A DNA stretch of 64,000 nt. Origin: Minisyncoccota bacterium. Its GTDB lineage: Bacteria; Patescibacteriota; Microgenomatia; PFEM01; JAFGMK01. Below the pieces are notes generated by a model. The model saw only the letters and a list, made by a program, of their open reading frames with translations, had not been told where the DNA came from and searched no databases. Positions within the stretch are counted from its first letter, which is position 1. The number at the start of each line of letters is the position of its first letter. Below are positions 1 through 64,000 of the stretch, in pieces. The stretch spans positions 37,942 through 101,941 of the forward strand of contig JAFGMK010000006.1 of the NCBI GenBank assembly GCA_016927565.1. Direction: 5' to 3'. A program made the translations under genes and the position numbers.

Positions 1-12
1 ATCGCACACGAT

Positions 13-264
13 TTGGTTTTGACTGCCCATTTTCAAGAGGGAGATGATTCGATTACCGTCCGCCTGACCCACGATCATTATTCCTTAGCCGCCGGAGAAC
101 CTTTCCGAGTGGCTGTCTATAAAAATAACCAAATTGCGGTCGGTTACAACCCTCAAGAAATAACTCTAAGAGTACTTGGTCATTTTTTAAAAGCCGTGGT
201 CGATCCGGAAGTAACCGAAAGGTTAAAATCAAAACAAGAACCGGCCGGGAATAAAAGTAAATAA
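13..264 (+). CDS. hypothetical protein; true N-terminus may lie before the window start
   Basis: ORF-track ORF at the window edge. No recognisable motifs. Confidence 0.3.
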   Translation: MVLTAHFQEGDDSITVRLTHDHYSLAAGEPFRVAVYKNNQIAVGYNPQEITLRVLGHFLKAVVDPEVTERLKSKQEPAGNKSK

Positions 265-331
265 AAGCCCGGATTAGAAAGGCCCCACCCAAAGATACGA
301 GCAGCGCCAGAATTTTACTGATCAACTGGTT

Positions 332-700
332 TCAGCCTTTATCTGCCTTAATTGACGGCCAGCGGAGAACAACAACTAAGGAATCTTCTTCGGCACGCCG
401 GACATAGCCGAGATTGGCTCCGTAAAAAACAAAATCGCCTTCTTTGTCTAAAATCACTTCCCGATCCAGATCCGGAAAGAAAAAAACATATTTACCCCGG
501 ACGAGAAAAGTCAGAGTTTTGGTTCTTTCTCTTTTGCCGGCTTCAAGTCTCTCGGCAATTTCGCCTTTTTTGTGTTCGGCCCATTTGACTTCAACATTAC
601 CGGTTTGAAGACCGGTTTCTTTTTCCATAAAATGACCAACCACCCAACCCCGATGATTGGGTGCTTCCAGGGAAAGATTACCGGTAATAATTTTTTTCAT
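332..700 (-). CDS. hypothetical small protein, possibly cupin-like
   Basis: 122-aa ORF whose start abuts an intergenic hairpin at 724-749. Beta-rich pattern. No firm family assignment. Confidence 0.4.
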   Translation of the reverse strand: MKKIITGNLSLEAPNHRGWVVGHFMEKETGLQTGNVEVKWAEHKKGEIAERLEAGKRERTKTLTFLVRGKYVFFFPDLDREVILDKEGDFVFYGANLGYVRRAEEDSLVVVLRWPSIKADKG

Positions 701-777
701 CTCAAAAAACTCTTTTTTTCCTGATACTATGATTCATATCATGGTATCAAACTTTGCCGTTTCAAGATTGGCGTTTT

Positions 778-1680
778 TTATCTTAGCCTAGCCTTATTTT
801 TGACCGTTCTTTTCTGTTTAAAGTTTTCCCAAACAGAAAGCAGAGGGACTGCCGTAAAGGTAGAAGAAAAGGTGCCGGCAATGGTACCAATCAAAAGGGC
901 GGCCACAAACCACCTGATTGTCGCCCCGCCCATCAGCAAAAGGGCGATCAGCATAAAAATAATAGTTAAGGAATTATTAAAAGACCTCACGATAGTTTTG
1001 GCAATTGCCTGATTAGCCAGATCATCAAAGTTTGCCTGGGGATAAAGATTCCGGTTTTCCCGGATCGAATCAAAAACCACCACGGTATCATGAACCGAAA
1101 AAGAAAGAGTCGTTAAAACCGCGGTCACAAACAGGGTATCGACTTCAACCTGGTAAAAATGGCCCAAAAGAGAAAAGCTGCCCAAAAGAATCAGGGAATC
1201 GTGAAACATAGCCAATACAGCCCCCACCCCGAATCTTCTGTCCTTAAAACGCCAGGCAACATAGATCAGGATGCCAATCGAGGCCAGAATGATTCCGGCA
1301 ATGGTTTTCCATAAAAGTTCCTTACCCAGGCTCGGGCCGACGGCTTCAAATCGAATCTCAACCAACTCCGTTGCCAGAACCTCTTCCAGGCTGGTTTTGA
1401 TTTCCGCCACTTTTTCCCGCTGGGCCGGTTCGCCTTTGATGACAAATTTTTTTTCTCCGGAGATTTGAACCGAATCAAAACTAAATTCTTTTTCATCCAA
1501 AACCTTCTTTATTTTTTCAATCTCAATCCCCTGATCTGTTTTTTGCTCATATTCCAAAATCGTTCCGCCGGCAAAGTCAATCGCAGGCTCCAAACCCCAA
1601 CGCACCAGGCTATAAAAACCAGGCACTAAAAAAAGAGCCGAGATTAAAAAATAAAACCATTTGTATTTTAAAAAGTTCAT
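778..1680 (-). CDS. secF: protein-export membrane protein SecF
   Basis: Multi-TM protein immediately downstream of secD with the SecF-like periplasmic region AIDFAGGT. Start chosen at MNFLKYKW (1680), preceded by GAGGTG. The ORF-track start at 1710 has no SD. Confidence 0.8.
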   Translation of the reverse strand: MNFLKYKWFYFLISALFLVPGFYSLVRWGLEPAIDFAGGTILEYEQKTDQGIEIEKIKKVLDEKEFSFDSVQISGEKKFVIKGEPAQREKVAEIKTSLEEVLATELVEIRFEAVGPSLGKELLWKTIAGIILASIGILIYVAWRFKDRRFGVGAVLAMFHDSLILLGSFSLLGHFYQVEVDTLFVTAVLTTLSFSVHDTVVVFDSIRENRNLYPQANFDDLANQAIAKTIVRSFNNSLTIIFMLIALLLMGGATIRWFVAALLIGTIAGTFSSTFTAVPLLSVWENFKQKRTVKNKARLR

Positions 1681-1737
1681 TTTTTTAACATCACCTCGCA
1701 GGAGTCCCAATCCTTACACCCCGGGGAGTGAAAGGAT

Positions 1738-3090
1738 TCAGACACCCCCGAGGCGGGGATCCTTCTTTCTGGAAAAAACCTCCAAAAAAGTCCGTGTAAC
1801 AATAATACCGGTAAACATGCTCAAAAAGACTCCCAGTCCCAGAGTCAAAGCAAAACCCCTAATTGAACCGGAAGTATTTAAAAAAGACCACTCGAAGGGA
1901 TTAAAAAGAATAAAACAGATAATCAAAGTGCAGACATTGGCATCCCTAATTGAATCCCAAGCCCGGCCAAAACCCAATTCGCGGGCTACCGGCCGCGGCT
2001 TACCCAATCTGATCTCCTCTTTTATTCTTTCAAAAATCAGGATATTTGAATCAACCGCCATTCCGACCGTCAGGACAAAGCCGGCCATTCCCGGCAGGGT
2101 CAAAGTAACCGGAATCAGCTTGTAAATAGCTAGAGTCGCTAAACCATAAATTACCAAGCCTAAGGAGGCCAGCACTCCCAAAAAACCATAATAAATAATC
2201 ATAAAACCGACAACCATCAAAAGACCGATTAAACCGGCCCGGAGACTCTCTTGGATAGAATCCTCGCCTAAAGTCGGTCCGATATTCCTTTGCTCGATGA
2301 GCTCAAAGGGAACCGGCAAAGCCCCGCCGTTTAACTGAGCGGAAAAACGCTTAACATCTTTGACTTCAAAGTCCTCGCCCGTAATTGAAGCATTGCCTCC
2401 GGTTATCGGTTCGTTAATCACCGGCGCCATCAAAATCAGCTGATCCAAAAGAATCGCCAAACGGCGGCCGACATTATTTTCAGTTATTTCCCCAAACAGA
2501 TCTTTTCCCTCCTCGGTAAAAGTCAAAGTAATCATGGGCGCTCCGGTTTGCTGGTCAAAAGCCGGCTGAGCTTTTTCTAAAAAACGACCCGTCAATCCGG
2601 TTTCCTCAAAGGGCACAGCGGCATCAGTCGCTTCATTGATTAAACGGAAATCAAGCTGGGCCGTTTGGCCGATCAGGCCAATCGCCTGATCAACCTCGTC
2701 AATTCCCGCCAATTCAACTACTATCCGGTGTTCTTCACCAACTCTGGAAGTTCGGATCACCGGCTCAGCCAAACCAAAAAGATCAACCCGTCTTTGAATA
2801 ATCTCTTTGGCTGAATCCAAAGCCTCGCCTTTCTCCTCGGGATCAATTTGGCTCATATCTGCCTTAAAAACCAGATGAGCCCCTCCGGCTAAGTCCAGAC
2901 CCTTTTTAACCGCCAGATCCCGCTGAAATTTAAAAGGCCCCAATTTAAAATCAATTTCCGGTCGATTAAGAACAGTATCAATCTTAAATTTACCCAAAGA
3001 AATTTTAATCGGCATTTTTCCGGGCAAATCAACATAAGCCGAAACAAGCGTGAGAAAAATAATCAGCAGAAACAACCTTTTTTTATTCAT
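1738..3090 (-). CDS. secD: protein-export membrane protein SecD
   Basis: 450 aa with an N-terminal TM, a LDLAGG motif and a C-terminal six-TM SecD/SecF domain. Adjacent to secF. Confidence 0.85.
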   Translation of the reverse strand: MNKKRLFLLIIFLTLVSAYVDLPGKMPIKISLGKFKIDTVLNRPEIDFKLGPFKFQRDLAVKKGLDLAGGAHLVFKADMSQIDPEEKGEALDSAKEIIQRRVDLFGLAEPVIRTSRVGEEHRIVVELAGIDEVDQAIGLIGQTAQLDFRLINEATDAAVPFEETGLTGRFLEKAQPAFDQQTGAPMITLTFTEEGKDLFGEITENNVGRRLAILLDQLILMAPVINEPITGGNASITGEDFEVKDVKRFSAQLNGGALPVPFELIEQRNIGPTLGEDSIQESLRAGLIGLLMVVGFMIIYYGFLGVLASLGLVIYGLATLAIYKLIPVTLTLPGMAGFVLTVGMAVDSNILIFERIKEEIRLGKPRPVARELGFGRAWDSIRDANVCTLIICFILFNPFEWSFLNTSGSIRGFALTLGLGVFLSMFTGIIVTRTFLEVFSRKKDPRLGGV

Positions 3091-3338
3091 TGTTTAACCA
3101 TTTTCTCTTTTGGATCATCTTTCTCCGGAGAGATATTCTCCGATCTGGCCAGCCGTTTTTTCAGCTGGCCGGAAATTGACAGTTGCTTAGCCCCGGAAAA
3201 AGTATAAATCACCCGACCCGATTCCGGCAAGGCTCTTACCCCAACGCTTTGCCCGGCCTTAATCCCGATGGTATTAACAAAGTTTGAAGGGATAACAACC
3301 GCCAAACTATTACCCGTCTTAATAATTTTTTGGCGCAT
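3087..3338 (-). CDS. AbrB/MazE/SpoVT-type swapped-hairpin DNA-binding protein (antitoxin-like)
   Basis: KIIKTGNSLAVVIPSNFVNTIGIKAGQSV is a classic SpoVT/AbrB looped-hinge motif. 83 aa. Overlaps the secD start by 4 nt (ATGA). Confidence 0.55.
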   Translation of the reverse strand: MRQKIIKTGNSLAVVIPSNFVNTIGIKAGQSVGVRALPESGRVIYTFSGAKQLSISGQLKKRLARSENISPEKDDPKEKMVKQ

Positions 3339-3350
3339 AATTTTTTTTCT

Positions 3351-3929
3351 TTAACTGACCAACCCTTCTTCACTGCCGTAAATCATTATCCTCGGCCCGG
3401 CCAAAATTGACAGGATAAAAGGATCGCGCCTTTTTTTCCGGAAAATAAATTCTTCTTTATTCATAACGCTGTAGTTAATTTCCCGCCCGCGGCTTGATTC
3501 TTCTTCTCTGACCAACTTTGCCAGTTCAGGCAAAACCACCTGGCCGACAACCAAAAGATCAACCTCATTCTCCCTTTTTCTTTCCAGCTCCCGGACAAAC
3601 CGGCCGGAAAACATCACATAATTTATTTTACCCAGTTTGTTCTTATTTTTGATAATCTCTCGACCAAGACCGGTAGTCTTGGCAATGATTGAAAGCAGGT
3701 CGCCGTACAAAAAATGATCTTTATTGACCCAATAATAAAGCCTGTTACCCCGCGGTTCTTTCTTAACCAGACCAAATTTTTCCAGGCGGGATAATTCCCG
3801 CCGGACAGCGTTTATCTCTTCACTGGCCAAACGAACCAGACCTCGGACATGAAACATCTCCTCAGGCTGGCTTAAAAAAATCTCCAACAGTTTAACTCTG
3901 ACCTTGGAAACTAATAATACCTGAAGCAT
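3351..3929 (-). CDS. winged helix-turn-helix transcriptional regulator (ArsR/MarR-like N-terminal domain)
   Basis: An N-terminal ~80 aa with wHTH pattern (LLEIF...RGLVRLASEEINAVRRELSRLEKFGLV). The C-terminal half is unassigned. Confidence 0.45.
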   Translation of the reverse strand: MLQVLLVSKVRVKLLEIFLSQPEEMFHVRGLVRLASEEINAVRRELSRLEKFGLVKKEPRGNRLYYWVNKDHFLYGDLLSIIAKTTGLGREIIKNKNKLGKINYVMFSGRFVRELERKRENEVDLLVVGQVVLPELAKLVREEESSRGREINYSVMNKEEFIFRKKRRDPFILSILAGPRIMIYGSEEGLVS

Positions 3930-3947
3930 ATTCTTGTTAAAAATTTG

Positions 3948-5156
3948 CTAATAGGCCACCTCTTGGCCGGTCGGCAGAATCTCCAGCCAAATCGGTCCGG
4001 GATTAAAAGCAATTTCCTGACCGTTTTCTTGGGTAAAGGAAGTCCTTCCCTCTCTTTGTTTTTTTCGCCAATTTCCTTTAATAACCTGACCGTCCTGAAA
4101 AACCAGCGCCTGTCCCTGGCCGATTGTCTGATAAAGTAAATGCTTTGAAGCATCTCCGGTCCGGGTTTCTTTTAAAAATTGGATCGCCACCACTTTAGCC
4201 GAAAGCTGCTGATTGGTATTAAGATCCAAATGAGGCTGGTTGTTGTTAAAGCGAAGATACTGATTTTTATCTTTGTCATATTCCCAACGAACTTCATAAC
4301 CGGATTGGCTTTGCCAGAAAGCAAACTCAATTTTGGAAACCTGGCCTTCTTGGGCCGTTTCCTCTTTAGCGGGCCAGGGGACAAAGTTTTCATCCCAACG
4401 ATCTCCCGCCTCGTCAGTTTGAGTCAATCCTCTTGATTGGGCAATCCACCAAAGCCGGTCGGGCGTAGAGTACATGGTATGCTCCATCGCCACTCCTTTT
4501 AAGCGCTCCATATCCCGCCAAAAAGTCAAACCGCCTTCCGGATATTGGGTTTCCTTGGCCCGGAGAGAGGTCTGGTCAATATCGCTATAAAGACGCCAAC
4601 CGTAACTCTCAATTTGTTCCAAAGCTTTGGCTTTGGAATTAGTTTTGCCTAAATTACCAAAATCGTTTGCTCCGCCGACATGAACATAAAGAGGATAATC
4701 ACCATATTCGGAAATCCAGTCAAGGAAGTAAGTCCTGGATGATCTTACCGGGCCAACAAAGAAATCCTCAGCTGAAGCCCGGCAAAAGTAAACCGCTAAA
4801 AATCTGGTAATCCCCCCTTCTGCCACCGCTTCGTAGACAATATCAGCTTTTGAAAGACCGGATTGCGGCCGGGAATCAAGATGATTTTCAATCATCACCC
4901 CCAAAGGTCTTCTTTTTTCCCAGATTGCCCTTTCTTCTTTAGTAAATTTTTCTCCGGTCAGAGGACAGATTTCAGTTTTCGGCGCCTCAAAATTAATCCG
5001 CGGGCGGCCGTCTTCAATTGACACCGGAGAAACCAGTATTGATGCTTCTCCTTTTTTACCACCAAAATAAGCAAAACCGGCATAAGAAAGACCGGCCGAA
5101 AGCAAATAAAGGCCCAAAGCGCTTAAAAGGTAAAAAATTATTTTCTTTTTTGGCAT
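3948..5156 (-). CDS. DUF3048 (YerB-like) lipoprotein-type secreted protein
   Basis: N-terminal signal/TM followed by a conserved DUF3048-like core (RPLGVMIENHLDSRPQSGLSKADIVYEAVAEGGITRFLAVYF). Confidence 0.55.
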   Translation of the reverse strand: MPKKKIIFYLLSALGLYLLSAGLSYAGFAYFGGKKGEASILVSPVSIEDGRPRINFEAPKTEICPLTGEKFTKEERAIWEKRRPLGVMIENHLDSRPQSGLSKADIVYEAVAEGGITRFLAVYFCRASAEDFFVGPVRSSRTYFLDWISEYGDYPLYVHVGGANDFGNLGKTNSKAKALEQIESYGWRLYSDIDQTSLRAKETQYPEGGLTFWRDMERLKGVAMEHTMYSTPDRLWWIAQSRGLTQTDEAGDRWDENFVPWPAKEETAQEGQVSKIEFAFWQSQSGYEVRWEYDKDKNQYLRFNNNQPHLDLNTNQQLSAKVVAIQFLKETRTGDASKHLLYQTIGQGQALVFQDGQVIKGNWRKKQREGRTSFTQENGQEIAFNPGPIWLEILPTGQEVAY

Positions 5157-5165
5157 TTTATTTTA

Positions 5166-5639
5166 TTATTTTAATTTTTTTGCTTCTTTAATTGCTCTTC
5201 CTTCTTCCTCAGAAAAAGAATAGCCGGCCTCTTTGCCTTCCTTGACGGGTTTGGCATAAATCCTGGTTGTTTCCCGACTGTGGAGACTGGAAATCACCAA
5301 ACCGCTTTTTCGATCATCCAGAAGGGCCAGACAAAAACTTTGGTCCCCACCGGTTTCAGCAAAGGGGTTAAATCTTACCAAACCAACCTGTTGCAAATGA
5401 AAAAGACCCTCCCTTTCAATTCTTTTGCTAATTTCCAGTAAGTTTTCAATCTGTTTTTTCCCTTCGCTAGTGCTTTTTAAAACTTCTTCCAAAACCGATT
5501 TAAGATCTTTTCCCGCTCCGGCAATTCCCAAACGACGGTAATGAGCCGATAAGCGAAAAAACAATACTGTTAAAACTAAAAGCCAAACAAAAAGAACCCC
5601 TGCCCCGACCCAAAGCGCAGTTGGGAAATTGAACAACAT
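5166..5639 (-). CDS. DUF4446 family membrane-anchored protein
   Basis: N-terminal TM plus the conserved GLVRFNPF...GGDQSFCLALLD...G.VISSLHSRE block. Confidence 0.55.
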   Translation of the reverse strand: MLFNFPTALWVGAGVLFVWLLVLTVLFFRLSAHYRRLGIAGAGKDLKSVLEEVLKSTSEGKKQIENLLEISKRIEREGLFHLQQVGLVRFNPFAETGGDQSFCLALLDDRKSGLVISSLHSRETTRIYAKPVKEGKEAGYSFSEEEGRAIKEAKKLK

Positions 5640-5800
5640 CTGTATCCTTCCTGTCTTTCCTATTCTAATCCGGCTCTGATCAAACTGTCAACTCCTGCAA
5701 ATGTCCAGAATGCCTGATGGAAACAACGAGCCCGGACACCTGCAATACTTCCTGCCGCCCTTGAACTTGAAACTGGGTTATGATAACTTAAAACTCAATT

Positions 5801-6127
5801 ATGGCTAAAAAAAGAAAAACAAGACAAGAAAAAATTATCCTCCAGCTAAAGCGGCAATTAGCTCATCAGAAGTCTCAAAAACACTCCGGCGACGGAATTC
5901 AACCAAGCCAGGCAAAAAAGCTAAAAACATCTTCTACCCAACCTCGTCAAGGGGCAATTTTCAAACCTGATCTTAAAACTGACTTAAGAAAAAAATCCAT
6001 AAAAAGGCCTGATAAATCGATCTTTTCCTATTCTCCGAGGCTAATCAGGCTTGATCTTATTAAAAGCCTCAGCCTGGCCCTAGCCATCATCACCCTCGAA
6101 ATCGTGTTATACTTGAGGCTAAGATAA
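5801..6127 (+). CDS. hypothetical basic protein with C-terminal TM helix
   Basis: 108-aa ORF that is K/R-rich at the N-terminus with a hydrophobic C-terminus. No family recognised. Confidence 0.3.
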   Translation: MAKKRKTRQEKIILQLKRQLAHQKSQKHSGDGIQPSQAKKLKTSSTQPRQGAIFKPDLKTDLRKKSIKRPDKSIFSYSPRLIRLDLIKSLSLALAIITLEIVLYLRLR

Positions 6128-6199
6128 TCCACTTCAGGCAGGCCAAATCTATCTGCCCTAATAGAATTGAGAAGATTTATTTGAGAGGGGGTGAAAAAT

Positions 6200-6352
6200 A
6201 TGACTTCTTTTTACTGTGTTAAGTGCCGCGCTAAAAAACAGGTTGATGACGAAGCAGTTGAACATGTCACGATGAAAAACGGCAAACCGGCAATGAAAAG
6301 CAAATGCCCGGACTGTGGCACCACCATGTTTAAAATTGGCGGCAAAAGCTAA
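6200..6352 (+). CDS. DUF5679-type small zinc-ribbon protein (50 aa)
   Basis: Translation by hand: MTSFYCVKCRAKKQVDDEAVEHVTMKNGKPAMKSKCPDCGTTMFKIGGKS. Two CxxC pairs. GGGGGTG SD sits 7 nt upstream. Followed by a hairpin terminator. Absent from the ORF track because it is under 60 aa. Confidence 0.6.
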   Translation: MTSFYCVKCRAKKQVDDEAVEHVTMKNGKPAMKSKCPDCGTTMFKIGGKS

Positions 6353-6372
6353 TAATTTTTTTGACTTTTAAA

Positions 6373-6400
6373 AACAACCCCGCTATGAGCGGGGTTGTTT
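6373..6400. terminator. bidirectional intrinsic terminator hairpin between convergent genes
   Basis: CAACCCCGCT-ATG-AGCGGGGTTG is a perfect 10-bp stem. It is followed by a T-rich tract on the plus strand and by TTTTT on the minus strand. Confidence 0.45.
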
Positions 6401-6439
6401 GCTGGTAAAAATTTATTATCGGCCAGAGAAAAATATTTT

Positions 6440-7906
6440 TTAGCGTCTCAGATACAACGACAGTTCACCGAATTGTTCGTACGAATCTAAATAGAAGTTT
6501 GAATATAAGTATTGATAGAATCCGGGGTCAAGAATGTGTATTTTTGCCGCGCTATCCAAAAGGGCATAATCAGAACTAGCCAAAATTTTTTGGTGCATAT
6601 AGCAAGAATTCCCCCAGCGACAGGGACCATCGGGTATTGTCACAAAATACCAGAAGTGAGGCTCTTTTCCGGTAATCATGTAAAAAAAATTGTTGTTGGC
6701 AAACATCTTTCCTTCTAACTTACTCGCCCTCTCATATATTTCCCCAGTTTTAAGATTATTATAGGCAAGCAGGACTAATGAATAAAAAGTGTGTTTTGTT
6801 AAAAAAATTGCCAGTGTAAGTGAAGCCAAACTGAAAACAAAATTTTTATTAGGCATTCTCTGTTTGTTAAAAAAGGCCAAAAAAGCTTTAGCAGCACTGG
6901 CTACTAAAGATAAACCAATTGGCAAAACAGTAATCAGGTGATGTTGATAAAAATGACGAGGTATAAAAACTGAGAAAATAAAAAAAACTAAAAAAAAGAG
7001 CGCCCGGTGCTTTACCTTTTTATCCCTGACAAGAAAAAGCATTGGCCAAGCAACCAGGAAGGCCAGCAGAAGTAATACTGGCGAAAGGCTGAGAGTGTGA
7101 AATAAAAAGAAGAGCCGTTCCTTTAGAGACATTGCCGGTCTTAAAAGATGAGAGGAAAGAATATCCGGCAATAACTCCGGCATTGATACTTTCAAAGCAA
7201 GCAAAGTAATTGAAGTCGAGAAAAAAAAGGTCAATCCGATTTTTATCACCTTAATTACTTCCACTCTGTTTTGATAGTAGACAACAAAAAATGAAAAAAG
7301 GAAAAATGCCCAATAATAAGCCGCTGTAATCTTAATCAGAAAGTTTACGGAGAAAAGAAGGGCTAGCAACAAATAATCCCTCCTCAATAACGTCTTTTTA
7401 CCAAGAACAAGGAGAATGAAAACAATAAAGACTAGGGCTAAACAGTCAAAGGTGACCACCTTAGCATATAAGGTTAAAAGGGGGTCGCCCAAAAAAAGAA
7501 TTACTGCCAATAAAACTATAAAATCTTCCTTAAAAAAAGTCTTAGTGAAGAAGTAAAGACCCGGAACAACTAAACTAACTACCAGAACATAAAAAAGAAA
7601 TGGCCAAAAAACAGAATCAGAAACTAGAAAACCCAATCTTAAAAGCCAATAAAGGCCTGGCATATGGGTAAGAGAAAATTCCCTGTAAGGAACTTTTCCC
7701 TCAACCATATATTTAGAAATCAATAAATGATTTCCATAATCAGAAGTTGCCACTGGATTGCGATAACCTAAAAAACGGGTAACAATAAAAAAAAATTGAA
7801 GAAAGAGCACTAAAAACAAACGATCCCTCTGGCTTGGGCGGAAAATCACTTTAATCAGTTTTCGTACAATTTTCTTTTTTTTAAACATTTTTAAATAGTT
7901 TGGCAC
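6440..7906 (-). CDS. polytopic membrane protein, probable GT-C-type glycosyltransferase (ArnT/PMT-like architecture)
   Basis: 488 aa with more than 10 predicted TM helices. Sits in a cluster with a GT2 gene and two other GT-C-like genes. No sharp motif, so the family call is tentative. Confidence 0.4.
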   Translation of the reverse strand: MPNYLKMFKKKKIVRKLIKVIFRPSQRDRLFLVLFLQFFFIVTRFLGYRNPVATSDYGNHLLISKYMVEGKVPYREFSLTHMPGLYWLLRLGFLVSDSVFWPFLFYVLVVSLVVPGLYFFTKTFFKEDFIVLLAVILFLGDPLLTLYAKVVTFDCLALVFIVFILLVLGKKTLLRRDYLLLALLFSVNFLIKITAAYYWAFFLFSFFVVYYQNRVEVIKVIKIGLTFFFSTSITLLALKVSMPELLPDILSSHLLRPAMSLKERLFFLFHTLSLSPVLLLLAFLVAWPMLFLVRDKKVKHRALFFLVFFIFSVFIPRHFYQHHLITVLPIGLSLVASAAKAFLAFFNKQRMPNKNFVFSLASLTLAIFLTKHTFYSLVLLAYNNLKTGEIYERASKLEGKMFANNNFFYMITGKEPHFWYFVTIPDGPCRWGNSCYMHQKILASSDYALLDSAAKIHILDPGFYQYLYSNFYLDSYEQFGELSLYLRR

Positions 7907-9486
7907 CCGGGAGAACGCTCATACACAATGACTGAGGAACTAACTTTTTCCTTAAAAACAAAACAATCCGTAAGTAGTTTTTCTATTTGATCTTGAACGG
8001 GTTGGAGCTGCCAACTGAAAAAATAGACGAAATTTTTTTCACTAATAGCGCTATTAAAAACTTTTTCCGCCTTGGTGTTAGTTAAAACATTCCGCCCCAA
8101 AACAAGTTCATAGTTTAGCTGGTTACCAGATTTTTTTGCTTGAACAAGCAACACCCGGAGTTTACCTAAAGGACCAGTATCAAAAACCTCCGCATTATCC
8201 AAAAAAACAACCCTCATTCTTGGGGCACTCGGGCAATACTGAAGGGCATTGTAATTGTAAAATTCCGTTATGAACACCCCGGGATCAAGCCCTCTCAAAG
8301 TAGCGCAAAAATCATCAAAGTAAAATTTCCTAAGACTAACAATTTTGTAAAAATAGATGTTGCCAAGGAAAAAAAAGAAAAGCATGCTCAGAAGCACATA
8401 TTTCCTGATTTTTCTTTCAAGAAACGTGCAACCGCAAAAAAGTAATGTGAGAAAAGGAGCAATTATAAAAATGAAGTGACGACCAATCAATCCTCTCATC
8501 AGCGGGGCAATTGCAAAAAAAAGTAGGCTTGGCAAGGAAATAACTAGATATTTTTTTTCAAGGGAGGGCTTTTTCGCTAAAAAAAGTGTCCACAAAAAGA
8601 CGCAAAAAAGACAAAATAAAAACGAATAAAATTGAGCTGAGACAATTTTTTCGAACTCCCATTTAGTAGGAAAAAAAAGAAACAACCCCGGTTTCTGATA
8701 AAGAGGGGTCCGATGCGCCCTTATGTAGTCACCCCCGGTACCAAGATAAGTTCTGACTAAGTCTGCTTTGCTTAAAAACTGGCTTCCCGCCAGAAATATG
8801 GTTAATACCAGTAAAAAAAAATAGAATAGAAATTGCCCTTTTTCCCCTTTTAGTAAAAAAACTCCCAGAATCAAAAACAGCAAAACCGCAATAATGCCGC
8901 TGGGAATAATCAGAACAATCATTGCCAAGCTAGAAAAATTTAGCATCAGCCAAAAAAAACGATCGGTTTCAAAATATTTTAAGAAAGAATAAAAGCTAAT
9001 AATCGCCAATAAATTATATAAACCATATACCCTGATGTAGAAAGCATAATAGGCAACGTTGCTGGTAAGGATATAAATAAGGGTAAAAAATAAACATTGT
9101 TTCTGACCGGCAAAATAGATCTTTAGCAGTTTGTAAAAAAAGAAAATTGAAAACAGCCAAATTAAAAAATTAAAGATAATCGCTACTGCTTCGTGATTCG
9201 GAGACAGGAAAAACAGCCGATGAAGAATCTGGTAATAAAGAGGGAAATTTTGTTCATGAGAGAGAATTAGGTTAATGTTTCGGGGAGTTTGCTCGGCAAT
9301 TTGCATCGTGTTTGATTCGTCAAAGTCAAGGCGGGGATTATGATTTATGGCAATTAAGAAAATATGTAAAACACTTAGAGCAATCAGAAAATAAAGAAAC
9401 CAATCTACTATCCTCCTTTTTAGAATCATTTCGAGCCAACTGTCAACTTTTTGAAAAATCTCGGAACGTTCCCGCCGCTTTGTCAT
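7891..9486 (-). CDS. polytopic membrane protein, probable GT-C glycosyltransferase (GT39/ArnT-like)
   Basis: 531 aa, multi-TM. Overlaps neighbouring genes in an operon-like arrangement with the GT2 gene. Confidence 0.45.
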   Translation of the reverse strand: MTKRRERSEIFQKVDSWLEMILKRRIVDWFLYFLIALSVLHIFLIAINHNPRLDFDESNTMQIAEQTPRNINLILSHEQNFPLYYQILHRLFFLSPNHEAVAIIFNFLIWLFSIFFFYKLLKIYFAGQKQCLFFTLIYILTSNVAYYAFYIRVYGLYNLLAIISFYSFLKYFETDRFFWLMLNFSSLAMIVLIIPSGIIAVLLFLILGVFLLKGEKGQFLFYFFLLVLTIFLAGSQFLSKADLVRTYLGTGGDYIRAHRTPLYQKPGLFLFFPTKWEFEKIVSAQFYSFLFCLFCVFLWTLFLAKKPSLEKKYLVISLPSLLFFAIAPLMRGLIGRHFIFIIAPFLTLLFCGCTFLERKIRKYVLLSMLFFFFLGNIYFYKIVSLRKFYFDDFCATLRGLDPGVFITEFYNYNALQYCPSAPRMRVVFLDNAEVFDTGPLGKLRVLLVQAKKSGNQLNYELVLGRNVLTNTKAEKVFNSAISEKNFVYFFSWQLQPVQDQIEKLLTDCFVFKEKVSSSVIVYERSPGCQTI

Positions 9487-10178
9487 CTTATCAATCTCTT
9501 TCTCACTGCCAAAGTTAAATATTGCCAGCCATCCTGAAAAGCCCTTAATTTACTTTTCCCCAATCTTTGATCATAGCTAATTTTCATCTGACCCCAACGG
9601 CATTTTAAATAATGAATCGCCTCAATCTTTATCTCATGACTAAAAAAGTATTGATTAGATCTTACTTTTAATTTTTGCCAAAGATTCCTTTGAATCAGGA
9701 ACATTCCTGACAAAGAATCATTAAGGCGGACTTTATAAATCAGGCGGAAATGCCAAGTTAAGAGCAGATTCCCAATCCGCTTAACCAACTGCATCGTCTT
9801 TAAAAACAGATAGTTTGAACCAAAACGGTCAGCCACCAAGAATTCTAATTTTCCTTTCAGGGAATAATCTAGCAACCGGGGAATTTCCTCAACCGGATAA
9901 GTCCCGTCAGCATCACAAACGACCATGATTTCTCCGCGGGAATCATTAAGGCCTCTTTTAATGGCATAACCATAACCCTGATTTTTTTCCCTTAAAACCC
10001 TAGCTCCTAATCGCCGGGCAACTTCGGCAGTTTTATCGGTTGAGTTGTTATCAACGACAACAATCTCGGTTTCAAAACCTCTGGCTCGGATCTCTTTAAC
10101 AGGAACAGCGGGAATAATCTTTTCTACACCCTGTTCCTCATTGTAGGCTGGTAAAATAAGAGAAAAATAATGTTTCAC
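9483..10178 (-). CDS. GT2 family glycosyltransferase, polyprenol-phosphate sugar synthase-like (DPM1/ArnC-like)
   Basis: LILPAYNEE...VVVDNNSTDKT...VCDADG are GT-A DxD-family motifs. 231 aa. Confidence 0.8.
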   Translation of the reverse strand: MKHYFSLILPAYNEEQGVEKIIPAVPVKEIRARGFETEIVVVDNNSTDKTAEVARRLGARVLREKNQGYGYAIKRGLNDSRGEIMVVCDADGTYPVEEIPRLLDYSLKGKLEFLVADRFGSNYLFLKTMQLVKRIGNLLLTWHFRLIYKVRLNDSLSGMFLIQRNLWQKLKVRSNQYFFSHEIKIEAIHYLKCRWGQMKISYDQRLGKSKLRAFQDGWQYLTLAVRKRLIR

Positions 10179-10201
10179 ACCATTATTATATAATACTTGA
10201 A

Positions 10202-11536
10202 ATGCCTAAATCAGTTCTGGCAATTTTTTATCAGGATTACTGGCGAGATGAAGCAATCAGTCTTCTGATTGCTTCCAAGAATCTGAAAGAATTCTTTCCT
10301 TTTGCTGCCAAAGATATTCATCCGCCACTTTACTACCTTTTACTTCACTTTTGGATTAAGTTATTTAGCGAATCCGAGTTTGCAACACGAAGTCTTTCCC
10401 TTATCTGCCATCTTTTATTAGTCTTTTTTTCCTACCAAATATTAAAACACCTTTTAAAAAATCGTTTAATCTCACTCTGGATTACTCCATCAATCTTGCT
10501 AAACCCCTTTTTAATCAAGTATGCCGCTGAAGCCAGAGCCTATTCTCTCTTTGGTTTCTTGGTTATTGCCGCTATCTTTTTTTATCTCAAGAAGCGTTTT
10601 TTTCTAAGTTCGTTTTTTTGGGCTTTGACAATCATCACTCACAATATCAGCCTTCTTTACCTGACATCCTTGGCTATTTTTTGGTTCTGGCAAAACAAGA
10701 AGCGTTTCCGGAAAAAGATCCGTCAGTTTACTCTTATATTTGGCCTCCCTATTTTAGTTTTCCTACTCCGGATCAAGTTTATCTGGTCCCAATCTGCACG
10801 AATTGGGCAGAGGTTTTGGATCAAACCGGCTCCTTTCCCAATTTTTCTAACTGCTTTCAAGGCTTTTTTCCAAGGTCAACTATACAGCCCCAAAACCAGG
10901 ATGTTAAACTATAGATTGGCCCTAGCCCTGATTTTAATCAGCTTTTTTTATTGGATTATTAAAAGAATTTATCCTCAGAAAACCAGGAAAAGCCCTGATC
11001 AGCAAAGTCTAATTTTAGTTTTCCTATCCTTTGCTCCTCTTGTCTTAATTGAAAGTATTTCTCTTATCTGGATCCCTCTTTATCATGAAAAGGTGGTCAT
11101 TCCCAGTCTTCCCCTTTTTATTATCTGGATTGCCTGCGCTCTCTTAAAGTTAGGAAAGATCAGCAGAAGCCTTAAGCTTTCCCTTGTCTTCCTGGCTCTA
11201 ATTTATAATTTTACTTTGGCTTTTGGAGCCAAAGAAACTCTAGCCGCTACCTCCAAACCCCCAATTAGACAGGCTGTTAATCAAATTCTTTTAAAGGCAA
11301 AAGAAACAGACATTATTATCCCTGAGTCGCCGCTCAATTTTCCCGAAACTAAGTATTACCTTAATAAGTCGGCCAAAAAACTACCAGTGCTTGCTTTCTT
11401 TAAAGAACCAGAAGAGTCCTTCCATGTTTATTATATTTGGATCGAGCCAGAGGAAAGAATTTATAAATATCCCCAAGATCAAAATGTCTGGATTATTACC
11501 CTTGACGGGAAATATTTCTTAAGAGGCAATCAGTAA
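10202..11536 (+). CDS. GT39/GT83-like (ArnT/PMT family) membrane glycosyltransferase
   Basis: The first periplasmic loop has WRDEAISLL and KDIHPPLYYLLL, which match the DE...HPPL signature of the ArnT/PMT family. Multi-TM, 444 aa. Confidence 0.6.
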   Translation: MPKSVLAIFYQDYWRDEAISLLIASKNLKEFFPFAAKDIHPPLYYLLLHFWIKLFSESEFATRSLSLICHLLLVFFSYQILKHLLKNRLISLWITPSILLNPFLIKYAAEARAYSLFGFLVIAAIFFYLKKRFFLSSFFWALTIITHNISLLYLTSLAIFWFWQNKKRFRKKIRQFTLIFGLPILVFLLRIKFIWSQSARIGQRFWIKPAPFPIFLTAFKAFFQGQLYSPKTRMLNYRLALALILISFFYWIIKRIYPQKTRKSPDQQSLILVFLSFAPLVLIESISLIWIPLYHEKVVIPSLPLFIIWIACALLKLGKISRSLKLSLVFLALIYNFTLAFGAKETLAATSKPPIRQAVNQILLKAKETDIIIPESPLNFPETKYYLNKSAKKLPVLAFFKEPEESFHVYYIWIEPEERIYKYPQDQNVWIITLDGKYFLRGNQ

Positions 11537-11538
11537 CT

Positions 11539-11868
11539 CTATCCCCCATATCTCTTTAAAAGCCCCGGGTGATCGGCTTGCATTTTTTTGTAAATCGTTA
11601 AGGCCAGAAATAAAGACTCCTGGATGAATTTTTCTGACGCCCCAACTTCTTTAATGTTTTGGGTAATCCTTTTAATATCCGGCTGATTCTCGAGATTTGC
11701 GATGTTTCGGGTCCGGACCAAGACATCGACCGCCTGCCAAGCCAGCTGTCTTAATCTTAGACGCTCCATTTCGGTTTTATCACCGCAATGTTTTTCGATC
11801 AGCTCGTCAATTGGCCTTCTTAGCCTGGCCATAATTTCCTGGTCAGTTTCCTGTTTTAATTGGTTCAT
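11539..11868 (-). CDS. hypothetical protein
   Basis: 109-aa ORF that converges on the GT39-like gene. No motif recognised. Confidence 0.35.
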   Translation of the reverse strand: MNQLKQETDQEIMARLRRPIDELIEKHCGDKTEMERLRLRQLAWQAVDVLVRTRNIANLENQPDIKRITQNIKEVGASEKFIQESLFLALTIYKKMQADHPGLLKRYGG

Positions 11869-11994
11869 TAAATCCTATTCTACTACAGCCTTAGAATTCT
11901 TTTCCATCTCCCGCAGCAAAAAATAACTTTAATGCCTTTAACGATCCGGGATCATTTTTAAGTAGACGATCCGGTAAAAATATCTGGGAAATCG

Positions 11995-13524
11995 TTAGTA
12001 AAACTGATCTTTAGGTCTATATTGAAGCGCCTCAGCCAAATGGATAATTTTAATCTTTCCTTCCCCGGCCAAATCAGCAATGGTGCGGGCAATTTTAATG
12101 GTTTTAAAGTACGCCCGGGCAGAGAGATTCATTTGAGAAACAGCCTGACGAAGGAGACTAAGACAGTCTTTATCCAAGAGACAATGTTTTTTAATATCTT
12201 TGTTTTTCATTTCCGAGTTGGCTTTAATCTTTGTCTTTTTAAATCTTTGCCCCTGCTGATCCCGAGCAACCTGAACTCTTTTTTGAACGCTTTTTGAAGA
12301 TTCACTAATGACATTATCGCTGGTTAATTTTTCCACCGAAACAGCGGGCACTTGGACATGAAGGTCAATCCGGTCGAGGATCGGGCCGGAGATCTTTTTT
12401 TGGTAGCGGATAATCTGACCGGGCAAACACTTACATTCTTTTTTATCACTTCCAAGCCAACCGCAGGGGCAGGGATTCGAAGCGGCAATCAAAATAAACT
12501 CAGCCGGATAAGTAACTGTCCCTGCCGCTCGAGAAATGGTTACCCGACCATCCTCCATGGGTTGTCTCAGAGATTCCAAAACCGACCGGGGGAATTCCGG
12601 AAATTCGTCCAGAAACAGAACCCCCCGATGAGCCAAAGAAACCTCTCCCGGCCGGGGCCGGGCACCACCGCCGATTATTCCAACCTGGGAAACCGTGTGA
12701 TGAGGTGAACGAAAAGGACGGTTTTTAACAATTGCACTTTTCTCGGGTAAATTACCGGTAATCGAGTAAATTTTAGTTATCTCTAAAGCCTCTTCTTCGG
12801 TTAAATCAGGCAGAATTCCCGGCAAAGACCGGGCTAACATTGTTTTCCCGGAACCCGGTAAACCTTTTAGAAAAAGGTTGTGGCCTCCAGCGGCTGAGAT
12901 TTCCAGAGCTCTTTTGGCAAACTCTTGGCCCTTGATTTCTGAGAGGTCAAATTCGGCCTGAGGATCAGAAACCAAGGAAGAAAAGTCGGTTTTGGGAAAG
13001 GGCTTAACTTTTTTAAAACCGGAAAAATGACTAAAAAGCTTAACTAGATTAGGAATCGGGTAAACCTTAAGTCCGCCAACAACAGCGGCTTCAGAAGCAT
13101 CAACTTGGGGTAAAAAAACTTTTTTTAGCTTTTTCTTCTTGGCCAAAAGTGCTAAGGGCAAGACGCCGTTAGTGTGTCTTAAGGAGCCGTCGAGAGAGAG
13201 TTCGCCTAAAAAGAAGGTTTCTTTTAAGTTGGCGGCCATCTGGCCAGAGGCAATTAGGATTCCCACTGCCAAGGGTAGGTCATAAGCCGGGCCTTCTTTG
13301 GGCAGATTGGCGGGAGCCAAATTGATTGTAACCCGGTGGTCGGGAAACTTAGCTCCGGAGTTTCTAATAGCCGTAAAAACTCTTTCCTTGGCTTCTTCGA
13401 TGGCTTTGTTGGGCAGACCAACAATTTTAAATGAGGGAAAGCCTTTGGAGGAGACATCAACCTCAACCTCAACCAAAACCCCATCCAAACCAACGGTGGC
13501 GCCGGAAAAAACTTTGGCAAGCAT
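11995..13524 (-). CDS. comM: YifB/ComM family Mg-chelatase-like AAA+ ATPase
   Basis: N-terminal Lon-protease-like domain (MLAKVFSGATVGLDGVLVEVEVD), Walker A GLPGSGKT, and a C-terminal ChlI-like region. 509 aa. Confidence 0.9.
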   Translation of the reverse strand: MLAKVFSGATVGLDGVLVEVEVDVSSKGFPSFKIVGLPNKAIEEAKERVFTAIRNSGAKFPDHRVTINLAPANLPKEGPAYDLPLAVGILIASGQMAANLKETFFLGELSLDGSLRHTNGVLPLALLAKKKKLKKVFLPQVDASEAAVVGGLKVYPIPNLVKLFSHFSGFKKVKPFPKTDFSSLVSDPQAEFDLSEIKGQEFAKRALEISAAGGHNLFLKGLPGSGKTMLARSLPGILPDLTEEEALEITKIYSITGNLPEKSAIVKNRPFRSPHHTVSQVGIIGGGARPRPGEVSLAHRGVLFLDEFPEFPRSVLESLRQPMEDGRVTISRAAGTVTYPAEFILIAASNPCPCGWLGSDKKECKCLPGQIIRYQKKISGPILDRIDLHVQVPAVSVEKLTSDNVISESSKSVQKRVQVARDQQGQRFKKTKIKANSEMKNKDIKKHCLLDKDCLSLLRQAVSQMNLSARAYFKTIKIARTIADLAGEGKIKIIHLAEALQYRPKDQFY

Positions 13525-13545
13525 TAGTTTTTATGATAGCAAAAG
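13465..13545. repeat. copy A (genuine) of the comM 5'-end/promoter repeat
   Basis: AACCTCAACCAAAACCCCATCCAAACCAACGGTGGCGCCGGAAAAAACTTTGGCAAGCAT...TATGATAGCAAAAG covers the comM start codon and first ~20 codons. It recurs at 16175, 21465 and 22448. Confidence 0.85.
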
Positions 13546-13603
13546 GAGCTGTGAAGGGCAAAGCCTCAAGGGTTTAAAGCTAAAACATCTGAACGGGATT
13601 GAT

Positions 13604-14224
13604 TCATTTAAGAACATATCTTTCTATCTGAGAAACTACTAGCTCAGGTGTTAAACGAGTGGTGTCAATTGTCTCTGAATGAAAGTGTTTCCTGCCTATT
13701 TCGACAATTACTGCCTCCATAGCCATAAATCTTTCAGGCGCAGCAACAATCATTAAATCTCTCTCTGTGACTAGATCTGTTCTATCTTTACGCCTTTGCT
13801 CAAGCCGCTGCAGCCTTGCTTCTAGACTAGCAGTTAAAATAAACGAGTGATCAAAGAGGGGGTGTTGCGGCAACATATCAACTAGAACCTCGGGAATTCT
13901 TGGCGTTCCAGATACCGTGTGGAAAGCTAACGATCTTAAAATTATTGTCGAGTCCTGAATTGTATTAACTTCGGGCCATGTAAACATTTCCAAATCTGCC
14001 ATTAAAGCAACCGCATATAGGTTTCCTAAAATTTCTGGACTGAAGGAATCACTTCTACCAATCGAATCGGCTAATAATCGGATTATGTTTTCTTCTTGGC
14101 AAATACTTTTTCTTTGGACTATCCAGGGAGCTGATTGTCGGGAGGCAAAACTATTAGCTATTAAAGATTTACCAGCAAGATCCATTCCATCTAAATGGAT
14201 GAATTTAGCTCTTTCGGAATTCAT
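13604..14224 (-). CDS. thymidylate/dNMP kinase-like P-loop protein
   Basis: FIHLDGMDLAGKS fits GxxxxGKS in the position of the dTMP kinase P-loop. The LID-like and DR.x regions are weakly alignable to Tmk. The assignment is tentative. Confidence 0.45.
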   Translation of the reverse strand: MNSERAKFIHLDGMDLAGKSLIANSFASRQSAPWIVQRKSICQEENIIRLLADSIGRSDSFSPEILGNLYAVALMADLEMFTWPEVNTIQDSTIILRSLAFHTVSGTPRIPEVLVDMLPQHPLFDHSFILTASLEARLQRLEQRRKDRTDLVTERDLMIVAAPERFMAMEAVIVEIGRKHFHSETIDTTRLTPELVVSQIERYVLK

Positions 14225-14609
14225 TTAAGAAAACTTTGGTTTGGGGCACAATTTTTGAGGGCAACTTATTAAGAGAAAACCAGCGAACCTCCACTGTCTT
14301 ATCTAATGGCTTCGGGTTTCCGCTTAGATAATAAGATCTAAATCTTAGGTATATTTTTGCCTTTTTTTGATTAACTTCGGAAGATACTAGAAAATGATTC
14401 TTGATTCGAATATTGGTTTCCTCTAAAACTTCACGCGCCAAGCCGGAAGTTATTGTCTTATCCTTAAGCTCTATTTTCCCTCCGGGAATAACCCAAAAAC
14501 CAGGAAAAGTATCTTCATCTTGGCCACGCTTAACAAGTAAGACCTGGTCATCCTTAAAAATAGCGGTTGAAACATTAATTACAAATTGGGTGGCTTTTTT
14601 GTTTTTCAT
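14205..14609 (-). CDS. NUDIX hydrolase
   Basis: Nudix box GGKIELKDKTITSGLAREVLEETNI matches Gx5Ex7REUxEExGU. Confidence 0.75.
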   Translation of the reverse strand: MKNKKATQFVINVSTAIFKDDQVLLVKRGQDEDTFPGFWVIPGGKIELKDKTITSGLAREVLEETNIRIKNHFLVSSEVNQKKAKIYLRFRSYYLSGNPKPLDKTVEVRWFSLNKLPSKIVPQTKVFLNEFRKS

Positions 14610-14807
14610 CGGTGAAAATTATAATTTATTCAAAGGCAAGGTTACAGTCATTATTTTCAAAATTTCCCTTAAAGTAAACTATTTTATTTAATTAACTAAT
14701 TTATTTGTTTTTAAAACTGTATCATTAGCAATGTCCTAATGCTATTTATTACTTAGGCAATGTGTAAATAAGCTGCCCGTTATGATGCCTCTTGCTATAA
14801 TACATCC

Positions 14808-15368
14808 ATGGGTTATAAACGAATAAACTTCATTCTTGAAAAGAGCTTATATGCCCAGCTCAAGAAGCGCGCCGCAAAACAAGGTGTCCCAATTTCAAAA
14901 ACAGTTACTACTTGGATACAGAATTCCAATATTAACTCCGCTAAGATATCTCAACAGAAAATCACCGGAAGATTAACTACCTACAATTTCTGGGTTGATA
15001 AAGAAACCTATAAATTCCTAAAACAAATTTCGGGTGTAAAAAATGCTCAAATAAGCACCATTTTAAGATCATTAATATTTAACAATCTCAATCAAATAAA
15101 AGGCAGAAATGCCTGCGAAATTATTAAAATTAAAGCCGATAGATTATGGCTTGGCGGCCAGTTAATGCCCTTAAAAAAATATCTTTACTCCAACCTGGAT
15201 AGTCTAGATACTGACTCTCGACTTATACTTGCCCGGGTCTACTTAGAGCTGGGGATGTTTGACGAAGCGAAGCGCATAGGACGAGATGTGGCTAATAAGA
15301 AAAATAATCAGATTAACTCCATTAAGGCAAACACCATCCGGAGCAAATCCGAAGCTCTGCTTTATTAA
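14808..15368 (+). CDS. ribbon-helix-helix (CopG/Arc-like) domain protein, probably two RHH repeats
   Basis: N-terminal KRINFILEKSLYAQLKKRAAKQGVPISKTV has the RHH pattern. A second similar segment sits at residues ~60-95. TATAAT lies 6 nt upstream of the ATG, so the mRNA may be leaderless. Confidence 0.4.
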   Translation: MGYKRINFILEKSLYAQLKKRAAKQGVPISKTVTTWIQNSNINSAKISQQKITGRLTTYNFWVDKETYKFLKQISGVKNAQISTILRSLIFNNLNQIKGRNACEIIKIKADRLWLGGQLMPLKKYLYSNLDSLDTDSRLILARVYLELGMFDEAKRIGRDVANKKNNQINSIKANTIRSKSEALLY

Positions 15369-15409
15369 CTTTGGAAAACAAGAAAATTAGCCCAATGGCA
15401 ATATGATTT

Positions 15410-16039
15410 TTATTTTTTCATGCCTAGGAGCCGGTCCTTATCGATAGCGGCGTCATTTTCCATTAATTCACTCCACCACCACTCATTGGGATTGCTTTCT
15501 TTCATCAGGTAAACAATTTTTTTGGCAGAAGCAGTATTCATAGCCGGAACACGATCGTTAAAGTCAGACTCAAACCATTTTTGGGCCAGTTTATGTCCTT
15601 GCCACATCATTACCCACTCGGTGTAGATCTGGGTCAGGCTGTCGGCGTCTTTGACAATCTTGGCAATTCTGGTTTCTTGTCTTTCATACTCATCAAAAAG
15701 GGATTTGATGTTTTGGCCAAATTTGATACCTTCGACCTGTTTAGTTAAGGCTTTGTTTTCATCGATTTTGACATAATGCTTGGCGATAAAACCGATTTCG
15801 CCGGTCCTGGCTTCAACCAGATCATGGAAAAGAGCCATGGAAACACACTTGAGGCCGTCTTTATGGGATAAACCCTCCATCTGGGATAAAACATAAGCAA
15901 TAACACTACATTGATAGGAATGAGAAGCAACCGTATCAAAGGCATTACCCAGATGATACTGATGTGATCTTGGCATCAGCATTAAAAGACCCGATTGCTG
16001 AATCAAATGGAAAATTTTGGTTATCTCACTCTTAGTCAT
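15410..16039 (-). CDS. HD-domain phosphohydrolase, YfbR-like 5'-deoxynucleotidase family
   Basis: HSYQCSVIAYVL...ALFHDLVEARTGE is an H...HD metal-binding signature with YfbR-like spacing. Confidence 0.65.
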   Translation of the reverse strand: MTKSEITKIFHLIQQSGLLMLMPRSHQYHLGNAFDTVASHSYQCSVIAYVLSQMEGLSHKDGLKCVSMALFHDLVEARTGEIGFIAKHYVKIDENKALTKQVEGIKFGQNIKSLFDEYERQETRIAKIVKDADSLTQIYTEWVMMWQGHKLAQKWFESDFNDRVPAMNTASAKKIVYLMKESNPNEWWWSELMENDAAIDKDRLLGMKK

Positions 16040-16089
16040 AAGGTGAAATATACTATATCACAAAAATAACTCCTGATATTCCCTTTCTA

Positions 16090-16254
16090 ATTTTCTCCAA
16101 ACTTTGCTGTTTTGGTTCTTTATCTTGGAAATCTTTTTTTTAATTTCAAAGTGGCAGGTTAAATTGTGATCATAACCTCAACCAAAACCCCATCCAAACC
16201 AACAGTGGCGCCGGAAAAAACCTTTGAAAGCATTTGAGGTTATGATAGCAAAAT
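16090..16254. repeat. copy B of the comM 5'-end repeat (extended ~165 bp unit)
   Basis: Core 16175-16254 is near-identical to comM codons 1-20 plus ~25 bp upstream. An extra ~85 bp left arm is shared with copy C. It has an internal inverted repeat CATAACCTCAA...TTGAGGTTATG. Confidence 0.8.
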
Positions 16255-16306
16255 AGAGGGAGCAGAGCAAAGACTTGGAGGTGTAAATTTGACTTTTGAT
16301 TTTAGA

Positions 16307-16561
16307 CTAATAAATGATTGGGTTTCCTTCTGGGTCGTAAGTTAGAAATGGCCATTCAGTGCCAAGATGGCTTAATTCTTCCACTTCTCGGACAGGGTAT
16401 TGCCTATCACCCACCGTGATCCGGCCCTCTTCTAGACAACCTCCCTCGGCTAGGCTGGTAGCCTGACCAGCACTAAGAACAACCCCTTGAGGAGACCAGC
16501 CTCTTCGCAGGTCTTCTTGGAGCTTTTCACGAACTTGAGCACATGTTAATCGTTCGCACAT
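16307..16561 (-). CDS. hypothetical protein, G/E/R-rich composition atypical for the window
   Basis: 84-aa ORF inside the repeat-bounded segment 2. No motif recognised. Confidence 0.3.
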   Translation of the reverse strand: MCERLTCAQVREKLQEDLRRGWSPQGVVLSAGQATSLAEGGCLEEGRITVGDRQYPVREVEELSHLGTEWPFLTYDPEGNPIIY

Positions 16562-16647
16562 GATTAATTTATTAAGTAAATTAGTTGAAATAACAGTAAT
16601 ACTATTTTAAACTAGTTTTACTATAACTAAATAATTTTTCAGCTGAA

Positions 16648-17187
16648 ATGGAGTATAACACAGAAATAGCCTTTAGCAAAGACTTATGGGGTGAAATCGT
16701 TGAGGTTGAGTTTTGCCCCCAAGAAACACTTCCTTCTGAGGAGGAACTTCCTTTAACTGCAGTTTCTTGCATTGCTGTTACCGATGATAATAGAAGGGTT
16801 GTTTTGGCTAAAGTGCCCCGAGGTTGTGATCTGCCGGGTGGCCATATTGAAAGCGGCGAGAAGCCGGAGGACGCTCTAGCCCGTGAGCTAGAGGAAGAGA
16901 CCGGAGCTCGGTTTCAGGATAAACCGCACCTTATTGGGATTCGGAGAATGACTAAGAAGGCTGAGACTGTTCGAGTTCAACAATATCCGTTGGTAAGCGG
17001 GATTGCGGTATACATAGGAAGAGTAGTGTTGGATAAAAGCTTTGTTCCTCAGAAAGAATCATCGGAGAGAATTTTGGTCGATGTTCAAGAGATTGATCAG
17101 ATTCATCACCACTGGAGCCGGCAAGAGCAGGAGATTTTTGCTTATGCTAAAGAACGCTACCCTGATTACTTTCCCGACAAAATTTAA
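16648..17187 (+). CDS. NUDIX hydrolase
   Basis: Nudix box GGHIESGEKPEDALARELEEETGA. 179 aa. Converges on the 1368-aa gene with a 4-nt overlap. Confidence 0.75.
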   Translation: MEYNTEIAFSKDLWGEIVEVEFCPQETLPSEEELPLTAVSCIAVTDDNRRVVLAKVPRGCDLPGGHIESGEKPEDALARELEEETGARFQDKPHLIGIRRMTKKAETVRVQQYPLVSGIAVYIGRVVLDKSFVPQKESSERILVDVQEIDQIHHHWSRQEQEIFAYAKERYPDYFPDKI

Positions 17188-20100
17188 AGGCTGAATTTTT
17201 CTTTAATTATTGCAGCTGCTTTTTTGGCTCCTTCTAGACTTATTCGGGGTGATATCTCCGACATACGAGCAGCGTAGGTCGCTTGATCAGTAAGAGCTTG
17301 CTGAATCCCAGCATCAAGCCGGTCATTGTCTAGTCTGGAAAGAGGCAGGTTTTGGCCTAAGCCATGCTGTTCAACCAAAGCAGCATTATATTGCTGATCA
17401 GCGTTGGTAGTAATGGTAATAATCCCCCCCCTGCCCCTTTTCATAAAGGGATAAAGAGTACCGCTTCCACCCTGGCAGAGCAAGACATCGGCGTGGCTGG
17501 CGAGTTCAGGAAGATTGGCAAATTTTACGGGAACAAAGTTTTCCGGCAAATCAGCTGGTAATTCGGCATCGGCAGTAGTAACCATTATCATTGCCTCCGG
17601 TCTTTTTTGGGCAACTGCAAATAAGGCTTGATAAAGTTTGGGCTCTTTAATGCTCCCAAAACTACCAAAAATGATTTTTTTACCTTCTAATTTAGCCTGA
17701 GCAAGCTTAGCAACCGCTTCTTTGGTTGCCCCTTCGTCAACATACTGATTAATAATGGTTTCTGGCTGAATTGAACCGACGTAAGCCACCTCATTACCAT
17801 TGACCAGCTCTCGAAGCCGGGGGTCAAGATTAAAATCAGGGCCGACTCCCTGATTGACGAAAGCTTCATTATCGGCAATTATGGTCAGATCGGCAGCTTC
17901 CATATGTTGAAACCAGCTTGGATTATCGGTAGGCGGCTCGCCGATGTATTGTCTATGCGCTTCTTGATAAACCTGACGCAACTTAGGATCAAGCGGACGG
18001 TAGTACTTATCAGCCAATCTTTCTGCCTCAGGACCAAGTTTATGAATAAACGCCTCGGAGGTAAAACCAACATTGCTAAGATTGGTGATTGACACCGTGG
18101 GAACACCAGCCATTTTAGCAGCCATTAAAAGAGGGACATTATGATCTGAAAGAACAAATGGTGGCGGATTTTCTTCCAAGCGCTGGGCAATACGGACAAC
18201 ATTCCCGGCCATTTCTTTAACACTAAATTCTCCTTTGATTAAATGACCAGGATGGTAAAAATAATCATCAGATCTCTCAACTGTTACAGGCTTGCCTGGA
18301 GTTTCAAATCCCCGGCCAAGGTCAAAGACTTGCCGGCCACTTTCAGACCCACACATATTAGTTGGCACTCCGGCTCGGGCAAGTTCTAAAGCGACCTCAA
18401 GAGGTCGACCAGTATGAGCTGATACTCCAGGCAGATAACCCACCTCAACTGGCCTTGCCTGGCTTTTTTGTTCGCTAGCGATTGGGACTTCCGGATCTTC
18501 TTTTTCTTTTTTAGCCTGACTAAGCCTTTTCTCCTCGGCTCCCAACTCGTAGGCTGCATCAACTAAACTTGGCCAGACTTGATAGGTCCTAAGATAGCGC
18601 CGAACCCCCTTGCGGACTGACCGAATCTCTTTTGGCAAGGGCTGATTTTCGAGATCTTTCTCAACAGCTTCAATTGCTCCCTCAGGAAAGGCGTGAAGAA
18701 AACTTTCTAACTCATCAATAACCTGATCAGGCTCCGCAGAATCTATTTGCCTGGCAAATTCTACTTGTGCATCCAACAAACCTCTGAGTCTTTTTATTTC
18801 TTCAAGTTTTGCATGATTGGCCTCAAATGTTCGGATCGAAGCTTGGAGAGACTTGTCATCAGCAGGGGCAATTCCTAAAGCCTGCTTGGCTTCATTTTGA
18901 AGGCTAGGGCTACCATCAATAGCTTTAGAAATTTTGAATTGTTCCCTGGCGTAATTGTTGCTAAAAGCACCAACCATTTCGGCACCAAAAGCATCACCAC
19001 CACCCTGACGGGCAGCTCGCTGGTGCATTAGAGGCCTTTCTCGGCGGATAACCCGATTTGGATCAGCTGCGGTAGCTGCTTGAGCTCGAATAGCGCCGCT
19101 AAGATTATAGTCAAATATGCCCCCTAATGGAGTCGGGATTCCCTTAATCGCCTCACCTGAAAAAGTAATATTACCAAGATCAAGCTTACTGGCTTCTTGC
19201 CAATCTAAACCTTCTTTAAAATGGCGTTCCTCAGTCCACAGGGCGGCAATTGGCTGGCGGCGGACAGCCGCTTCAAGTATTTGAGGGAGCAATCGGTAGG
19301 CTTCGCTGGTTGACACCTGACGGAAGGCACCAGTTTCAGGATCAAAAATATTATAAGTACTAAAAGCGCCGCTATTTCTTTCAGTCATAATCTGAGTGGT
19401 TAGTTCCAGAGTATCCTTTACTAAAGAAATGGGGTTGCCGGTATGGCCAGTGTATCGGCCAATAGTGACTTGAGTTTCTGGATCTTCAAACCAGGCCGCT
19501 CTTTCAGCCAAGATATCGTGCTGATCTGTTCTTATAGTTCCTTCTTCGGTTCTAGTAAGAGTCCGATAGCGCTGATCGTCTTCATTAATGGTGATCGTTG
19601 TTTCCTTCAAGGGAACTCCTCGTTTACCAGCCTCATACGCCGCTGCTAAATAGCCAAAATTCTGAGTGCCGGCAATGCCTCCAAGCTCAGCTAAGGGATC
19701 AGCAAATTCAAAACTTTCTAAGTCCTCTCGAAGTGGCGCCTGAAGTCGGTCTTTTAATAAAGCCCGACTAAGCCAAAATTGATATCTTCTCTGTTTTTCG
19801 GTAAGGTCAGGATCTGCTTTTAGTTCTTGGGCAACTTTTTGGGCAAGTCTTTGAGCGAACCCAGTATTTTCCCTAACTCGGTAATAGCCGACTTGATATT
19901 TTTTAGCAACTTTGGCGATCTGTCTGGCAGCTTCATCATCCCAAGAATCATCAATAATAAAAACACCCACCTCACCTTGGTAAGCACTTTTTTGTCTAGA
20001 CTCAGCAAAATCTTCCAAAAATCGGTCAATTAATTCCGGGTTTTGTAAAGACTTGATACCAACCATTTGGAGCTTAGTCTCCCGAGGCTCTTCCTCCATT

Positions 20101-21290
20101 CGTTCTAAGTAACCTTCAATAAATGCTTTTACCCTGTCTGGTTCATGCATTTGAGGATCTGGCAGGGGCGGACTTTCGTACTTTTTCTTAAGAGCTTCGA
20201 CCTGATCTGGTCTGGCCGCCCACTTTTTTTTCCGAGGCTCGGTCCAATATTGGTCATACAAATACCATTCCTCAGCTCGTCTTTGCCAGGGAACTACTTC
20301 TTTGAGAAGGCGAATGCCCCTGGTTTCTTCACCAGCGACAAAGCCAACAAATTTATCAACGGCTGCTTTTACACCACCCGTTTTAATAGAATCATAATCA
20401 TCAGTCGCATCCTCAATCCCCCTAATGGCCACCTCATTTAGCAAAACAAGGCTTTGGGCTGAAAGACCCTTAATGGCAGTTTTTTCAGTAGGGTTTTTTC
20501 TGGTGATTACCGGGATATATTGACCTGAATCTTGATCTAAAACAATATCAGTGGCTGAGTTATAAACACCACTATATAAAGCTTCAACTAACTGGAGGCG
20601 GTTTTTGTAGACATTGAGGTGAAAATCGGGGTCACTACCTTCTTCAAGAATTCCGTGAGTATTTCTGGTTCCATTTGGCCACAGATCAACAAACTCCCCC
20701 TCTATCTCTGCTTCGGGATTAACATCATTTATCAGGCCAGTTAATCCCCGGTAGCTTAGGCCAACAGCGCTTTGACTATCCGCCAAAATTACTTTTTTAG
20801 CTTTGGCGACTCCCATTTGTCTTAAATAGCCTCGATAACGGTCATAAAAATCCGGGCCATGAGCAGTTCCCCTAACCAAGGGATTAAATTGGCCGTTGTA
20901 ATGGAGATATCTTGTTCTGCCGGGATCAATTTCTTGATATTCAGCTACTTTTTCCCTGAGTTTTTGGGCAGCAATATGAATCGGCAAACCATCTCTGGCC
21001 AAGGTCAAAGCAAGACTATCTGGTTCGTTTTTGAGCTTGGTTAATACTTTATCGGCTAAGAGGATATATACCGGAGCAACAACTTCCCTTGTCTGGGAGT
21101 AAACCTCTTTTGCCAAGGCGCGGAAGCGCTCCTCTTGTTCTGGTGGAACCTTCCTTTCTTTGACCAGGTGATCGAGATACTGACCAAGCCTATCCGAATC
21201 CTGCTCGTGTTCCTGGCCTGTTTCTTGGTCGGCAATTGGTTTGCTTGGCTGATCCTCGATTGGCTTAACCCCGTTAGCACCTTCTCCCAT
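17184..21290 (-). CDS. 1368-aa multidomain protein: unknown N-terminal ~880 aa with a possible GT-A-like segment, plus a C-terminal GT1-family (MGT/UGT-like, GT-B fold) glycosyltransferase domain
   Basis: The C-terminal ~480 aa has a GT1 N-lobe motif (YLPGVSAHTGRPLEVALELARAGVP) and a C-lobe nucleotide-sugar motif (HADVLLCQGGSGTLYPFMKRGRGGIITITTNADQQYNAALVEQHGLG). A mid-protein segment (VGVFIIDDSWDDEAARQIAKVAKKYQVGYYRVRENTGFA) weakly resembles a GT2 N-terminal region. The protein is rich in A/E/R/Q/G/P, unlike the neighbouring proteins. Confidence 0.65.
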   Translation of the reverse strand: MGEGANGVKPIEDQPSKPIADQETGQEHEQDSDRLGQYLDHLVKERKVPPEQEERFRALAKEVYSQTREVVAPVYILLADKVLTKLKNEPDSLALTLARDGLPIHIAAQKLREKVAEYQEIDPGRTRYLHYNGQFNPLVRGTAHGPDFYDRYRGYLRQMGVAKAKKVILADSQSAVGLSYRGLTGLINDVNPEAEIEGEFVDLWPNGTRNTHGILEEGSDPDFHLNVYKNRLQLVEALYSGVYNSATDIVLDQDSGQYIPVITRKNPTEKTAIKGLSAQSLVLLNEVAIRGIEDATDDYDSIKTGGVKAAVDKFVGFVAGEETRGIRLLKEVVPWQRRAEEWYLYDQYWTEPRKKKWAARPDQVEALKKKYESPPLPDPQMHEPDRVKAFIEGYLERMEEEPRETKLQMVGIKSLQNPELIDRFLEDFAESRQKSAYQGEVGVFIIDDSWDDEAARQIAKVAKKYQVGYYRVRENTGFAQRLAQKVAQELKADPDLTEKQRRYQFWLSRALLKDRLQAPLREDLESFEFADPLAELGGIAGTQNFGYLAAAYEAGKRGVPLKETTITINEDDQRYRTLTRTEEGTIRTDQHDILAERAAWFEDPETQVTIGRYTGHTGNPISLVKDTLELTTQIMTERNSGAFSTYNIFDPETGAFRQVSTSEAYRLLPQILEAAVRRQPIAALWTEERHFKEGLDWQEASKLDLGNITFSGEAIKGIPTPLGGIFDYNLSGAIRAQAATAADPNRVIRRERPLMHQRAARQGGGDAFGAEMVGAFSNNYAREQFKISKAIDGSPSLQNEAKQALGIAPADDKSLQASIRTFEANHAKLEEIKRLRGLLDAQVEFARQIDSAEPDQVIDELESFLHAFPEGAIEAVEKDLENQPLPKEIRSVRKGVRRYLRTYQVWPSLVDAAYELGAEEKRLSQAKKEKEDPEVPIASEQKSQARPVEVGYLPGVSAHTGRPLEVALELARAGVPTNMCGSESGRQVFDLGRGFETPGKPVTVERSDDYFYHPGHLIKGEFSVKEMAGNVVRIAQRLEENPPPFVLSDHNVPLLMAAKMAGVPTVSITNLSNVGFTSEAFIHKLGPEAERLADKYYRPLDPKLRQVYQEAHRQYIGEPPTDNPSWFQHMEAADLTIIADNEAFVNQGVGPDFNLDPRLRELVNGNEVAYVGSIQPETIINQYVDEGATKEAVAKLAQAKLEGKKIIFGSFGSIKEPKLYQALFAVAQKRPEAMIMVTTADAELPADLPENFVPVKFANLPELASHADVLLCQGGSGTLYPFMKRGRGGIITITTNADQQYNAALVEQHGLGQNLPLSRLDNDRLDAGIQQALTDQATYAARMSEISPRISLEGAKKAAAIIKEKFSL

Positions 21291-21364
21291 TATATAATGC
21301 TAGCTCATTAGCTGAAAAATTAAAATCCCTACTTTCTCGAACCCTATCATAAACACAAGCCCCG

Positions 21365-21544
21365 ATATTCCTTTTCAGGTTTTTTCCAAATCTCACTCTT
21401 TTGATTCTTAATCTTAGGAATCCTCTTTTAAACCTCAAAGTGGCAGGTTAAATTGTGATTCATAACCTCAACCAAAACCCCATCCAAACCAACGGTGGCG
21501 CCGGAAAAAACCTTTGAAAGCATTTGAGGTTATGATAGCAAAAG
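21365..21544. repeat. copy C of the comM 5'-end repeat (extended unit, near-identical to copy B)
   Basis: Core is 21465-21544. Left arm 21378-21464 matches 16090-16174. Confidence 0.8.
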
Positions 21545-21671
21545 AATGCTAAGGACACAAAGATCCTAAGACGTGAACTCAAATCAATCTAAGGGCGGAG
21601 AATCGCTAAAGGAAAGGAGTTGTGTTATTATGACGGGGTAAAGACTATTTTAAAACATTTGATTTTTTAAT

Positions 21672-22418
21672 ATGAACTCTAAACCCCAAAAGGAGGTTTC
21701 TAAGTCAGGAATACCAATTTTGCGCCATCAGCAAGCAGCTAAACCGCCTAAAAAAACTTCCTATCCTACCGAAGAATACCTCAAAGTTTTGGATAAACAC
21801 ATTAAAAAATATATTGGGGAGGCAAAAACTGTTTTTCATGAATTGATTTCGGAGTATGTCCACTTGGATGTTTACTTTATTGAGGCTAGTAAAAAAAGAA
21901 ATTTTCATACCCTAGTGACCGCAGGAATGAGCCTTTTGCCAATGAATGTTCCTCCCGGATTAGAAAGTCATCGCTTTGCCGAACTTTTAATTTGTCTACC
22001 GGCTAGCTGGCCTTTGAGTAAAGAAGCTTTTAAAAAAGAAGCTAATTACTGGCCGGTAAGACAACTTAAGATGTTGGCACGCCTGCCCCATGTTTACCGA
22101 ACCTTTCTTTACATTGGTCATACTGTGCCCAATGGTAACCCTCCCAAGCCTCTTGCTAATAATACCCGCTTTGATTGTCTGCTTTTACTCCCACCAATTC
22201 TTTTCCCCAAAGAATTCAGCTCTCTTAAAATCAACAAAGATAAAACAGTTCATTTTTACGCTCTAATCCCTCTCTACCCTGAAGAAACTGCCTTTAAACT
22301 AGACCAGGGAACGTCTAAGTTATTCCGGAAGTTGGACCAGGCCCGAGTTACCGAGTTGGTAGATATTAACAGACCCAGTTTGATTAGCAAAAAAAATAAC
22401 AAAGGGCAGGCAGCATAA
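21672..22418 (+). CDS. SUFU-like (suppressor-of-fused family) domain protein
   Basis: FHTLVTAGMSLLPMNVPPG, WPVRQLKMLARLPHVY, GHTVPNGNPPKPLANNTRFDCLLLLPP and FYALIPLYPEE match the conserved blocks of bacterial SUFU-family proteins. These are recalled from memory and were not searched. Confidence 0.5.
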   Translation: MNSKPQKEVSKSGIPILRHQQAAKPPKKTSYPTEEYLKVLDKHIKKYIGEAKTVFHELISEYVHLDVYFIEASKKRNFHTLVTAGMSLLPMNVPPGLESHRFAELLICLPASWPLSKEAFKKEANYWPVRQLKMLARLPHVYRTFLYIGHTVPNGNPPKPLANNTRFDCLLLLPPILFPKEFSSLKINKDKTVHFYALIPLYPEETAFKLDQGTSKLFRKLDQARVTELVDINRPSLISKKNNKGQAA

Positions 22419-22447
22419 ACTTAAAGAAAACCTTTTAAAGAGACAGC

Positions 22448-22525
22448 AACCTCAACCAAAACCCCATCCAAGCCAACGTGGCGTCGGAAAAAACTTTAGC
22501 CAGCATTTGAAATCATGACAGCAAA
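22448..22525. repeat. copy D of the comM 5'-end repeat (most diverged, 1-nt deletion)
   Basis: AACCTCAACCAAAACCCCATCCAAGCCAACGTGGCGTCGGAAAAAACTTTAGCCAGCAT...CATGACAGCAAAAA. Confidence 0.75.
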
Positions 22526-22596
22526 AAAAGAGAGGGAGAGTAAAATTCCTGAGATGTAAAGCTAAACTACCCTAAGGGTGTAAACTGATAAAAATA

Positions 22597-22636
22597 ACGA
22601 TCCCGGATCGTCTGCAGATTTCGATCCGGGATCGGG
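22597..22636. repeat. dispersed palindromic repeat, copy 1 (CGATCCCGGATCG-TCTGCAGATTT-CGATCCGGGATCG)
   Basis: Perfect 13-bp inverted arms around a palindromic PstI-like loop. The flanks (GATAAAGATAACG on the left, GCTCCGGA..GTCAAAGAA on the right) are shared with the other copies, so the full unit is ~75 bp. Confidence 0.8.
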
Positions 22637-22895
22637 GAAGCTCCGGATAGTCAAAGAACATGAGCAGTTACGTACTGGGTTGGCACCTGTCTCCGGAACG
22701 GCCAAGCCGGAATCGAACCTATCAATGGAAAATGTCAGTCAATTTTTCCTGGCTTTTGTTGCCGTGAATCGCCGCTGCCCTAAAACCACTTCTGACTAGG
22801 TTTATGGCAAGCTTATTTACCCCCCTCAATAGTGTATGGAAAATCTCGATCTTCTTCTTTTACCAACATGGAAAAAAATTTACGAAAACGGCCAG

Positions 22896-23336
22896 TTAAA
22901 TTATCCTTTTTTTAATCCTATGGCTAAAAAAATAGCCGGTCACCCCAACCGCCCCAGTTAAAAAACCCAAAGGGCAGACAATAGTTGAGGTTAGAAAAAA
23001 GGTAACATGAAGGGCTTCGGCGAAAAAATGAAGGATTTGGATTTTTTCAGTGATTATGGCTAAGGCATAAAGCAGATTGTGGAAAACGACGCCGGGGAAA
23101 AAAGCCGCCGCCGAAACCCCACTAAGAAGCAGGAATTTTTTTAGGCGATTTTTAAACTTTCTTCTTCTAATGACTATGATTAAGCCAAAACCCAAAAAGG
23201 AAAAAACCGCCAACGGCAGAAGAAACAAAAAAGTGCCTCGGAATAATTCTCTGATTGGTTCAAGAAAAAATTGCGCCACCCCAAAAATAAAACTCAAAAG
23301 CAACCACCAGAACAACCGCGGTATTTTTTGCTTCAT
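22896..23336 (-). CDS. small integral membrane protein (4 predicted TM helices)
   Basis: 146-aa hydrophobic ORF, 11 nt downstream of the 220-aa secreted-protein gene. Probably co-transcribed with it. Confidence 0.4.
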   Translation of the reverse strand: MKQKIPRLFWWLLLSFIFGVAQFFLEPIRELFRGTFLFLLPLAVFSFLGFGLIIVIRRRKFKNRLKKFLLLSGVSAAAFFPGVVFHNLLYALAIITEKIQILHFFAEALHVTFFLTSTIVCPLGFLTGAVGVTGYFFSHRIKKRII

Positions 23337-23347
23337 CTTAAAAAAGC

Positions 23348-24010
23348 TTAGCGAAACTGACCAAAGCCCGGGCCGACCGGCGTACGATATTGCAGGCCGT
23401 GACTACCGGCACAAGAATCATTCTCAACCTTTTGAATAACAGCAAATTCATCCCAGATTACCGGCCCAAGCTCCCGACGGTTTTTCTCATACCACATTCC
23501 ATTCTCTTTATAAGCGCCACTAGGCGCTGCTGCAATTTTGACAAAATAATTCCATTGGCAAGTCTCGCCGTCCTGTTCATACTCACCGGACTGATGGTTG
23601 GTCAACCAGGCACCGGATCCAACATAGCCGGCAAAACCATAATGACGGTCAAGCAAGCCATCACCATCACAATCTCTGTTTGAAAGCCAGGCGTCATTCC
23701 ACTTCATAGCCAGCCTGACGTCCTTATAAGGTTGACACCAGGCCGCATTCCGGTAGGAATCACAATAAAAACCATTGAATGAGCGGGCTTGGTAGTTATA
23801 ACCCCACCCGTCATAACCGGAAGTAATCGGATAACCGTCACTAGTCAAAAGATCCCCTTGTTGAATAGTTTTACAGGCAGTAAATTTTCCTAAAACCCTG
23901 GAAGGAACAGCCCGAGGCACAAGCGGCAGCAGGGCTACATTAAAAGCCAATACAATTCCGCCGACTACTAAAGCCACCGGCAAAACCGTATGTAAAATTT
24001 TATTTTCCAT
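23348..24010 (-). CDS. secreted or membrane-anchored Gly/Trp/Tyr/Asp/Cys-rich protein
   Basis: N-terminal TM/signal peptide (VLPVALVVGGIVLAFNVALLPLV). The mature part has about 8 Cys and DCDGDGLLD. Its GC-rich codon usage is atypical for the window. Confidence 0.45.
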   Translation of the reverse strand: MENKILHTVLPVALVVGGIVLAFNVALLPLVPRAVPSRVLGKFTACKTIQQGDLLTSDGYPITSGYDGWGYNYQARSFNGFYCDSYRNAAWCQPYKDVRLAMKWNDAWLSNRDCDGDGLLDRHYGFAGYVGSGAWLTNHQSGEYEQDGETCQWNYFVKIAAAPSGAYKENGMWYEKNRRELGPVIWDEFAVIQKVENDSCAGSHGLQYRTPVGPGFGQFR

Positions 24011-24160
24011 CCCCTTTCACCCCCTTTCTTTATCATTGCCTAATTCAAGGTAACAAACCTCAACGATGACTGTCAAGGCACACAATTAAACACCCATAAA
24101 AAAACCGCCTCTTAAAGCGGGCTTCCGAATTAATTCTTTTAGAAGCAAATTTTAAAAACT

Positions 24161-24244
24161 TTAAAGCAGCTCAAAGGCAACTGTTTTTTCCAAAGCCAGA
24201 TGCATTACCACCAAAGCCAAAAAAAAGAAAAGAGGAAATAAGAT
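24161..24244 (-). CDS. 27-aa hydrophobic peptide (MKKILFPLFFFLALVVMHLALGKNSCL)
   Basis: Strong SD GGAGGT 5 nt upstream of the ATG. Signal-peptide-like. Lies immediately upstream of the secreted-protein and membrane-protein genes. Very short, so it may not be a real gene. Confidence 0.25.
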   Translation of the reverse strand: MLFPLFFFLALVVMHLALEKTVAFELL

Positions 24245-24371
24245 TTTCTTCATCTTCGACCTCCAATTTTTGTTTTTTAAAGCTTTTCTTTTATACCACA
24301 ATCAACTGATTTTTAACAACTTCATTCTCCCGATCCCAACAAAAAAAAGGCCCTGATCCGAAAACAGTCTG

Positions 24372-24881
24372 CTAAACCCAACAGACTTTATCCTGATCGT
24401 ATTCTGCCTCCGTATGCTGAGGCGGATCCTGGGCCGGATAACCAATCGGAAAAATTCCCAAAATCCTTTTTGACGGAGGAATCGCCAAAATCCGGCGGAC
24501 AAATTCCTCCCGATCGGCTCCGGTTTGAGTTTTTCCCTGATAGACATTAGCCCAACAAGTAGCTAATCCCTGATTGGCAGTTTCAAGATAAATATGAGCC
24601 CCGGCAATTGAGGCGTCCACCAGCCAATACTTGCTCTGTCCGGGGTCAGCCAAAATCACAATTGCAATCGGAGCGCCGCCGATAAATTTTTGCCAGGGGC
24701 CACACTGGGACAACTTTGACAATTTAACTCGGCTCTTAACCACCACAAACTCAACCGGATGGAGACTGTTAGCCGAAGGGGCAACCATGGCAGCAGCCAA
24801 AATTGACCTTATTTGCCGATCATTTACCGGCTCAGAAGTGTATTGCCTGATGCTTCTTCTTTTTTTAAAAAGTTCGTTCAT
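24372..24881 (-). CDS. nitroreductase family protein
   Basis: MNELFKKRRSIRQYTSEPV...AAAMVAPSANSLHPVEFVVV is a nitroreductase fold signature. Start moved to the ATG at 24881 (GAAAGG SD). The ORF track extends it to 24959. Confidence 0.7.
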   Translation of the reverse strand: MNELFKKRRSIRQYTSEPVNDRQIRSILAAAMVAPSANSLHPVEFVVVKSRVKLSKLSQCGPWQKFIGGAPIAIVILADPGQSKYWLVDASIAGAHIYLETANQGLATCWANVYQGKTQTGADREEFVRRILAIPPSKRILGIFPIGYPAQDPPQHTEAEYDQDKVCWV

Positions 24882-25196
24882 AAAATTACCTTTCTTTTCC
24901 ATCCTATCAAAAAAGCCAAAGAACAGCCAGTCCCCAAGTCCTTCCCGGACTTGGGGCAAAAAGGAAATTTTCTGGCTATCATTTTATTTCCCCGGCGGCT
25001 TATTTTTCTTTTTATGGGCTATGCAAGTAGTACACACTTCTTTTCACCTCCTTTAAACTATTTTTCAATTTTTAACTAACTAAAGATAACAAAGGAAGTC
25101 TTCGAATTCTGTAAGCCAGCTAACATTATTATCAATCATCTTGGCTGTCTGAACTGCTCTTATTATCAAGACGAGCCTTCTCCTTTAGATATCTTC

Positions 25197-25227
25197 TTGA
25201 CAAGTGAACATTCGTTCACTAAAATAG
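25197..25227 (+). promoter_or_regulatory. promoter (TTGACA ... TAAAAT) with an embedded Cheo-type LexA operator TGAACATTCGTTCA at 25205-25218
   Basis: A GAAC-N4-GTTC dyad of the Gram-positive SOS-box type sits between the -35 and -10 hexamers, directly upstream of the lexA-like gene. Confidence 0.55.
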
Positions 25228-25234
25228 TTCTTTA

Positions 25235-25798
25235 ATGGAAGACTCCCGTTTAAACAAGGTTCGCGATTTTTACAAAAATCACCACCGATTACCCTCTTAC
25301 TCGGAAATGCTAAGATTGTTTAAACTGGCTTCTAAGAATGCGATTTATAAAATTGTTAAAAAATGGCAGGAAACCGGCCTGGTAGAAAAAATCAACCATA
25401 AACTGGCTCCCACCAAAGATTTTTTCCGCCTGCCATTTTTTGGTTTGGTCAAGGCCGGCTTCCCCACCGGCGCTGACGAAGACCACCGCTTCTTAAGCCT
25501 GGAAGATTATTTAATCGATAAACCCCAAGCCTCTTTCTTACTAACGGTTGACGGCGATTCTCTCTCCGGCATCGGCATCTTACCGGGAGACTTGGCCATC
25601 ATCGAGAAAAGAACCGAAGCCCGGACAGAAGAGATTGTCTTAGCTTTAATCGACAATCATTGGAGCCTAAAAATTCTCCGGCGGCAAAACGGCCGGCTCC
25701 GGCTGGAATCAGCCAATGAAAAGTATCCCCCCCTCTACCCCAAAGAAGATTTACAGATCTTCGGAGTTTTAAAAGGAGTAATTAGAAAAATTAAATAA
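25235..25798 (+). CDS. lexA: LexA-like repressor (wHTH plus S24 peptidase)
   Basis: N-terminal wHTH. VKAG/FP carries the Ala-Gly cleavage site, GDSLSGIGI carries the Ser nucleophile, and LKILRR carries the Lys. Confidence 0.7.
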   Translation: MEDSRLNKVRDFYKNHHRLPSYSEMLRLFKLASKNAIYKIVKKWQETGLVEKINHKLAPTKDFFRLPFFGLVKAGFPTGADEDHRFLSLEDYLIDKPQASFLLTVDGDSLSGIGILPGDLAIIEKRTEARTEEIVLALIDNHWSLKILRRQNGRLRLESANEKYPPLYPKEDLQIFGVLKGVIRKIK

Positions 25799-25803
25799 AA
25801 TCC

Positions 25804-27036
25804 ATGTTTCAAATCCATCCCTGGCCCAACGCCATTCTTCATCTTGACGCTGACGCCTTCTTTGCCTCAGTGATGCAGGCCGTCAACCCGAATTTAAAAG
25901 GAAGAGCAGTGATTGTCGGCAGGGAAAGAGGCATCGCAACGGCAGTTTCTTATGAGGCTAGAGGATGGGGTGTTAAACGGGGAATGAGACTGAACGAGAT
26001 CAAAAGGACTTGCCCCCATTGCCTTTTGATAGACTCGGATTATGAACTTTATCAGCTTTTTTCCCAAAAAATATTCAAACTTTTAAGAGAATTTTCTCCT
26101 GCGATTGAAGAATATTCAATTGACGAAGGCTTTGCTGATCTTAAAGGCCTGAGACGGCCACTTCGGGCCAGTTACCGTCAAATCGGGCAAGAAATCAAAG
26201 AAAAAATCGAAAAATCACTGGGAATTACAGTTTCAGTCGGCATTTCTTTGACAAAATCGCTCGCTAAACTGGCTTCCTCTTTCCAAAAACCCTCCGGCCT
26301 GACCGTAGTTGACGGGTTAGGTCTGGAAAAATTCCTTTCTCAAATCCCTTTAAAAAAAGTTTGGGGAATCGGCGAACAAACCAGCGCCTACCTGGAGAAG
26401 CTGGGATTGATCAGCGCCCTGGATTTAGCCCTTAAACCGGAAAGTTTTATCAGCGCTTATTTGATTAAACCCCATCTTGAAATCTGGCATGAGCTTCGGG
26501 GAGAACAAGTTTACCTTTTAAACACCCACCCCAAAACAACCTATCAGAGTATCTTAAAAAGCGAGACTTTCCGGCCGGCCACTAATGAACCCCATCTGCT
26601 TTGGGCCAGATTGTTAAATAATATTGAAGCGGCCTTTACCAAGGCCCGGCACTATCAATACTCGGTTGGCCAGGTGTCTCTTTTTTTAAAGAGTCAGGAC
26701 TTTATTTATCATACCAGCCAAGTCCGGCTTCTGGAAAAAGCCGCTTATCCTTTTTTAATCAGAAAGGAATTAAAAAAAAGTTTTAACGGCCTTCTTTCCC
26801 GGCAAACTCTTTACCGGACTACCGGTTGTTGCTTATCAAATCTTCAAGATAACCGTCAGTCTCAATTGAGTTTTTTCCCCCCAAGTCAGGCCAAACTTAA
26901 TAAAGCAGTTAAATTTTATCCGCTATATGAAAACAAAAAAATTGATTTTGGCACTAGTCTTTTTGATCCTCAACTCGGAAAAAGAAGAAAAAAACAACCC
27001 CGGACCCGAATCCCTTTTTTATCTCTTCCCGCTTGA
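25804..27036 (+). CDS. Y-family DNA polymerase (DinB/UmuC-like)
   Basis: ILHLDADAFFASV is the Y-family catalytic motif. 410 aa. Starts 5 nt after the lexA stop, so the two form an operon. Confidence 0.8.
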   Translation: MFQIHPWPNAILHLDADAFFASVMQAVNPNLKGRAVIVGRERGIATAVSYEARGWGVKRGMRLNEIKRTCPHCLLIDSDYELYQLFSQKIFKLLREFSPAIEEYSIDEGFADLKGLRRPLRASYRQIGQEIKEKIEKSLGITVSVGISLTKSLAKLASSFQKPSGLTVVDGLGLEKFLSQIPLKKVWGIGEQTSAYLEKLGLISALDLALKPESFISAYLIKPHLEIWHELRGEQVYLLNTHPKTTYQSILKSETFRPATNEPHLLWARLLNNIEAAFTKARHYQYSVGQVSLFLKSQDFIYHTSQVRLLEKAAYPFLIRKELKKSFNGLLSRQTLYRTTGCCLSNLQDNRQSQLSFFPPSQAKLNKAVKFYPLYENKKIDFGTSLFDPQLGKRRKKQPRTRIPFLSLPA

Positions 27037-27081
27037 CTTTTCCAAACCTTATCCTCCTGATATGAAATAAACCTTGACAAA

Positions 27082-28095
27082 TTATTTCTGATTCAAAGCC
27101 CGACGGATAATTCCCACCAGACTGTTAAAGTGGCATTGGTCATAATCGCTTCGGTAAAAACCGCCTTTAAACATGGGGGCTAATTTTTGCAAACTGGAAA
27201 GAACTAAACCAATCTTTAGGGCCCGATCAAACAAATCATCCTGAATCCGTTTTGATTTTTTAACTTCTTTAATTAATTTTTTTCCCAGCTTGATATTTTC
27301 CCAAGCCCGGGTATAAAAACTAGCCACATCCAAGCCCCAATCAAGAAGGGGCAAACAAGACCAATAGGCGCTTTCCCAATCAAGCAAAACCGCTCTTTTG
27401 GTCCCAAAGAAGACATTATTGGGAGCCAGGTCGCCGTGAATTAAAACGCCCGGGGCTTGTTTGGCTTTGAAGAATGATTCTTTAAACTTTTTAAAAAAAA
27501 GAATGACAGTTTGGCCATCAGATTTCAGCCAATTCAAGTCGGAAACTTCTAGAGCCGGATAAAGAGTTTCAAGGTGCTCCCGAATCCGACTTTCGACTTC
27601 GTTGATAATGACTGATTTTTGCTTATTAATCAAAAGATAGGGTTTTAGCTTAATGGGAAGGTCTGACTGTTTAATTTGCCAAAGTTGACGAAGAGCATGG
27701 CCGAGAGCAATCATCTTTTTGGGTTTAAGCGAGGAGATGTTTTCTTCCCGACAAATTAGTCCCTGATTATCTCTAAAATACTGACCAACGTACCAAAAAA
27801 GGTTTTTTATTTGGCCGGAGTCAAAGATCCGCCGGGCCAGATTACTCTCCCGGGAAAGCCATTTTTGGATTAATAATTCTTTTTGGAACCTTCGCAATAG
27901 GCCGGGCTTATCACTAAAAGCGCCTTTGAAAAATAATTTTTTACCCTCGGAATTGATAAGTGGAAAATAAACAAAGCGGGGGGTCTCTTTAGTCAAACAC
28001 CGGCGAAGCTCAATTCGATCGGGCTGCCAGCTTCTTCTTTCAGTTAAAGAAAGAATCACTTTTAATCTTTGTTGATACTCGGTTTCAGATAACAT
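27082..28095 (-). CDS. phosphotransferase family protein (APH/choline-kinase-like kinase fold)
   Basis: The catalytic loop region VLIHGDLAPNNVFF...LLDWESAYW matches the HGDxxxxN...D motif of PF01636-like kinases. Confidence 0.55.
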   Translation of the reverse strand: MLSETEYQQRLKVILSLTERRSWQPDRIELRRCLTKETPRFVYFPLINSEGKKLFFKGAFSDKPGLLRRFQKELLIQKWLSRESNLARRIFDSGQIKNLFWYVGQYFRDNQGLICREENISSLKPKKMIALGHALRQLWQIKQSDLPIKLKPYLLINKQKSVIINEVESRIREHLETLYPALEVSDLNWLKSDGQTVILFFKKFKESFFKAKQAPGVLIHGDLAPNNVFFGTKRAVLLDWESAYWSCLPLLDWGLDVASFYTRAWENIKLGKKLIKEVKKSKRIQDDLFDRALKIGLVLSSLQKLAPMFKGGFYRSDYDQCHFNSLVGIIRRALNQK

Positions 28096-28114
28096 TTTTT
28101 TAAGACAAAATCTC

Positions 28115-29122
28115 CTAAACTAAAGCGGCTCTTAACATCTTGATCAGGGTATTAAAATGCCGCCGGTCATAGTCTGTTTGACAGATCCCAAACTTAAACA
28201 TCGGGGCAATTTTTTGCAGAATGGAAAAGACCAAACCAATGGTCAGGCTTTTGGGGAAAAAAGGCTCTTTTGCCCAAGGCGATTTTTTTACTTCGGCGAT
28301 TAACTCTTTTCCCAACTCAGGCCGTAACCAGGCCCGGGTGGAAAAATTAGCCACATCAATGCCCAAAGCCAAAAGGAGATTATCGGTCCAACAAACCCAT
28401 TCCCAATCAAAAATAACCAGCTTATTTTCTTTAAAAAAAACATTGTTCGGCGCCAGGTCGCCATGGACTAAAACTCCCCGGCCATTCTGAAACTTGACGA
28501 TCTCTTTTTTTAGGCTTTTAAAAAAGCCTAAGATTGCTTTTTCATCTGCCTCGCTCCAATCCAGTTTAGTTTTACCAAAAGCTCCTCTTAGGGTTATCAG
28601 ATAACGCCGCGTCTTGGTGATTAATCTTTCAAAGGTCTTAATATTTTTCGGGGCTGATGATAACTCTTTAAAAAGATTCCGGGGGATTTGACTTTGTTTA
28701 ATTTGCCACAGTTTTTTTATCTCCACCCCCAGAGCGCGCATGTGTGCCAACGTCAAAAGGGAAATATCCTCATCCAAACAAACAATACCATTCTTACCCG
28801 AATAATAAGGACCAATATACCAAAAAACCCTGCCTTCTTGGGAAAAATCAGCTACAGGCCTAACCGGCCCGCCTTGCCTGGCTAACCAAACCTGAGCTGC
28901 CATTTCCTTCCTGAGGTTGTTACCAAGAGACTGGCCGCCAATCAAACAGCCTTTATAAAAAAATTCTTTTCCGGCAGAGTCGGTGAAAGGAAAGTAAAGA
29001 AAGCGGGGCTTTTCCTTTTTAAGAACTTTATTAACTTGAGAATAATTTATCTGCCAACCTTTTTTTTGAGCTAAGTCAATCAAAAAGTCGAGGTTTTTTT
29101 GCTGATTCTTTTGGGAAAGCAT
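28115..29122 (-). CDS. phosphotransferase family protein (APH-like), tandem paralogue of the 27082-28095 gene
   Basis: VLVHGDLAPNNVFF...IFDWEWVCW. Same length and overall collinearity as its neighbour. Confidence 0.55.
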   Translation of the reverse strand: MLSQKNQQKNLDFLIDLAQKKGWQINYSQVNKVLKKEKPRFLYFPFTDSAGKEFFYKGCLIGGQSLGNNLRKEMAAQVWLARQGGPVRPVADFSQEGRVFWYIGPYYSGKNGIVCLDEDISLLTLAHMRALGVEIKKLWQIKQSQIPRNLFKELSSAPKNIKTFERLITKTRRYLITLRGAFGKTKLDWSEADEKAILGFFKSLKKEIVKFQNGRGVLVHGDLAPNNVFFKENKLVIFDWEWVCWTDNLLLALGIDVANFSTRAWLRPELGKELIAEVKKSPWAKEPFFPKSLTIGLVFSILQKIAPMFKFGICQTDYDRRHFNTLIKMLRAALV

Positions 29123-29284
29123 CGTTTAAACTTTAATTTAATCCAGAGCCTTAGTCAAACCCTGAATACCGGCACCTTCCTCCAAGTGGAAAAATCCACG
29201 ACGGAAGTCTTAATTTTGTGCTATGATTGGGACAAAGAAGGTTATCCAGAAAGCTTGCAGGATTAACTCTTAATTAAGAACATA

Positions 29285-30010
29285 ATGATCAAAATCCGGA
29301 ATCTGACCAAAAAATTCGGGCAACTGACAGCAGTCGATAATCTTAGTTTGGAAATCAAAAAAGGAGAAATCTTTGGGCTTTTGGGACCTAACGGCGCCGG
29401 CAAAACAACAACGATCAAAATGCTTACCGGTGTTCTTCTGCCGACTTCAGGCAAGATCTTTATTGGCCCCCATAATCTGGAAATTTTTCATGTCGAGGCT
29501 AAGAGACTTATCGGCTATATTCCCGACGAGCCCTATGTTTATCCAGAGCTGACCGGCCGGGAATTTTTATACTTCATCGGCCACCTGTTTGAGACCAGAA
29601 ATCTCAAAGAAAAAATCAGGAAACTTTTGCCGATTTACGATTTTGAGAAAACCGCTGACAGTCCTTTTAAAAACTACTCCCGGGGAAACAAACAAAAGCT
29701 GACGATTTTAGCCGCTCTGCTTCATGAACCCCGGGTTTTAGTTATCGATGAGCCGATTCTGGGCCTTGATCCTTTGAGCAGTCAAAAAACAATCAAGATC
29801 TTTAAAGATTTTGCCCAGAAAGGCGGCTCGATCCTGGTTTCCACCCACACCCTCGCGATTGCCGAACAAATCTGCCACCGGATCGGTATTATTGATCAAG
29901 GCAGGCTTATCTTTGACGGAAATCTCAGAGAGCTTTCCGAGAGACTTAAAGAAAAAGGCAAGCACTTGGAAGAACTTTACCTGAAACTGACCACTAACAG
30001 CCAAAAATGA
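29285..30010 (+). CDS. ABC transporter ATP-binding protein
   Basis: Walker A GLLGPNGAGKTTT, signature YSRGNKQKL, and Walker B LVIDEP. Confidence 0.85.
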   Translation: MIKIRNLTKKFGQLTAVDNLSLEIKKGEIFGLLGPNGAGKTTTIKMLTGVLLPTSGKIFIGPHNLEIFHVEAKRLIGYIPDEPYVYPELTGREFLYFIGHLFETRNLKEKIRKLLPIYDFEKTADSPFKNYSRGNKQKLTILAALLHEPRVLVIDEPILGLDPLSSQKTIKIFKDFAQKGGSILVSTHTLAIAEQICHRIGIIDQGRLIFDGNLRELSERLKEKGKHLEELYLKLTTNSQK

Positions 30011-31659
30011 TTGACCCGGCTTTTTTTACCCTGCAAAAAAATAAATTAAAGCTGCTGCTGGCCTGGTTTAAAAACGGCAATTGGGCTCGAATTGTCGTTG
30101 CCGGCTTAACCACTGCAATTTTTATTTCACTCGCCCTGGGGGTTTTCGGGTTTGCCTATGCCGGGTTTTCCTTTTTGGGCCAATACCCGGAAGCAAGCGA
30201 GCCGATTATCGCCTATACCCTGGCAGTTACTTTCATTTTGACTTTGTCCCTGACTACTTTTTCCGCCTTTGCCACCAGCCTAACCAGTCTATTCCAGAAA
30301 GATGATAATCATCTCCTTTTAAGCCTGCCCATCAGATCAACCATTATTTTTGAATCACGACTGATTGATATTGTCCTGATCTCCAGCTGGCCTCTTCTGG
30401 TTTTTGGTTTACCCCAAACTTTGGGCTATGGCCTGGGAGTCGGGCTTGACTGGGGGTCAATTTTTATTTTTTTGTTCGGTTTTTTGACGCTGGCTCTTTT
30501 CTCAGCCCTTGCCGGAGTAATCACCGCCATGATTATCAGCCGTCTTTGGGGAAATCTAAAAAGTGCTGCTTTAAGCTGGTTCAGTTTTTTGCTCACGCCT
30601 TTTTTAGCCTGGGGACTGATCAAGATTCTTCTGCCAGCGCCTCTTTTGGTTAACTTGGAATCTCTTTCTATCCCGGAAATTGCCAGCCTGATCAAAAACC
30701 AATTCTTTCTTTATGAATTTTTACCGACTACCTGGCTGGTTAATCTCATTATCTACTGGCCCCAACAATCAAGACTGGCTCTTCAGAATTTAGCTTTAAT
30801 CTTTCTTGCCTATTTGGCGCTTCTGATTTTTGCCGCTCTGTTAAAAGACGCTTTTTACCGAAAAACCGTCAATCAAACTGCCGCCGGCAAATTTATTGCC
30901 GGCGACCGGGATCAATCCGGGAAAAAGGGGCGTTTCTTCCCCTACTTTCTTCCAGGCCGGATAGGCGCCCTGATCGAAAAAGACTGGTTAGTTATTTTCC
31001 GCTCACCCGGCCAATTTTTCCAATTGCTTTTTATTGTCTTTCTGGAGTTGATTTATTTTTTGATTGTTTCTCAAATCCCGATCGCCAGAATCCGGCAACT
31101 TTTCCCAATCTGGTATGAAAACAAAATAATGGCTTTAAACTTTTTATTTATCAGCTATTTGGCTACTGTTTTGGCAATGAAGTTTTTATTTCCGCTGATT
31201 TCCCTGGAAGGCCAAAGCAGCTGGATCATCTGGAGCGCACCCATTTCCCGAAAAAAAGTTTTTGGAGCAAAACTGATCTCTTCTTTTTTGATTATCCTAA
31301 TCTGGCTTGAAGCCTCGACTGCTCTTTCTCTTAAAACTCTTGACCTTTCTTTGAGTTCGGCTAAATCTTTTTTTCTGGCAAATCTGCCTTTAGCCCTTAC
31401 TCTAACCGCTTTAACTCTGGGAATCGGCGCAATTAAGCCTAACTTTTGGGAGAAAAATGCCGAAGTACTTTCCACCAGCCCCAGCGGCCTCACAGCCACT
31501 CTGCTTTGTCTAATTTACACCGGCCTGGTCAGTTTCTTATTATTTACCCAGAAAGAGCTTAACTTTAATTTTCAGGCAATAATCTGGCTGATTAGCTTGT
31601 TATTGATCATTCCGATCCTTTTTGAAGCCAGCCGAAGAATCCAACACCACGAAACCTAG
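30007..31659 (+). CDS. ABC transporter permease (large polytopic membrane protein)
   Basis: 550 aa with more than 10 TM helices. Translationally coupled to the ATPase through an ATGA overlap. Confidence 0.55.
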   Translation: MIDPAFFTLQKNKLKLLLAWFKNGNWARIVVAGLTTAIFISLALGVFGFAYAGFSFLGQYPEASEPIIAYTLAVTFILTLSLTTFSAFATSLTSLFQKDDNHLLLSLPIRSTIIFESRLIDIVLISSWPLLVFGLPQTLGYGLGVGLDWGSIFIFLFGFLTLALFSALAGVITAMIISRLWGNLKSAALSWFSFLLTPFLAWGLIKILLPAPLLVNLESLSIPEIASLIKNQFFLYEFLPTTWLVNLIIYWPQQSRLALQNLALIFLAYLALLIFAALLKDAFYRKTVNQTAAGKFIAGDRDQSGKKGRFFPYFLPGRIGALIEKDWLVIFRSPGQFFQLLFIVFLELIYFLIVSQIPIARIRQLFPIWYENKIMALNFLFISYLATVLAMKFLFPLISLEGQSSWIIWSAPISRKKVFGAKLISSFLIILIWLEASTALSLKTLDLSLSSAKSFFLANLPLALTLTALTLGIGAIKPNFWEKNAEVLSTSPSGLTATLLCLIYTGLVSFLLFTQKELNFNFQAIIWLISLLLIIPILFEASRRIQHHET

Positions 31660-32041
31660 AAAGACAGCAATTTCCCAAGCGCTATACCTGTTGCGCCCGG
31701 AAGGCGGTATTAGTCTGTTTGCTTTCATTTTTTAATTCCTGATTTAAAATTGAGGGTAAAATAAGCCATCTGATCAGTAATTTCCTCACCAGCCACAGAA
31801 TAGCTCATCGCCACTCGAAGATAAACAGCCGTCGGTTGAGTTTGATAAGGGGCGTCTAAGCAAGGCGCGCTACTCCTCACCAGGATAAAGTTCTTTAAGC
31901 CTGTCCAAGTATGCTCGGGATAATTCTCCTTGCTGAAAAGCCGCCTCCGGATTAAACTCCAGGAAATACCCTGAAGGCAAAAATTAGACTAATAGATTCT
32001 TAAAAAAGGAATTTCCGGGTAAGCCCAAGGCATATAACTTT

Positions 32042-34345
32042 TCAATAAAGGTCAGCAAACAAAACAGCGCCGCGGGGATAAAAACCCAAAGTGATCTGAG
32101 GCGGATAAAGCGGCTCTTTAAAATAATAGCCATCAGCCCAAGCCTGGGGATTGTCCAAAAGTAAAGGGAAAAAAATATCCTCCGCCTGACCGGAAAAGTC
32201 AAAAAGTTTTTGGGAAATAAAGTCGGCCATAAGGCTATGGGAAACCCACCCTAAGCCCAAATCCTGATATTGGGTTAGCTTGAGGCCAATGAGAGTTCCA
32301 TTTTCATCTTTGGCTAAACTTTTTTGATAGGCCTGAGGATAAGCTTGGCGCAGAAGAGAAACAACATTGTCTAAAGCGGGGTGCTTAAGACCGGTCAGGG
32401 CCGGGTAAAAAAGCCCGGTTATGATAGCAAAACCCTGCTCCTCAATTCCGGAAATTGTCTTGTTTTCAAAAGCTATTTTTTCCTTGAACTCGGAATCAAG
32501 CGAAAGCGGAATCAGGCCGTATTTTTCAAAAGCGGCCTCCAGAGACCGGCTAATCAGTTCTGCCTGTTCACTAGCAGTCTGATAAAAATCTTCCCGATTA
32601 AAGGTTTTGAAAATTTCAAGCGCCGAAGTATAGGCCGCCAGTTGTTTTATACCCAGATAACTGCTGTCAGGGCCCTGTTTCAGGGCAGCGTTTCCGTCAT
32701 TATCATAAGTGGTTATTCCGATTCCCTCATCGGCAATGCCGTTATTATTAGTGTCTCTTTTAGCCAGAGAAACAATCAGCTCATTTAAAAAAGGCAATAA
32801 TTCCTTAATAAAATCCTGATCCTGAGATTGGCGCCAATACCAGAAAGTCAAAAGGATAAAATTACTGTTCTCTTCCACAGGCATGCCCGAGGTTTCCCAG
32901 CCCGGAATGCCGTATGCTTGAGTGTTTTTAAGCCGGAAACGGGAACCCAGATCATGAGGAATCACCACTCCCCAATCATCTTTTTTGGCCGCTTGCTGCC
33001 AGGAGTTTAGCTCTGACTTTAAAACCCAGGGGAAAAATAACCCTTCCAGAACAGCATAGTCATGAGCCACATCCAAAGTATTCAAATACTTAAAATGGCC
33101 TTCCCAGACAAACCAGTCAAAATCCGGGCAATCAGCCTCTTCGCAAACCAACCAAGTGTTGCCCAGATATGAATGAAAGGCTTGGGCCAACAGCCATTTC
33201 CGGCGGGGAGAAATTATCTGCCGGCCGACTTTGTTTTCGAAATTGATTGTCTTCGCTAAAATTTCTTCCTCCTCAACAACAGCAAAGCGGATCACCTCAT
33301 CAAGGTCGCCGAACCAACGATGATAGGCAAAAGTAAAGAGACGATGGACCGGATCGTCTTGGGTCAGAACCTTCCCGTCTAAAAAACCGGCATAAACCAG
33401 TCTAAGAGTGTCCGTTTCTCCGGGTTCAAGCTCAATCAACCATTCGAAACCGCCGCGCTTATTGGCAATAAAGGGTTTTATCTGATCCTGGTTAGACAAA
33501 ACAACCAAAGCCCGCCGGCCCTCCTTTCTTACCCCGTCCCGAAAGTAAACAGCTTTCAAACCGCCAGACAAACCTGCCTCTGTTGCCTGACTGAAGGAAG
33601 TTTTAAGACCTGCTGACTGCTTCTGAGCGGTTTTATTAGTCAAAGAAATCTGCAAATAAAAAAAGGGGGCAACATTCATTTTATTAGCCTCGTCCTGAAA
33701 AGATTCGGTCGGAGAAAAGGGAGAGATAATCTTTAGGCTAACCAGAGCGTCTTGACTGACAAAATCCGTCTGCTGGTAAGTCAAGCCCAAATCAACTGAA
33801 GTCACTGCAAACCGGCTGTTAGGCAAAATCGGAAAGAGTCGGACAGTCTCTTTTTCGTTTCTCAAGCTGAGGTCAAAACCAGTCTCTTTATCTTCAAAAG
33901 TTCCCAAAATGCCTGAATTTATCTTATTTTCAGAAAACAACCAATCAAAATTAAAACGCGAGCCAAAACGAGAATTCATTATCGCCAGGCAATTAGGCCG
34001 GGCTTGAATCCTGCCGTCAGCTAAGAATAAATTTTCGGGGTTTACCCGTTGAGGACAGACTGACGAAGCAATATCAAGAGGGAAACTGGAAAGAGTCAAG
34101 CAGGAAGGAATTTGGGCTGATTTTTTATATCTTATAAAAACTATGCCAAAAAGAATTGCCAAACCGGAAAAAAGCAAACCTAAAATGACGGCTATTTTCT
34201 GGATTCTTTCTTGATTTTCCGGCCAAAATTTCATAAACGGTGCTTTTTTAAAAAAAAGACTAAAAGGCCTCACGAGCCCCTTAGTCTTTTTTAAATTACA
34301 AAAACTTTTTATCTTATCGGGTGATTGTAATCGTTGCCAGCTCAC
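32042..34345 (-). CDS. large membrane-anchored exported protein of unknown function
   Basis: 767 aa with an N-terminal TM (IAVILGLLFSGLAILFGIVFI). No firm family. The start may be the internal ATG at 34234, since the long form overlaps the pilin gene's 3' end by 32 nt. Confidence 0.45.
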   Translation of the reverse strand: MSWQRLQSPDKIKSFCNLKKTKGLVRPFSLFFKKAPFMKFWPENQERIQKIAVILGLLFSGLAILFGIVFIRYKKSAQIPSCLTLSSFPLDIASSVCPQRVNPENLFLADGRIQARPNCLAIMNSRFGSRFNFDWLFSENKINSGILGTFEDKETGFDLSLRNEKETVRLFPILPNSRFAVTSVDLGLTYQQTDFVSQDALVSLKIISPFSPTESFQDEANKMNVAPFFYLQISLTNKTAQKQSAGLKTSFSQATEAGLSGGLKAVYFRDGVRKEGRRALVVLSNQDQIKPFIANKRGGFEWLIELEPGETDTLRLVYAGFLDGKVLTQDDPVHRLFTFAYHRWFGDLDEVIRFAVVEEEEILAKTINFENKVGRQIISPRRKWLLAQAFHSYLGNTWLVCEEADCPDFDWFVWEGHFKYLNTLDVAHDYAVLEGLFFPWVLKSELNSWQQAAKKDDWGVVIPHDLGSRFRLKNTQAYGIPGWETSGMPVEENSNFILLTFWYWRQSQDQDFIKELLPFLNELIVSLAKRDTNNNGIADEGIGITTYDNDGNAALKQGPDSSYLGIKQLAAYTSALEIFKTFNREDFYQTASEQAELISRSLEAAFEKYGLIPLSLDSEFKEKIAFENKTISGIEEQGFAIITGLFYPALTGLKHPALDNVVSLLRQAYPQAYQKSLAKDENGTLIGLKLTQYQDLGLGWVSHSLMADFISQKLFDFSGQAEDIFFPLLLDNPQAWADGYYFKEPLYPPQITLGFYPRGAVLFADLY

Positions 34346-34736
34346 CAGTGGCGCTAGCTGTCAACCTCCCGTCAGCTTCCTCAAACAAAACATAACCGGT
34401 GGTAGCAGCGGTTCCGCTACTCGGATCCATAGGAATAGCCGGAATAAAGTCAGTCACCAGCTCGCCTTCCAAATTCAAGCCATCGGTACCGATATCTTGA
34501 GGAGCAGTCGTAATTCCGGTGGGAAAACTACCATCATTCGAAACAGCAAATTGGTGACAAGCATTCAAGACCTGATAAATATCATTTCGGCGCTGAGTGT
34601 CTCTGGCCTGGGCAAAATTCCGGGCCGGATTAACGGCAACCAGAACAATCGCCGCCAAAATACCGATAACGCCGATCACTACCAGAAGTTCGATTAGAGT
34701 GAAGCCCCTAATTTTTTTCACTTTGGGCAGTTTCAT
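34314..34736 (-). CDS. type IV pilin (prepilin-type N-terminal cleavage/methylation domain)
   Basis: MKLPKVKKIRG/FTLIELLVVIGVIGILAAIV is a class III signal peptide with GFTLIE. Confidence 0.8.
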   Translation of the reverse strand: MKLPKVKKIRGFTLIELLVVIGVIGILAAIVLVAVNPARNFAQARDTQRRNDIYQVLNACHQFAVSNDGSFPTGITTAPQDIGTDGLNLEGELVTDFIPAIPMDPSSGTAATTGYVLFEEADGRLTASATGELATITITR

Positions 34737-34871
34737 TTTTTCACCCCCCTTCTTTTTTGAGAAATTATTTTTTGATTCCGAATATGATCTCAGCTTAGCA
34801 GAGAAATAAGAAACTTGTCAATAAGCCTCTTTTCTCTGTGTTTACTCAGTTTCTTTAATAAATCGCGGCCA

Positions 34872-34910
34872 TTCGATCCCGGATCGAAATCTGCAGTCCA
34901 TCCGGAACCG
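34872..34910. repeat. dispersed palindromic repeat, copy 2 (reverse orientation, second arm degenerate)
   Basis: TTCGATCCCGGATCGAAATCTGCAGTCCATCCGGAACCG. Located in the 5' region of the pilin gene. Confidence 0.65.
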
Positions 34911-34963
34911 TTGTTCTCGTCAAAAAGTGTGAGCAGCTGCCTTTTCTCTTTATTCTTTTCAGC

Positions 34964-35173
34964 TTATTCACTCGAATAGCCCAAAGCCCGGGCCGCTCTT
35001 TTAACTGAATCAACATCCAAATAAGGCCGATTGGCTTCAACTAACACCGGATTGACTCTGAAAGCCTGAGACAAACGGTCATAGATATTTTTTCCGGAAA
35101 AGACAAAACCGCCCAAAAGAACCAGAATCAGCAGTAATTTTATTAAATTGGCAGCCTTGATTCCTTTCATCAA
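34964..35173 (-). CDS. small single-TM membrane protein in the pilus operon
   Basis: 69 aa with one TM helix. Its start overlaps the stop of the PilO-like gene. Confidence 0.35.
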   Translation of the reverse strand: MMKGIKAANLIKLLLILVLLGGFVFSGKNIYDRLSQAFRVNPVLVEANRPYLDVDSVKRAARALGYSSE

Positions 35174-35754
35174 CTTTCCCCCTGAAAAAAAGGAGTATTA
35201 ACAAAAATTCTGGCATGCAAAATCATTTCCGTCTCTTCCTGATCGGTTTTGGAAAAATCAATCAGGCTTAACTTCAATAAGTAGGGAAGTCCGGCCAAAT
35301 CAGTCAAAAACCTTCGGAGATTGGCAAAACCACCCTTCGCCTCAAGAGAAAAATCAATGTAGGAACGGCCCAACTCATCAAGAATCGGCTGATCAGTCGC
35401 AAACTGAAATACACTCAAGGAAACATCCCGGCTGATTCCCTTGAGCTCTTTAACAAAACGGACAATTCCGGCCTCGTCAGGTAATGAGTTTTCAATTATT
35501 TCAGTTTCTTCCGCAACCAGGCTAAAATTTTGAGAAATCACTTTCAGACTGGTTTCCTGTTCTTTAAGAGCAATCAGCTGACTCCGGCTTATTTCAGCTT
35601 GACTGCCGAAAGAAGACAACCGGCCAATCAGCCAGAAAGTTCCGCCTAAAAAAAGGGCGGAAAAGAATACTGCCAGCGAAAGATGAAGCCAGGGATAAAA
35701 TTGATGCTGTTTTTTGGAAACCGCTTTGATTTTTTTGTTTTTTTCCTTCTCCAT
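35170..35754 (-). CDS. PilO-like pilus assembly protein (N-terminal TM plus coiled coil)
   Basis: Bitopic architecture typical of PilO/PilN-family proteins. Sits in the pilMN-pilO position. Confidence 0.45.
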   Translation of the reverse strand: MEKEKNKKIKAVSKKQHQFYPWLHLSLAVFFSALFLGGTFWLIGRLSSFGSQAEISRSQLIALKEQETSLKVISQNFSLVAEETEIIENSLPDEAGIVRFVKELKGISRDVSLSVFQFATDQPILDELGRSYIDFSLEAKGGFANLRRFLTDLAGLPYLLKLSLIDFSKTDQEETEMILHARIFVNTPFFQGES

Positions 35755-35764
35755 TAGTAGAAAA

Positions 35765-37171
35765 TTATTTTATCGCCAAAAAAGAAATTGTAAAACTGAT
35801 GCTTTCTTCCTTTTCCAAACTTGAAAGCGGAATTCTCACCTGAGAAAGTTGACCCGTCTGTTCAAGCCTTTGTCTGAAATTGATCAACTGATCTTGATGA
35901 TCGGCAAAACCATTAATCAGGTATTCTCCTCTGGTAAAATCTATTGACCAATGCTGAAGATCAATTCCGGCGGGGGCGGCCGATTTAACCACTTCAATCA
36001 AAGGAAGCAATTCCTGCTGAGAAGCAGTCAATGCCAAAATCTGGCTAGCCTTGATATTGATCATTTTGGCCCGGACAGCAAGCTGATCCATTTGAGGAGT
36101 CAAAAGGGCCTGGACTTCAATCAATTCCCCTTTGATTTTCTGAAGTTCAAAATAAACTTTGGCAGTAGCAACGCCAAAACTAAAAAGGATTAAAAAAAGC
36201 CCGAAAAGCCAAAGCTTAACCCAGTTAGAAAGGATCCGGCTTTTTTCATTCCGGTCATAAACTCCTTGAATTCGGGGAGGGATCAGATTAATTGTTTTCT
36301 CATCAAGCGGAGCGGCAACGTCTTTCCTGGACAAAGAAACGGTAATGGCCAATTCTGCCGGCTTAATCGGAATCAAACCGGCTTTGATTTGAAACTTTTG
36401 CGAAACTTCGGCCGCCAAAGTTTCGCTCGATCCCTGACCGCAGAACAGAATACCGGCAATCCGGGTTTTCTTTTTGGCCTGAACTTGTTTTTTTTGATAA
36501 AAGGCTAACAAGTCCTGAATACTGGTTAAAAGCTTTCCCTGCTTGTCTTGAGAACCAAAATTAATGGTTGAACTAAGTTTTATCTCTCCTCGAGGGCCGA
36601 CGATTACTAAAGTAGCTTCACCTTCATCAACTTTAATCGCCAAACGATCATCTTTGCTCTTTCCCGTTAACCGCGCCAAACTCAAAGAAGTGGGTTCAAA
36701 AGCAACCGGTTCAAAACCCAAAAACTCCAATACTTGAGCATATCCCTCAACCAATTTGGCTGGCAAAGCCATAACTAAAACCTGGCTGGATTTCCTATCC
36801 TGCTCTAAAAGCATCCAATCGAGATAAACGGCCTCCAGCGATAAAGGCAACAAAGGTTCGGACTGCCAACGGACCGCGTCATCAAGCTCAGCCGGAGAAA
36901 GAGGCGGCAAACTAAGAACCCGGCTAAAAGCCGCCACTTCCGGTAAACCGACAACCACAAATTTACTTTTTAATTTTTTAATAAAAAGAAACTTCTTAAG
37001 ATATGTTAAAAGCTCTTTTGGTTTTTTTACCCATCCCCTGACAATTATTCCCGGTGCCAAAGCCAGGCTGGAAGCAATTACCGGCTGGCCTTTTTGATCA
37101 GCCTGAACCAAAAAAACCTTTTGGTCAGAAAAAGTCAGGGCAAAGTAGTTTTTTTTCCGTTTAAAAAGCAT
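35765..37171 (-). CDS. PilM-PilN fusion protein (actin-like ATPase domain plus a C-terminal TM/periplasmic PilN-like region)
   Basis: The N-terminal ~330 aa has the PilM/FtsA-like fold pattern. A TM helix (LWLFGLFLILFSFGV) follows, then a ~130-aa tail. Confidence 0.6.
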   Translation of the reverse strand: MLFKRKKNYFALTFSDQKVFLVQADQKGQPVIASSLALAPGIIVRGWVKKPKELLTYLKKFLFIKKLKSKFVVVGLPEVAAFSRVLSLPPLSPAELDDAVRWQSEPLLPLSLEAVYLDWMLLEQDRKSSQVLVMALPAKLVEGYAQVLEFLGFEPVAFEPTSLSLARLTGKSKDDRLAIKVDEGEATLVIVGPRGEIKLSSTINFGSQDKQGKLLTSIQDLLAFYQKKQVQAKKKTRIAGILFCGQGSSETLAAEVSQKFQIKAGLIPIKPAELAITVSLSRKDVAAPLDEKTINLIPPRIQGVYDRNEKSRILSNWVKLWLFGLFLILFSFGVATAKVYFELQKIKGELIEVQALLTPQMDQLAVRAKMINIKASQILALTASQQELLPLIEVVKSAAPAGIDLQHWSIDFTRGEYLINGFADHQDQLINFRQRLEQTGQLSQVRIPLSSLEKEESISFTISFLAIK

Positions 37172-37185
37172 GGGCAGAATCTATT

Positions 37186-37647
37186 TCATTCTATCTCCCG
37201 GACATGGTTGACTTCCATAATCCCGTCAACAAAATTTACCTCGGCTTGGATCTTTTTTACCTGAGACCCGTTATCGCAGTTGGCAACAATTATGTCCGGC
37301 GTTCCGGCGTTAACAGTTATTGTACACAAGCTTTCGCCAATCTGTAAACTCTCGCCATCATAAGCCGGATTTCTCAGGAGACGCAAAAGGCTGTTTTCAA
37401 GCGCCGATTCGGTTTCGTAAAAGATAATCAAACCCTCACAGGAATAACGGTCAATTAGATTTTGGCTAATTGCCAATTCTATTGCCGCCGTTCCCAATCC
37501 CAGAACAATCAGAATGACAATCAAAAGAGGAATTAAGGCCTGGCCGCGGATTTCACCTGATCTTCTTTCAGTTCGACAGCCTGATCTGCCGCCTCCCTCA
37601 AAGGAAGAGGATCGATCAGGGATACTGCTTAATTTGTAATTTAACAT
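37186..37647 (-). CDS. hypothetical membrane protein, possibly a divergent minor pilin
   Basis: One TM helix (ALIPLLIVILIVLGLG). No clear GFxxxE prepilin motif. Confidence 0.3.
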   Translation of the reverse strand: MLNYKLSSIPDRSSSFEGGGRSGCRTERRSGEIRGQALIPLLIVILIVLGLGTAAIELAISQNLIDRYSCEGLIIFYETESALENSLLRLLRNPAYDGESLQIGESLCTITVNAGTPDIIVANCDNGSQVKKIQAEVNFVDGIMEVNHVREIE

Positions 37648-37655
37648 CAGTGAAT

Positions 37656-38150
37656 TTATCTTAAACTAATGGTTGTTTCCCAGTTTTCTGATAATTTCCG
37701 TCCTCCCTGAAGCAAATAATTTGACTCTGCTGTAACTTTAATTTTTATTACTGCAGTTTGAGTTGCTTCAGTCGTATTAGTAAAAGAAAGATCAGTTACA
37801 GTAACTTCATTCGTGGTTAAATCCCAGGTTTGGCCGCTATCTGTTTTTTTTAAAAACCCATCCTGAAGCTGATAAACAATCACCCCGTCATTAAGACTGA
37901 GTGTCGCGGTTGAATTGCCGGCTGTCGGACTGGTAACCCCGGCTGCCCCTCTAATAGTCCGGGTCATATCACTGGCCATTTGGCGGAGATTTTTACTTAG
38001 CGTCACGAAAGCAGTCGAGTGGGCGTTAGCCAATTTAATACTGATAAAAATCTGAACCAACAAAACCAGAAAAAGAGAGAGAATACTGGAATAAATCAAG
38101 ATCTCAATCAGAGAATAACCCTTGGTTATTTTTAAACTTTTCTTTTTCAT
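37656..38150 (-). CDS. pseudopilin/minor pilin (prepilin-type N-terminal domain)
   Basis: MKKKSLKITKG/YSLIEILIYSSILSLFLVLL. Confidence 0.65.
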   Translation of the reverse strand: MKKKSLKITKGYSLIEILIYSSILSLFLVLLVQIFISIKLANAHSTAFVTLSKNLRQMASDMTRTIRGAAGVTSPTAGNSTATLSLNDGVIVYQLQDGFLKKTDSGQTWDLTTNEVTVTDLSFTNTTEATQTAVIKIKVTAESNYLLQGGRKLSENWETTISLR

Positions 38151-38187
38151 CTAAATTCGCTTGTCTATCCCGAGACAAAAGATCCCG

Positions 38188-39621
38188 CTAAGGCGAATAA
38201 TTGATCCCAATCTCATTTAAAACCGGCGTCTCTTCCCCATCAAACGAACGCAAATAGGCTTTAAAACGAATATATTGACCATAATTATTCCCCAACCAGA
38301 GCCCCTCGCCCTCCGGGATAGTATAAAGATCGTTCGTATCAGTAGTTCCGCCGGGTCCATAAAATAACCACGGCCCGACATCACTGTCCGCTACTGAAAC
38401 CTGAAAACCAATCTCTGTCTGAACGGAAACATCGCCCTGGTAAGTAATCCGGTTAAAGGCCGTCGGCCTGCCGGCATCAAAAACAGAAGAAGTATATGTC
38501 CCCTGGGTAAAATAGCCGCCAACGCCGCCGGTCAACTCAATCTGATCAACATATAAAATGACAGCCGGTTCACCGGCGCTCATCCATTTCGAAAAATATA
38601 TTGAACGAAGGCTGTCCCAATCACCCTGGGCCTGCTCATAATCAATATCTATCTCTGTCCATTCCTTCGCGGGAACAATCAATTCAACATTATCCCAATC
38701 ATTGTGAACCGCAGTAAAATTAAGCACTACCTCATCATCACCCGGATTATAGGCATAAAAATGAATATTTCTGAATCCTTTGGTGCAAACTGAGCTGTAA
38801 TTGTAAAATCTTACCCAAGACCAAAAAGAACCGGAACCGGGCGGTTCCAGAGTGATTTTCAAAGCATAAGGCGAATCATTCCAGGTATAATCAGTTGCCT
38901 TTTCCTGAACACTGCCGTTATTGAAAAACTGGATTAGCTGGCAAAGAAGCCATTGCAAAAACCGCAAGCCATTGCAATTTACCCGCCAGTTATTTTGCAA
39001 TTGGTCATCGTAAATCAAAGACTCAGGTGAACCGCCGAAACAACCCCCCTCTAACTCAATCTCGCCGTCAGCCCGGGGCGGATCGGTCACCTTGGTTAAA
39101 TCAAACTCCCCGGGTTCAAAATCGGCGATAGTACTCTGCTGCCACGAAAGATTATCCAGCCGAGTCAAATAAGCGGAAACTGAAAAACTGCGTTCTCTTA
39201 AAAGATGCCAGAAAATACTGGCGGTAATCTTTTTAGTTGAGGGATCAAATCTGGCTCCAGGCTCGCCTTCGGCTACCATTAAATCAGTCTCATTCCGGTA
39301 AACCGGGGAAATTTCAAGCAGCCGCCGGAATTCATCCTCGGTTTCACCCTCTTCGCTGGCAACTAATTCCCAACGGTCGCCGGCTAAATCAAGATAATAA
39401 GTGCCCGCTGCCAATTCTTCCCAGTTCCGCTCCCTGATAGACCGCGCCGCCTCTAAATATTCTTCAATCAAACTCTGAGCTTTTACCTCTTTTGAAGCAA
39501 GCCAGCTTGATTCAAGACTGGTAACAAAAAAATTCAAAATCGGCACTAGGAGCAAGCCCAAGATGCCGACAGCTAACAAAACTTCAACAAGGATAAGGCC
39601 TTGATTTTCTGAACTCTGCAT
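38188..39621 (-). CDS. large (477 aa) pilin-like protein, candidate tip or minor pilin
   Basis: MQSSENQG/LILVEVLLAVGILGLLLV is a prepilin-like N-terminus with the conserved Glu at +5. It is followed by a large W/Y/G-rich globular region. Confidence 0.55.
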   Translation of the reverse strand: MQSSENQGLILVEVLLAVGILGLLLVPILNFFVTSLESSWLASKEVKAQSLIEEYLEAARSIRERNWEELAAGTYYLDLAGDRWELVASEEGETEDEFRRLLEISPVYRNETDLMVAEGEPGARFDPSTKKITASIFWHLLRERSFSVSAYLTRLDNLSWQQSTIADFEPGEFDLTKVTDPPRADGEIELEGGCFGGSPESLIYDDQLQNNWRVNCNGLRFLQWLLCQLIQFFNNGSVQEKATDYTWNDSPYALKITLEPPGSGSFWSWVRFYNYSSVCTKGFRNIHFYAYNPGDDEVVLNFTAVHNDWDNVELIVPAKEWTEIDIDYEQAQGDWDSLRSIYFSKWMSAGEPAVILYVDQIELTGGVGGYFTQGTYTSSVFDAGRPTAFNRITYQGDVSVQTEIGFQVSVADSDVGPWLFYGPGGTTDTNDLYTIPEGEGLWLGNNYGQYIRFKAYLRSFDGEETPVLNEIGINYSP

Positions 39622-39622
39622 T

Positions 39623-40231
39623 TTAGATTTTTTCCACCGTCACCACTCCTAATTTATTAATGCTTATCTTTCTTTTCTGGTTTCCCCGCCGGTCAGTCAA
39701 AATAAAATAATTGTTCACCGGATCAAAGTTGCGGACCTGTCCGGTAATTTTTTCAAAAACACAATCATCTGAAGAAAGGCTGATATCATTTATCGCTAAT
39801 TCTGGGGCTAAATCAAATTTTTGATTGAGCGGATTATCGGGATTAAAGCCGATTCCTCCAAAAAGAGTGTAGCGGGCACTTTCAAAATGGACACCGAAAT
39901 TTAAAGCCGTCGGCTGGCCATAAGAATAACCGGCCAGAGTTTTGACCCTGGCCTGGAAAAGACAGGCAGTTATTTTCTTTGCCTCAGCTTCAATTCTGTC
40001 TTGCCGGGCAAAACCGCTCATCACCACCGTTCCCAAACCGAAAAGGACTGATAAAACACCAATAACAACAATTATCTCGATTAGAGTCAGACCGGCTTCC
40101 TTTTTATAATTGCTCACATTCTTTGATAAAGATAACGGTCTCGGATCGTCTGCAGATTTCGATCCGGGATCGAATAACAGCTCGGAATCGTTATTTTTTT
40201 CAAAGAGAACAGACAGTTTCTCTTTTTTCAT
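39623..40231 (-). CDS. type IV pilin; the real start is probably the internal GTG at 40117
   Basis: ...VSNYKKEAG/LTLIEIIVVIGVLSVLFGL. The ATG-initiated ORF gives an implausible 42-aa leader, and that leader contains the dispersed palindromic repeat. A GTG start would give the 9-aa leader MSNYKKEAG. Confidence 0.65.
   Translation of the reverse strand: MKKEKLSVLFEKNNDSELLFDPGSKSADDPRPLSLSKNVSNYKKEAGLTLIEIIVVIGVLSVLFGLGTVVMSGFARQDRIEAEAKKITACLFQARVKTLAGYSYGQPTALNFGVHFESARYTLFGGIGFNPDNPLNQKFDLAPELAINDISLSSDDCVFEKITGQVRNFDPVNNYFILTDRRGNQKRKISINKLGVVTVEKI
40134..40172. repeat. dispersed palindromic repeat, copy 3
   Basis: GGTCTCGGATCGTCTGCAGATTTCGATCCGGGATCG, with GATAAAGATAACG on the left and GCTCGGAATCG..CAAAGAGAA on the right. 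Lies just upstream of the likely pilin start. Confidence 0.75.
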
Positions 40232-40374
40232 CTATAAAAAATGTCAAAAGTCAATTGTTAAATTATCTCTTGATTTAATTAATTTTAAAAAGCGGCAATT
40301 TTCTTTTCTTGAGAAAATTGTAAATTGACTCTGATTATCCCGGAAACGGGCTACATGTTTTTCATCGCATCATT

Positions 40375-41607
40375 TCAATTTGACGATAGGCTTTTGGATA
40401 AACTTCCGACAAAAGAATAAATCGGAGCAATCACCGAAATCACCATCACCCCAACGCCAATCCCGATTAACAACATCATGATCGGCTCAATTACGCTGGT
40501 TAAGGTCTTTAAGGCGTCGCTCACTTCTTCTTCATAAAACCGCGCCAGATCAAGTAAAAGTTTGTCTAAAGCCCCGGTTTTCTCCCCGGTTGAAACCATC
40601 CGCACCATAATTGAGGGAAAAGTTTTTGTTTTTTTTAAAACCTGAGAAAGAGCGATTCCTTTTTCTACTTCCTCGGCAAAAACATTGCCAATGTTTTTAT
40701 ACTGGGGTAAATTGAGAGTGCTGGAAGCTACCCTCAAGGCATCAATAATCGGCACTCCGCTTTTTAAAAGAGTCGAGAGAGTCCGGTTAAATCTTCCCAG
40801 TGCCAGCTTAATCAAAAGCTGGCCGAAAAATGGAATCCGGGCCAGCAAGTTACCTAAAAGCTTCTTCCCCGCCGGTCTGGTCAGGCCCGAAACCAAACCA
40901 GCGATCAAAATGAAAAGACCACCGAAAAACAAAAGCAGATTCTGAGAAATAAAAAGACCGCTTCTTAAAATAAAAAGCGTATAAGCCGGCAGGGGAAATT
41001 CACGGTGAAGATTTAAAAGAATCGGGGCAATCTTCGGCACGACAAAGACTAACATTGCCACCCCCAAGCCTCCGCTGGTTAAAACAATAACCGTCGGATA
41101 AGCCAAGGTGCTTTTAACTTTGCTGTTGAGTTCATAATCAGAATAAAGTTGATTTCCCAGATACTCGAAGGTCTTGCCCAAAGTGCCGCTTTTTTCCCCG
41201 GCTTTAACCAAAGTTAAAAAAATTTCATCAAAAACTGCCGAATGTTTGGCAAAAGCCTCAGACAAGGGTTGACCGTTTTGCAAAGCCGCCTGAAGATCAT
41301 CCAGGACTTTTCTCATGGTCGGATTTTTAGTTTCCGCAGAAATTGCCTCCACCGCTTCAGTAAGAGCCAAACCGGCATTGATCATTGTCGCCAAATAGCG
41401 GCAAAGATCAGCCTTATCAATCAGGCTGATTTTTTTCCGGGTCAGAAAGGATTGCTTCTCAGTCTCTCCACCGACTTCTTTGACAAAAAGGGGCGAAAGC
41501 TGGTCAGCCTTTAATTGAGCTCCGGCTTCTTTTTTACTTGCCGCTACCAGAACCCCTTCTTTGATTTTGCCTTTTTCTTCTTTAGCTTTATATTTAAAAA
41601 CAGCCAT
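40375..41607 (-). CDS. pilC: type IV pilus/T2SS platform protein PilC/GspF
   Basis: 410 aa with a duplicated GspF domain and three TM segments. Confidence 0.85.
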   Translation of the reverse strand: MAVFKYKAKEEKGKIKEGVLVAASKKEAGAQLKADQLSPLFVKEVGGETEKQSFLTRKKISLIDKADLCRYLATMINAGLALTEAVEAISAETKNPTMRKVLDDLQAALQNGQPLSEAFAKHSAVFDEIFLTLVKAGEKSGTLGKTFEYLGNQLYSDYELNSKVKSTLAYPTVIVLTSGGLGVAMLVFVVPKIAPILLNLHREFPLPAYTLFILRSGLFISQNLLLFFGGLFILIAGLVSGLTRPAGKKLLGNLLARIPFFGQLLIKLALGRFNRTLSTLLKSGVPIIDALRVASSTLNLPQYKNIGNVFAEEVEKGIALSQVLKKTKTFPSIMVRMVSTGEKTGALDKLLLDLARFYEEEVSDALKTLTSVIEPIMMLLIGIGVGVMVISVIAPIYSFVGSLSKSLSSN

Positions 41608-41629
41608 GCTTTAAACTTAAAATCCGAAA

Positions 41630-43318
41630 TTATTCCTGTACCATTCTTAAGATTTCTTCAATCGTTGTAATCCCGGCGGCCACTTTATTCAGACCATCAG
41701 CGACCATACCGATCATCCCATTGGCTAAAGCCGCTTTTCTGATTTCATCACTGGAAACTTTTTTCAAGATCAGCTGCCTGATTTCAGCGTTAGTTTCTAA
41801 AATCTCAAAAATGCCAACGCGACCCCGATAACCCTTGCCGCCGCACTCTTCGCAACCCTTACCCCGATAGAAATCCTGACTCATTTTCTTTTGACCCGAA
41901 AGTTTTTTGACTAAACCCAGAGTTTTATCGTCCGGCTCAAATCGCTGGATACAAGCCGAACAAATCCTTCTGACCAATCTTTGCGCAATTACCAGATTCA
42001 CCGTCGAAGCAACCAAAAAATTTTCGGCTCCCATATCCAAAAGGCGGGGAACCGCTCCCGGAGCGTCATTAGTGTGGAGAGTGGACAGAACCAGATGTCC
42101 GGTCAGAGCCGAGTTAATTGCCATTTCAACCGTTTCCGGATCACGAATTTCGCCTACCATAATAATATCCGGGTCGTGTCTGACCAAAGCCCGGATACCG
42201 GCGGCAAAAGAAAGGCCGGTTTCCGGATTAGCCTGAATTTGAGTTATCCGGGGCATACTATATTCAATCGGATCCTCGACAGTGCAAATTTTAACTTCAG
42301 TCGAATTAATCATATTTAAAAGACTGTAAAGCGTTGTCGTTTTGCCGGAACCGGTTGGGCCGGTCACTAAAATCATTCCGTGGGGCTTTTTGATATTTTC
42401 TTTGAGAATTTCAAAATTTTTCCCTGATAAACCCAACTCTTCCAAACTTAAAGGCCGGGCCGATTCAAAAAGAAGCCGCATAACGATATTTTCCCCGTAA
42501 AAAGCCGGAATAATAGAAACTCTCAGGGAAATAAAACCTCCACCCAGGCCGAATTTGAACCGGCCATCCTGAGGCAACCGGTGTTCGTCAATTTTAAGAT
42601 GGGTCAAAACCTTCACCCGGGCCACAATCGCCGAATGAATCTCCACCGGTAAAGAAATAATATCTCTCAGCATACCGTCGATTCTATAACGGATAATCAA
42701 CTCGTTTTCCAAAAGCTCAATATGGATATCTGAAGCCCGTTCGGCAATGGCGTATTCCAGAAGCGTATCCAGGATTCTGACCACCGGAACATCAACGGCT
42801 GCTTTAACTAAGTTGTTACCGGTCGCCCCTTTGGCTTTAGTTTTTTTAACATTCTCAGTAATTATTTTCTCAAATTCTTTCCGGATATTTTTTTTGTACT
42901 GGGAAAGGCCTTTGACTATTGCTTCAGAAGTAGCGAAAAAAGGCTTTACCGCTAAACCGGACTGGCGCTTAACCAGCTCAATTGCCTCAAAATCCTCAGG
43001 ATCCTCCATCGCCAAGAAGAGCTCTTGGTCATTTTTCCCAAAAGGCAGGATATGAAAAGACCGGGCCGATTTTTCCGGAAGAAGACTTAGAATCTCAAGA
43101 GGGATTACCTTATGAGCCAAAGAAACAAAAGGAACCTGGTAATGTTCGGCCACCAATTGACCAAGAGACTCCTCATTGATCAAGCCCCGGAAAATTAAGA
43201 CATCAACCAGGGGCTTCTCCAATTCCTCGGCAATTTTAGCCGCCTTGTTGAAATCTTCCTCACCGACAAAACCTGCCTTTAAAACAATCTCTTTTAACTT
43301 TTCTGGCAGAATTTTCAC
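41630..43318 (-). CDS. pilB: type IV pilus assembly ATPase PilB/GspE
   Basis: N-terminal GSPII domain. Walker A GPTGSGKTTTLYS. Asp and His boxes. C-terminal tetracysteine CxxC...CxxC. Confidence 0.9.
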   Translation of the reverse strand: MKILPEKLKEIVLKAGFVGEEDFNKAAKIAEELEKPLVDVLIFRGLINEESLGQLVAEHYQVPFVSLAHKVIPLEILSLLPEKSARSFHILPFGKNDQELFLAMEDPEDFEAIELVKRQSGLAVKPFFATSEAIVKGLSQYKKNIRKEFEKIITENVKKTKAKGATGNNLVKAAVDVPVVRILDTLLEYAIAERASDIHIELLENELIIRYRIDGMLRDIISLPVEIHSAIVARVKVLTHLKIDEHRLPQDGRFKFGLGGGFISLRVSIIPAFYGENIVMRLLFESARPLSLEELGLSGKNFEILKENIKKPHGMILVTGPTGSGKTTTLYSLLNMINSTEVKICTVEDPIEYSMPRITQIQANPETGLSFAAGIRALVRHDPDIIMVGEIRDPETVEMAINSALTGHLVLSTLHTNDAPGAVPRLLDMGAENFLVASTVNLVIAQRLVRRICSACIQRFEPDDKTLGLVKKLSGQKKMSQDFYRGKGCEECGGKGYRGRVGIFEILETNAEIRQLILKKVSSDEIRKAALANGMIGMVADGLNKVAAGITTIEEILRMVQE

Positions 43319-43321
43319 TTT

Positions 43322-43753
43322 TTAAGACGGAAAATAACTCTTAACGAAAGCCACCACCTGGCTGGGAGTGTAATTCGATTTAATCAGAAAATGTTGAACC
43401 CCCAATTCTTTGGCCTTTTTAATATCCTGATCTTGAGATAAGTTAGAAAGAATGATCACCGGAATTTTATTCAACCGCTCGTTAGTTCTTACCTTTTCTA
43501 AAACATCCATCCCGCCAATCTTAGGGATCATCAGGTCTAAAACCACAAGGTCGATTTTCTTTTCGGCTAGTTTGACCAATCCCTCTTCGCCGTCATAAGC
43601 GGTTTCCACATTGAAACCTTCGGTTTTAAATTTGGTTGAATACATCTTAACCATCGGCAAATCATCCTCAACCAAAAGAATGGTTTTTGCCGAAACAGAC
43701 GAAACTGCCGGATCAGCTGTTTGGGAAATTTTCTCTTGCTGGTTTTGGCCCAT
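43322..43753 (-). CDS. stand-alone response-regulator receiver (CheY-like) protein
   Basis: ILLVEDDLPMV...DLVVLDLMIPKIGGMDVL has the D/D/K receiver residues. There is no output domain. Confidence 0.8.
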   Translation of the reverse strand: MGQNQQEKISQTADPAVSSVSAKTILLVEDDLPMVKMYSTKFKTEGFNVETAYDGEEGLVKLAEKKIDLVVLDLMIPKIGGMDVLEKVRTNERLNKIPVIILSNLSQDQDIKKAKELGVQHFLIKSNYTPSQVVAFVKSYFPS

Positions 43754-43762
43754 ATCTTTATT

Positions 43763-44725
43763 CTATTTTTTATTAATTATTGCCGGCAGGGAAAAATAAA
43801 AGGTGGTTCCTTTGCCTGGTTTGGATTTTAACCAAATATCACCGCCAAATTCATTAATCAGCATTCGACAAATATAAAGGCCCAAGCCCGAGCCTTTTTT
43901 TAAGGGCACCCCGACACCGATTTGAGAAAATTTTTTAAAAAGTTGTTTCTGATCCTCAAGGGCAATACCCACTCCGGTATCTTCCACTGTCACTGTAATC
44001 ATTTCATTTTCTTCATAAGCCCGGACATAAATATGACCATGGGGAGTAAAATTAATCGCATTGCCGATTAGATTGGAAACTACTTCCCTGATCCGATCCG
44101 GGTCAACTCTAACCTTAGGCAATTTTTTTCTCGGCTTAATAAATTTTAGCTCAAGGCCGTGCCCTTGAGCTTCTAAACGAAACTCCCTGACTACTCCTTC
44201 AATTACCTCTTCAATCTGAATATCCTCCAAACCAATAATTAATTTACCGGATTCAATTCGGGAGACATTAAGCATGTTGTTGATCAGGCGGATCATCCGA
44301 TCGTTGCTTTCTGAAACATCTTTTAAATACTCTTGAGCCTTAGGCGGAATTTTGCCGGCATCCCCCTCCCTCACCATTGAAATATAACCCTTAATCGTGG
44401 TCATCGGAGCTCTTAACTCATGGCTGGCCACAGTAACAAATTCATCCTTAAGCGCGGAAAGTTCTCTAAGCTTCACATTGGCTTTTTTTAATTGATTAGT
44501 CAGGTCCCGCAGTTTTTTGGTCGCCCTATAAGCTTCGGCCCGAAACTGCTCTCCGAAAAAAATTTTATCGATAAAAATAATTATCCAAACCGTAAAAATT
44601 ATTACCTGATTTTGAAAATTAAACCATTGGGGAAAAGCCAGCAAAATCAAGCCGCTGGCGGCCATTAATATCAGAATCAGCCCATTCCAGGTTTTTTGAA
44701 ATTGACGCGCGGTCAGCTCCAGCAT
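43763..44725 (-). CDS. sensor histidine kinase (2 TM, HisKA, HATPase_c)
   Basis: H-box VASHELRAPMTTIKGY, plus N, G1 and G2 boxes (GLGLYICRMLI). Confidence 0.8.
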   Translation of the reverse strand: MLELTARQFQKTWNGLILILMAASGLILLAFPQWFNFQNQVIIFTVWIIIFIDKIFFGEQFRAEAYRATKKLRDLTNQLKKANVKLRELSALKDEFVTVASHELRAPMTTIKGYISMVREGDAGKIPPKAQEYLKDVSESNDRMIRLINNMLNVSRIESGKLIIGLEDIQIEEVIEGVVREFRLEAQGHGLELKFIKPRKKLPKVRVDPDRIREVVSNLIGNAINFTPHGHIYVRAYEENEMITVTVEDTGVGIALEDQKQLFKKFSQIGVGVPLKKGSGLGLYICRMLINEFGGDIWLKSKPGKGTTFYFSLPAIINKK

Positions 44726-44764
44726 ACTTTGAGAATATCATTTTAACCTTTCCCTTTCAATCCC

Positions 44765-45580
44765 GCCATTTAAAACTTCTATACACCCCTGGGGTGTCTT
44801 AAGTTGGCACCCCCGGGAAATTTTTAGTTAGTCTTCCATGAACAGATGCTTTATCTCCTCTAATCTTCTTTGGTAATCAGCTTGATCCAGAACAAATTTT
44901 CGGTAATCATTTCTATTTCTGGAACGATCAAGAATTACTCCCTGGTCACAAAGCCCAAGTTCTTTTTTTCCAAGATACTCGGGAAAAGAAGAATATGGGT
45001 ATTCCGTCAGCTGATTTCTATCTTTTAACAAATAAGCGGAAAAGGGGTTTAGATGGATATATCTTGAAAGATGGAGAAGTTGGGCTTCGGTTTCCACTCT
45101 GACTGCCTTAAATCTTCCCTGAAACAAAGGGCCGATTCTTTTCCTTTTAGTGTTAAAATATTTGGTATAGCTGTTGGCTATCTGACTAATAAATTCTTTA
45201 ATTCCGTCTTCCCTCTCTTGTTTTAAAAGAAAGTGAAAATGATTAGGCATTAAGCAAAAGGCAATAATTTTCACTAAATAATTTTGCTTTTCTTCTACCT
45301 TCTCCCAAAGGAGTTGTCTTTCCTTTTTAGGCAAAAGCAAAAACTTAGAATATCTTAAGGGAAAATCGGATCGACGATAAAAATCAATTACTTTTAACAT
45401 CCGCTTATAGTCCCGGGTGCTAAGGAAAATAGGCTGAAAGGCCACGCCCCGATTAAAAACATGATAAAACTCACCGGTTACCAGGGGTATTCTTGGGTTG
45501 GTCATATACTTCTTAAGTTATGCCAAAAATCCTGAGGTGTCAATAGAAATACACCCCAGGGGTGTATATTTCAGGGATTG
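44765..45580. mobile_element. IS200/IS605-family or RAYT-like element: a Y1 HUH transposase gene flanked by inverted 18-nt identical palindromes
   Basis: TATACACCCCTGGGGTGT occurs on the plus strand at 44779-44796. Its reverse complement occurs at 45551-45568. Each is itself a palindromic hairpin. Confidence 0.6.
44828..45505 (-). CDS. IS200/IS605-family Y1 (HUH) transposase, REP-associated tyrosine transposase-like
   Basis: YHVFNRG, the HUH motif MPNHFHFLL, a catalytic Tyr region SYTKYFN, and GPLFQGRF...YIHLNPF. 225 aa is long for IS200 TnpA and closer to RAYT size. Confidence 0.7.
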   Translation of the reverse strand: MTNPRIPLVTGEFYHVFNRGVAFQPIFLSTRDYKRMLKVIDFYRRSDFPLRYSKFLLLPKKERQLLWEKVEEKQNYLVKIIAFCLMPNHFHFLLKQEREDGIKEFISQIANSYTKYFNTKRKRIGPLFQGRFKAVRVETEAQLLHLSRYIHLNPFSAYLLKDRNQLTEYPYSSFPEYLGKKELGLCDQGVILDRSRNRNDYRKFVLDQADYQRRLEEIKHLFMED

Positions 45581-45633
45581 AGACTCGGCACAAAAGAGCC
45601 TATACTTGTAATTAATTAGTTTCTTTATTTCTA

Positions 45634-47079
45634 ATGCACACTTACAGCGTTTCCCTAGCTCAAAAAATCCCTGAAGAGCAACAAGCCCGCAATCAAGCAC
45701 AAGAATTAGTCAACAAACTTCAAAAAGCAGAAGAACAAATCAAACTCCAATTAACGGATTTGTCAGAAAAAAACCGGGTTTTAGCCGCGCTAAGACGATT
45801 AAACCTAATCATTATGGAATCTTTGGAGATGGAAAGTTTGTGCCAAAAAATTGTTGACACTCTTTCTGTGGAGTTAAAGTGCAGCTTTGGCCTGATCGGC
45901 ATAATTGATGAAACCAGAAATCGATTTTATTTCAAAGCGATTAATAAAGATTCGCGCCTGGCCCGGCTTTTTCGGCAAAAGCATATCAAAATTGAAGAGA
46001 GCTATCTCTCACTTGAAGAAAAAAATAATTCAATTAATCAAAGCATCAGTCTTAAAAAGAAAATTTCGGCTAAAAAAATCGCTGACATTCTTTGTCCTCT
46101 TTTCCCCCGAAAAAAACTCCAAGGCTGGCAAAAGATAGTAAAAATTTCAACTTGCCGGATTTATCCGATTATTTCCAAAACCAATGTTTTGGGAGCGATG
46201 GTGTTCGGCTGGAAAAAAGCGAAACACAAAATTTCCCCGGAAGAGAAAGATTTGATGAAAAATGTGATTGACCAAACCAGCATTGCCCTGGACAATACCA
46301 TTCTTTACCAAAAACTAAAACGGAGCGTTAGTCAACTCAAGCAAGCCAATCTGAAACTTCAGGATTTAGACCGGATGAAGAATGAATTTGTTTCAATTGC
46401 ATCTCACGAACTCAGAACCCCGATGACTTCGGTCAACAATTATATTTGGATGGTGCTTCGCGGCAAGGGCGGGCAGATTACCACCAGACAACGCTTTTAT
46501 CTGGACCGGGCCGCGACCTCAACCCAAAGACTGATCAATCTGGTTGAAGACATGCTGACCGTTTCCCGAATTGAAGGCGGCAAACTGGAAATCAACCTTA
46601 AGCCGGGGAGTATTTTAAAAATCGGCAAAAATGTCATTGAAGAACTAAAGCCCAAAGCCAGAGAAAAGAAGATCAAATTATTTCTGGAATTACCAAAAAA
46701 GGAACTTCCCCTGGCCTTAATCGACCAAGAAAAGATTAAAGAAGTTTTCATCAATTTGGTTGACAATGCCCTTAAATTCACTCCGGTCGGGGGCCAAGTA
46801 AAAGTCACTTTCAATCTCAAAGGCAAAATGATCCTAATCCAAATTACCGATACCGGCCGAGGCATTCCTAAAAATGATATTCCTAAACTTTTCAAAAAAT
46901 TCGGCCGGCTGGACCGTTCTTTTGTCACTATCGCCGAAACCGGCGGCACCGGCCTGGGCCTTTATATCTGCAAACAAATCATCGATCTTCACCGAGGCCG
47001 AATCGGGGTCAGGTCGATTCCGGACAAAGGGTCTTGTTTTTACTTTAATATAAAAATTGCAGAGGAGGTGAAAAAATGA
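45634..47079 (+). CDS. sensor histidine kinase (GAF-like N-terminus plus HisKA plus HATPase_c)
   Basis: H-box IASHELRTPMTSV and a G-box GGTGLGLYICKQII. Overlaps the downstream receiver gene (ATGA). Confidence 0.8.
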   Translation: MHTYSVSLAQKIPEEQQARNQAQELVNKLQKAEEQIKLQLTDLSEKNRVLAALRRLNLIIMESLEMESLCQKIVDTLSVELKCSFGLIGIIDETRNRFYFKAINKDSRLARLFRQKHIKIEESYLSLEEKNNSINQSISLKKKISAKKIADILCPLFPRKKLQGWQKIVKISTCRIYPIISKTNVLGAMVFGWKKAKHKISPEEKDLMKNVIDQTSIALDNTILYQKLKRSVSQLKQANLKLQDLDRMKNEFVSIASHELRTPMTSVNNYIWMVLRGKGGQITTRQRFYLDRAATSTQRLINLVEDMLTVSRIEGGKLEINLKPGSILKIGKNVIEELKPKAREKKIKLFLELPKKELPLALIDQEKIKEVFINLVDNALKFTPVGGQVKVTFNLKGKMILIQITDTGRGIPKNDIPKLFKKFGRLDRSFVTIAETGGTGLGLYICKQIIDLHRGRIGVRSIPDKGSCFYFNIKIAEEVKK

Positions 47080-47444
47080 AAAAAATATTATTGGTTGAGG
47101 ACGAACAATTCTTAAGTGACTTATATGCTGAAGTTTTAAAAGCGGAAGGCTTTTCAGTTGAAACGGCTCACGACGGCCAAAAAGGCTATGAGACCATGAA
47201 AAAAAGCAGCTTTGACCTGGTTCTCCTGGATATCATGCTGCCAAAAATGGACGGAATTGATATTTTGAACCGCCTGAAAAAGGAAAAAAAGCTAAAGCTC
47301 AATAAACACATTATTTTACTGACCAACCTTTCCGGAGAAGCGGTCTTAAGAAAAAAGGGGCATATCGAAGTTGACGAATATCTTATCAAAAGCTCTCTTA
47401 CGCCTGATATTTTAGTAGAAAAAGTGAAAGAATATCTGAAGTAG
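47076..47444 (+). CDS. stand-alone receiver-domain protein
   Basis: KILLVEDEQFL...DLVLLDIMLPKMDG. 122 aa with no output domain. Confidence 0.8.
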   Translation: MKKILLVEDEQFLSDLYAEVLKAEGFSVETAHDGQKGYETMKKSSFDLVLLDIMLPKMDGIDILNRLKKEKKLKLNKHIILLTNLSGEAVLRKKGHIEVDEYLIKSSLTPDILVEKVKEYLK

Positions 47445-47461
47445 CCGTTAAGCGTCGGCTG

Positions 47462-47839
47462 TCAGTTCTCGGAGGATAAAAAAACCTCCACTTCAGCTAA
47501 AATCTCATCCGGTTTTAGAGCCTGTTTCATTAAATAGCCATTGGCCCCCAAACGCATGGCCCTTTTGATAAATTTATCCTGATTCAAAACCGTCAGCATG
47601 ACAATTTTTTGATTGCTGATCGGAGGACTAAGTTGTTTCAGCTGAAAAAGAAGGGAAATGCCGTCTTTTTTGGGCAGCATGATGTCAAGCAGAATTAGAT
47701 CATAACCCCCCCGGGAAGCCAAATCAAACCCGGCTTGGCCGTCGCTGGCTGTTTCAACCTGATAACCTTGCTGTTTGAAAAGAAGTTCGTAAAGTTCCCT
47801 CGTAAAACGATCATCTTCAACCAGAAGAAGTTTATACAT
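47462..47839 (-). CDS. stand-alone receiver-domain protein (tandem paralogue 1)
   Basis: MYKLLLVEDDRFTRELY...DLILLDIMLPKKDG. Start taken at the ATG at 47839. The ORF track starts it at a GTG at 47863. Confidence 0.7.
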   Translation of the reverse strand: MYKLLLVEDDRFTRELYELLFKQQGYQVETASDGQAGFDLASRGGYDLILLDIMLPKKDGISLLFQLKQLSPPISNQKIVMLTVLNQDKFIKRAMRLGANGYLMKQALKPDEILAEVEVFLSSEN

Positions 47840-47859
47840 TTTAAAAAAGATGATAACAA

Positions 47860-48234
47860 TCACTCCGTCTTTAAAAAGACGGCTATCTCAGCCAAAACCT
47901 CATCCGGCCTCAGGGCTGATTTCATCAGATAGCCATGAGCTCCCATTCGCAAGGCGTTTTTAATAAACTCATCCTGATTCAAAACCGTCAGCATGACAAT
48001 TTTTTTATTTTTTTTCTTAGCCGGAATTTCTTTTATTTTTCTCAGAAAAGTCAAACCGTCAATCTTGGGCATAATGATATCCAGCAGGATTAGATCAAAC
48101 CCGCCTTCAATTGCCTTAGCAAGACCGGCTGCCCCGTCTTCAGCTACTTCCAAATCATAACCCTCTCCTTTTAAAAGAGTTTCATATAGCTCGCGGGTGA
48201 AACGATCGTCCTCAATTAAAAGTATCCTGACCAT
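47860..48234 (-). CDS. stand-alone receiver-domain protein (tandem paralogue 2)
   Basis: MVRILLIEDDRFTRELY...DLILLDIIMPKIDG. Roughly half identical to its neighbour by eye. Start taken at the ATG at 48234. The ORF track uses a TTG at 48270. Confidence 0.7.
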   Translation of the reverse strand: MVRILLIEDDRFTRELYETLLKGEGYDLEVAEDGAAGLAKAIEGGFDLILLDIIMPKIDGLTFLRKIKEIPAKKKNKKIVMLTVLNQDEFIKNALRMGAHGYLMKSALRPDEVLAEIAVFLKTE

Positions 48235-48301
48235 TAAATTTAATATAACATTCTTTAGAAAGCCGATCAAGGTAAATTACTCGCACTCTTTAACAAAGAT
48301 A

Positions 48302-48338
48302 ACGATTCCGGATCGTCTGCAGATTTTGATCCGGGATC
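48302..48338. repeat. dispersed palindromic repeat, copy 4
   Basis: CGATTCCGGATCGTCTGCAGATTTTGATCCGGGATCA, with AAAGATAACG on the left and GCCTGGAATTGTCAAAGAA on the right. Confidence 0.75.
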
Positions 48339-48427
48339 AAGTGAGCCTGGAATTGTCAAAGAAACTAAGTAAAGACCAATCAAGATAATCTTGGCAAAAA
48401 ATAAAATTTATAGTATGATGAAAAATA

Positions 48428-48703
48428 ATGGATGAAAACAAAATAGCCATTCTGTTTCATGATTTACTCGGGCCAGCTTCATCAATCAGAAATTTCTTGT
48501 ATTTTGTCCTTACCAAGAAAGGGAAGAGCTTGGATAAAAAAACAGAATATTTTATCAAGGCATCCTTAGAATCCTCGGAAATTTTAATTAAAAGACTCCA
48601 ATCTCTCCACCAAAATTGGACCGAGGCCTGCAATCCGATTGATGACTCTTCAAAAAAAGAGCCAGCCTCCCAAGAGAAAACAATAAATTCCAAAAAGCCA
48701 TAG
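48428..48703 (+). CDS. small DHp/HisKA-like protein, possibly a phosphotransfer protein or kinase fragment
   Basis: IAILFHDLLGPASSIRNFL resembles the H-box of HisKA (SHELRTPL..I). 91 aa with no ATPase domain. Its 3' end overlaps the convergent uppP gene. Confidence 0.35.
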   Translation: MDENKIAILFHDLLGPASSIRNFLYFVLTKKGKSLDKKTEYFIKASLESSEILIKRLQSLHQNWTEACNPIDDSSKKEPASQEKTINSKKP

Positions 48704-49414
48704 TTTATTACTGACCAAAACCAGCCTCAAAGCCTTCAGGCTGAAATAACCCACAACTCCGGCTACCACCAATCCGACTCCTCCTTGAATAAGGACTTCA
48801 GAGGGTAATCCCAAAAGTTGGGGAAGTTTTAAAAAAAAAGCCCCGGTTACGGCCGGAACAGCCAAAAGAAAAGAAAAGTCAAAAGCAGCTGAAGGAGACA
48901 ATCCTTGACCCAAGCCGGCGGCAAGAGTTGCTCCGGAGCGGGAAACCCCGGGAAAAACCGCCAAACCCTGGAAAAACCCGATTAGTAAAATTTCCCGCCA
49001 GTTTAATTGACTTAACTCTTTTTTTCTTTTACCATTGACAGTAGAAAAAAGGAAAAAGGCTGTTAATAAAAGCATCAGGCCCACCAACCTAACGGAATTA
49101 AAAATAACCTCTTCGAAAAAGGAAACTCCCAGACCTATCAGAACAGCCGGCGCCGTTCCTAAAATCAGCTGGCCAATCAATCTCAACTGTTCCTTATCGC
49201 CTCTCAGCAAACCTTCAAGGATTCGCCTTAGTCTTTTTTTTAAAAAAAATATCACTGCTCCTAAGGTACCGATATGAAGAGTGATATCAAACCAAATCGG
49301 AGGATCAAGATTAAAAATCTTTTGGAAAATCACCAAATGACCCGAAGAAGAAATCGGCAAAAACTCAGTCAAGCCCTGAATGACACTTAGGAAAATAGCT
49401 TGGGGAAAGCTCAT
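48650..49414 (-). CDS. uppP: undecaprenyl-diphosphatase UppP (BacA)
   Basis: MSFPQAIFLSVIQGLTEFLPISSSGHL. Eight-TM UppP-type architecture. Confidence 0.85.
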   Translation of the reverse strand: MSFPQAIFLSVIQGLTEFLPISSSGHLVIFQKIFNLDPPIWFDITLHIGTLGAVIFFLKKRLRRILEGLLRGDKEQLRLIGQLILGTAPAVLIGLGVSFFEEVIFNSVRLVGLMLLLTAFFLFSTVNGKRKKELSQLNWREILLIGFFQGLAVFPGVSRSGATLAAGLGQGLSPSAAFDFSFLLAVPAVTGAFFLKLPQLLGLPSEVLIQGGVGLVVAGVVGYFSLKALRLVLVSNKLWLFGIYCFLLGGWLFF

Positions 49415-49571
49415 TAGCCTATTTTACTAAATTTTATCCCGGGGTGTCGACCCGAAAAGCGGTTCAAAATGATTACTCAGGCTTTTTTGATATCTATTTA
49501 GAATCCGGGGTGAGATTGTCACAGCTATGGCTGAATCACACATTCCGAAATGTAATATGCGAAAGCATTTT

Positions 49572-49600
49572 TTGCCAAAAAAAACCCGGCTTGGTATAAT
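49572..49600 (+). promoter_or_regulatory. sigma-70-type promoter of rnpB (TTGCCA -17- TATAAT)
   Basis: Perfect -10 TATAAT at 49595-49600. A -35 TTGCCA sits at 49572-49577 with 17-bp spacing. The RNA 5' end lies ~7 nt downstream. Confidence 0.55.
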
Positions 49601-49606
49601 CAGTTT

Positions 49607-49939
49607 AATCTGGGAGGCTGGCAGCAAGTCCGATATTATGTCGGACAGGAAAGTCCAGACAGCTGAAAGCAGGGTGTCCCAATGTAAAATTGGGAGCGGG
49701 TTGAAATTTCGACCCGACAGACAGGACCACAGAGACAACGACTCAGCCCCGCATCTTGCGGAGCAAGAGGGTGAAAAGAGGCAACCCTCCCCGCTGCAAC
49801 CTCCGACCGGCACGTTCGAGGACGCTTTCCCAAGTCCGGGGTAATACCCGGACACGCGCCAAAGATAGAGGGCATCAGACAGATAGCTGCAAATCGAAAT
49901 TTCGATCGAACAGAATCTGGCTTACACGCTTCCCAGATT
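49607..49939 (+). ncRNA. rnpB: RNase P RNA (bacterial type)
   Basis: GGAAAGTCCAGACAG (P4 5' strand), AAGAGGGTGAAA, and the near-3' ACAGAATCTGGCTTAC (consensus ACAGAAyCCGGCTTA). A P1 stem pairs AATCTGGGAGGC with GCTTCCCAGATT. About 330 nt. The overlapping ORF-track ORFs are spurious. Confidence 0.75.
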
Positions 49940-49941
49940 AA

Positions 49942-50928
49942 TTATTGTTTGGGAAAATAATCAGAAGTCCTAATTTCATGCGCCGCTTCCTGCAAAACTA
50001 AAAAAGTGGGCACTGCCAAAACAGCCCCCCCGATCCCCCCTAATTTAATTCCCACCGATAAGGCAATAATCACCAGCAAAGGATTAATTCCCAGATTTTT
50101 ACCCATCACCTTCGGCACGATAATACTATTTTCAATTTCCTGAATCAGGATATATAAAGCTGCCACCGCCACCCCGTGAAAAGAAGAAATTGTAAGGCCA
50201 AAAATAACTGCCGGCACCGCCGACATCGTCGGCCCAATGCTGGGAATAAGCTCCAAAATTCCGGCTAAAACCGCCAAGGGAAGGCAAAAATCGACTCCGA
50301 CCAATCTTAAACCAATGTAAGACATCACTCCGATAATCGTCATTAAAAAAATTTCTGCTCTGACCCAGCTTCCCAAACGCTTTTCCAATCTCCGGACAAA
50401 CTGACTCGCCCGATCCAAGCTGTTATTGCTAAAGAGAAGTTCCAGGTATTTACCCAGGTTTTTTCTCTCCATCAAAAGATAAAAGGTAATCACTGCCTGA
50501 AAAATAATCTTAAAAAGATTCTGGAAAATATTAATCGTCAATTTAAGCAAAGTTTCGGGTAATGAGGCTAACTGAGCGAATTGGGATAAAACCACTTCCT
50601 TGTCAAGCCAGGGTAAATTAACCTGCTCAATGTAACCGGGAATCTGATCAATCAAAATTGCCGTCTGTTCGACCAGGGGCGGCACTAAACCGGCAATTAC
50701 CAAACTGAAAAAGGTAAAAAAGACGATATAGATCAGCAAGATTGCCAACGGCCGGGGGATTTTAACCTTTTCCATTTTTTCGACGGTTGGATTTAAAGCC
50801 GCCATCAAAATAAAAGCCACAAATAAGGTAAAAATTATTTCCCTTATTTGATATAAAAACCAAATGCCAAGAAGAAAGGCAACGCTGAAAATAATTGTCC
50901 GGTGGGAAATTTCAATTTTTCTGGGCAT
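49942..50928 (-). CDS. AI-2E family transporter (PerM/UPF0118)
   Basis: 328 aa with eight TM helices and the characteristic N-terminal RTIIFSVAFLLGIWFLYQIREII region. Confidence 0.75.
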   Translation of the reverse strand: MPRKIEISHRTIIFSVAFLLGIWFLYQIREIIFTLFVAFILMAALNPTVEKMEKVKIPRPLAILLIYIVFFTFFSLVIAGLVPPLVEQTAILIDQIPGYIEQVNLPWLDKEVVLSQFAQLASLPETLLKLTINIFQNLFKIIFQAVITFYLLMERKNLGKYLELLFSNNSLDRASQFVRRLEKRLGSWVRAEIFLMTIIGVMSYIGLRLVGVDFCLPLAVLAGILELIPSIGPTMSAVPAVIFGLTISSFHGVAVAALYILIQEIENSIIVPKVMGKNLGINPLLVIIALSVGIKLGGIGGAVLAVPTFLVLQEAAHEIRTSDYFPKQ

Positions 50929-51058
50929 ATTTAGCTTCTTCCTAATATATCATACTTTCTTCCTTTTTGCTGTTTCTGAATCCAAGTGATAAAATAATCA
51001 AGGCAAACTAAAAAAATTCCCTTTCGGCTGATTAGAAAACAAAATTTTAAAAAAGCGC

Positions 51059-51766
51059 ATGAAAATTATTGTCAACCTGAGAAATATCAGCGGGGCAATT
51101 AAAAGCAAAATTTCTTTTTTAAAACCACTGGAAAGAAAGCTTATCCGTTTTTTAGTTCCCTTTGTTCCTCCCTGGCTGGAAACTTATCATCTGACTACCA
51201 TGACAATTCCCTTCGGCCTTATTCTGATCGCCGCCAGCTTTCTAGCCCGGCAAAATCTTAAATGGCTCTGGGTAAGCGGCTTAATGGTTTTTTGCCAATA
51301 TATCACCGATATTCTTGATGGAGAAATCGGCCGACAAAGAAAAACCGGCCTAATCAAATGGGGCTTTTATTTAGATCACTTTTTAGATTTTGTCTTTACT
51401 TCTCTGATTATCATCGGTTACGGAATTGTATTTCCTCAATATCGCTCGTTTTTAGAAATCCTTCTGATGGCCTTAAGCGGCCTTTTTATTCATGAAGCCC
51501 TGGCCTGCGTTTGTCTGGGAAAATATAATGTCGCCGGCTATTACGGCGTAGGCGCAACCGAAATAAGACTCCTAACCATTCTGAGTAATCTTCTGATTCC
51601 CTTCTTTCCTCAGGAAAAACTGAAAACAATTTTTTTAGTCATCTCAATTATTCTTCTGTCGGGTTTAGCGTTTCAGGTTTTCCGAACCCAAAAAAGACTC
51701 TGGCGGGAAGATATGGAAAAAAAAGAAGCTGCTGAAAAAAGATCCAAAAAGGCCGTCAAAAATTAA
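51059..51766 (+). CDS. CDP-alcohol phosphatidyltransferase family protein
   Basis: DILDGEIGRQRKTGLIKWGFYLDHFLDFV matches the D-G-x2-A/G-R...G...D...D motif. Multi-TM. Confidence 0.6.
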   Translation: MKIIVNLRNISGAIKSKISFLKPLERKLIRFLVPFVPPWLETYHLTTMTIPFGLILIAASFLARQNLKWLWVSGLMVFCQYITDILDGEIGRQRKTGLIKWGFYLDHFLDFVFTSLIIIGYGIVFPQYRSFLEILLMALSGLFIHEALACVCLGKYNVAGYYGVGATEIRLLTILSNLLIPFFPQEKLKTIFLVISIILLSGLAFQVFRTQKRLWREDMEKKEAAEKRSKKAVKN

Positions 51767-51769
51767 TAA

Positions 51770-52777
51770 TCATTTTGTAATCCAGGCGGCAATTTCATTT
51801 TCGATTTTTCTTTTCCGGGTTTTCTTGTCAGGATCAAACCAACAAACCCCCCGGATTTTTCTAAACCAAGTCAGTTGCCGCCGGGCATAGGCATGTTCGT
51901 CATATTGCCAGCGGCGGATAACTTCCTCTCTGGCCGCCCTTCTTTCAAAAAATAACCGCCATTCCTGATAACCCAGGGTTTTTCCCAAACTTGAATTTTG
52001 CCAATGATAACCTTTTACTAAGAGTTCTTTGATTTCTGCCTCTATTCCCTGACTGACTCTTGCTTTCACCCGCTGATCAATTCTTTGATAAAGAACCGGT
52101 AACGGCGCTTTCAGCCCCAATATCAGAATCCGATCAAATCTCAATTTTTTTATTTTTTTTTGATTCTTGTATTCCGACTTACCCCCCGCCGGCTGCCTGC
52201 TTTTTGCCACTTCCAGCGCCCGAATCAATCGCCGGGGATTCTGCCGATCAGACAAATTCATCAACCGCCAACGCGTGGAGTCAAGCCGCCTTAATTTCCT
52301 GGCCAGATCCGTTGTTTTCTGGTCTTTCAGCTTTTCCCTCAATCTCCAGTCCGGTTTTATTCCCAAAGTTCCGACTCCTTCGATCAGGCTTTTGATATAA
52401 AAACCGGTCCCTCCGACTATAATCGGCAATTTTTCCTGACGCCAAATATCTTTGATCACCAGATGAGCGCAAATTAACCAATCGGCAACAGTAAAACGAT
52501 AATCCGGCAGTACCAAATCGTAAAGCCAAACCGGAATGTTCCGGATCAGATAAAATCCTAATTGATATTTTTCATTTTTAATCCGCATTTCTGATCTTTG
52601 ATATTTAACATTTGATTTCGGGCCCAAATCTTTACCGGTTCCGATATCCATTCCTGAATAAACTTGTCTTGAGTCGGCCGAAATTATTTCCCCGTTAAAG
52701 CGTTTTGCCAAATCAATTCCCAGGCCGGTTTTGCCGGTTGCCGTCGGTCCGCAAATAACCAAAAGCTTTCTCAACAT
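51770..52777 (-). CDS. miaA: tRNA dimethylallyltransferase MiaA
   Basis: LVICGPTATGKTGLGIDLAKRFNGEIISADSRQVY. Confidence 0.9.
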   Translation of the reverse strand: MLRKLLVICGPTATGKTGLGIDLAKRFNGEIISADSRQVYSGMDIGTGKDLGPKSNVKYQRSEMRIKNEKYQLGFYLIRNIPVWLYDLVLPDYRFTVADWLICAHLVIKDIWRQEKLPIIVGGTGFYIKSLIEGVGTLGIKPDWRLREKLKDQKTTDLARKLRRLDSTRWRLMNLSDRQNPRRLIRALEVAKSRQPAGGKSEYKNQKKIKKLRFDRILILGLKAPLPVLYQRIDQRVKARVSQGIEAEIKELLVKGYHWQNSSLGKTLGYQEWRLFFERRAAREEVIRRWQYDEHAYARRQLTWFRKIRGVCWFDPDKKTRKRKIENEIAAWITK

Positions 52778-52900
52778 TGATCCTCCGGGCTTATTTTAAC
52801 AACTTCATCCCGGAGGGGAAATACGCAAGCTTCTCTTGATTGTCTGGCCGGAAGAAAACCCGCCCTTTCAAAAAGGAATAAAAAGGAATAAACTACAATT

Positions 52901-54502
52901 ATGAATTCCTCAATCAGCGTCACCGTTCTCGGCGGTCAGGAAGAGGTCGGCCTCAATTCAACAGTTGTCGAGGTTGATAATGATATTGTCATTATTGACT
53001 TGGGAAATAATTTCGAAGACAGTGATTTTGGTGTCAGTTATTATCTTCCCAACATCGAAAGCCTTCTGGGCAAAACTGACAGAATCAGGGGAATTTTCAT
53101 TACCCACGGACACTATGATCATCGGGCCGCCCTTCCTTTTTTAATTGATAAACTAGGCTTCCCGCCTGTCTATGGTTCTCCCTTTACGATTCAACTGATT
53201 AAACAACACCTCAAAGGATTTAAAAAAGTAAGCCAAACCCGGCTGATTCCTCTCCAGCCGAGGCAAGAAATAAATCTCGGCAAAATCCAGGTTAAGGCAG
53301 TTCACCTTACCCACAGCATTATCGGCACTTACGGTTATTTTTTGAAAACCATCCGGGGCAACCTTTTCCACAGCGGTGATTTTAAATTTGACGACACTCC
53401 CTTCCGGGAAAAAGCAACCGACTATCAATCCCTTAGGGAAATCGGTCGGCAGGGAGTTTTGGTCGCTTTCATCGACAGCACCAGAGCAACCTCAGAAGGC
53501 CATTCCCAATCTGAAACCGAAATTACCCAAAACCTGGAAAAATTAATCAGAGAGGCTCCGGGCAGAATTATTGTGAGTACTTTTGCCCAGATGCTTTCCC
53601 GTATCAATCAAATTGCCCTGATCGGCAAAAAATACCAAAGGCAAATTTTTATCAAAGGCAGAACCCTGGAAAAAACCACTCAAATAGGCAAACAGATGGG
53701 TCTTTTTGACAAATCCCTAAAAATCAGAGACGCCAAGCAAATGGAGCAGTTCCCGGACCGGGAAATCCTTCTTTTCGCCACCGGAAGCCAGGGAGAGGAA
53801 AAAGCCGCCCTGGCCCGAATGCTTGAAGCAAAAAAAGGCCTTTTCAAGGTCAAACCCACTGACACCATTATTCTTTCTTCTTCAACCATTCCCTCCAACA
53901 TTGTGACCATTCAAAAATTGGTAGACCGCTTTGCCGATCGGGGCTGCCGGGTTTTTACCGATGACATTATTGACATTCATGCCGGGGGCCACGGTCATCA
54001 AGACGAAATTAAAAAAATGATTCAACTTTTAAAGCCCAAGTTCATTTTTCCGGTCCAGGGCTATATTTCTTTTCGTCATCAACTTGGTTTTTTGGCTCGT
54101 TCATTCGGTTACCGGAAGAACGAAATTATCCTGGCTAAAAATAATCAACCGGTCTTAATCAACCGGCAGGGCTTTAAAAAAACCAGCGGGAAAACCAGGC
54201 CGCCGACAGCGGTTATAGAAAATTACCCAATCAAAAACGGAGCCGAAATTGTTTTCCAGCGAAAAAAAGCCGCCTTAAGGGGGCTTTTGACTGTCTTTAT
54301 CAATCCGCAAACAAGACAACTCAAAACCAGCTTTTGGGGAGTCCCCGAATTTATTAAAAAAGAAATTAAAATTGCATTGCAACAGGAAATAATTGCCAAG
54401 CGGGATCCTCAAGTTACTAAAAGAAAAATTGAGGACCTTCTCTGGGAATATCTTGACGAGGAATTGATTCCCGCCATCAAGGTTGAAATATCTTCGAATT
54501 AA
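52901..54502 (+). CDS. rnj: ribonuclease J (metallo-beta-lactamase/beta-CASP)
   Basis: ITHGHYDHRAAL (HxHxDH). beta-CASP motifs. 533 aa. Confidence 0.9.
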   Translation: MNSSISVTVLGGQEEVGLNSTVVEVDNDIVIIDLGNNFEDSDFGVSYYLPNIESLLGKTDRIRGIFITHGHYDHRAALPFLIDKLGFPPVYGSPFTIQLIKQHLKGFKKVSQTRLIPLQPRQEINLGKIQVKAVHLTHSIIGTYGYFLKTIRGNLFHSGDFKFDDTPFREKATDYQSLREIGRQGVLVAFIDSTRATSEGHSQSETEITQNLEKLIREAPGRIIVSTFAQMLSRINQIALIGKKYQRQIFIKGRTLEKTTQIGKQMGLFDKSLKIRDAKQMEQFPDREILLFATGSQGEEKAALARMLEAKKGLFKVKPTDTIILSSSTIPSNIVTIQKLVDRFADRGCRVFTDDIIDIHAGGHGHQDEIKKMIQLLKPKFIFPVQGYISFRHQLGFLARSFGYRKNEIILAKNNQPVLINRQGFKKTSGKTRPPTAVIENYPIKNGAEIVFQRKKAALRGLLTVFINPQTRQLKTSFWGVPEFIKKEIKIALQQEIIAKRDPQVTKRKIEDLLWEYLDEELIPAIKVEISSN

Positions 54503-55661
54503 TCAGCTTGTTCAAAATTTGCCACCGCCTTTTTTTTTCTTGGCAAGAAACATCATCCTCAAACTCAAAAGCAGCCGTTCCCGGCCGGGGCGAATAAGCC
54601 GCAATGTAGGCCTTAGAAAAACCAATCTGCCGACAAAGTCGGCAGGTATTGTTAAAAGCTTTTCTGGTCTCACCCGGAAAGCCGACAATGATATCGGTTC
54701 CGATTTTTACTTCAGGAATTTCCCTTTTGATTTTTTGAATTAAGCCAAGATATTCCCCGGCCGTATAAGGCCGATTCATTCTCGCCAAAATTTGGTCATC
54801 ACCGGACTGAACCGGCAAATGAAGCTCGCGGCTGATTTTGGCCAATTTCATTGCTCTGATCAGATCATCGCTGAAATCCCAGGGATTGCTGGTCAAAAAA
54901 GAAATTTTTTTAACTCCTTCAATGGTGTGGATAATTTCCAACAGCAAAGCGAATAGACAGCGCCTTTTCTCCTGACAGCCCGCTTGGCCATTCCGAGTTA
55001 GACCCTGGTATTTTTGATATATTTCCGTTCTTTCTTTTGGCAAAAAGTCATTTCCATAGGAATTGACATTCTGACCCAATAACACTATTTCTTCCCAGCC
55101 CTTCCTGACCAGCTCCTCCACTTGACAAACGATATCGCTGAAGGGAAATGAAGCTTCTCGGCCTTTAGCGTATGGGACAACACAATAACTGCAGAAATGA
55201 TTGCAGCCCTTCATAATGGGAATAAAAGCTTTTTTCTTGCTGAAACGGCTCTTCTCAGTCTTAATCTTCCCAAATCCCCATTCCCACCAGGCTTTAAATT
55301 CGGCTACCTGAGGCAGTTTTTTTTTAAGCTGGCGAAGCGAATATCGCTTCCTTTCCCCCCTGGCTGACCCGACCATGCAACCGGTAAGGATTGTCTTCGG
55401 TTTGGTTAAGTTATTTTTTCGCCTTAACCCCCCGGTTTTTTGAATAGAAGAATCCGCTTTAAACCTATTTATATTATTAATCAGGCCAAAAACCCGATTT
55501 TCAGCTGATTCCCGGATTGAGCAGGAATTAATGATCACCTCATCGGCTTCTTGCCAGATCTTTGCCTCTTCCCAACCTCGGGACTGATACCAACCAGCAA
55601 TCATTTCCGATTCCGCCTCATTCATCTGACAACCGAAGGTGCGGATAAAGTATTTCTTCAT
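54477..55661 (-). CDS. miaB: MiaB-family radical-SAM methylthiotransferase
   Basis: MTTase N-terminal domain FIRTFGCQMNEAESE. Radical-SAM CNHFCSYC. TRAM-like C-terminus. Lies near miaA. Confidence 0.75.
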   Translation of the reverse strand: MKKYFIRTFGCQMNEAESEMIAGWYQSRGWEEAKIWQEADEVIINSCSIRESAENRVFGLINNINRFKADSSIQKTGGLRRKNNLTKPKTILTGCMVGSARGERKRYSLRQLKKKLPQVAEFKAWWEWGFGKIKTEKSRFSKKKAFIPIMKGCNHFCSYCVVPYAKGREASFPFSDIVCQVEELVRKGWEEIVLLGQNVNSYGNDFLPKERTEIYQKYQGLTRNGQAGCQEKRRCLFALLLEIIHTIEGVKKISFLTSNPWDFSDDLIRAMKLAKISRELHLPVQSGDDQILARMNRPYTAGEYLGLIQKIKREIPEVKIGTDIIVGFPGETRKAFNNTCRLCRQIGFSKAYIAAYSPRPGTAAFEFEDDVSCQEKKRRWQILNKLINSKIFQP

Positions 55662-55779
55662 GAGAATAATTTTATCATTTTTGAGTTTAAAGATTGTTTA
55701 ATCAGAACGGGTAAAATTGAATATCCCGGCGCGCAAGAAAAAACTCACACTAGCGCGAAAATGTGAGAATTATTTTTAA

Positions 55780-56430
55780 CTAAAGATAGCACGCACCACT
55801 AAGAGCTGTTCCCAAACAAGCATGAGCCAAAAAAACACCCCAAAAATTATTGGTTTTGACAAACCACCAGTTAAGGTAAAGCCCGAAAAATAATGAGCCA
55901 AAAGAAAGTCCCGGCCCCCAGGCCAAATGAAGCCAAGCAAACAAAAATGTTCCCCAGATTAAAAAAGAACCGGGATTACCAAAATGGGTTTTTAAAAAAT
56001 TAAATAAAAATAACCGGTAGATCAACTCCTGAAGAAAAGTGGAAAGACAAATGTAAATTAAGGCCTGCTGCCAAAAGGGAATTTTCAACTTAAAAATTAT
56101 TGTCAATTCATTACAGGAAATTGGCAAAGATATTTTTTCGGATAAGACAATCAGAGAAATAACAACAACCGGAATTAAAAATATGAGATCAGGTTTACCC
56201 GGCCGGGAAAAAAATACTTTTAATTTGCCGAGTTTGGCAATAGTTAACCCGGCAATGGCGGCCATTGTTAATAAAACCAAGACTATTCTCAGCTTAAAAA
56301 AAGGCAGGCCCTCTAAAATTAATAAAGGAAGTAAAATTAACAGAAGAAGAGGAAAAAAAGTTTCAAAACTCTGACTAAAACTTTTTTGCCTCACTCTTTG
56401 TCTTTTATTAGAAACTGATAAAACTTTCAT
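55780..56430 (-). CDS. CPBP family intramembrane metalloprotease (CAAX protease-like)
   Basis: EELIYRLFLF (EExxxR), FAWLHLAWG (FxxxH), and HACLGT. Confidence 0.6.
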   Translation of the reverse strand: MKVLSVSNKRQRVRQKSFSQSFETFFPLLLLILLPLLILEGLPFFKLRIVLVLLTMAAIAGLTIAKLGKLKVFFSRPGKPDLIFLIPVVVISLIVLSEKISLPISCNELTIIFKLKIPFWQQALIYICLSTFLQELIYRLFLFNFLKTHFGNPGSFLIWGTFLFAWLHLAWGPGLSFGSLFFGLYLNWWFVKTNNFWGVFLAHACLGTALSGACYL

Positions 56431-56437
56431 TCCCTGA

Positions 56438-56908
56438 TTATTTTGACTTTAAGAATTTTTTTATGAATTCTTCATGATGAGGAAACAGCCTGGAAGGAAT
56501 CCTGGTAAAGAAGCGACCCGCTTTCGGCTTTTGCGGACTTTGGCAAAGACAGATCAAAGAAACGACTTGGGCATAAGGATGATCCGGCCAAACGAAAATG
56601 TCGATAAACTTTTTAAGAGATACTTCAATTTTCAACTCCCAACGGCCGATCCGCTGGCAAGTTTCCTCAAGACTTTCACCGGCGATCATAAATCCCCCGG
56701 GCAAATGCCAGCCATGCCAGCGATGATCATTTCTTTTGGTTAATAAAAAATCTTTTCCGGTTTGAGAAATAATGACTTCAACAGCCGGAAGAGTAACTAG
56801 CCAGGCCAGTTCAGCCCAAACCGGAAAGGGCAATCTTTTCCCTGGTTGTCTTTGTTCTTTAAGTTTCCTTAAGAGCCGGACTAACTGGTCAATTTCTTTT
56901 TGCTTCAT
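56438..56908 (-). CDS. NUDIX-like hydrolase (degenerate Nudix box)
   Basis: GGFMIAGESLEETCQRIGRWELKIE matches only part of the Gx5Ex7REUxEExGU box. Confidence 0.35.
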   Translation of the reverse strand: MKQKEIDQLVRLLRKLKEQRQPGKRLPFPVWAELAWLVTLPAVEVIISQTGKDFLLTKRNDHRWHGWHLPGGFMIAGESLEETCQRIGRWELKIEVSLKKFIDIFVWPDHPYAQVVSLICLCQSPQKPKAGRFFTRIPSRLFPHHEEFIKKFLKSK

Positions 56909-56921
56909 TTAAAAGTTTTGT

Positions 56922-57338
56922 TTATTCTAAAGCTCTGATTCTGTCCTGACTGACAACCATTTTAATTTCCTTGACGAGTTTAATTCCCAGAGCAGCAATT
57001 TTAAAACCGACCGAGGACAAAAAACCCATTAATAAAAGATAGATACTCATATTAACCAAGCCATTTACCACCTCATCGGGCAAAAGCTTTAACTCTTGAG
57101 GGGGCGATTTTTCTCCAGGGTCAGATAAAGAAAACCTTTCTGGCAATTCGTAGCCTTCAGGCAACCGAATTTGATAATTCTGCTGGCCGGGCAGAGTGAT
57201 CCCGGGAGCTTCAAAAGAAAAAACCTCAGGCGGTGTTTTTAAACCGGTAAAAACCTGATAAATGGAAAAGGCGCTGGCGACAATTACGCCTAGACCAACC
57301 GCCAGTAAAAGGTAGCCTGCAAGCTTTTCGCTGTTCAT
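56922..57338 (-). CDS. hypothetical two-TM membrane protein
   Basis: 138 aa with an N-terminal and a C-terminal TM helix. Confidence 0.35.
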   Translation of the reverse strand: MNSEKLAGYLLLAVGLGVIVASAFSIYQVFTGLKTPPEVFSFEAPGITLPGQQNYQIRLPEGYELPERFSLSDPGEKSPPQELKLLPDEVVNGLVNMSIYLLLMGFLSSVGFKIAALGIKLVKEIKMVVSQDRIRALE

Positions 57339-57466
57339 TTTAAAAATCCCTCCTTTTTTTTAGAAATTCCAACTTGGGGCGCTGTGGCAATATCTTGAAG
57401 ACCGGGGCCGGAATTAAGCAATAACATCTCATTGGGGTCAGTCATTATTTTTGGATAGCAAAATAA

Positions 57467-58450
57467 TTAAGCATAATCTTTCCCGGTAAACAATTCTCGA
57501 ATAATATCTTCTATCTTTTCTTCCTCAAGAGTCAAGTCAGCTATCGGAAAGTGCTGGAGAAGTTCGGCAGCCGCCAAAGGGGCAGTCTCTCTTTTAATGG
57601 AAAGAGTGGCTTCGGGAAAATGATAGCTTTTCACTTGACCAATTTTAGCTAGCTTTTTAGGATCGATTTCTTGAGAAAAGACAACCGAAACAATTTTATG
57701 GTCAGCATATTTTGAGATGATCTCACTAAGCCGACCATCAAAGACCAGTCGACCTCGATCAATAATTAAAACCCGCTGACAAAGCTCTTTAACATCATCC
57801 ATATTGTGACTGGTCAGAATAATCGCCGACTTAAAACGCCGATTATAAAGCTTAATAAAATCACGCACTCGCTTTTGCATTACCACATCCAAACCAATTG
57901 TCGGTTCATCCAGAAAAAGCACTTTGGGCGAATGGATTAAAGCGGCAATCAACTCGCACTTCATTCGCTGGCCTAAAGAAAGTTTTCGAGTTTGGATTTT
58001 TAATACCTCTTCAACTTCTAATATTTTTACCAATTCGTTAAGAGTTTGTTCATATTGTTTTTGAGGCACTTCATAAATTTCCCGATTCAAGATAAAGGTT
58101 TCAATCGGCGGCAGATCCCACCAAAGTTGATTTTTCTGGCCCATAACTAAGGAAAACTGCTTTTGAAACTCCGGCTTTCGATCCCAAGGGGTAAAACCCA
58201 GAACTTCGACTGTTCCTTCATTAGGAAACAAAAGTCCGGAGAGACATTTTAGAGTCGTGGTTTTACCCGCTCCGTTCGGACCGATAAAACCCACCAGTTC
58301 TCCCCGGCCAATCGAGAAAGAAATGTTGTCTACTGCCTTAACGGGTTGATATTTCCGCCTTAACAAGGACTTCATCGACCCCAGAAGGCCCGGTTCTTTT
58401 TGATAAACCCGGTAATATTTTTTAAGATTCCTGACTCTGATAACCGACAT
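57467..58450 (-). CDS. ABC transporter ATP-binding protein
   Basis: GFIGPNGAGKTTT. Signature LSLGQRMK. Walker B LFLDEPT. Confidence 0.85.
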   Translation of the reverse strand: MSVIRVRNLKKYYRVYQKEPGLLGSMKSLLRRKYQPVKAVDNISFSIGRGELVGFIGPNGAGKTTTLKCLSGLLFPNEGTVEVLGFTPWDRKPEFQKQFSLVMGQKNQLWWDLPPIETFILNREIYEVPQKQYEQTLNELVKILEVEEVLKIQTRKLSLGQRMKCELIAALIHSPKVLFLDEPTIGLDVVMQKRVRDFIKLYNRRFKSAIILTSHNMDDVKELCQRVLIIDRGRLVFDGRLSEIISKYADHKIVSVVFSQEIDPKKLAKIGQVKSYHFPEATLSIKRETAPLAAAELLQHFPIADLTLEEEKIEDIIRELFTGKDYA

Positions 58451-58575
58451 TGGTTTTCTCTATCTTCTTATTATACACGCAGCGCCTTCGGATCCGGGAT
58501 CAAAAATGGCCAACAATCCCACATCGCTAACATTGAAGCTTCTCCATGCCAGAATAACCGAATGTTTCATCCATT

Positions 58576-59391
58576 TTATGAACTGGCTGACTGATAATGC
58601 TTCAGGGCTAGCCGCCAAAATAAGGCGGAAGTCTTTAAAAAAACTGCCGCCAGCGCCAGAGCTGCCGGAACCCACCACCAAATAAAATCACCCATCAAGG
58701 TCTGGGTCGGAAAACTAACCATAAAAGCAATTGGCAAAACCAATATAAAAAAAATTCTAAAGGGCCCTTTAAAAATGCTATGAGGTCTTTCGGCTAAAAA
58801 AAGCAAGTGTTCAGCCAGTTCCGGCAACGGAGTAGCATTAATCAACCAGACCGACAAGGTCGTAATTATCATCCCCACCGAATATGCAATCACCAGGCCG
58901 GAAAGAAAAATGGTCAAAAAGGGTAAGAATAACCAAGGATCAAAACCATAACCGCCGCCGGTAAATCCTAAATAAATCAGGATCAACCCGGGAATCAAAC
59001 TTGGGATAAAAGTAAAATAAGGCCGCCACATTGAAACTACGAACTGAGAGTTCAGAGGCTTAGTCAAAATTAAATCCAGCTCACCCCGGGTGATTTTCTC
59101 GGGTAGTTTTCGAAGATTAAAAATAAAAAATAATCCCAAGATCGTTTCGGAAAAAACCGTTCCCAAACCGATCAAAATCAGCATCTGGTGAAAATTCCAG
59201 CCCGCCACTTCGGAGATATTAACAAAGATAATTCGCAGAGAAATTAAACCGGTTAAAACATAGCCAAATTCAACTAACCATTCCAGGAAAAAGTTTAACC
59301 GATAGGTCATATCTCGAATCGCGGCAAACTTGATTAATTGCCAATAAATCTTGAGGTGTTTTCTGAAATTATTAACTTCCATAGGCTTCAT
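58576..59391 (-). CDS. ABC-2 type transporter permease
   Basis: Six-TM permease. Overlaps the upstream permease gene. Confidence 0.5.
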   Translation of the reverse strand: MKPMEVNNFRKHLKIYWQLIKFAAIRDMTYRLNFFLEWLVEFGYVLTGLISLRIIFVNISEVAGWNFHQMLILIGLGTVFSETILGLFFIFNLRKLPEKITRGELDLILTKPLNSQFVVSMWRPYFTFIPSLIPGLILIYLGFTGGGYGFDPWLFLPFLTIFLSGLVIAYSVGMIITTLSVWLINATPLPELAEHLLFLAERPHSIFKGPFRIFFILVLPIAFMVSFPTQTLMGDFIWWWVPAALALAAVFLKTSALFWRLALKHYQSASS

Positions 59392-60166
59392 ATTTAGTCA
59401 ATCCCCGGCGCCAAAGATGCCTTGACAAAAAATAAAAAAAACCGCTCCAGAGCACTATCTTTATAAAACCGGAAAAAATCTCATCCGGGGAAAAATAGCC
59501 TTGGGCTATTTTAATCGGAAAAAAGTAAAAAAACTGCCAGGGTAAAAAAAAGAAAATCCTTTTCCAACCGGCCGGAACCAAATCAAGCGGGATCATCATT
59601 CCCCCGAAAATCATAATTGAAACAAGTTTAAAATGTTTTAATGCCCAAACATTAGTTAACCAAAAAGCTCCCAAAGACAAAGCGTAGTCTAACCAGAAAT
59701 GAAGCCAAAAAGCCAGCAAAGAAAAACCAAAAGCCAGCAAAAGATTGATTCCCTTAAGATGGAAATCCAAAGCAGAAGAAAAAAATAAAAAAAAGACCAG
59801 AAAAAACGGCACTTTAAAAAGCTGCTCGTTAGTTTTATTAGCCAATTGCCGCAAAAGATTAACCAAGGCATAGCTATAGGGTTTTAAAAGGGCAAAAGAA
59901 AACTGACCGCTTTCGATTCTTTGTGGCAAAGAAGAAGAAACGTAAACATGGGTAATTGACCCGATGAGAGGAATTAAAAGATAATAAAAAATCATTTGGC
60001 TGGCATCATAATTACCTACCATGGTTTGATCACGAAAGATGGCAGTCCACAGAAAAACTCCTGAAGCGGTAATTACCAGTTGAATCACCGCCCAACAAAC
60101 GGGAACGGCTCGGTATTCAAAGTGAGTAATTAGATAGCCTCTAAAAAAAGCCCAGTATTTTTTCAT
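59372..60166 (-). CDS. ABC-2 type transporter permease
   Basis: Six-TM permease. First gene of a permease-permease-ATPase operon. Confidence 0.5.
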   Translation of the reverse strand: MKKYWAFFRGYLITHFEYRAVPVCWAVIQLVITASGVFLWTAIFRDQTMVGNYDASQMIFYYLLIPLIGSITHVYVSSSLPQRIESGQFSFALLKPYSYALVNLLRQLANKTNEQLFKVPFFLVFFLFFSSALDFHLKGINLLLAFGFSLLAFWLHFWLDYALSLGAFWLTNVWALKHFKLVSIMIFGGMMIPLDLVPAGWKRIFFFLPWQFFYFFPIKIAQGYFSPDEIFSGFIKIVLWSGFFYFLSRHLWRRGLTKYEAYGS

Positions 60167-60275
60167 TATCTTCTCTTAAGGAGAAGTATAAACTATTCTG
60201 TGGGGGAGTCGTCAAACTTTTTTTAGGTAAAAAAGGCTGAGGTGTGAATCTGAAAGATCTTCAGGGAATATAAAG

Positions 60276-60551
60276 TCAGCGCCTAATAGTTTGTTTAAGA
60301 GGTTTGCCGGGAATAAAACGAGGAGCTCGATGAGCTCGAACAGTTCTTCTTTCTCCGGTTCCGGGGATAACTACTGATTTATCCTCAACCTTAACCACTT
60401 TAAAGGTACCAAAACCGGATAAAAGAATTTTTTCGCCTCTTTTTAAAGATTTAATAATTTCGTCAAGAAAAACGTTTACTGCCTCCCGAGCGGCCTTTCT
60501 CGTTAAATGCGCCTTTTTGGAAACAATTTCCACCAACTCTCTTTTGGTCAC
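60276..60551 (-). CDS. hup: DNA-binding protein HU
   Basis: MTKRELVEIVS...GFGTFKVVKVEDKSVVIPGTGERRTVRAHRAPRFIPGK is an HU/IHF-fold signature. 91 aa. Confidence 0.9.
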   Translation of the reverse strand: MTKRELVEIVSKKAHLTRKAAREAVNVFLDEIIKSLKRGEKILLSGFGTFKVVKVEDKSVVIPGTGERRTVRAHRAPRFIPGKPLKQTIRR

Positions 60552-60640
60552 AATCTTCCTTTCCGAGCAGTTTTTGCGGTTAAGTTGTTCCTAAATTAAC
60601 ACCCCCTGTCTAATTTGTCAAGCTAATTAGGCAAAATCTA

Positions 60641-62161
60641 TCATTTGGCTCTTGTTGTTTCCGTCACTCTTGTCTCCCGGATGCAGGTAACTTTAATCTG
60701 GCCAACATAGGCCACTTCTTTTTCCAGCTTTTCTTTAATTTTCCGAGCTAATAGAGAGAGCTGGCTATCGGAAACTGCCTCCGGCTTGATAAGAATTCTG
60801 ACCTCTCGACCTGCCTGGTAAGCAAAAGCCGCTTGAACTTCGGGATAGGATGTAGCGGCGGTTTCAATCTCGGTCATTCTTTTTACATACTCTCCGTGAG
60901 GTTCGTATCGAGCTCCGGGCCGGGCTCCGGAAATGGCGTCAGCCACCCAAACAATCCTTGATTCAGCTGAAGAAAAGGACTTATCCTCGTGATGTTCAGC
61001 AATACAAGCAACTACCGCCTCGGGTAATCGGTATTTTTTAGCCAGATCCACTCCCAAATCAACATGGGTTCCTTCTTCTTCGGTCACTACCTTACCGATA
61101 TCGTGAAGTAAACAGGCTAACCGGACAATATTAACATTAGCTTTGACTTCAATGGCAATTGCCACACCGATCTTTACCACCTCAAGAGTGTGAACAGCCA
61201 TATTCTGCCCATAAGAAAAACGGAACTTGTACCGGCCCAGGATATTGACCAGATCAGGATGAAGGCGAAAGACACCTGTTTCCCGGCAAAGCCTCCGACC
61301 CTGGTCAGTTAAAATCTGATCCACTTCTTCGCGAGTTTTTTGAACCACCTCTTCTATTCGCGAAGGACGAATCCGCCGGTCTTTGATCAATTTCTCCAAA
61401 GAGCGGCGAGCAACTTCTCTCCTGATCGGATCAAATGAAGAAAGATAAATATCATTGCTTTCATCCAGCTCAATTTCGACTCCGGTTGCCCGCTCAAAAG
61501 CCCGAATATTCCTTCCCTCCCGACCGATAATCCTCCCCTTCATTTCCTCATCGGTCAGTTTTAGCGTGGAAACAGTATATTCAACCACACAATCAGTCAC
61601 CCCCCGCTGCATCGCTTCAGTCAAAATATCCTTAGCTTTTTCCTCAGCTTGAGATTTGATTTCCTGCTCTGACTCCTGAACCTTTTGGGCAATTTCTTCA
61701 GCCAGGCTTTTTTCAACTTGCCCAAGAATCATTTCTTTGGCTTGTTCGCGGGTTAAGGAAGCTATTTTTTCAAGTTTAGCTACCTGGCCTTTCCTAAGCT
61801 GTTCAATTTCAGCCTGCTTTTTTTCGATCACCGATTTTTGCTGTTCAAGAATTCTCTCTCTTTCTTCCAAGGCGCCCCTTTTCCGACCCATCTCCGCTTC
61901 TTGGACAACCGCACTCTCTCTTAACGCTTCCGCCTCTCTCCTGATCATCGCTGCCGCTGATTCGGCCACCGCCTTAATCTCAGCTGCTTCCTTTTGAGCC
62001 CGGTCCAGCACCGCCTCAGCCTTACCCTCTGAAGCAATTGATTGCGGTTTTGGTTTAGGTTTAGGTTTAAAACGAGCAGGCGGAAGTTGTTTTTTGGGCT
62101 GGACTTTTTTTTCCAGGTTGCCTGCCAAAACCCGTTTCAATTGAGAAAAAAATGAGTTCAT
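60641..62161 (-). CDS. rny: ribonuclease Y
   Basis: Coiled-coil N-terminus. KH domain IIGREGRNIRAFERATGVEIELDE. HD domain HTLEVVKIGVAIA...LLHDIGK. Start set at MNSFF (62161), which has a GGGAGGT SD 5 nt upstream. Confidence 0.85.
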   Translation of the reverse strand: MNSFFSQLKRVLAGNLEKKVQPKKQLPPARFKPKPKPKPQSIASEGKAEAVLDRAQKEAAEIKAVAESAAAMIRREAEALRESAVVQEAEMGRKRGALEERERILEQQKSVIEKKQAEIEQLRKGQVAKLEKIASLTREQAKEMILGQVEKSLAEEIAQKVQESEQEIKSQAEEKAKDILTEAMQRGVTDCVVEYTVSTLKLTDEEMKGRIIGREGRNIRAFERATGVEIELDESNDIYLSSFDPIRREVARRSLEKLIKDRRIRPSRIEEVVQKTREEVDQILTDQGRRLCRETGVFRLHPDLVNILGRYKFRFSYGQNMAVHTLEVVKIGVAIAIEVKANVNIVRLACLLHDIGKVVTEEEGTHVDLGVDLAKKYRLPEAVVACIAEHHEDKSFSSAESRIVWVADAISGARPGARYEPHGEYVKRMTEIETAATSYPEVQAAFAYQAGREVRILIKPEAVSDSQLSLLARKIKEKLEKEVAYVGQIKVTCIRETRVTETTRAK

Positions 62162-62312
62162 AAAAACCTCCCGAAAAGCAGTTGGGGCTTTTAAGGCCAA
62201 AAAGAAGGATTAGGGCTTGAAAAAACTAACCAGCACGGATAAACGTATCAGGATCATTTTAAAACCACCTTCTAAATCAAACTGCTTAATTTATTGATTA
62301 ATTACCCTGATT

Positions 62313-62795
62313 TTAAGCTTTTCGGGAAAGAGAATCAATAGCTTTTTTAGCACTGGCCCAGCCAAAACCTCGGCGAAGAAGGTAATTGATCAGTTTGCGA
62401 CGGCCCCGCTGATCAATTTTCTGTTTGGAATTATTAATTTTCTTTTGAAGCAATCTCCGAATCAACAATTCTTCATCAACCGTTTTATCAGTTATTTCTT
62501 TAATCAGTTCTCTGTCTAAGCCCTTAGCTGAAAGCTCGGCGGCAATCATTTTTTTGCTCCGAGGTCGAAACTGAGCTCTTTGCTCACACCACCACACAGC
62601 AAAAGCCTTGTCATCGATCAGGTTTTGTTTTTTGAGCTTTGAAATCACCTTCTCGGTAAATTCCGGCCCGATTTCTAACCGAAGGGATTTTTTGTTTAAG
62701 TGGTCACGGACTTCTTTTTCTGCCCGAGAGCGATAAGTTAAAAACTTAAGCGCCTGGTTATAAAGTTTCTGAAACGGATCGTCCAAAACTATCAT
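62313..62795 (-). CDS. recX: RecX family regulatory protein
   Basis: DPFQKLYNQALKFLTYRSRAEKEVRDHL plus a three-helical-repeat architecture. 160 aa. Confidence 0.75.
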   Translation of the reverse strand: MIVLDDPFQKLYNQALKFLTYRSRAEKEVRDHLNKKSLRLEIGPEFTEKVISKLKKQNLIDDKAFAVWWCEQRAQFRPRSKKMIAAELSAKGLDRELIKEITDKTVDEELLIRRLLQKKINNSKQKIDQRGRRKLINYLLRRGFGWASAKKAIDSLSRKA

Positions 62796-62808
62796 CCTGA
62801 TTTATCCT

Positions 62809-62826
62809 ATCACATTTTTATCATCG
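62809..62826. promoter_or_regulatory. perfect 18-bp palindrome (TTATCATCGCGATGATAA) in the divergent recX / alpha-beta-hydrolase intergenic region, a candidate operator
   Basis: Read directly from the sequence. It extends to 20 bp with the flanking T/A. It is the only perfect dyad of this length seen in a promoter region of the window. Confidence 0.35.
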
Positions 62827-62849
62827 CGATGATAAACTAAAAAATATCT

Positions 62850-63608
62850 ATGAAGACAATAACTAATTCAATTTGGTTTCCGAAAACGAGCGAAAAAGCG
62901 GTCCTTTTGTTTCACGGATTGGCCAGCTCCTCCTTTGAAACCAGAGGTCTGGCAGAATATTTGACCGAAAAGAATCTGGCCGTTTATTCTCCCACTCTTT
63001 CTTTCCACCAAAGCAGAAGACTTGCTGATTTAAAAAAAGCTAATTTGGCCACTTGGAAAAAAGACGCCCGAAAAGCTTATCGAAAAGTTTCCTCTTTCAA
63101 AAAGGTTTTTGCGGGGGGAATCAGCAACGGCGCCCTTTTAGCCGCTTATTTGGCCCGACAGTATTCTCTTGCCGGGTTAATCATGATTTGCCCACCAATC
63201 AAAACCGGTTTTTCCATTTTTAAGTATTTACCCCAGGAAAAGATTTTTAAATGGCTCGGGGATAAATTCGAATACTTGCCGCGCTTCGATTTTCACATGG
63301 TCCAGAATTGGTCACTGGCCAAGAATTTGCCCCGATTCAGAAAATTACCGGCCCATTTCAGCCATCAGGCAATTCTTCTGGCCAGGGAAACGCGGGAAAA
63401 TTTGAGCAAAATCAAGAGCCCCCTCCTCGTAATTCAAGCCAAATATGATAACCGATCGGCTCCCGAAGGAATTGACTACCTTCTAAAAAACGTCGGTTCA
63501 GAAACTAAAGATCTTTTTTTAGCCAGGAATTCAGGCCATGTAGTTTTGCTTGATAATGATCGCCAGGAAATTTTCGAAAAAATTGCCCGGTTTATAAATC
63601 GCCTATGA
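62850..63608 (+). CDS. alpha/beta hydrolase (esterase/lipase-type)
   Basis: HGLASS at the start. Nucleophile elbow GISNG. Late Asp and His motifs. Confidence 0.65.
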   Translation: MKTITNSIWFPKTSEKAVLLFHGLASSSFETRGLAEYLTEKNLAVYSPTLSFHQSRRLADLKKANLATWKKDARKAYRKVSSFKKVFAGGISNGALLAAYLARQYSLAGLIMICPPIKTGFSIFKYLPQEKIFKWLGDKFEYLPRFDFHMVQNWSLAKNLPRFRKLPAHFSHQAILLARETRENLSKIKSPLLVIQAKYDNRSAPEGIDYLLKNVGSETKDLFLARNSGHVVLLDNDRQEIFEKIARFINRL

Positions 63609-64000
63609 AGTTAACCTGCATTACTATCGACATCGAAGAAGAATTCTTGAAAAATCGGACCGTGTTAAAAAAGCAAACAATCCGGCTGCTGTCCCTTTTT
63701 AAAAAGCACCAGGTCAGAGCAACTTTTTTTATTTGCGGTTATTTGGCAGAGCAGGAAGCGGGCCTGATCAAAAAAATCTCTCAAAATCATGAGATAGCTG
63801 CTCACGGCTACACTCACCATAACTTAAAAAGGCTCTGCCCTGAGAGTTTAGAAGCTGAGATTAAAAAAGCCCGGTCGGCCTTTTTAAAAATAGGTCTTGA
63901 TCCTAAAGGGTTCCGCTGTCCCTTTTTGATCATTCCCGACCAGTTGGAAAGAGTCCTTATAAAAAACCAATTTCAATATGATTCCAGCCAAAGCGCGGCT
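63605..64000 (+). CDS. polysaccharide deacetylase (NodB-homology) family protein, 3' end beyond the window
   Basis: MKLTCITIDIEE...ATFFICGYLAEQ...AAHGYTHH are NodB motifs. No stop before the window end. ATGA-coupled to the upstream gene. Confidence 0.55.
   Translation, partial: MKLTCITIDIEEEFLKNRTVLKKQTIRLLSLFKKHQVRATFFICGYLAEQEAGLIKKISQNHEIAAHGYTHHNLKRLCPESLEAEIKKARSAFLKIGLDPKGFRCPFLIIPDQLERVLIKNQFQYDSSQSAA

What the first reader, a model, noticed from the sequence alone, without database searches (positions are those of the whole stretch)
13465..22525. Four direct copies of the comM promoter and first 20 codons bound three gene segments: an att-like insertion hotspot
The genuine comM 5' end is copy A (13465-13545). 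It reappears in the same orientation at 16175-16254 (B), 21465-21544 (C) and 22448-22525 (D).

Each copy carries ~25 bp upstream of the ATG, the ATG itself and about 20 codons. Copies B and C would encode MLSKVFSGATVGLDGVLVEV and then stop. Copy D has a 1-nt deletion.

B and C also share an extra ~85-bp left arm, and each carries an internal inverted repeat (CATAACCTCAA...TTGAGGTTATG). That makes them ~165-bp near-identical direct repeats flanking a 5.2-kb segment.

This pattern is what serial site-specific integration into the 5' end of a gene produces. The incoming element brings a replacement promoter and N-terminus, so every insertion leaves a displaced partial copy behind. comM is a known insertion hotspot in other bacteria, for example Acinetobacter AbaR islands.

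No integrase or recombinase is encoded in the segments. The elements would therefore have to be mobilised in trans, or be decayed, or reflect some other mechanism. An integron-like cassette array was considered and judged less likely.
Basis: partly seen in the sequence, partly recalled or inferred. Interest (0 to 1): 0.85.

Follow-up and report, generated by a model that had tools for sequence, protein, structure and literature searches.

The report
Tandem gene islets at comM start
In an uncultivated CPR ("Pacebacteria") bacterium, three small recombinase-less gene blocks lie in a row in front of the competence-helicase gene comM; each is bounded by a copy of comM's promoter and first ~20 codons, which is the known footprint of repeated insertion at a gene start, though how the blocks moved is unresolved.

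Summary
comM (11995-13524, minus strand) has its promoter and first 20 codons repeated three more times upstream in the same orientation. A 22-mer occurs 4 times against 0 expected by chance. Independent Logan assemblies of run SRR13394437 reproduce all three inter-repeat segments at 100%.

- A is the live gene start.
- D is a decayed pseudo-start: mutated -10, G8D, a frameshift, a 6-nt deletion and a stop.
- B and C share a sharply bounded ~109-nt block (98% identical) enclosed by a perfect 12-13-bp inverted repeat. Their flanks are only 59-72% identical.

The cargo is unrelated between units and absent next to comM in relatives: dTMP-kinase-like, two NUDIX, HD, an Arc-like regulator, a 1368-aa glycosyltransferase and SUFU.

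The best reading is serial insertion at comM's 5' end, each insertion bringing a replacement promoter and N-terminus. That matches dusA-type islands and tandem integrative-element arrays. No recombinase is encoded in the units or anywhere in the 64-kb window, and no empty-site allele or mobile copy was found. The agent could be a trans-acting site-specific recombinase or homologous "end displacement", and this stays open.

One unrelated genome (L060, Anaerolineae) shows the same recombinase-less pattern. I rate it a new variant of a known kind, of moderate interest.

The parts
11995..13524 (-). comM (YifB-family Mg-chelatase-like AAA+ ATPase, 509 aa), intact; the target gene
   Evidence: ORF. 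Pfam Mg_chelatase, ChlI and Mg_chelatase_C. TIGR00368 at 602 bits. 100% identical to P0001, a 'Candidatus Pacebacteria' MAG protein.
13465..13578 (-). Copy A: the live comM promoter (TTGCCC, 17 nt, TG-n-TATCAT, then 9 nt to the ATG) and codons 1-20. High-identity core 13465-13545.
   Evidence: Promoter-like site 13561-13533 with TG extension. Same promoter layout as native comM in relatives.
13579..16055 (.). Unit E1 cargo: p206 (dTMP-kinase-like, 13604-14224 -), NUDIX134 (14205-14609 -), p186 (Arc-like RHH N-terminus, 14808-15368 +), HD209 (YfbR-like HD hydrolase, 15410-16039 -). GC 0.378.
   Evidence: Independently assembled as Logan contig L176.
16056..16173 (-). B arm: a ~115-nt sequence homologous to the C arm, lying between the comM fragment and HD209. 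Its first 28 nt are identical to C and the rest is 72% identical. Ends in an extended -10-like TGATATAGT.
16174..16287 (-). Copy B: promoter flank (16255-16287) plus core (16174-16254). A 24-aa mini-ORF runs from 16233 to 16159. A perfect 13-bp inverted repeat brackets the comM-derived part (arms about 16169-16181 and 16234-16246).
16288..21344 (.). Unit E2 cargo: p84 (16307-16561 -), NUDIX179 (16648-17187 +), p1368 (17184-21290 -; C-terminal GT-B/MGT-like glycosyltransferase, N-terminal ~1150 aa unannotated). GC 0.45.
   Evidence: Independently assembled as Logan contig L089.
21345..21463 (-). C arm, homologous to the B arm, followed by p1368
21464..21595 (-). Copy C: promoter flank (21545-21595) plus core (21464-21544). 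A 31-aa mini-ORF starts at 21523. A perfect 12-bp inverted repeat is present (arms 21460-21471 and 21524-21535).
21672..22418 (+). Unit E3 cargo: a single SUFU-domain protein (248 aa), opposite in orientation to comM. Its stop codon lies 8 nt from the end of D's comM homology.
   Evidence: Logan contig L175.
22426..22578 (-). Copy D: a decayed, displaced comM start. Promoter flank 22526-22578, core 22448-22525, extra comM homology 22426-22447. The -10 is TGTCAT. It also has G8D, a 1-nt deletion, a 6-nt deletion and a premature stop.
22596..22640 (-). REP-like, terminator-like hairpin (GATCCCGGATCG...CGATCCGGGATC followed by a T-run) that ends the upstream p146 operon just before copy D. It marks the native position of the comM promoter.
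   Evidence: Terminator-like site. Member of a 4-copy hairpin family.
22896..24959 (-). Conserved upstream flank: p146, p220 and a nitroreductase. p220 and the nitroreductase are syntenic upstream of comM in L081, and the nitroreductase also in L085.

Best explanation
The locus is a tandem array of three small gene islets that lack any recombinase gene: E3 about 0.9 kb, E2 about 5.2 kb, E1 about 2.6 kb. They were inserted one after another at the 5' end of comM.

Each incoming DNA carried its own copy of a comM promoter plus the first ~20-30 codons. comM therefore stayed intact and expressed, while the previous start was pushed upstream as a truncated fragment.

- D is the oldest, decayed original start. 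It sits in the native position behind the terminator of the upstream operon.
- B and C are unit-to-unit junctions, equivalent to attP-type sites. Each has one unit's promoter-side arm, a ~109-nt conserved core bounded by a 12-13-bp inverted repeat, and the next unit's ~115-nt arm.
- A is the current comM junction.
- The displaced promoters at B and C now read into the cargo genes HD209 and p1368.

Shown: the anatomy, the decay gradient, unrelated cargo, absence of the cargo next to comM in relatives, and absence of any recombinase in the 64-kb window.

Inferred: that the joining was site-specific recombination by a recombinase encoded elsewhere and acting in trans, as with cis-mobilizable elements or decayed islands. 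It is also inferred that the conserved inverted-repeat-bounded core is its recognition site.
For: 1. Four co-oriented copies of the comM promoter and 5' CDS, against 0 expected. comM is intact.
2. All copies keep the native promoter layout, TG-n-TATCAT then 9 nt then ATG, as seen in relatives.
3. Decay gradient. D carries a -10 mutation, G8D at a residue invariant in 60 relatives, a frameshift, a 6-nt deletion and a stop. B and C retain a plausible functional allele, since MLSK... also occurs in P0039.
4. Two of D's synonymous differences from A (CTG, GCT) match the natural allele of relative L082. This suggests the copies are alleles from different lineages, not local duplicates.
5. The units share no DNA or protein homology beyond the repeats. 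The cargo is absent from 85 other comM neighbourhoods, while the flanks p220 and nitroreductase are syntenic.
6. B and C share a 109-nt block at 98% identity, with flanks at 59% and 72% (P = 5e-10 and 6e-8). It is enclosed by an inverted repeat that depends on about 10 B/C-specific bases found in no natural comM allele. It folds significantly as ssDNA, z = -2.5 and -4.1. This looks like an evolved site, not leftover homology.
7. Published precedent: dusA islands replace the promoter and 5' end of their target (PMC4482086), tandem arrays of integrative elements are described (PMC7192596), and so are recombinase-less cis-mobilizable elements (PMC5704250).
8. Independent assemblies reproduce every segment.
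Against: - No tyrosine or serine recombinase lies in the units or anywhere in the 64-kb window. The only transposase-like gene is a RAYT-like Y1 protein about 22 kb away.
- No empty-site allele, conspecific strain or free copy of the arm or core was found in the metagenome, viral, phage or plasmid collections.
- The closest homologues of the cargo genes p1368 and HD209 have no arm or comM fragment upstream, so there is no evidence of a mobile family.
- HD209 belongs to a family common in CPR genomes, and unit GC content is unremarkable.
- D lacks the arm expected of an attL of the same element family.
- Breakpoints differ: +60 for B and C, about +94 for D, +177 in L060. A single fixed crossover site is therefore not demonstrated.
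- An inverted repeat with arms 52 nt apart fits no known recombinase core site.
Confidence: 0.5

Rival explanations
1. Homologous 'gene-start displacement'. DNA from related lineages, taken up by transformation or present as a circle, carries a comM promoter and 5' end plus whatever lay upstream of it. It recombines through homology in comM on one side. On the other side it joins illegitimately, or the whole circle integrates by a single Campbell-type crossover. The old start remains as a truncated direct repeat. This mirrors the C-terminal displacement that builds orphan-tip arrays in rhs and cdi loci. No dedicated recombinase is needed.
For: - No recombinase in the units or the window.
- All four copies are homologous across the whole native promoter and 5' CDS, from about -75 to +60 or +94, as expected if they are comM alleles from relatives.
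- Variable breakpoints: +60, about +94, and +177 in L060.
- L060 has a 237-nt repeat, perfect over its last 200 nt, around one gene and with no recombinase within 10 kb.
- The nitroreductase-to-comM interval varies among relatives even where there are no repeats.
- The cargo includes ordinary CPR gene families.
- Published precedent for end displacement in rhs genes (PMC2935791).
- The window encodes type IV pilus and competence-related genes and RecX.
Against: - B and C share the same breakpoint and a homologous arm, yet unrelated genes follow. This points to a portable site rather than independent illegitimate joins.
- The inverted repeat built from B/C-specific bases has no role in this model.
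- None of the five closest relatives has any of the cargo genes upstream of comM, so no donor arrangement is known.
Confidence: 0.27
2. In-situ duplication of the comM promoter and leader module. This would arise by slippage or unequal crossing-over and be retained because it places neighbouring genes under comM-like control. No horizontal transfer is involved.
For: Each copy retains a plausible promoter, and B and C are followed by co-oriented genes. Unit GC content is close to the genome background.
Against: - The units have no homology to each other beyond the repeats.
- The cargo is absent from this locus in relatives.
- D faces a convergent gene and has decayed.
- Three independent duplications that each include 20-30 codons of coding sequence would be needed.
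- D's synonymous differences match a natural foreign allele.
Confidence: 0.08
3. Integron-like cassette array, or a CALIN (cluster of attC sites lacking an integrase). B and C would be attC-like hairpin sites recombined as folded single strands by an IntI-type integrase encoded elsewhere.
For: B and C fold into long hairpins. The outer bases of the inverted repeat read ...AAC/GTT..., and the comM homology of B and C ends right after GTT.
Against: - No intI or attI in the 64-kb window.
- The R''/R' boxes match the consensus at only 5 of 7 positions.
- The stem is perfect, without the extrahelical bases that define attC.
- Only two such sites exist, 5.3 kb apart.
- The units contain several genes in both orientations and carry their own promoters.
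- The repeats derive from a host gene start.
Confidence: 0.04
4. Assembly artefact. Strain variants carrying different single insertions at comM were collapsed by the assembler into one tandem array.
For: The k=31 Logan contigs all break inside the shared 46-nt block, so they do not confirm the order of units. Only one sample contains this organism.
Against: - Each junction has unique flanks on both sides within 110 nt, which 150-nt reads or large k can resolve.
- L175 reads through D into both neighbours.
- B carries its own SNP.
- Even if the array were collapsed, the variants would still be comM-start insertions.
Confidence: 0.05

Closest known systems
dusA-associated genomic islands (DAI integrase family; Farrugia et al. 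2015, PMC4482086)
   Same: Insertion into the 5' end of a conserved housekeeping gene. The island supplies a replacement promoter and N-terminal codons, and the original 5' end is left as a displaced fragment that forms a direct repeat.
   Different: dusA islands always encode a tyrosine integrase next to the att site. They average about 43 kb and have 21-28-bp att repeats. Here there is no integrase, the units are 0.9-5.2 kb, the repeats are 80-200 nt, and there are three units in tandem.
Tandem arrays of integrative genetic elements, and cis-mobilizable elements (CIMEs) formed by site-specific accretion (PMC7192596, PMC5704250)
   Same: Several unrelated units lie head to tail, each bounded by a copy of the target-derived site. 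Internal junctions are attP-like. Some units lack their own recombination genes.
   Different: Known arrays contain at least one integrase-bearing element that can mobilise the others. None is present in this array or within 64 kb. Excision has not been shown.
rhs / cdi orphan-module arrays formed by C-terminal displacement (Jackson et al. 2009, PMC2935791)
   Same: Successive incoming gene ends displace the previous one. Truncated fragments of the conserved gene remain as direct repeats separating variable cargo, and no dedicated recombinase is involved.
   Different: That process acts at the 3' end of toxin genes and carries toxin-tip and immunity pairs. Here it would act at the 5' end of a helicase gene and carry promoters. 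The conserved inverted-repeat-bounded core in B and C has no counterpart.
Integron cassette arrays / CALINs
   Same: An array of small gene units separated by similar hairpin-forming repeats, with no recombinase inside the units.
   Different: No IntI or attI. The sites lack attC consensus boxes and extrahelical bases. The units have several genes, both orientations and their own promoters. The repeats derive from a host gene start.
AbaR/Tn6022-type resistance islands in Acinetobacter comM
   Same: The same target gene family (comM).
   Different: AbaR elements are Tn7-like transposons (tniABC-type genes, short target-site duplication) that interrupt comM internally and inactivate it. Here comM stays intact, no transposition genes are present, and the repeats are long gene-start copies.

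Membership tests
Tandem array of site-specific integrative elements (islands/IGEs) | Each unit is flanked by direct repeats derived from the target gene | tested here: met
   Four co-oriented copies of the comM promoter and 5' CDS bound three units.
Tandem array of site-specific integrative elements (islands/IGEs) | The target gene is restored by element-borne sequence | tested here: met
   comM is full length with a complete TIGR00368 match and a native-type promoter at copy A.
Tandem array of site-specific integrative elements (islands/IGEs) | An integrase (tyrosine or serine recombinase) is encoded in at least one unit, next to an att site | tested here: not met
   Pfam, PADLOC, PHROGs, NCBIfam and PDB searches of all cargo proteins found none. 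Pfam on all ORFs of 130 aa or more in the window found none. The N-terminal ~1150 aa of p1368, and p84, remain unannotated.
Tandem array of site-specific integrative elements (islands/IGEs) | Presence/absence polymorphism: an empty site in related genomes | tested here: inconclusive
   Relatives with 71-79% ComM identity lack both cargo and repeats, and share the flank genes. No conspecific genome exists in the collections.
Tandem array of site-specific integrative elements (islands/IGEs) | Excision to a circular form with a reconstituted attP and attB | not testable with these tools
   This needs the reads of SRR13394437. Only assembled contigs are available.
Cis-mobilizable elements (CIME) | Flanked by att sites and lacking recombination and transfer genes | tested here: met
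Cis-mobilizable elements (CIME) | A cognate integrase-bearing helper element uses the same att site, typically adjacent | tested here: not met
   No such element lies in the array or elsewhere in the 64-kb window. The rest of the genome was not available.
Integron / CALIN | An IntI integrase and attI adjacent to the array | tested here: not met
   No tyrosine recombinase in the window.
Integron / CALIN | attC sites with R''(RYYYAAC)/R'(GTTRRRY) boxes and extrahelical bases in an imperfect stem | tested here: not met
   TCATAAC/GTTATGA match at 5 of 7 positions each. The stem is a perfect 12-13 bp with no bulges. Only B and C have it.
Tn7-like AbaR-type insertion in comM | Transposition genes (tniA/B/C-like), short target-site duplication, interruption of comM | tested here: not met
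   No such genes. comM is intact. The repeats are 80-200 nt gene-start copies.
Rhs/CDI-type displacement arrays | Displaced truncated ends of the conserved gene are retained as direct repeats between variable cargo | tested here: met
   D, C and B are truncated comM starts. D is decayed. Here it is the 5' end that is displaced, not the 3' end.
Rhs/CDI-type displacement arrays | The cargo consists of toxin-tip and immunity pairs | tested here: not met
   The cargo is nucleotide-metabolism enzymes and a glycosyltransferase. Only E3 carries a SUFU-domain protein, a fold that I recall being used by some immunity proteins.

The most novel reading that the evidence does not exclude
The B/C-type site is a ~109-nt core made of comM's -10 region and first 20 codons, enclosed by an evolved 12-13-bp inverted repeat and followed by a promoter-bearing arm. 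It may be the attachment site of a previously undescribed gene-capture system in CPR bacteria. In that system, small recombinase-less, promoter-carrying cassettes would be inserted serially at the start of the competence-helicase gene. A trans-acting enzyme, possibly one that recognises hairpins, would do the joining. Alternatively the cell's own transformation and recombination machinery would do it. Functionally this would be an integron-like platform whose 'attI' is a gene start. The independent, recombinase-less 237-nt case in an Anaerolineae genome (L060) would then suggest that the phenomenon is broader than one lineage.
Probability: 0.12. Interest if true: 0.8.

Novelty: new variant of a known kind. 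Interest (0 to 1): 0.4.

Why it matters
Almost nothing is known about how CPR/Patescibacteria acquire accessory genes. Their genomes are tiny and carry few recognisable mobile elements.

This locus shows repeated gene gain at one defined point, the start of comM, with the target gene kept intact each time and the displaced promoters re-used to drive cargo. If the joining is site-specific, the conserved inverted-repeat-bounded core is a ready-made substrate for finding the responsible recombinase. If it is homologous end displacement, it extends a mechanism known from toxin-gene 3' ends to gene starts and links it to natural transformation.

As it stands, this is a single-genome observation with one distant parallel. 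Its main value is as a well-defined lead, not as an established system.

Tried and rejected
1. Strain variants or an empty site. An exact look-up of ComM found nothing. A metagenome scan with the 22-mer found only the native comM of another genome (L086) and a chance coding match in an RNA-virus RdRp contig (L087, same as L088).
2. The arm in viral contigs: no match. The cargo block against deposited phages and plasmids: no match.
3. Repeated comM starts in relatives. Of 80 GTDB loci plus 5 closer loci, only L060 is positive at DNA level. The protein-level screen added no further positives, and L060 itself was not re-detected in that screen.
4. Cargo homologues as tracers of a mobile family. 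p1368 has one homologue (56%), in a different context. The closest HD209 homologues (72-74%) have no arm or comM fragment upstream.
5. RNA explanations. There are no Rfam hits between 11 and 26 kb and no tRNA or tmRNA in the window. The comM mRNA is probably leaderless, so the left inverted-repeat arm would not be transcribed (inference).
6. Large serine recombinases next to comM in IMG/VR contigs L091 and L092. These are real, but related recombinases are not at comM and no second comM fragment was found. This is not evidence about the present array.
7. A link to the REP/RAYT system. The hairpin family next to D is a different sequence and is not part of the comM repeat.
8. Integron, Tn7/AbaR and Xer/dif-module readings were rejected on their defining features (see the membership test).

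Full report
**1. Observation**

The window comes from a CPR/Patescibacteria genome. Its ComM is 100% identical to a protein of a 'Candidatus Pacebacteria' MAG on a 150,754-bp contig, and the nearest reference genomes are Woesebacteria or Microgenomates at 65% or less.

comM (11995-13524, minus strand) is a full-length YifB-family AAA+ ATPase. The 22-mer GGATGGGGTTTTGGTTGAGGTT occurs four times, with none expected in shuffles. The repeat finder reports one four-copy family plus the separate B/C arm family.

Three independent Logan contigs from run SRR13394437 reproduce each inter-repeat segment at 100% identity:
- L176 covers window 16199-13483.
- L089 covers 21489-16224.
- L175 covers 21514-22624 and reads through copy D into both neighbours.

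These contigs break inside the shared block, so the order of units rests on the MAG assembly.

**2. Fine anatomy**

All four copies keep the layout of native comM promoters in relatives: a TTGnnn element, 17-18 nt, a TG-extended TATCAT, 9 nt, then ATG. That layout implies a leaderless or nearly leaderless mRNA.

- A, B and C share a 46-nt block that is identical apart from one mismatch in B.
- B and C are 98% identical over a sharply bounded ~109-nt block running from -25 to +60 of comM plus the first 28 nt of the arm. Their upstream flanks are only 59% identical and the remaining 90 nt of the arm 72% (Fisher P = 5e-10 and 6e-8).
- That block is enclosed by a perfect inverted repeat, 13 bp in B and 12 bp in C. 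About 10 of the paired bases are B/C-specific: AACCTCAA before the ATG, which is found in no natural comM allele, and ATGA at the start of the arm. The fold is significant as ssDNA (z = -2.5 and -4.1) and is absent from A and D.
- The B and C frames run on to 24 and 31 aa rather than stopping at codon 20.
- D's homology extends about 30 nt further into comM, to 22426, which is 8 nt from the SUFU stop codon.
- D is clearly decayed. Its -10 is TGTCAT. It has G8D at a glycine invariant in 60 relatives, a 1-nt frameshift, a 6-nt deletion relative to the universal ...VEVEVD... and a premature stop.
- D sits directly behind a terminator-like hairpin that ends the upstream operon. That is the native promoter position.

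**3. Cargo and context**

- E1 carries a dTMP-kinase-like protein, a NUDIX hydrolase, an Arc-like (RHH) fusion protein and a YfbR-like HD hydrolase.
- E2 carries an 84-aa protein, a second and only distantly related NUDIX, and a 1368-aa protein with a C-terminal GT-B/MGT-like domain.
- E3 carries one SUFU-domain protein.

The units share nothing beyond the repeats. None of the cargo occurs near comM in 85 other comM loci. The genes beyond D (p220 and a nitroreductase) are syntenic upstream of comM in L081, and the nitroreductase also in L085. Those genomes have different genes in the interval. The D-to-A block is therefore inserted DNA in a variable interval.

No tyrosine or serine recombinase is encoded in the units or anywhere in the 64-kb window. 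The only transposase-like gene is a RAYT-like Y1 protein at 44828-45505.

**4. Search for mobility**

Nothing was found.
- No exact ComM elsewhere.
- No conspecific contigs in the metagenome collection. The only other 22-mer hit is a chance coding match in an RNA-virus contig.
- The arm is absent from viral contigs. The cargo block is absent from deposited phages and plasmids.
- The single homologue of p1368 (56%) and the closest homologues of HD209 (72-74%) have neither the arm nor a comM fragment upstream. HD209 belongs to a family common in CPR genomes.

Among about 85 other comM loci, only L060 (an Anaerolineae MAG) repeats its own comM start. It has a 237-nt direct repeat from -60 to codon 59. 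All seven mismatches lie in the first 37 nt, and 200 nt of perfect identity follow. The repeat brackets one unannotated 538-aa gene, with no recombinase within 10 kb.

Two IMG/VR contigs have large serine recombinases just upstream of an intact comM. Related recombinases are not at comM, and no second comM fragment was seen. This stays a side observation.

**5. Interpretation**

The anatomy is the footprint expected when DNA that carries its own copy of a gene start is repeatedly joined to that gene start. The gene stays intact, and each earlier start is displaced as a truncated direct repeat. The oldest one, D, is the most decayed and lies outermost.

This behaviour is documented for islands that target the 5' end of dusA (PMC4482086). 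Tandem arrays are documented in PMC7192596, and recombinase-less cis-mobilizable units in PMC5704250. In such an array the internal junctions are attP-like. That explains why B and C resemble each other on both sides of the comM fragment while A and D do not.

The sharply bounded, inverted-repeat-enclosed 109-nt block, built partly from bases foreign to every natural comM allele, looks like an evolved site. This tips me towards site-specific recombination by an enzyme encoded elsewhere. That step is inference.

The main rival is homologous 'start displacement', which mirrors rhs C-terminal displacement (PMC2935791). It needs no recombinase, and it explains the full-promoter homology of all copies, the variable breakpoints and the L060 case. 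It does not explain the shared B/C breakpoint, the shared arm followed by unrelated genes, or the inverted repeat.

In-situ duplication, an integron/CALIN reading and an assembly artefact are each disfavoured by specific tests (see the membership table).

**6. Novelty and score**

The kind is known: displaced target-gene fragments bounding tandem inserted units, with replacement of a gene's 5' end.

The variant features are:
- every unit is small and lacks a recombinase
- the repeats are long (80-200 nt)
- the internal junctions share a conserved core bounded by an inverted repeat
- the host is a CPR bacterium, in which integrative elements are poorly described
- an unrelated phylum shows one parallel

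Against this, there is only one genome, no evidence of mobility and no mechanism. I rate it a new variant of a known kind with interest 0.4. The more radical reading, a hairpin-site gene-capture platform at a gene start, has a probability of roughly 0.12.

Noticed in passing
window 22590-22658, 34875-34902 (-), 40128-40196, 48295-48363: A family of REP-like hairpin repeats (core GATCGTCTGCAGATTTCGATCCGGGATC, 12-bp stem). There are four copies in apparently intergenic positions, against 0 expected by chance. One acts as the terminator-like hairpin just upstream of copy D.
   Followed up: partly
window 44828-45505 (-): A 225-aa IS200-like Y1 (HUH) protein. Its best NCBIfam match is REP-associated tyrosine transposase (57.8 bits, below the cutoff of 80). 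It may be the partner of the REP-like hairpins. It is the only transposase-like gene in the window.
   Followed up: partly
L060 7714-7950 and 9941-10177: An Anaerolineae MAG (AnMBR.bin251) has a 237-nt direct repeat of its own comM promoter plus 59 codons. The last 200 nt are identical. The repeat brackets a single unannotated 538-aa gene, and no recombinase lies within 10 kb. This is an independent parallel to the window's array.
   Followed up: yes
L092 4252-7853 (same contig as L093); L091 4458-6062: Two IMG/VR 'viral' contigs carry large serine recombinases co-oriented with, and just upstream of, an intact comM start. L092 has two, ending 148 nt before the ATG. comM's 5' side may be a serine-integrase target in other uncultivated bacteria. 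Related recombinases in L094 and L095 are not at comM.
   Followed up: partly
window 17184-21290 (-): p1368 is a near-orphan giant protein, with only one homologue (56%) among 5.8 billion clustered proteins. It has a C-terminal macrolide-glycosyltransferase-like GT-B domain and about 1150 unannotated N-terminal residues.
   Followed up: partly
window 22579-24959 compared with L081 873-6861 and L085 6660-9951: The interval between a conserved nitroreductase gene and comM holds different genes in each of three related genomes. It is therefore a general hotspot of gene flux, even where no comM-start repeats exist.
   Followed up: partly
window 25235-27036 (+): A LexA-like S24 peptidase gene is immediately followed by a DinB/ImpB-family polymerase gene, forming an SOS-type pair about 3 kb beyond the array.
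   Followed up: no
L088 556-577: The exact 22-mer also occurs in a 5.2-kb RNA-virus-like contig (RdRp polyprotein), where it encodes ...EDGVLVEV.... This is a chance match and a caution for short-pattern scans.
   Followed up: yes
L090 1-120 (-): The only homologue of p1368 lies next to a truncated HTH-type ORF at the contig end that looks like the N-terminus of a transposase or resolvase. This may hint that the gene travels with mobile DNA elsewhere.
   Followed up: no

Follow-up and report, generated by a model that had tools for sequence, protein, structure and literature searches.

In a Pacebacteria genome, an insert of approximately 2.6 kb lies in front of comM; it was analyzed herein as part of the window, namely the 64-kb stretch of genome sequence covered by the analysis. 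The four ORFs of this insert at 13604-16039 were confirmed as genuine, and the locus is organized as follows.

11995-13524, (-) strand: comM, encoding a YifB-type Mg-chelatase-like AAA ATPase; intact, 509 aa, with the segments sitting at its 5' end
13465-13578, (-) strand: repeat copy A, containing the real comM start codon, the first ~20 codons and a promoter-like -10 box TGcTATCAT
13604-14224, (-) strand: P-loop NMP-kinase-like protein of predicted thymidylate-kinase fold; 206 aa, Walker A GMDLAGKS
14205-14609, (-) strand: NUDIX hydrolase; 134 aa, first gene in a two-gene operon
14610-14807, no strand: divergent intergenic region, candidate operator; AT-rich, 27% GC
14808-15368, (+) strand: 186-aa protein with tandem RHH units and a short TPR-like tail
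15410-16039, (-) strand: HD_3 / YfbR-HDDC2-like HD phosphohydrolase; 209 aa, directly downstream of repeat copy B
16056-16170, (-) strand: arm of 115 nt between the HD start and copy B
16174-16287, (-) strand: repeat copy B, a diverged version of the comM promoter and first 20 codons; the open frame of 24 codons at its end is directed toward the HD gene

The earlier note had assigned the four genes to a dTMP-kinase-like P-loop protein, a NUDIX hydrolase, an RHH protein and a YfbR-like HD protein, and profile searches together with predicted structures upheld all these family assignments; the curated NCBIfam functional models scored far below their cut-offs for all four proteins. The P-loop protein fell below the cut-off of Pfam Thymidylate_kin (PF02223; E=0.016, 15.4 bits versus 27), and was matched by the PHROG thymidylate kinase profile (1e-5) and, in a PDB profile search, by TMK (E=0.0015). 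When its AlphaFold model (pLDDT 93.9) was submitted to Foldseek, the top 17 matches were all dTMP kinases with TM-scores of 0.63-0.70, the best of them being 15-19% identical, and the protein as modeled has the NMP-kinase/TMK fold. Within its family (27 members aligned), G13, D15, G18, K19, D77, Q90, S92, R97 and the basic-lid arginines R137, R140 and R144 were invariant, and position 20 of the Walker A motif is either Ser or Thr. The likeness to dTMP kinases and CMPK2-type enzymes lies in the P-loop GxxxxGKS, a lid in which three arginines are invariant, and an NMP-kinase fold with five strands. At the end of the predicted strand 87-91, however, the family carries Q90-D91-S92, apparently in place of the DR[YHF] of TMKs, a correspondence read from the family alignment and the model. 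The family is sporadic, with 126 matches in 5.8 billion clusters, and constitutes a divergent TMK-fold family that elsewhere lies nearly always within conserved gene clusters.

The NUDIX assignment was well above threshold (Pfam PF00293, 2.3e-16, 60.5 bits versus a cut-off of 21.1). The Nudix box GGKIELKDKTITSGLAREVLEETNI retains the REVLEE core of the consensus GX5EX7REUXEEXGU, but is one residue longer and has its last G replaced by N. The best sub-threshold NCBIfam matches were PRK08999, the pyrimidine (d)NTP diphosphatase family and MutT; the protein accordingly resembles the MutT/NudG-type (d)NTP pyrophosphohydrolases in its NUDIX fold and REVLEE core, while reaching no equivalog threshold and differing from them in the two box positions. 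The kinase gene begins 20 nt before the end of the NUDIX gene, and an identical 20-nt overlap was observed in a relative (locus L063), where a NUDIX gene with a canonical Nudix box (50% protein identity) lies upstream of the closest homologue of the kinase; the proteins of the two pairs are 50-61% identical. The neighbors of the L063 pair, which include a GDP-mannose dehydratase-like gene as judged by reading its translation, are unrelated to those in the window. Genomes of this kind often contain NUDIX genes; L058 and L059, for example, each have one or two within 12-16 kb.

The HD protein exceeded the cut-offs of both Pfam HD_3 (8.9e-20, 71.7 bits versus 22.5) and Pfam YfbR-like (4.6e-8, 33.4 bits versus 25.9), and remained far below that of the NCBIfam 5'-deoxynucleotidase equivalog NF003009 (21.3 bits versus 122). 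It shares with E. coli YfbR, human HDDC2 and AF1432 the H...HD...D metal ligands and the HDxxE glutamate, and PDB sequence matches were obtained to Archaeoglobus AF1432 (1.5e-14) and HDDC2 (3e-6). Residues R24, H40, H72, D73 and D133 were invariant and E76 nearly so. Unlike these proteins, it bears a C-terminal Trp-rich extension (W142...W187-W189), which is conserved in the aligned CPR homologues. Many CPR lineages possess members of the family, which are 50-74% identical and whose motifs are highly conserved. A Z-genome-like set, in which an HD dATPase would act with an NTP pyrophosphatase, was rejected, since the PHROG dATP triphosphohydrolase match (4e-9) was far weaker than that to HD_3 and no PurZ-like gene was present.

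The fourth protein matched a PHROG Arc-like repressor profile (4e-7) and scored below the cut-offs of the Pfam models. Its predicted structure (pLDDT 75.8) contains two strand-helix-helix units (strand 3-11 with helices 12-25 and 29-39; strand 56-64 with helix 65-78 and a helix from 82) followed by helical hairpins, and the protein represents a short form of an uncharacterized RHH-RHH-TPR family of ~465 aa, in which only remote relatives were found. In the model, the arrangement of two such units in a single chain resembles the F-plasmid relaxosome accessory protein and the Arc/CopG repressors, and small F relaxosome chains were the top Foldseek matches (target-normalized TM 0.74) at weak E-values (4e-3). 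In contrast to the F relaxosome protein, the RHH units here are fused to TPR-like helices, and there is no evidence of a relaxase or oriT at this locus. The protein would probably repress the divergent promoter region at 14610-14807. That region contains promoter-like hexamers and short repeats, none of which singly exceeded chance, and the short AT-rich repeats were unconvincing as operator repeats.

The earlier note had further held that the segment is bounded by comM-derived repeats and accessory. The comM product itself matched NCBIfam TIGR00368 above the cut-off (7.7e-181), and four copies of the repeat were located, namely A (13465-13578), B (16174-16287) and two more at 21464-21577 and 22447-22560, in line with the target-site-duplicating direct repeats of site-specific integrative islands. 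The 24-nt repeat core occurred four times against 0.00 expected from shuffles. Copies A and B have a stretch of 30 nt in perfect agreement, and their identity over 114 nt is 80%. Copies B and C have an additional 115-nt non-comM arm in common, the arm at 16056-16170 being 78% identical to that at 21345-21459, which leads from copy C to a 1368-aa gene. The segment was recovered in an independent assembly, in which a Logan contig of SRR13394437 is exactly equal to window positions 13483-16199 and terminates within the 30-nt stretch exactly shared by A and B. In the relative L065, comM is 78% identical to that of the window, and is accompanied by one core copy and unrelated genes upstream. This single core copy, the low GC content of the segment (37.4% versus 42.0% for the window) and its tetranucleotide deviation (z=2.2) supported the bounded and accessory nature of the segment. 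The repeats and arms were also considered as a possible structured RNA or riboswitch; this was rejected, as no Rfam match was obtained at E up to 1 and the fold z-scores were +0.2 and +0.5.

These features suggest that the segment was horizontally acquired as cargo without a recombinase gene of its own, that the 5' end of comM was its site of insertion, and that it forms one unit in a tandem array of three such segments. AbaR-type islands of Acinetobacter are genomic islands targeting comM, and the present array resembles them in that direct repeats flank foreign DNA at this gene. In contrast to those islands, comM has been preserved intact here, each repeat is a diverged version (~110 nt) of its promoter and 5' end, and three small segments lie in tandem with no integrase or transposase found among the ORFs tested. 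Specifically, no recombinase domain was detected in the eight ORFs of segments 1-3 or in 10 further integrase-sized ORFs of the window. The comM-type promoter copy in repeat B would probably drive the HD gene. A phage or plasmid origin was rejected because homologues were missing from the viral, phage and plasmid searches: the kinase family was not found in IMG/VR by a pattern scan, neither the kinase nor the HD protein had a tblastn match in 50,697 phage records, the kinase had none among 72,556 plasmid records, and the repeat core was not found in viral contigs. Neither the surroundings of the HD gene in the relative L064 nor those of the kinase gene in L063 showed similarity to the att context of the window.

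One could instead suppose that these are ordinary core salvage genes of the lineage, placed upstream of comM by chance, and that the repeats arose from old local duplications and are not mobile. The spread of the HD family across CPR lineages, the frequency of NUDIX genes (L058, L059) and the lack of an integrase among the tested ORFs accord with this view, but the sporadic kinase family, the merely remote relatives of the RHH protein, the deviating composition and the different genes upstream of the single-core comM in L065 argue against it, as does the 115-nt arm of copies B and C, which is what related inserted units are expected to share; we therefore regard it as quite unlikely. Likewise, the description of the four genes as universal, unlinked salvage singletons, which the earlier note had opposed to its own proposal, was appropriate to the HD gene, a widespread and unlinked CPR gene, but not to the sporadic kinase.

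That proposal, a single four-gene functional module, was not supported by the neighborhood comparisons. The complete set was present only in this genome and one identical contig. In 56 other species-representative genomes, the kinase-family gene never adjoins an HD, RHH or comM gene, and a NUDIX gene lies within 1.3 kb of it in only two of them. Five loci carrying homologues of the HD protein (56-72% identity) were read; they represent three distinct genomic places, all with unrelated neighbors. These neighbors vary, and once comprise another HD_3 protein along with a Ham1p-like gene of the house-cleaning NTPase family. In L064, the HD gene is convergent with a gene of the RHH-TPR family. The block in the window therefore splits into two pairs, NUDIX-kinase as in L063 and HD/RHH as in L064, each of which was seen once elsewhere in a differing context, and we conclude that it is a mosaic of two unrelated gene pairs rather than one conserved system.

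A phage-defense function, also raised in the earlier note, found no backing either, in that the PADLOC search of the block matched no known defense protein. The only match was that of the NUDIX protein to the candidate model PDC-S07 (1e-14), which was no better than generic Pfam NUDIX; for the kinase, the similarity to the models VakA and PDC-M51B was confined to the P-loop (E ~0.002-0.004), the value for the viperin-associated kinase model being E=0.0019. The block was thus rejected as a known defense system, its matches being a generic NUDIX candidate and P-loop-level similarities. The sole lead toward defense is the distant link of the kinase family to viperin. Elsewhere, the family occurs in clusters with a GFO-like oxidoreductase, a TPP enzyme and a hydrolase, with a radical-SAM fusion, or with viperin. 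In the last case, represented by three loci (L015, L017 and L019), the kinase-family gene lies directly downstream of a gene for a 284-aa protein matching PADLOC pVip (1e-30 to 1e-32), and at 20 further loci the neighbor is a kinase-paralogue/radical-SAM fusion protein. A full-length RHH-TPR relative (L068) has a viperin-like radical-SAM gene on either side (1e-15 to 1e-17), and shares its surroundings with a nucleoside phosphorylase and methyltransferases.

On these grounds the segment might be regarded as a nucleotide-centered defense or counter-defense unit, a remnant or variant of viperin-type systems that produce or handle chain-terminating nucleotide analogues. Provision or recycling of the nucleotide would then fall to the kinase, breakdown of analogue tri- and monophosphates, serving self-protection or detoxification, to the NUDIX and HD enzymes, and regulation to the RHH-TPR protein. 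The linkage between viperin and kinases is documented (bioRxiv 10.1101/2023.09.13.557418), and both the accessory character of the cargo and the SUFU-family protein encoded in an adjoining segment would suit such a unit. However, the partner of the kinase in the window is a NUDIX hydrolase rather than viperin; no viperin or other radical-SAM gene was found in segments 1-3, and direct searches across the window found none of the GFO-like, TPP and hydrolase partners. Moreover, the kinase of the window has no more than 34-36% identity to those linked to viperin, the PADLOC matches are generic or limited to the P-loop, and the radical-SAM matches in L068 cover the N-terminal core only. We thus consider this explanation unlikely. 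As a side observation, the SUFU-family protein is encoded in the segment of the array next to the one studied here; among the immunity proteins of polymorphic toxin systems, this family is a common one.

We lean instead toward the interpretation that the segment is horizontally acquired cargo for nucleotide-pool salvage and sanitation, consisting of two independently inherited pairs in the comM array. The first pair would be the NUDIX hydrolase and the NMP kinase of thymidylate-kinase fold, coupled in translation, and the second the YfbR/HDDC2-type HD nucleotidase convergent with the shortened tandem-RHH/TPR DNA-binding protein. The NUDIX enzyme may convert surplus or non-canonical, probably pyrimidine, (d)NTPs to (d)NMPs, the kinase may raise NMPs or dNMPs to the diphosphate level, and the HD enzyme may dephosphorylate (d)NMPs. 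Taken together, these activities would give the genome extra capacity for pool salvage and sanitation. Its lineage, the Patescibacteria, has been described as devoid of known pathways of nucleotide biosynthesis and as acquiring nucleotide-metabolism genes by transfer (PMC12455944). Against salvage, the NTP-to-NMP step of the NUDIX enzyme and the NMP kinase would oppose each other unless their specificities differ, and the presence of the kinase family in most genomes beside radical-SAM, viperin, oxidoreductase or TPP enzymes suggests a role more specialized than general salvage.

The non-canonical Nudix box and the truncated RHH protein also imply that parts of the cargo may be decaying. In its full form, this explanation would leave the segment with little or no present function, and it could draw on the RHH protein of 186 aa in a family of ~465 aa, the deviant box beside the canonical one of the L063 orthologue, and a kinase standing without its usual partner genes (GFO-like, TPP and hydrolase in the whole window, viperin in segments 1-3). 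Nevertheless, all four reading frames are intact, the kinase and HD proteins keep every family-invariant residue, and the 20-nt NUDIX-kinase overlap is kept in two genomes despite the divergence of the proteins, and we regard this explanation as very unlikely.

Viewed as salvage and sanitation cargo, the segment is a modest finding of accessory nucleotide-pool enzymes in a reduced genome, and fits the gain of such genes by Patescibacteria through transfer. The kinase family and the comM array, obtained as side results, outweigh the four-gene module in value. The clusters in which the family accompanies radical-SAM/viperin or oxidoreductase/TPP enzymes are candidates for new nucleotide-modification or defense chemistry. 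As a decidedly speculative extension, the EGMDLAGKS/QDSTxxLRS family might mark uncharacterized nucleotide-modifying clusters, of which the block in the window would be a stripped-down variant that lets an episymbiotic CPR bacterium handle or detoxify antiviral nucleotide analogues, having arrived as a recombinase-less cassette that brought along a copy of the comM promoter and start. The array, in which small cargo segments are each bounded by a diverged comM promoter and first codons and no integrase was found, represents an unusual form of gene addition that keeps its target intact.

As listed here, an array of three tandem cargo segments (2.6, 5.2 and 0.9 kb) lies at the 5' end of an intact comM gene, and the four ORFs of segment 1 are directly upstream of comM.

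11995-13524, minus strand: comM/YifB, intact (TIGR00368, 7.7e-181)
13465-13578: repeat copy A, ~114 nt, belonging to comM itself
13604-14224, minus strand: P-loop (kinase-like) protein, 206 aa, segment 1 (NCBI locus tag JW991_00775)
14205-14609, minus strand: NUDIX hydrolase, 134 aa, segment 1 (Pfam PF00293)
14808-15368, plus strand: RHH protein, 186 aa, segment 1 (Arc-like PHROG match and model)
15410-16039, minus strand: HD protein, 209 aa, segment 1 (HD_3, YfbR-like)
16174-16287: repeat copy B, ~114 nt (with arm, 16056-16287)
16648-17187: second NUDIX gene, in segment 2 together with an 84-aa ORF
17184-21290, minus strand: 1368-aa protein, segment 2, its sole recognisable domain a C-terminal GT28/EryCIII-like glycosyltransferase
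21464-21577: repeat copy C, ~114 nt (with arm, 21345-21577)
21672-22418, plus strand: SUFU-family protein, segment 3 (Pfam, 2.2e-46)
22447-22560: repeat copy D, ~114 nt (array boundary stretch, 22426-22560)

The four direct copies share an identical 24-nt core (0.00 expected), and the longest exact stretches shared by A/B, A/C and B/C were 30, 48 and 49 nt, respectively. The copies that bound the segments are diverged versions of the comM promoter and 5' coding end, and in each of them the minus strand shows a -10 box of the TGcTATCAT type and then the ATG with ~20 comM codons; comM continues from copy A alone, and copy B ends with a 24-codon frame. B and C have an additional common arm of 115 nt (78% identical), which leads into the HD gene after B and into the 1368-aa gene after C, and these arms displayed neither significant RNA structure nor an Rfam match. 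A recombinase domain was absent from all ORFs of segments 1-3 and from ten further integrase-sized ORFs of the window. The continuity of segment 1 was supported by an independent Logan contig, which is identical to window positions 13483-16199 throughout, its two ends falling within cores A and B. Extended -10-like boxes were also observed for the RHH gene (TGCTATAAT, 14792-14810) and for comM and the copies (TGCTATCAT, 13524-13545); since they sit just ~6-9 nt upstream of the ATG, the sequence suggests that the RHH and comM transcripts may be leaderless or have a very short leader.

The accessory nature of segment 1, proposed in an earlier note, was supported by its lower GC content (37.4% against 42.0% for the window) and its deviant tetranucleotide composition (+2.2 sd from the window mean; segment 2, +2.5 sd), as well as by a relative, L065. 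This was the only metagenome locus with the repeat core, and its comM is 78% identical with a partly syntenic downstream flank. It possesses a single core copy, and the 3.3 kb readable upstream of its comM encodes an EpsG-like fragment, an EamA transporter, a hydrolase and a PNPOx-like protein, all unrelated to segment 1.

The family labels given earlier to the four proteins were right at the superfamily level, with NUDIX and HD above the Pfam cut-offs, the kinase fold assigned by model and RHH by PHROG and model, while curated functional (equivalog) thresholds were reached by none of the four. The P-loop protein, encoded on a 150,754-bp contig of a Candidatus Pacebacteria MAG, matched Pfam Thymidylate_kin weakly and under the cut-off (E=0.016), PHROG thymidylate kinase at 1e-5 and, in a PDB profile search, TMKs at 0.0015. 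Its confident AlphaFold model (pLDDT 93.9) most closely resembled dTMP kinases (TM ~0.70), followed by deoxynucleoside kinases. The family, with 126 homologues in a large protein collection, retains R97 and three arginines of the lid in addition to the Walker A residues (G13, D15, G18 and K19) and a QDS motif at 90-92. The NUDIX protein matched PF00293 at 2.3e-16 (60.5 bits, cut-off 21.1) and contains the catalytic REVLEE core; read directly, its Nudix box GGKIELKDKTITSGLAREVLEETNI carries one extra residue ahead of RE, and N replaces the last G. At L063, the locus of the closest kinase homologue (61% identical), a NUDIX gene whose product is 50% identical to that of the window precedes the kinase gene with the same 20-nt overlap, and NUDIX and kinase thus constitute a conserved unit. 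The other neighbor of the L063 kinase, by inspection of its translation, is a GDP-mannose dehydratase-like gene.

The HD protein exceeded the cut-offs for HD_3 (8.9e-20) and YfbR-like (4.6e-8), matched AF1432 (1.5e-14) and human HDDC2 (3e-6) in the PDB, and, with 21 bits, fell far short of the 122 bits that NCBIfam requires for its 5'-deoxynucleotidase equivalog. In an alignment of 20 homologues (49-74% identity), R24, H40, H72, D73 and D133 were invariant and E76 nearly so. The family (176 matches) occurs in WWE3, Amesbacteria, Shapirobacteria and others; five loci with homologues of 56-72% identity represented three distinct places with three different neighborhoods, in one of which another HD_3 gene lies alongside, as does a Ham1p-like gene. 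The closest homologue (L064, 74%) is in convergent orientation to a gene that matches the RHH-TPR family at its C-terminus (4.8e-5 by hhalign; 7.2e-7 by hmmsearch restricted to six-frame ORFs from twelve loci, L058-L069).

Residues 3-37 of the RHH protein matched a PHROG Arc-like repressor (4e-7), and its model (pLDDT 75.8) displayed strand-helix-helix units at 3-39 and 56-~95 followed by helical hairpins. Foldseek ranked small F-plasmid relaxosome chains first (target-normalised TM 0.74, E 4e-3) and TPR proteins next. No close relative was found, and an exhaustive search recovered 24 remote ones, mostly ~465 aa, aligning solely with the first ~160 residues of the window protein, which by this alignment is a short form of the ~465-aa family.

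As for the proposal that the four genes form one nucleotide-metabolism module, the complete set was found in this genome and the identical Logan contig only. Among 56 species-representative genomes, no HD, RHH or comM gene lay near the kinase family gene, and a NUDIX gene lay ≤1.3 kb from it in just two (L009, L019). The four-gene unit was thus not upheld; what recurs in relatives is the NUDIX-kinase pair (L063) and the convergence of HD with an RHH-TPR gene (L064), not the whole set.

The best-supported reading is that segment 1 is a mosaic cargo of two gene pairs, belonging to known enzyme families, that adds nucleotide-pool salvage or sanitation. The NUDIX enzyme would convert an NTP to the NMP, from which the kinase would produce the NDP and the HD enzyme the nucleoside; the RHH protein may regulate at the divergent region of 27% GC, and a comM-type promoter copy would drive the HD gene. 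Published work describes this lineage as devoid of known pathways for nucleotide biosynthesis (PMC12455944).

A minority hypothesis, that segment 1 serves defence, draws on neighbors of the kinase family and of one RHH-TPR relative in other genomes. The kinase family gene is accompanied within 3 kb by a prokaryotic viperin at three loci (L015, L017 and L019; PADLOC pVip, 1e-30 to 1e-32), which also carry a methyltransferase and a histidine phosphatase. The L068 locus (1196-10151) has a full-length RHH-TPR relative placed between two radical-SAM genes of viperin-like type (pVip, 1e-15 to 1e-17, N-terminal core only), with a PNP_UDP_1 nucleoside phosphorylase, two methyltransferases, a Ppx-GppA protein and an ASCH protein; at L069, full-length relatives form a tandem pair adjoining an HTH regulator. 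It has been reported that 12% of bacterial viperins adjoin an NMP kinase, mostly CMPK2-like, and that the kinases of two small bacterial clades arose separately (bioRxiv 10.1101/2023.09.13.557418). Within segment 1, no match to a known defence protein was found: PADLOC gave only PDC-S07, a NUDIX candidate model scoring no better than generic NUDIX, and VakA and PDC-M51B matches confined to the P-loop. The kinase family was absent from IMG/VR (pattern scan), and tblastn yielded no match for kinase or HD in a phage collection or for kinase in a plasmid collection.

The remaining kinase partners within 3 kb were a GFO_IDH_MocA-like protein (~480 aa, 25 loci), a ~430-aa protein in which a kinase paralogue is fused to a radical-SAM domain (20 loci), a TPP-enzyme-like protein (~450 aa, 17 loci) and an Abhydrolase_11 protein (9 loci). 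These non-viperin partners had no PADLOC match above noise level, and the GFO-like, TPP-like and hydrolase types were absent from the window. The clusters look like uncharacterised nucleotide-modification clusters. The GFO_IDH_MocA-like, TPP-enzyme-like and Abhydrolase_11 company belongs to CPR and Planctomycetota loci, and the fusion adjoins the kinase family gene in Vulcanimicrobiota, Planctomycetota and Selenomonadaceae loci; in most of the homologue loci L002-L057 the kinase gene lies at ~position 10000.

Elsewhere, ARAGORN detected no tRNA or tmRNA gene across the 64-kb window (1-64000). A REP-like dispersed repeat of ~65 nt, having two near-palindromic CGATCCCGGATCG-type boxes, occurs in four copies of 70-95% identity, three direct (22590-22658, 40128-40196 and 48295-48363) and one inverted (34871-34935). 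Adjacent paralogous genes of ~336 aa (27082-28095 and 28115-29122) share a 91-nt stretch of 71% identity. Positions 47477-47710 and 47872-48105 form a local duplication of 234 nt (72% identity).

Follow-up and report, generated by a model that had tools for sequence, protein, structure and literature searches.

The 64-kb stretch of DNA analysed here (the window) comes from a metagenome-assembled genome (MAG) of an uncultured Pacebacteria organism and includes a 5.2-kb segment which lies between two direct repeats and carries three genes. What this segment is, and how it came to lie there, are the questions raised by the locus. The preliminary description took the repeats to be a single near-identical pair of 165 bp. 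The direct repeats are real, but near-identity covers only ∼110 bp (16145–16254 and 21435–21543, with one mismatch and one indel) and there are four copies rather than two. Given the four copies, the segment is not an isolated element but probably the middle one of three cassettes stacked at the start of the comM gene, the stack occupying positions 13579–22446. The cassettes are referred to below as 1 to 3, cassette 1 being the one next to comM and cassette 2 the 5.2-kb segment.

The comM gene and the copies of its 5′ end

The gene targeted by the array, comM (yifB), encodes a Mg-chelatase-like AAA+ protein of 509 amino acids (11995–13524, minus strand) and is intact and live. All three Pfam domains are kept (Mg_chelatase, 315 bits; ChlI, 155 bits; Mg_chelatase_C, 104 bits) and residues 1–506 align full-length with the proteins of 80 relatives, the identity reaching 65%. 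An exact look-up of the comM sequence returned no record, and no synteny of the genes flanking comM was conserved across the 80 relatives.

The repeat, when reverse-complemented, gives codons 1–20 of comM together with the −35/−10 promoter. This identity, which gives the repeats the look of an attachment site, had been missed initially. The four direct copies start at 13468, 16177, 21467 and 22451, where shuffled sequences give an expectation of 0, and all read on the minus strand. Copy A (13465–13578) is the live comM promoter, TTGCCC-17-TATCAT (13561–13533), with the first 20 codons of the gene, and is read as attR-like, that is, as an element-derived 5′ end fused to the comM body. Copies B (16174–16287, MLSKVFSGATVGLDGVLVEVMITI) and C (21464–21577, MLSKVFSGATVGLDGVLVEVMNHNLTCHFEV) are orphan copies of the promoter and 20 codons and are read as attP-like junctions between cassettes 2 and 1 and between cassettes 3 and 2, respectively. 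Copy D (22425–22560, or 22447–22560 as the four-copy unit) is also an orphan; it resembles comM to about codon 30 with a frameshift past codon 10, and is read as the oldest orphan, either attL-like or an ancestral 5′ end that has decayed. Orphan copies B, C and D translate to sequences beginning MLSKVFSGATVGLDGVLVEV. A is 83–85% identical to B or C over ∼114 nt, and a 48-nt stretch is identical in A and C and has one mismatch in B. D, the copy farthest from comM and the most decayed, is 78–84% identical to the other three.

Alignment of B with C extends over 228 bp at 84% identity (16056–16283 and 21345–21575). The match to comM stops at the same codon in both copies, which then run into a homologous arm, S, of ∼115 nt. 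Arm S1 (16056–16173, minus strand) follows the orphan comM fragment B and is directly upstream of an HD-domain gene, and arm S2 (21345–21463, minus strand) is directly upstream of the giant gene described below. The arms are 78% identical and share a 24-nt core located only at 16147 and 21436; D has no such arm. Copy B contains an inverted repeat of 18 nt with 89% identity, 13 nt of it perfect (16164–16181 and 16234–16251; 2 of 1000 shuffles), and copy C contains one of 12 nt which is perfect (21460–21471 and 21524–21535; 5 of 1000 shuffles). The perfect arms of these inverted repeats are 52 nt apart and bracket the core. The same test showed no such inverted repeat in A or D, and B and C amount in effect to one observation of it. 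The S arm was considered as a structured RNA and rejected, the folding z values being −0.5 and +0.4 relative to shuffles. Scans for tRNA genes and Rfam families returned nothing in the window, nor in 13300–23400 at a permissive threshold, and a T-arm-like sequence, GGTTCGATTCC, at ∼22710–22720 is not a tRNA.

Cargo and composition of the cassettes

The three open reading frames of cassette 2 are as first described. The last gene of the cassette encodes 84 amino acids (16307–16561, minus strand; GC1 0.667, the window maximum), and this protein has no homologue but itself among 5.8 billion proteins and no match in Pfam, NCBIfam, PADLOC or PHROG. The second encodes a NUDIX hydrolase of 179 amino acids (16648–17187, plus strand; Pfam NUDIX 56.6 bits, cut-off 21.1) whose Nudix box, GHIESGEKPEDALARELEEETGA, is intact when the sequence itself is compared with the pattern GX5EX7REUXEEXGU. 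It converges with a 4-nt overlap on the third, a giant of 1368 amino acids (17184–21290, minus strand). The nearest homologues of the NUDIX protein are 40–43% identical and lie in other gene contexts.

The impression, originally gained by eye, that this segment has an atypical composition is upheld by amino-acid, GC1, dinucleotide, tetranucleotide and synonymous-codon statistics. Most of the foreign signal comes from the amino acids used and from first codon positions. In the three proteins, Ala, Asp, Glu, Pro and Gln occur at 1.4–1.6-fold and Phe, Ile, Lys and Leu at 0.5–0.7-fold levels, and the GC1 of the three genes (0.60–0.67; z 2.4–3.7) exceeds that of 57 of 57 background genes. The dinucleotide δ* of 111, against 50 ± 21, is the maximum in the window and the tetranucleotide distance is also the highest value. 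For the giant, the synonymous-codon G/codon is 0.110 versus a size-matched null of 0.045 ± 0.013, a level reached by 0.05% of 2000 resamples. The further suggestion that codons in the segment end less often in A or T than those of the neighbouring genes was wrong, as GC3 is 0.36–0.41, equal to or below the background of 0.426; overall GC is 0.448, slightly higher than the ∼0.42 of the window. The steps in composition fall exactly at copies B and C. The donor of cassette 2 would have been compositionally different. Acquisition by horizontal transfer as a repeat-bounded unit, as had been proposed, is the best reading, since the foreign signature is common to the genes and bounded by B and C, one gene is an ORFan and only one full-length protein homologous to the giant was found.

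Cassette 1 differs in composition from cassette 2, its GC being lower at 0.365–0.414. Its cargo (13604–16039) comprises nucleotide-metabolism genes assigned using Pfam and PHROGs: a thymidylate-kinase-like gene (206 amino acids, 13604–14224, minus strand), a NUDIX gene (134 amino acids, 14205–14609, minus strand), an Arc-like RHH/TPR gene (186 amino acids, 14808–15368, plus strand) and an HD-domain dNTPase/5′-deoxynucleotidase-like gene (209 amino acids, 15410–16039, minus strand). The sole gene of cassette 3 encodes a SUFU-domain protein of 248 amino acids (21672–22418, plus strand; Pfam SUFU 158 bits). The NUDIX proteins of cassettes 1 and 2 are not recent paralogues, being only 35% identical over 88 residues.

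The trio in cassette 2 is tightly packed with a common composition, both NUDIX genes match the PADLOC candidate PDC-S07 and the adjoining cassette 1 is devoted to nucleotide metabolism. These facts might suggest that the 84-residue protein, the NUDIX hydrolase and the giant form one system, for example for defence or nucleic-acid modification, but we consider this improbable. Apart from weak noise, the PADLOC scan yields nothing but the single-gene candidate PDC-S07, for the NUDIX genes, so a defence system is not indicated; the giant has no notable PADLOC or PHROG match and the 84-residue protein is without homologues. The co-occurrence check advised in the preliminary description was run and the trio was not found elsewhere: the locus of the full-length giant homologue (L002), those of two split relatives (L083 and L084) and that of a NUDIX homologue (L086) all have unrelated neighbours. 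At L002 there is no NUDIX gene, no homologue of the 84-residue protein and no comM repeat alongside the giant homologue, and the contexts of the four loci rule out a conserved partnership between the NUDIX hydrolase and the giant. As it does not recur, the trio is a cargo set and not a functional system, in which the giant would be the main cargo and the NUDIX and ORFan genes passengers.

The giant glycosyltransferase

Although first treated as a single entity, the giant is made up of fused modules, as these occur elsewhere as separate neighbouring genes (e.g. those for proteins P0010 and P0005 in L084). Only one full-length homologue, L002, exists among 5.8 billion proteins. Module 1 (residues 36–384; 20139–21185, minus strand) has the fold of CriT-like PRPP-dependent glycosyl (ribofuranosyl-5-phosphate) transferases, with a PRTase-like core and helical bundles. 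Its sequence similarity to characterised ribofuranosyltransferases is marginal (profile against 7shg, E 0.021). The catalytic acidic residues of Bcs3 are D680, E818 and E874, and R99-D100, D171 and E236, invariant in alignment A5 of module 1, are candidate counterparts of such residues. Module 2 (residues 385–945; 18456–20138, minus strand) is a glycosyltransferase with a GT-A Rossmann-like fold and DxD motif, followed by a C-terminal helical region; D447-x-S449 and E570-D571-D572 are conserved, and the module has no match in viral contigs. Module 3 (residues ∼950–1368; 17187–18443, minus strand) is a GT1-family GT-B glycosyltransferase, with Glyco_tran_28_C at 32.3 bits (Pfam cut-off 22), EryCIII-like_C at 30.5 bits, slightly under its cut-off of 31.7, the NCBIfam MGT subfamily at E 8e-12 and PDB matches to UGT, MGT and CalG2.

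Compared with Bcs3, the Hib capsule polymerase, and the ribofuranosyltransferase of T. composti (CrpP/CriT type), the giant lacks HAD, CroT and SH3b domains and its partner domains are instead GT-A and GT1. CriT/gPRT enzymes are characterised by a paired HAD phosphatase for 5-phosphate removal; Pfam shows no HAD domain in the giant or elsewhere in cassette 2, and homologues P0020 and P0022 contain one. The giant would be a cytoplasmic enzyme and most likely performs three sequential transfers, putatively adding three sugar units, one of them ribofuranose-5-phosphate, to a glycan or small-molecule acceptor; both the donors and the acceptor are presumed.

Origin of the array

An accretion array is recognised by at least three repeats in the same orientation, unrelated blocks of cargo between them and internal junctions resembling attP, and all of these are found here. 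We think it probable that the locus is a tandem accretion array, in which elements carrying a mimic of the comM 5′ end were stacked by site-specific recombination. Each incoming element would have brought a mimic of the promoter and opening ∼20 codons of comM, and recombination within the ∼60-nt coding core would have separated the old 5′ end from the gene body, with the element in between. The old 5′ end would become an orphan while the gene body stayed intact under the promoter and 5′ end of the element. Repeated insertions would give, in the orientation of comM, the order D, cassette 3, C, cassette 2, B, cassette 1, A, comM. Repeated insertion explains the near-identity of B and C, their common 115-nt S arm and the restriction of the inverted repeat to B and C. 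Cassette 3 does not fit the B/C type of junction, as D has no S arm and reaches further into comM. No integrase or recombinase family was found among the eight array proteins and 30 other proteins of the window, which covers 64 kb of the MAG. Its absence from the array implies that the recombinase may have acted in trans or been lost, as for integrase-less cis-mobilisable islands.

Gene-restoring integration at a 5′ end is known for dusA (PMC4482086) and prfC (PMC2791158). As in the dusA islands and the SXT element at prfC, a conserved housekeeping gene is entered within its first codons and stays intact because the element provides a replacement for its 5′ coding end, here together with a promoter, and the displaced 5′ end persists as a direct repeat at the other side of the insert (PMC4482086, PMC2791158). 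The array differs from them in its comM target, in elements of 1–5 kb with no integrase, excisionase or transfer genes, in a repeat of ∼110 bp in place of a semi-conserved site of 21 bp and in having three elements in tandem in a Patescibacteria (CPR) MAG host. It also resembles ssrA and ICESt1-type accretion, where direct repeats of the target end bound successive islands and the newest adjoins the live gene, and the tandem ssrA islands of Dehalococcoides include integrase-less units (PMC3146451). For those arrays the target is the 3′ end of ssrA, an RNA gene, the repeats are of 20 bp and some units have a CcrB-type serine recombinase, whereas no recombinase is seen here. Nothing specific was found in the literature searched on comM/yifB as an integrase target. 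AbaR/Tn6022-type islands of Acinetobacter are Tn7-like transposons which interrupt comM with a 5-bp target duplication. They share with the present array the use of comM as a chromosomal hotspot, but here comM is preserved and the duplication consists of its promoter and 5′ end.

The array is known from one MAG assembly. No relative with an empty site or another cassette was found, and the repeat core and S core had no matches in IMG/VR or JGI metagenomes, so neither a free element nor a phage attP nor a second host came to light. A search at the DNA and protein levels of 80 comM loci in GTDB genomes gave one further orphan 5′ end, in a member of the Anaerolineae (L062), where the promoter and 5′ end of comM are duplicated 2.3 kb upstream, over 210 nt at 96.7% identity. 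The insert between the duplicates is a single ORF with no integrase. This locus is an independent parallel of the comM 5′-end duplication.

The same topology would result if circular or multimeric DNA containing a comM 5′ fragment had been captured without a recombinase, by a RecA-dependent single crossover of the Campbell type, after which the duplicated homology would allow excision and reinsertion of cassettes by homologous recombination. The 48-nt stretch shared by A and C, with its one mismatch in B, could serve for this, no integrase is present among the window proteins scanned, and type IV pilus and competence genes are present in the window, so natural transformation could supply the DNA. 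The Anaerolineae locus, with its long duplication (at least 210 nt), single-gene insert and lack of integrase, is also in keeping with such capture. However, A is merely 83–85% identical to B and C over ∼114 nt, and B and C end at an identical codon with a common non-comM arm and inverted repeat, which gives them the look of a defined site rather than of arbitrary homology. Capture of this kind is accordingly rather unlikely, though it is the strongest competitor to site-specific accretion.

A more speculative and rather unlikely proposal is that the comM 5′ end acts as a gene-capture platform in some uncultured bacteria, in Patescibacteria and once in Anaerolineae. Integrase-less cassettes with a ∼110-bp mimic of the comM promoter and leader, containing an inverted repeat, would be stacked and exchanged by a recombinase acting in trans or by competence-linked homologous recombination. 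The platform would be integron-like in its working but with a site that restores the gene and donates a promoter.

An assembly artefact, in which strain-variable cassettes or free circles were joined into a non-existent array, has only a slim chance of being correct. The source is a MAG, repeats of 110–230 bp can mislead short-read assemblers, and the only read-level object found, an independent Logan unitig which is the sole contig for the giant and is bounded by the repeats, stops inside both. Against this, S and not the comM body follows B and C, so that these are not alternative alleles of the live junction, and all four copies have unique flanks and private substitutions. The unique flanks and S arms mean that the orphan structures are real even if their order is wrong.

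Finally, an integrase-less integron-like (CALIN-like) array, with B and C as attC-like folded sites of 88-nt units having 18-nt arms with TCATAAC/GTTATGA and insertion at GTT in comM codon 20, is very improbable: the arms do have complementary AAC/GTT boxes, the unit is within the 57–141 nt of attC sites and the breakpoint between B/C and comM is at GTTGAGGTT, but the window has no intI, the supposed attC shares homology with the promoter and 5′ end of comM, the cassettes are multi-gene with mixed orientation and their own promoter-like sites, the arms misfit RYYYAAC/GTTRRRY and Rfam gave no match.

Little is known of how the small genomes of CPR bacteria gain genes. If the accretion array is real, an array of tiny integrase-less cassettes would be a compact route of acquisition in these bacteria, with each cassette supplying its own promoter and the start of a competence gene which stays intact, and such arrays can easily be searched for via orphan comM starts. 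The giant extends the recently discovered PRPP-dependent CriT-type fold to a new architecture, CriT-like plus GT-A plus GT1, represented by only two full-length sequences, and suggests that Patescibacteria have ribofuranose-containing glycans or glycosylated metabolites.

Copies of the comM 5' end

A repeat search and a pattern search of the window found four direct repeat copies, A to D, around seg2, the cassette that encodes an 84-aa protein, a NUDIX hydrolase and a 1368-aa giant; none were found in shuffled sequence. All are read on the minus strand. Copy A (13465-13578) forms the live 5' end of a full-length Mg-chelatase-like comM/yifB gene (11995-13524; Pfam Mg_chelatase 315 bits, ChlI, Mg_chelatase_C). 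In this orientation the repeat core comprises a sigma-70-like promoter (in A, TTGCCC-17 nt-TATCAT) and, ∼8 nt downstream of it, the ATG and first 20 codons of comM. The other copies are orphans. B (16174-16287) encodes MLSKVFSGATVGLDGVLVEVMITI* and C (21464-21577) encodes MLSKVFSGATVGLDGVLVEVMNHNLTCHFEV*, both diverging from comM at the identical codon, and D (22447-22560) is frameshifted after codon 10 and comM-like to about codon 30. The preliminary description had a pair of near-identical 165-bp direct repeats flanking seg2. Flanking direct repeats do exist but there are four copies, and near-identity holds for a core of ∼110 bp (16145-16254 versus 21435-21543) while the full alignment of B with C covers 228 bp at 84%.

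After the comM part, B and C share a 115-nt arm, S (16056-16170 and 21345-21459, 78% identical), which has no further occurrence in the window and folds no better than shuffled sequence. Both copies also contain an inverted repeat, perfect over 12-13 nt (18 nt at 89%), which brackets a 52-nt core, with one arm that ends at the start codon and a second that crosses the comM/S junction. Inverted repeats of this length were reached by only 2 (B) and 5 (C) per 1000 dinucleotide shuffles, and no comparable one was found in A or D. IMG/VR and the JGI metagenomes had no match to the repeat core or to the S core.

Integration which restores the 5' end of a target gene is known for dusA islands (PMC4482086) and likewise for SXT/R391 at prfC (PMC2791158). 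The Dehalococcoides ssrA islands form tandem arrays including units without integration modules, read as cis-mobilisable elements (PMC3146451), and here too a tandem array has units lacking an integration module. The array is rated as a variant of the known gene-restoring, tandemly accreted genomic islands. Repeated gene-restoring insertion at the comM 5' end would generate such an array, with attL and attR as its outer sites and attP-like internal junctions. That B and C would be these internal junctions would explain their near-identity and why they, unlike A and D, have S and the inverted repeat in common; accretion would also leave D farthest from comM, which would explain why it is the most decayed copy. 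A recombinase may work in trans or have since been lost, or there may never have been one. No recombinase families were found in the eight array proteins nor in 30 further window proteins, and the sole transposase-like gene is a Y1/IS200-like (RAYT-like) ORF at 44828-45505. The main rival to gene-restoring insertion, RecA-dependent Campbell-type integration, would be permitted by a stretch of 48 nt that A and C share exactly (one mismatch in B) and is considered unlikely. An assembly artefact is more doubtful still. The sequence comes from a Candidatus Pacebacteria MAG, and the single independent object that matches it, a Logan unitig over 16224-21489, ends within both repeats; but S and not the body of comM comes after B and C, so they are true orphans rather than alternative alleles.

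When 80 comM loci of other species were compared (mostly Patescibacteria and Chloroflexota, comM proteins 50-65% identical to that of the window), an orphan 5' end was found in just one, in the Anaerolineae MAG JAXGNH010000034 (7714-10180). The comM promoter and ∼58 codons are duplicated 2.3 kb upstream (210 nt at 96.7%), and the copies enclose no integrase, just one Cys-rich ORF of 538 aa that looks secreted and drew no Pfam match. This is an independent case in another phylum with the architecture seen in the window. One orphan among 80 loci indicates that the phenomenon recurs, yet is rare. The 80 loci showed no conserved synteny around comM from which to reconstruct the empty site.

Composition and neighbourhood of the array

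The foreign composition proposed earlier was borne out in most respects. While its overall GC of 0.448 is only slightly above that of the window (∼0.42), seg2 has a dinucleotide delta* of 111 versus 50 ± 21 for all 5.2-kb windows, unmatched by any non-overlapping window, and the maximum tetranucleotide distance in the window. GC1 of its genes (0.60-0.67) exceeds in each case that of all 57 background genes; Ala, Asp, Glu, Pro and Gln are raised 1.4-1.6-fold and Phe, Ile, Lys and Leu depleted. The giant's synonymous codon usage lies at 0.110 versus a size-matched null of 0.045 ± 0.013, reached by 0.05% of resamples. The expected shortage of A/T-ending codons was not found, GC3 (0.36-0.41) being equal to or below the background of 0.426. 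The neighbouring cassette seg1 has genes of low GC, and seg3 is unremarkable; the composition steps thus coincide with B and C, and they indicate separate donors. Horizontal acquisition of seg2 as a cassette is upheld as the best reading.

Seg1 (13579-16173) encodes thymidylate-kinase-like, NUDIX hydrolase, Arc-like RHH/TPR and HD-domain dNTPase-like proteins; its genes at 13604-16039 form a compact nucleotide-pool set plus the Arc-like protein as regulator, and they look phage-like. In PADLOC the NUDIX of seg1 hits PDC-S07, a candidate defence gene (E 1e-14). Seg3 (21578-22446) carries one SUFU-domain gene (21672-22418). The SUFU-domain family has been reported as immunity proteins in polymorphic toxin systems; no toxin gene adjoins that of seg3. 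The notable feature is the insertion site and not the trio of seg2 genes: in this CPR bacterium three integrase-less cassettes are stacked, set apart by duplicates of comM's promoter and first codons.

Immediately downstream of comM, 5000-11600 is a second compositional outlier (GC 0.36-0.38, tetranucleotide distance close to that of seg2). It encodes glycosyltransferases of the GT2 and PMT_2 types and probably represents a variable surface-glycan island. Within the 340-nt non-coding stretch past D, a T-loop-like motif, GGTTCGATTCC, at 22700-22730 (minus strand) drew no tRNA call from ARAGORN or Rfam and has unpaired flanks; it is probably chance or a heavily decayed remnant. A 69-nt repeat lies 30 nt past D (22590-22658), with relatives at 40128-40196 and 48295-48363 (70-83% identical); all share a conserved 12-13-bp GC-rich hairpin (AACGATCCCGGATCG...CGATCCGGGATCG), and the family looks REP- or MITE-like. 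The window also has two tandem paralogue pairs, APH-family phosphotransferases of 337 and 335 aa (27082-29122) and, at 47462-48270, two genes with apparently response-regulator-like N-termini that have a 234-nt repeat in common at 72% identity.

The giant glycosyltransferase and its companions

The three ORFs of seg2 are as first described: the 84-aa ORF (16307-16561, minus strand), the NUDIX gene (16648-17187, plus strand) and the giant (17184-21290, minus strand), which is convergent with the NUDIX gene and overlaps it by 4 nt. The 84-aa ORF had no homologues among 5.8 billion proteins. The Nudix box of the NUDIX protein is intact; relatives of the protein are only 40-43% identical, one of them lying within a house-cleaning enzyme cluster beside type IV secretion genes. 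The giant had exactly one full-length homologue among the 5.8 billion, P0002 (56% identical), whose context is unrelated, without the NUDIX gene, the 84-aa gene or the comM repeat. The trio was thus absent elsewhere, P0002 and the NUDIX relatives lying in other contexts and the 84-aa ORF being an ORFan, so that it is a cargo set and not a recurring system.

When 1.84 billion representatives were searched by profile, only 60 relatives of the giant emerged, and its N-terminal 950 residues fell into two modules that are independent of each other; the AlphaFold models of both were confident (pLDDT 88.5, pTM 0.89). Module 1 (∼residues 36-384) occurs alone (P0010) or as the C-terminal part of ∼880-aa proteins, where a HAD phosphatase domain precedes it, and module 2 (∼residues 385-945) alone or with a fused GT1 domain (P0004-P0006). 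The C-terminus of the giant is a GT1/GT-B domain (Pfam Glyco_tran_28_C above threshold, MGT subfamily, UGT structures). In one locus of another genome, L084 (2741-9098), a 365-aa module 1 gene is divergent from a neighbouring 1028-aa module 2 + GT1 gene, so the giant is a fusion of a conserved pair. This split pair adjoins a 708-aa GT2 gene, and the ribosomal-protein and tRNA-synthetase surroundings indicate that the enzyme set is chromosomal core there, not cargo. In the case of the relative P0004, the preceding genes encode a PEP-utilising kinase-like protein and a carbamoyltransferase, neighbours compatible with glycan or metabolite tailoring.

Since the giant has no HAD domain and its profile similarity to 7shg is only E 0.021, membership of the CriT family, a PRPP-dependent glycosyltransferase fold, is structural and not proven. 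The giant would most likely transfer three glycosyl units sequentially, one of them phosphoribosyl, onto some acceptor. In the giant, the cassette carries a glycosyltransferase fold that was described recently, here in a new architecture.
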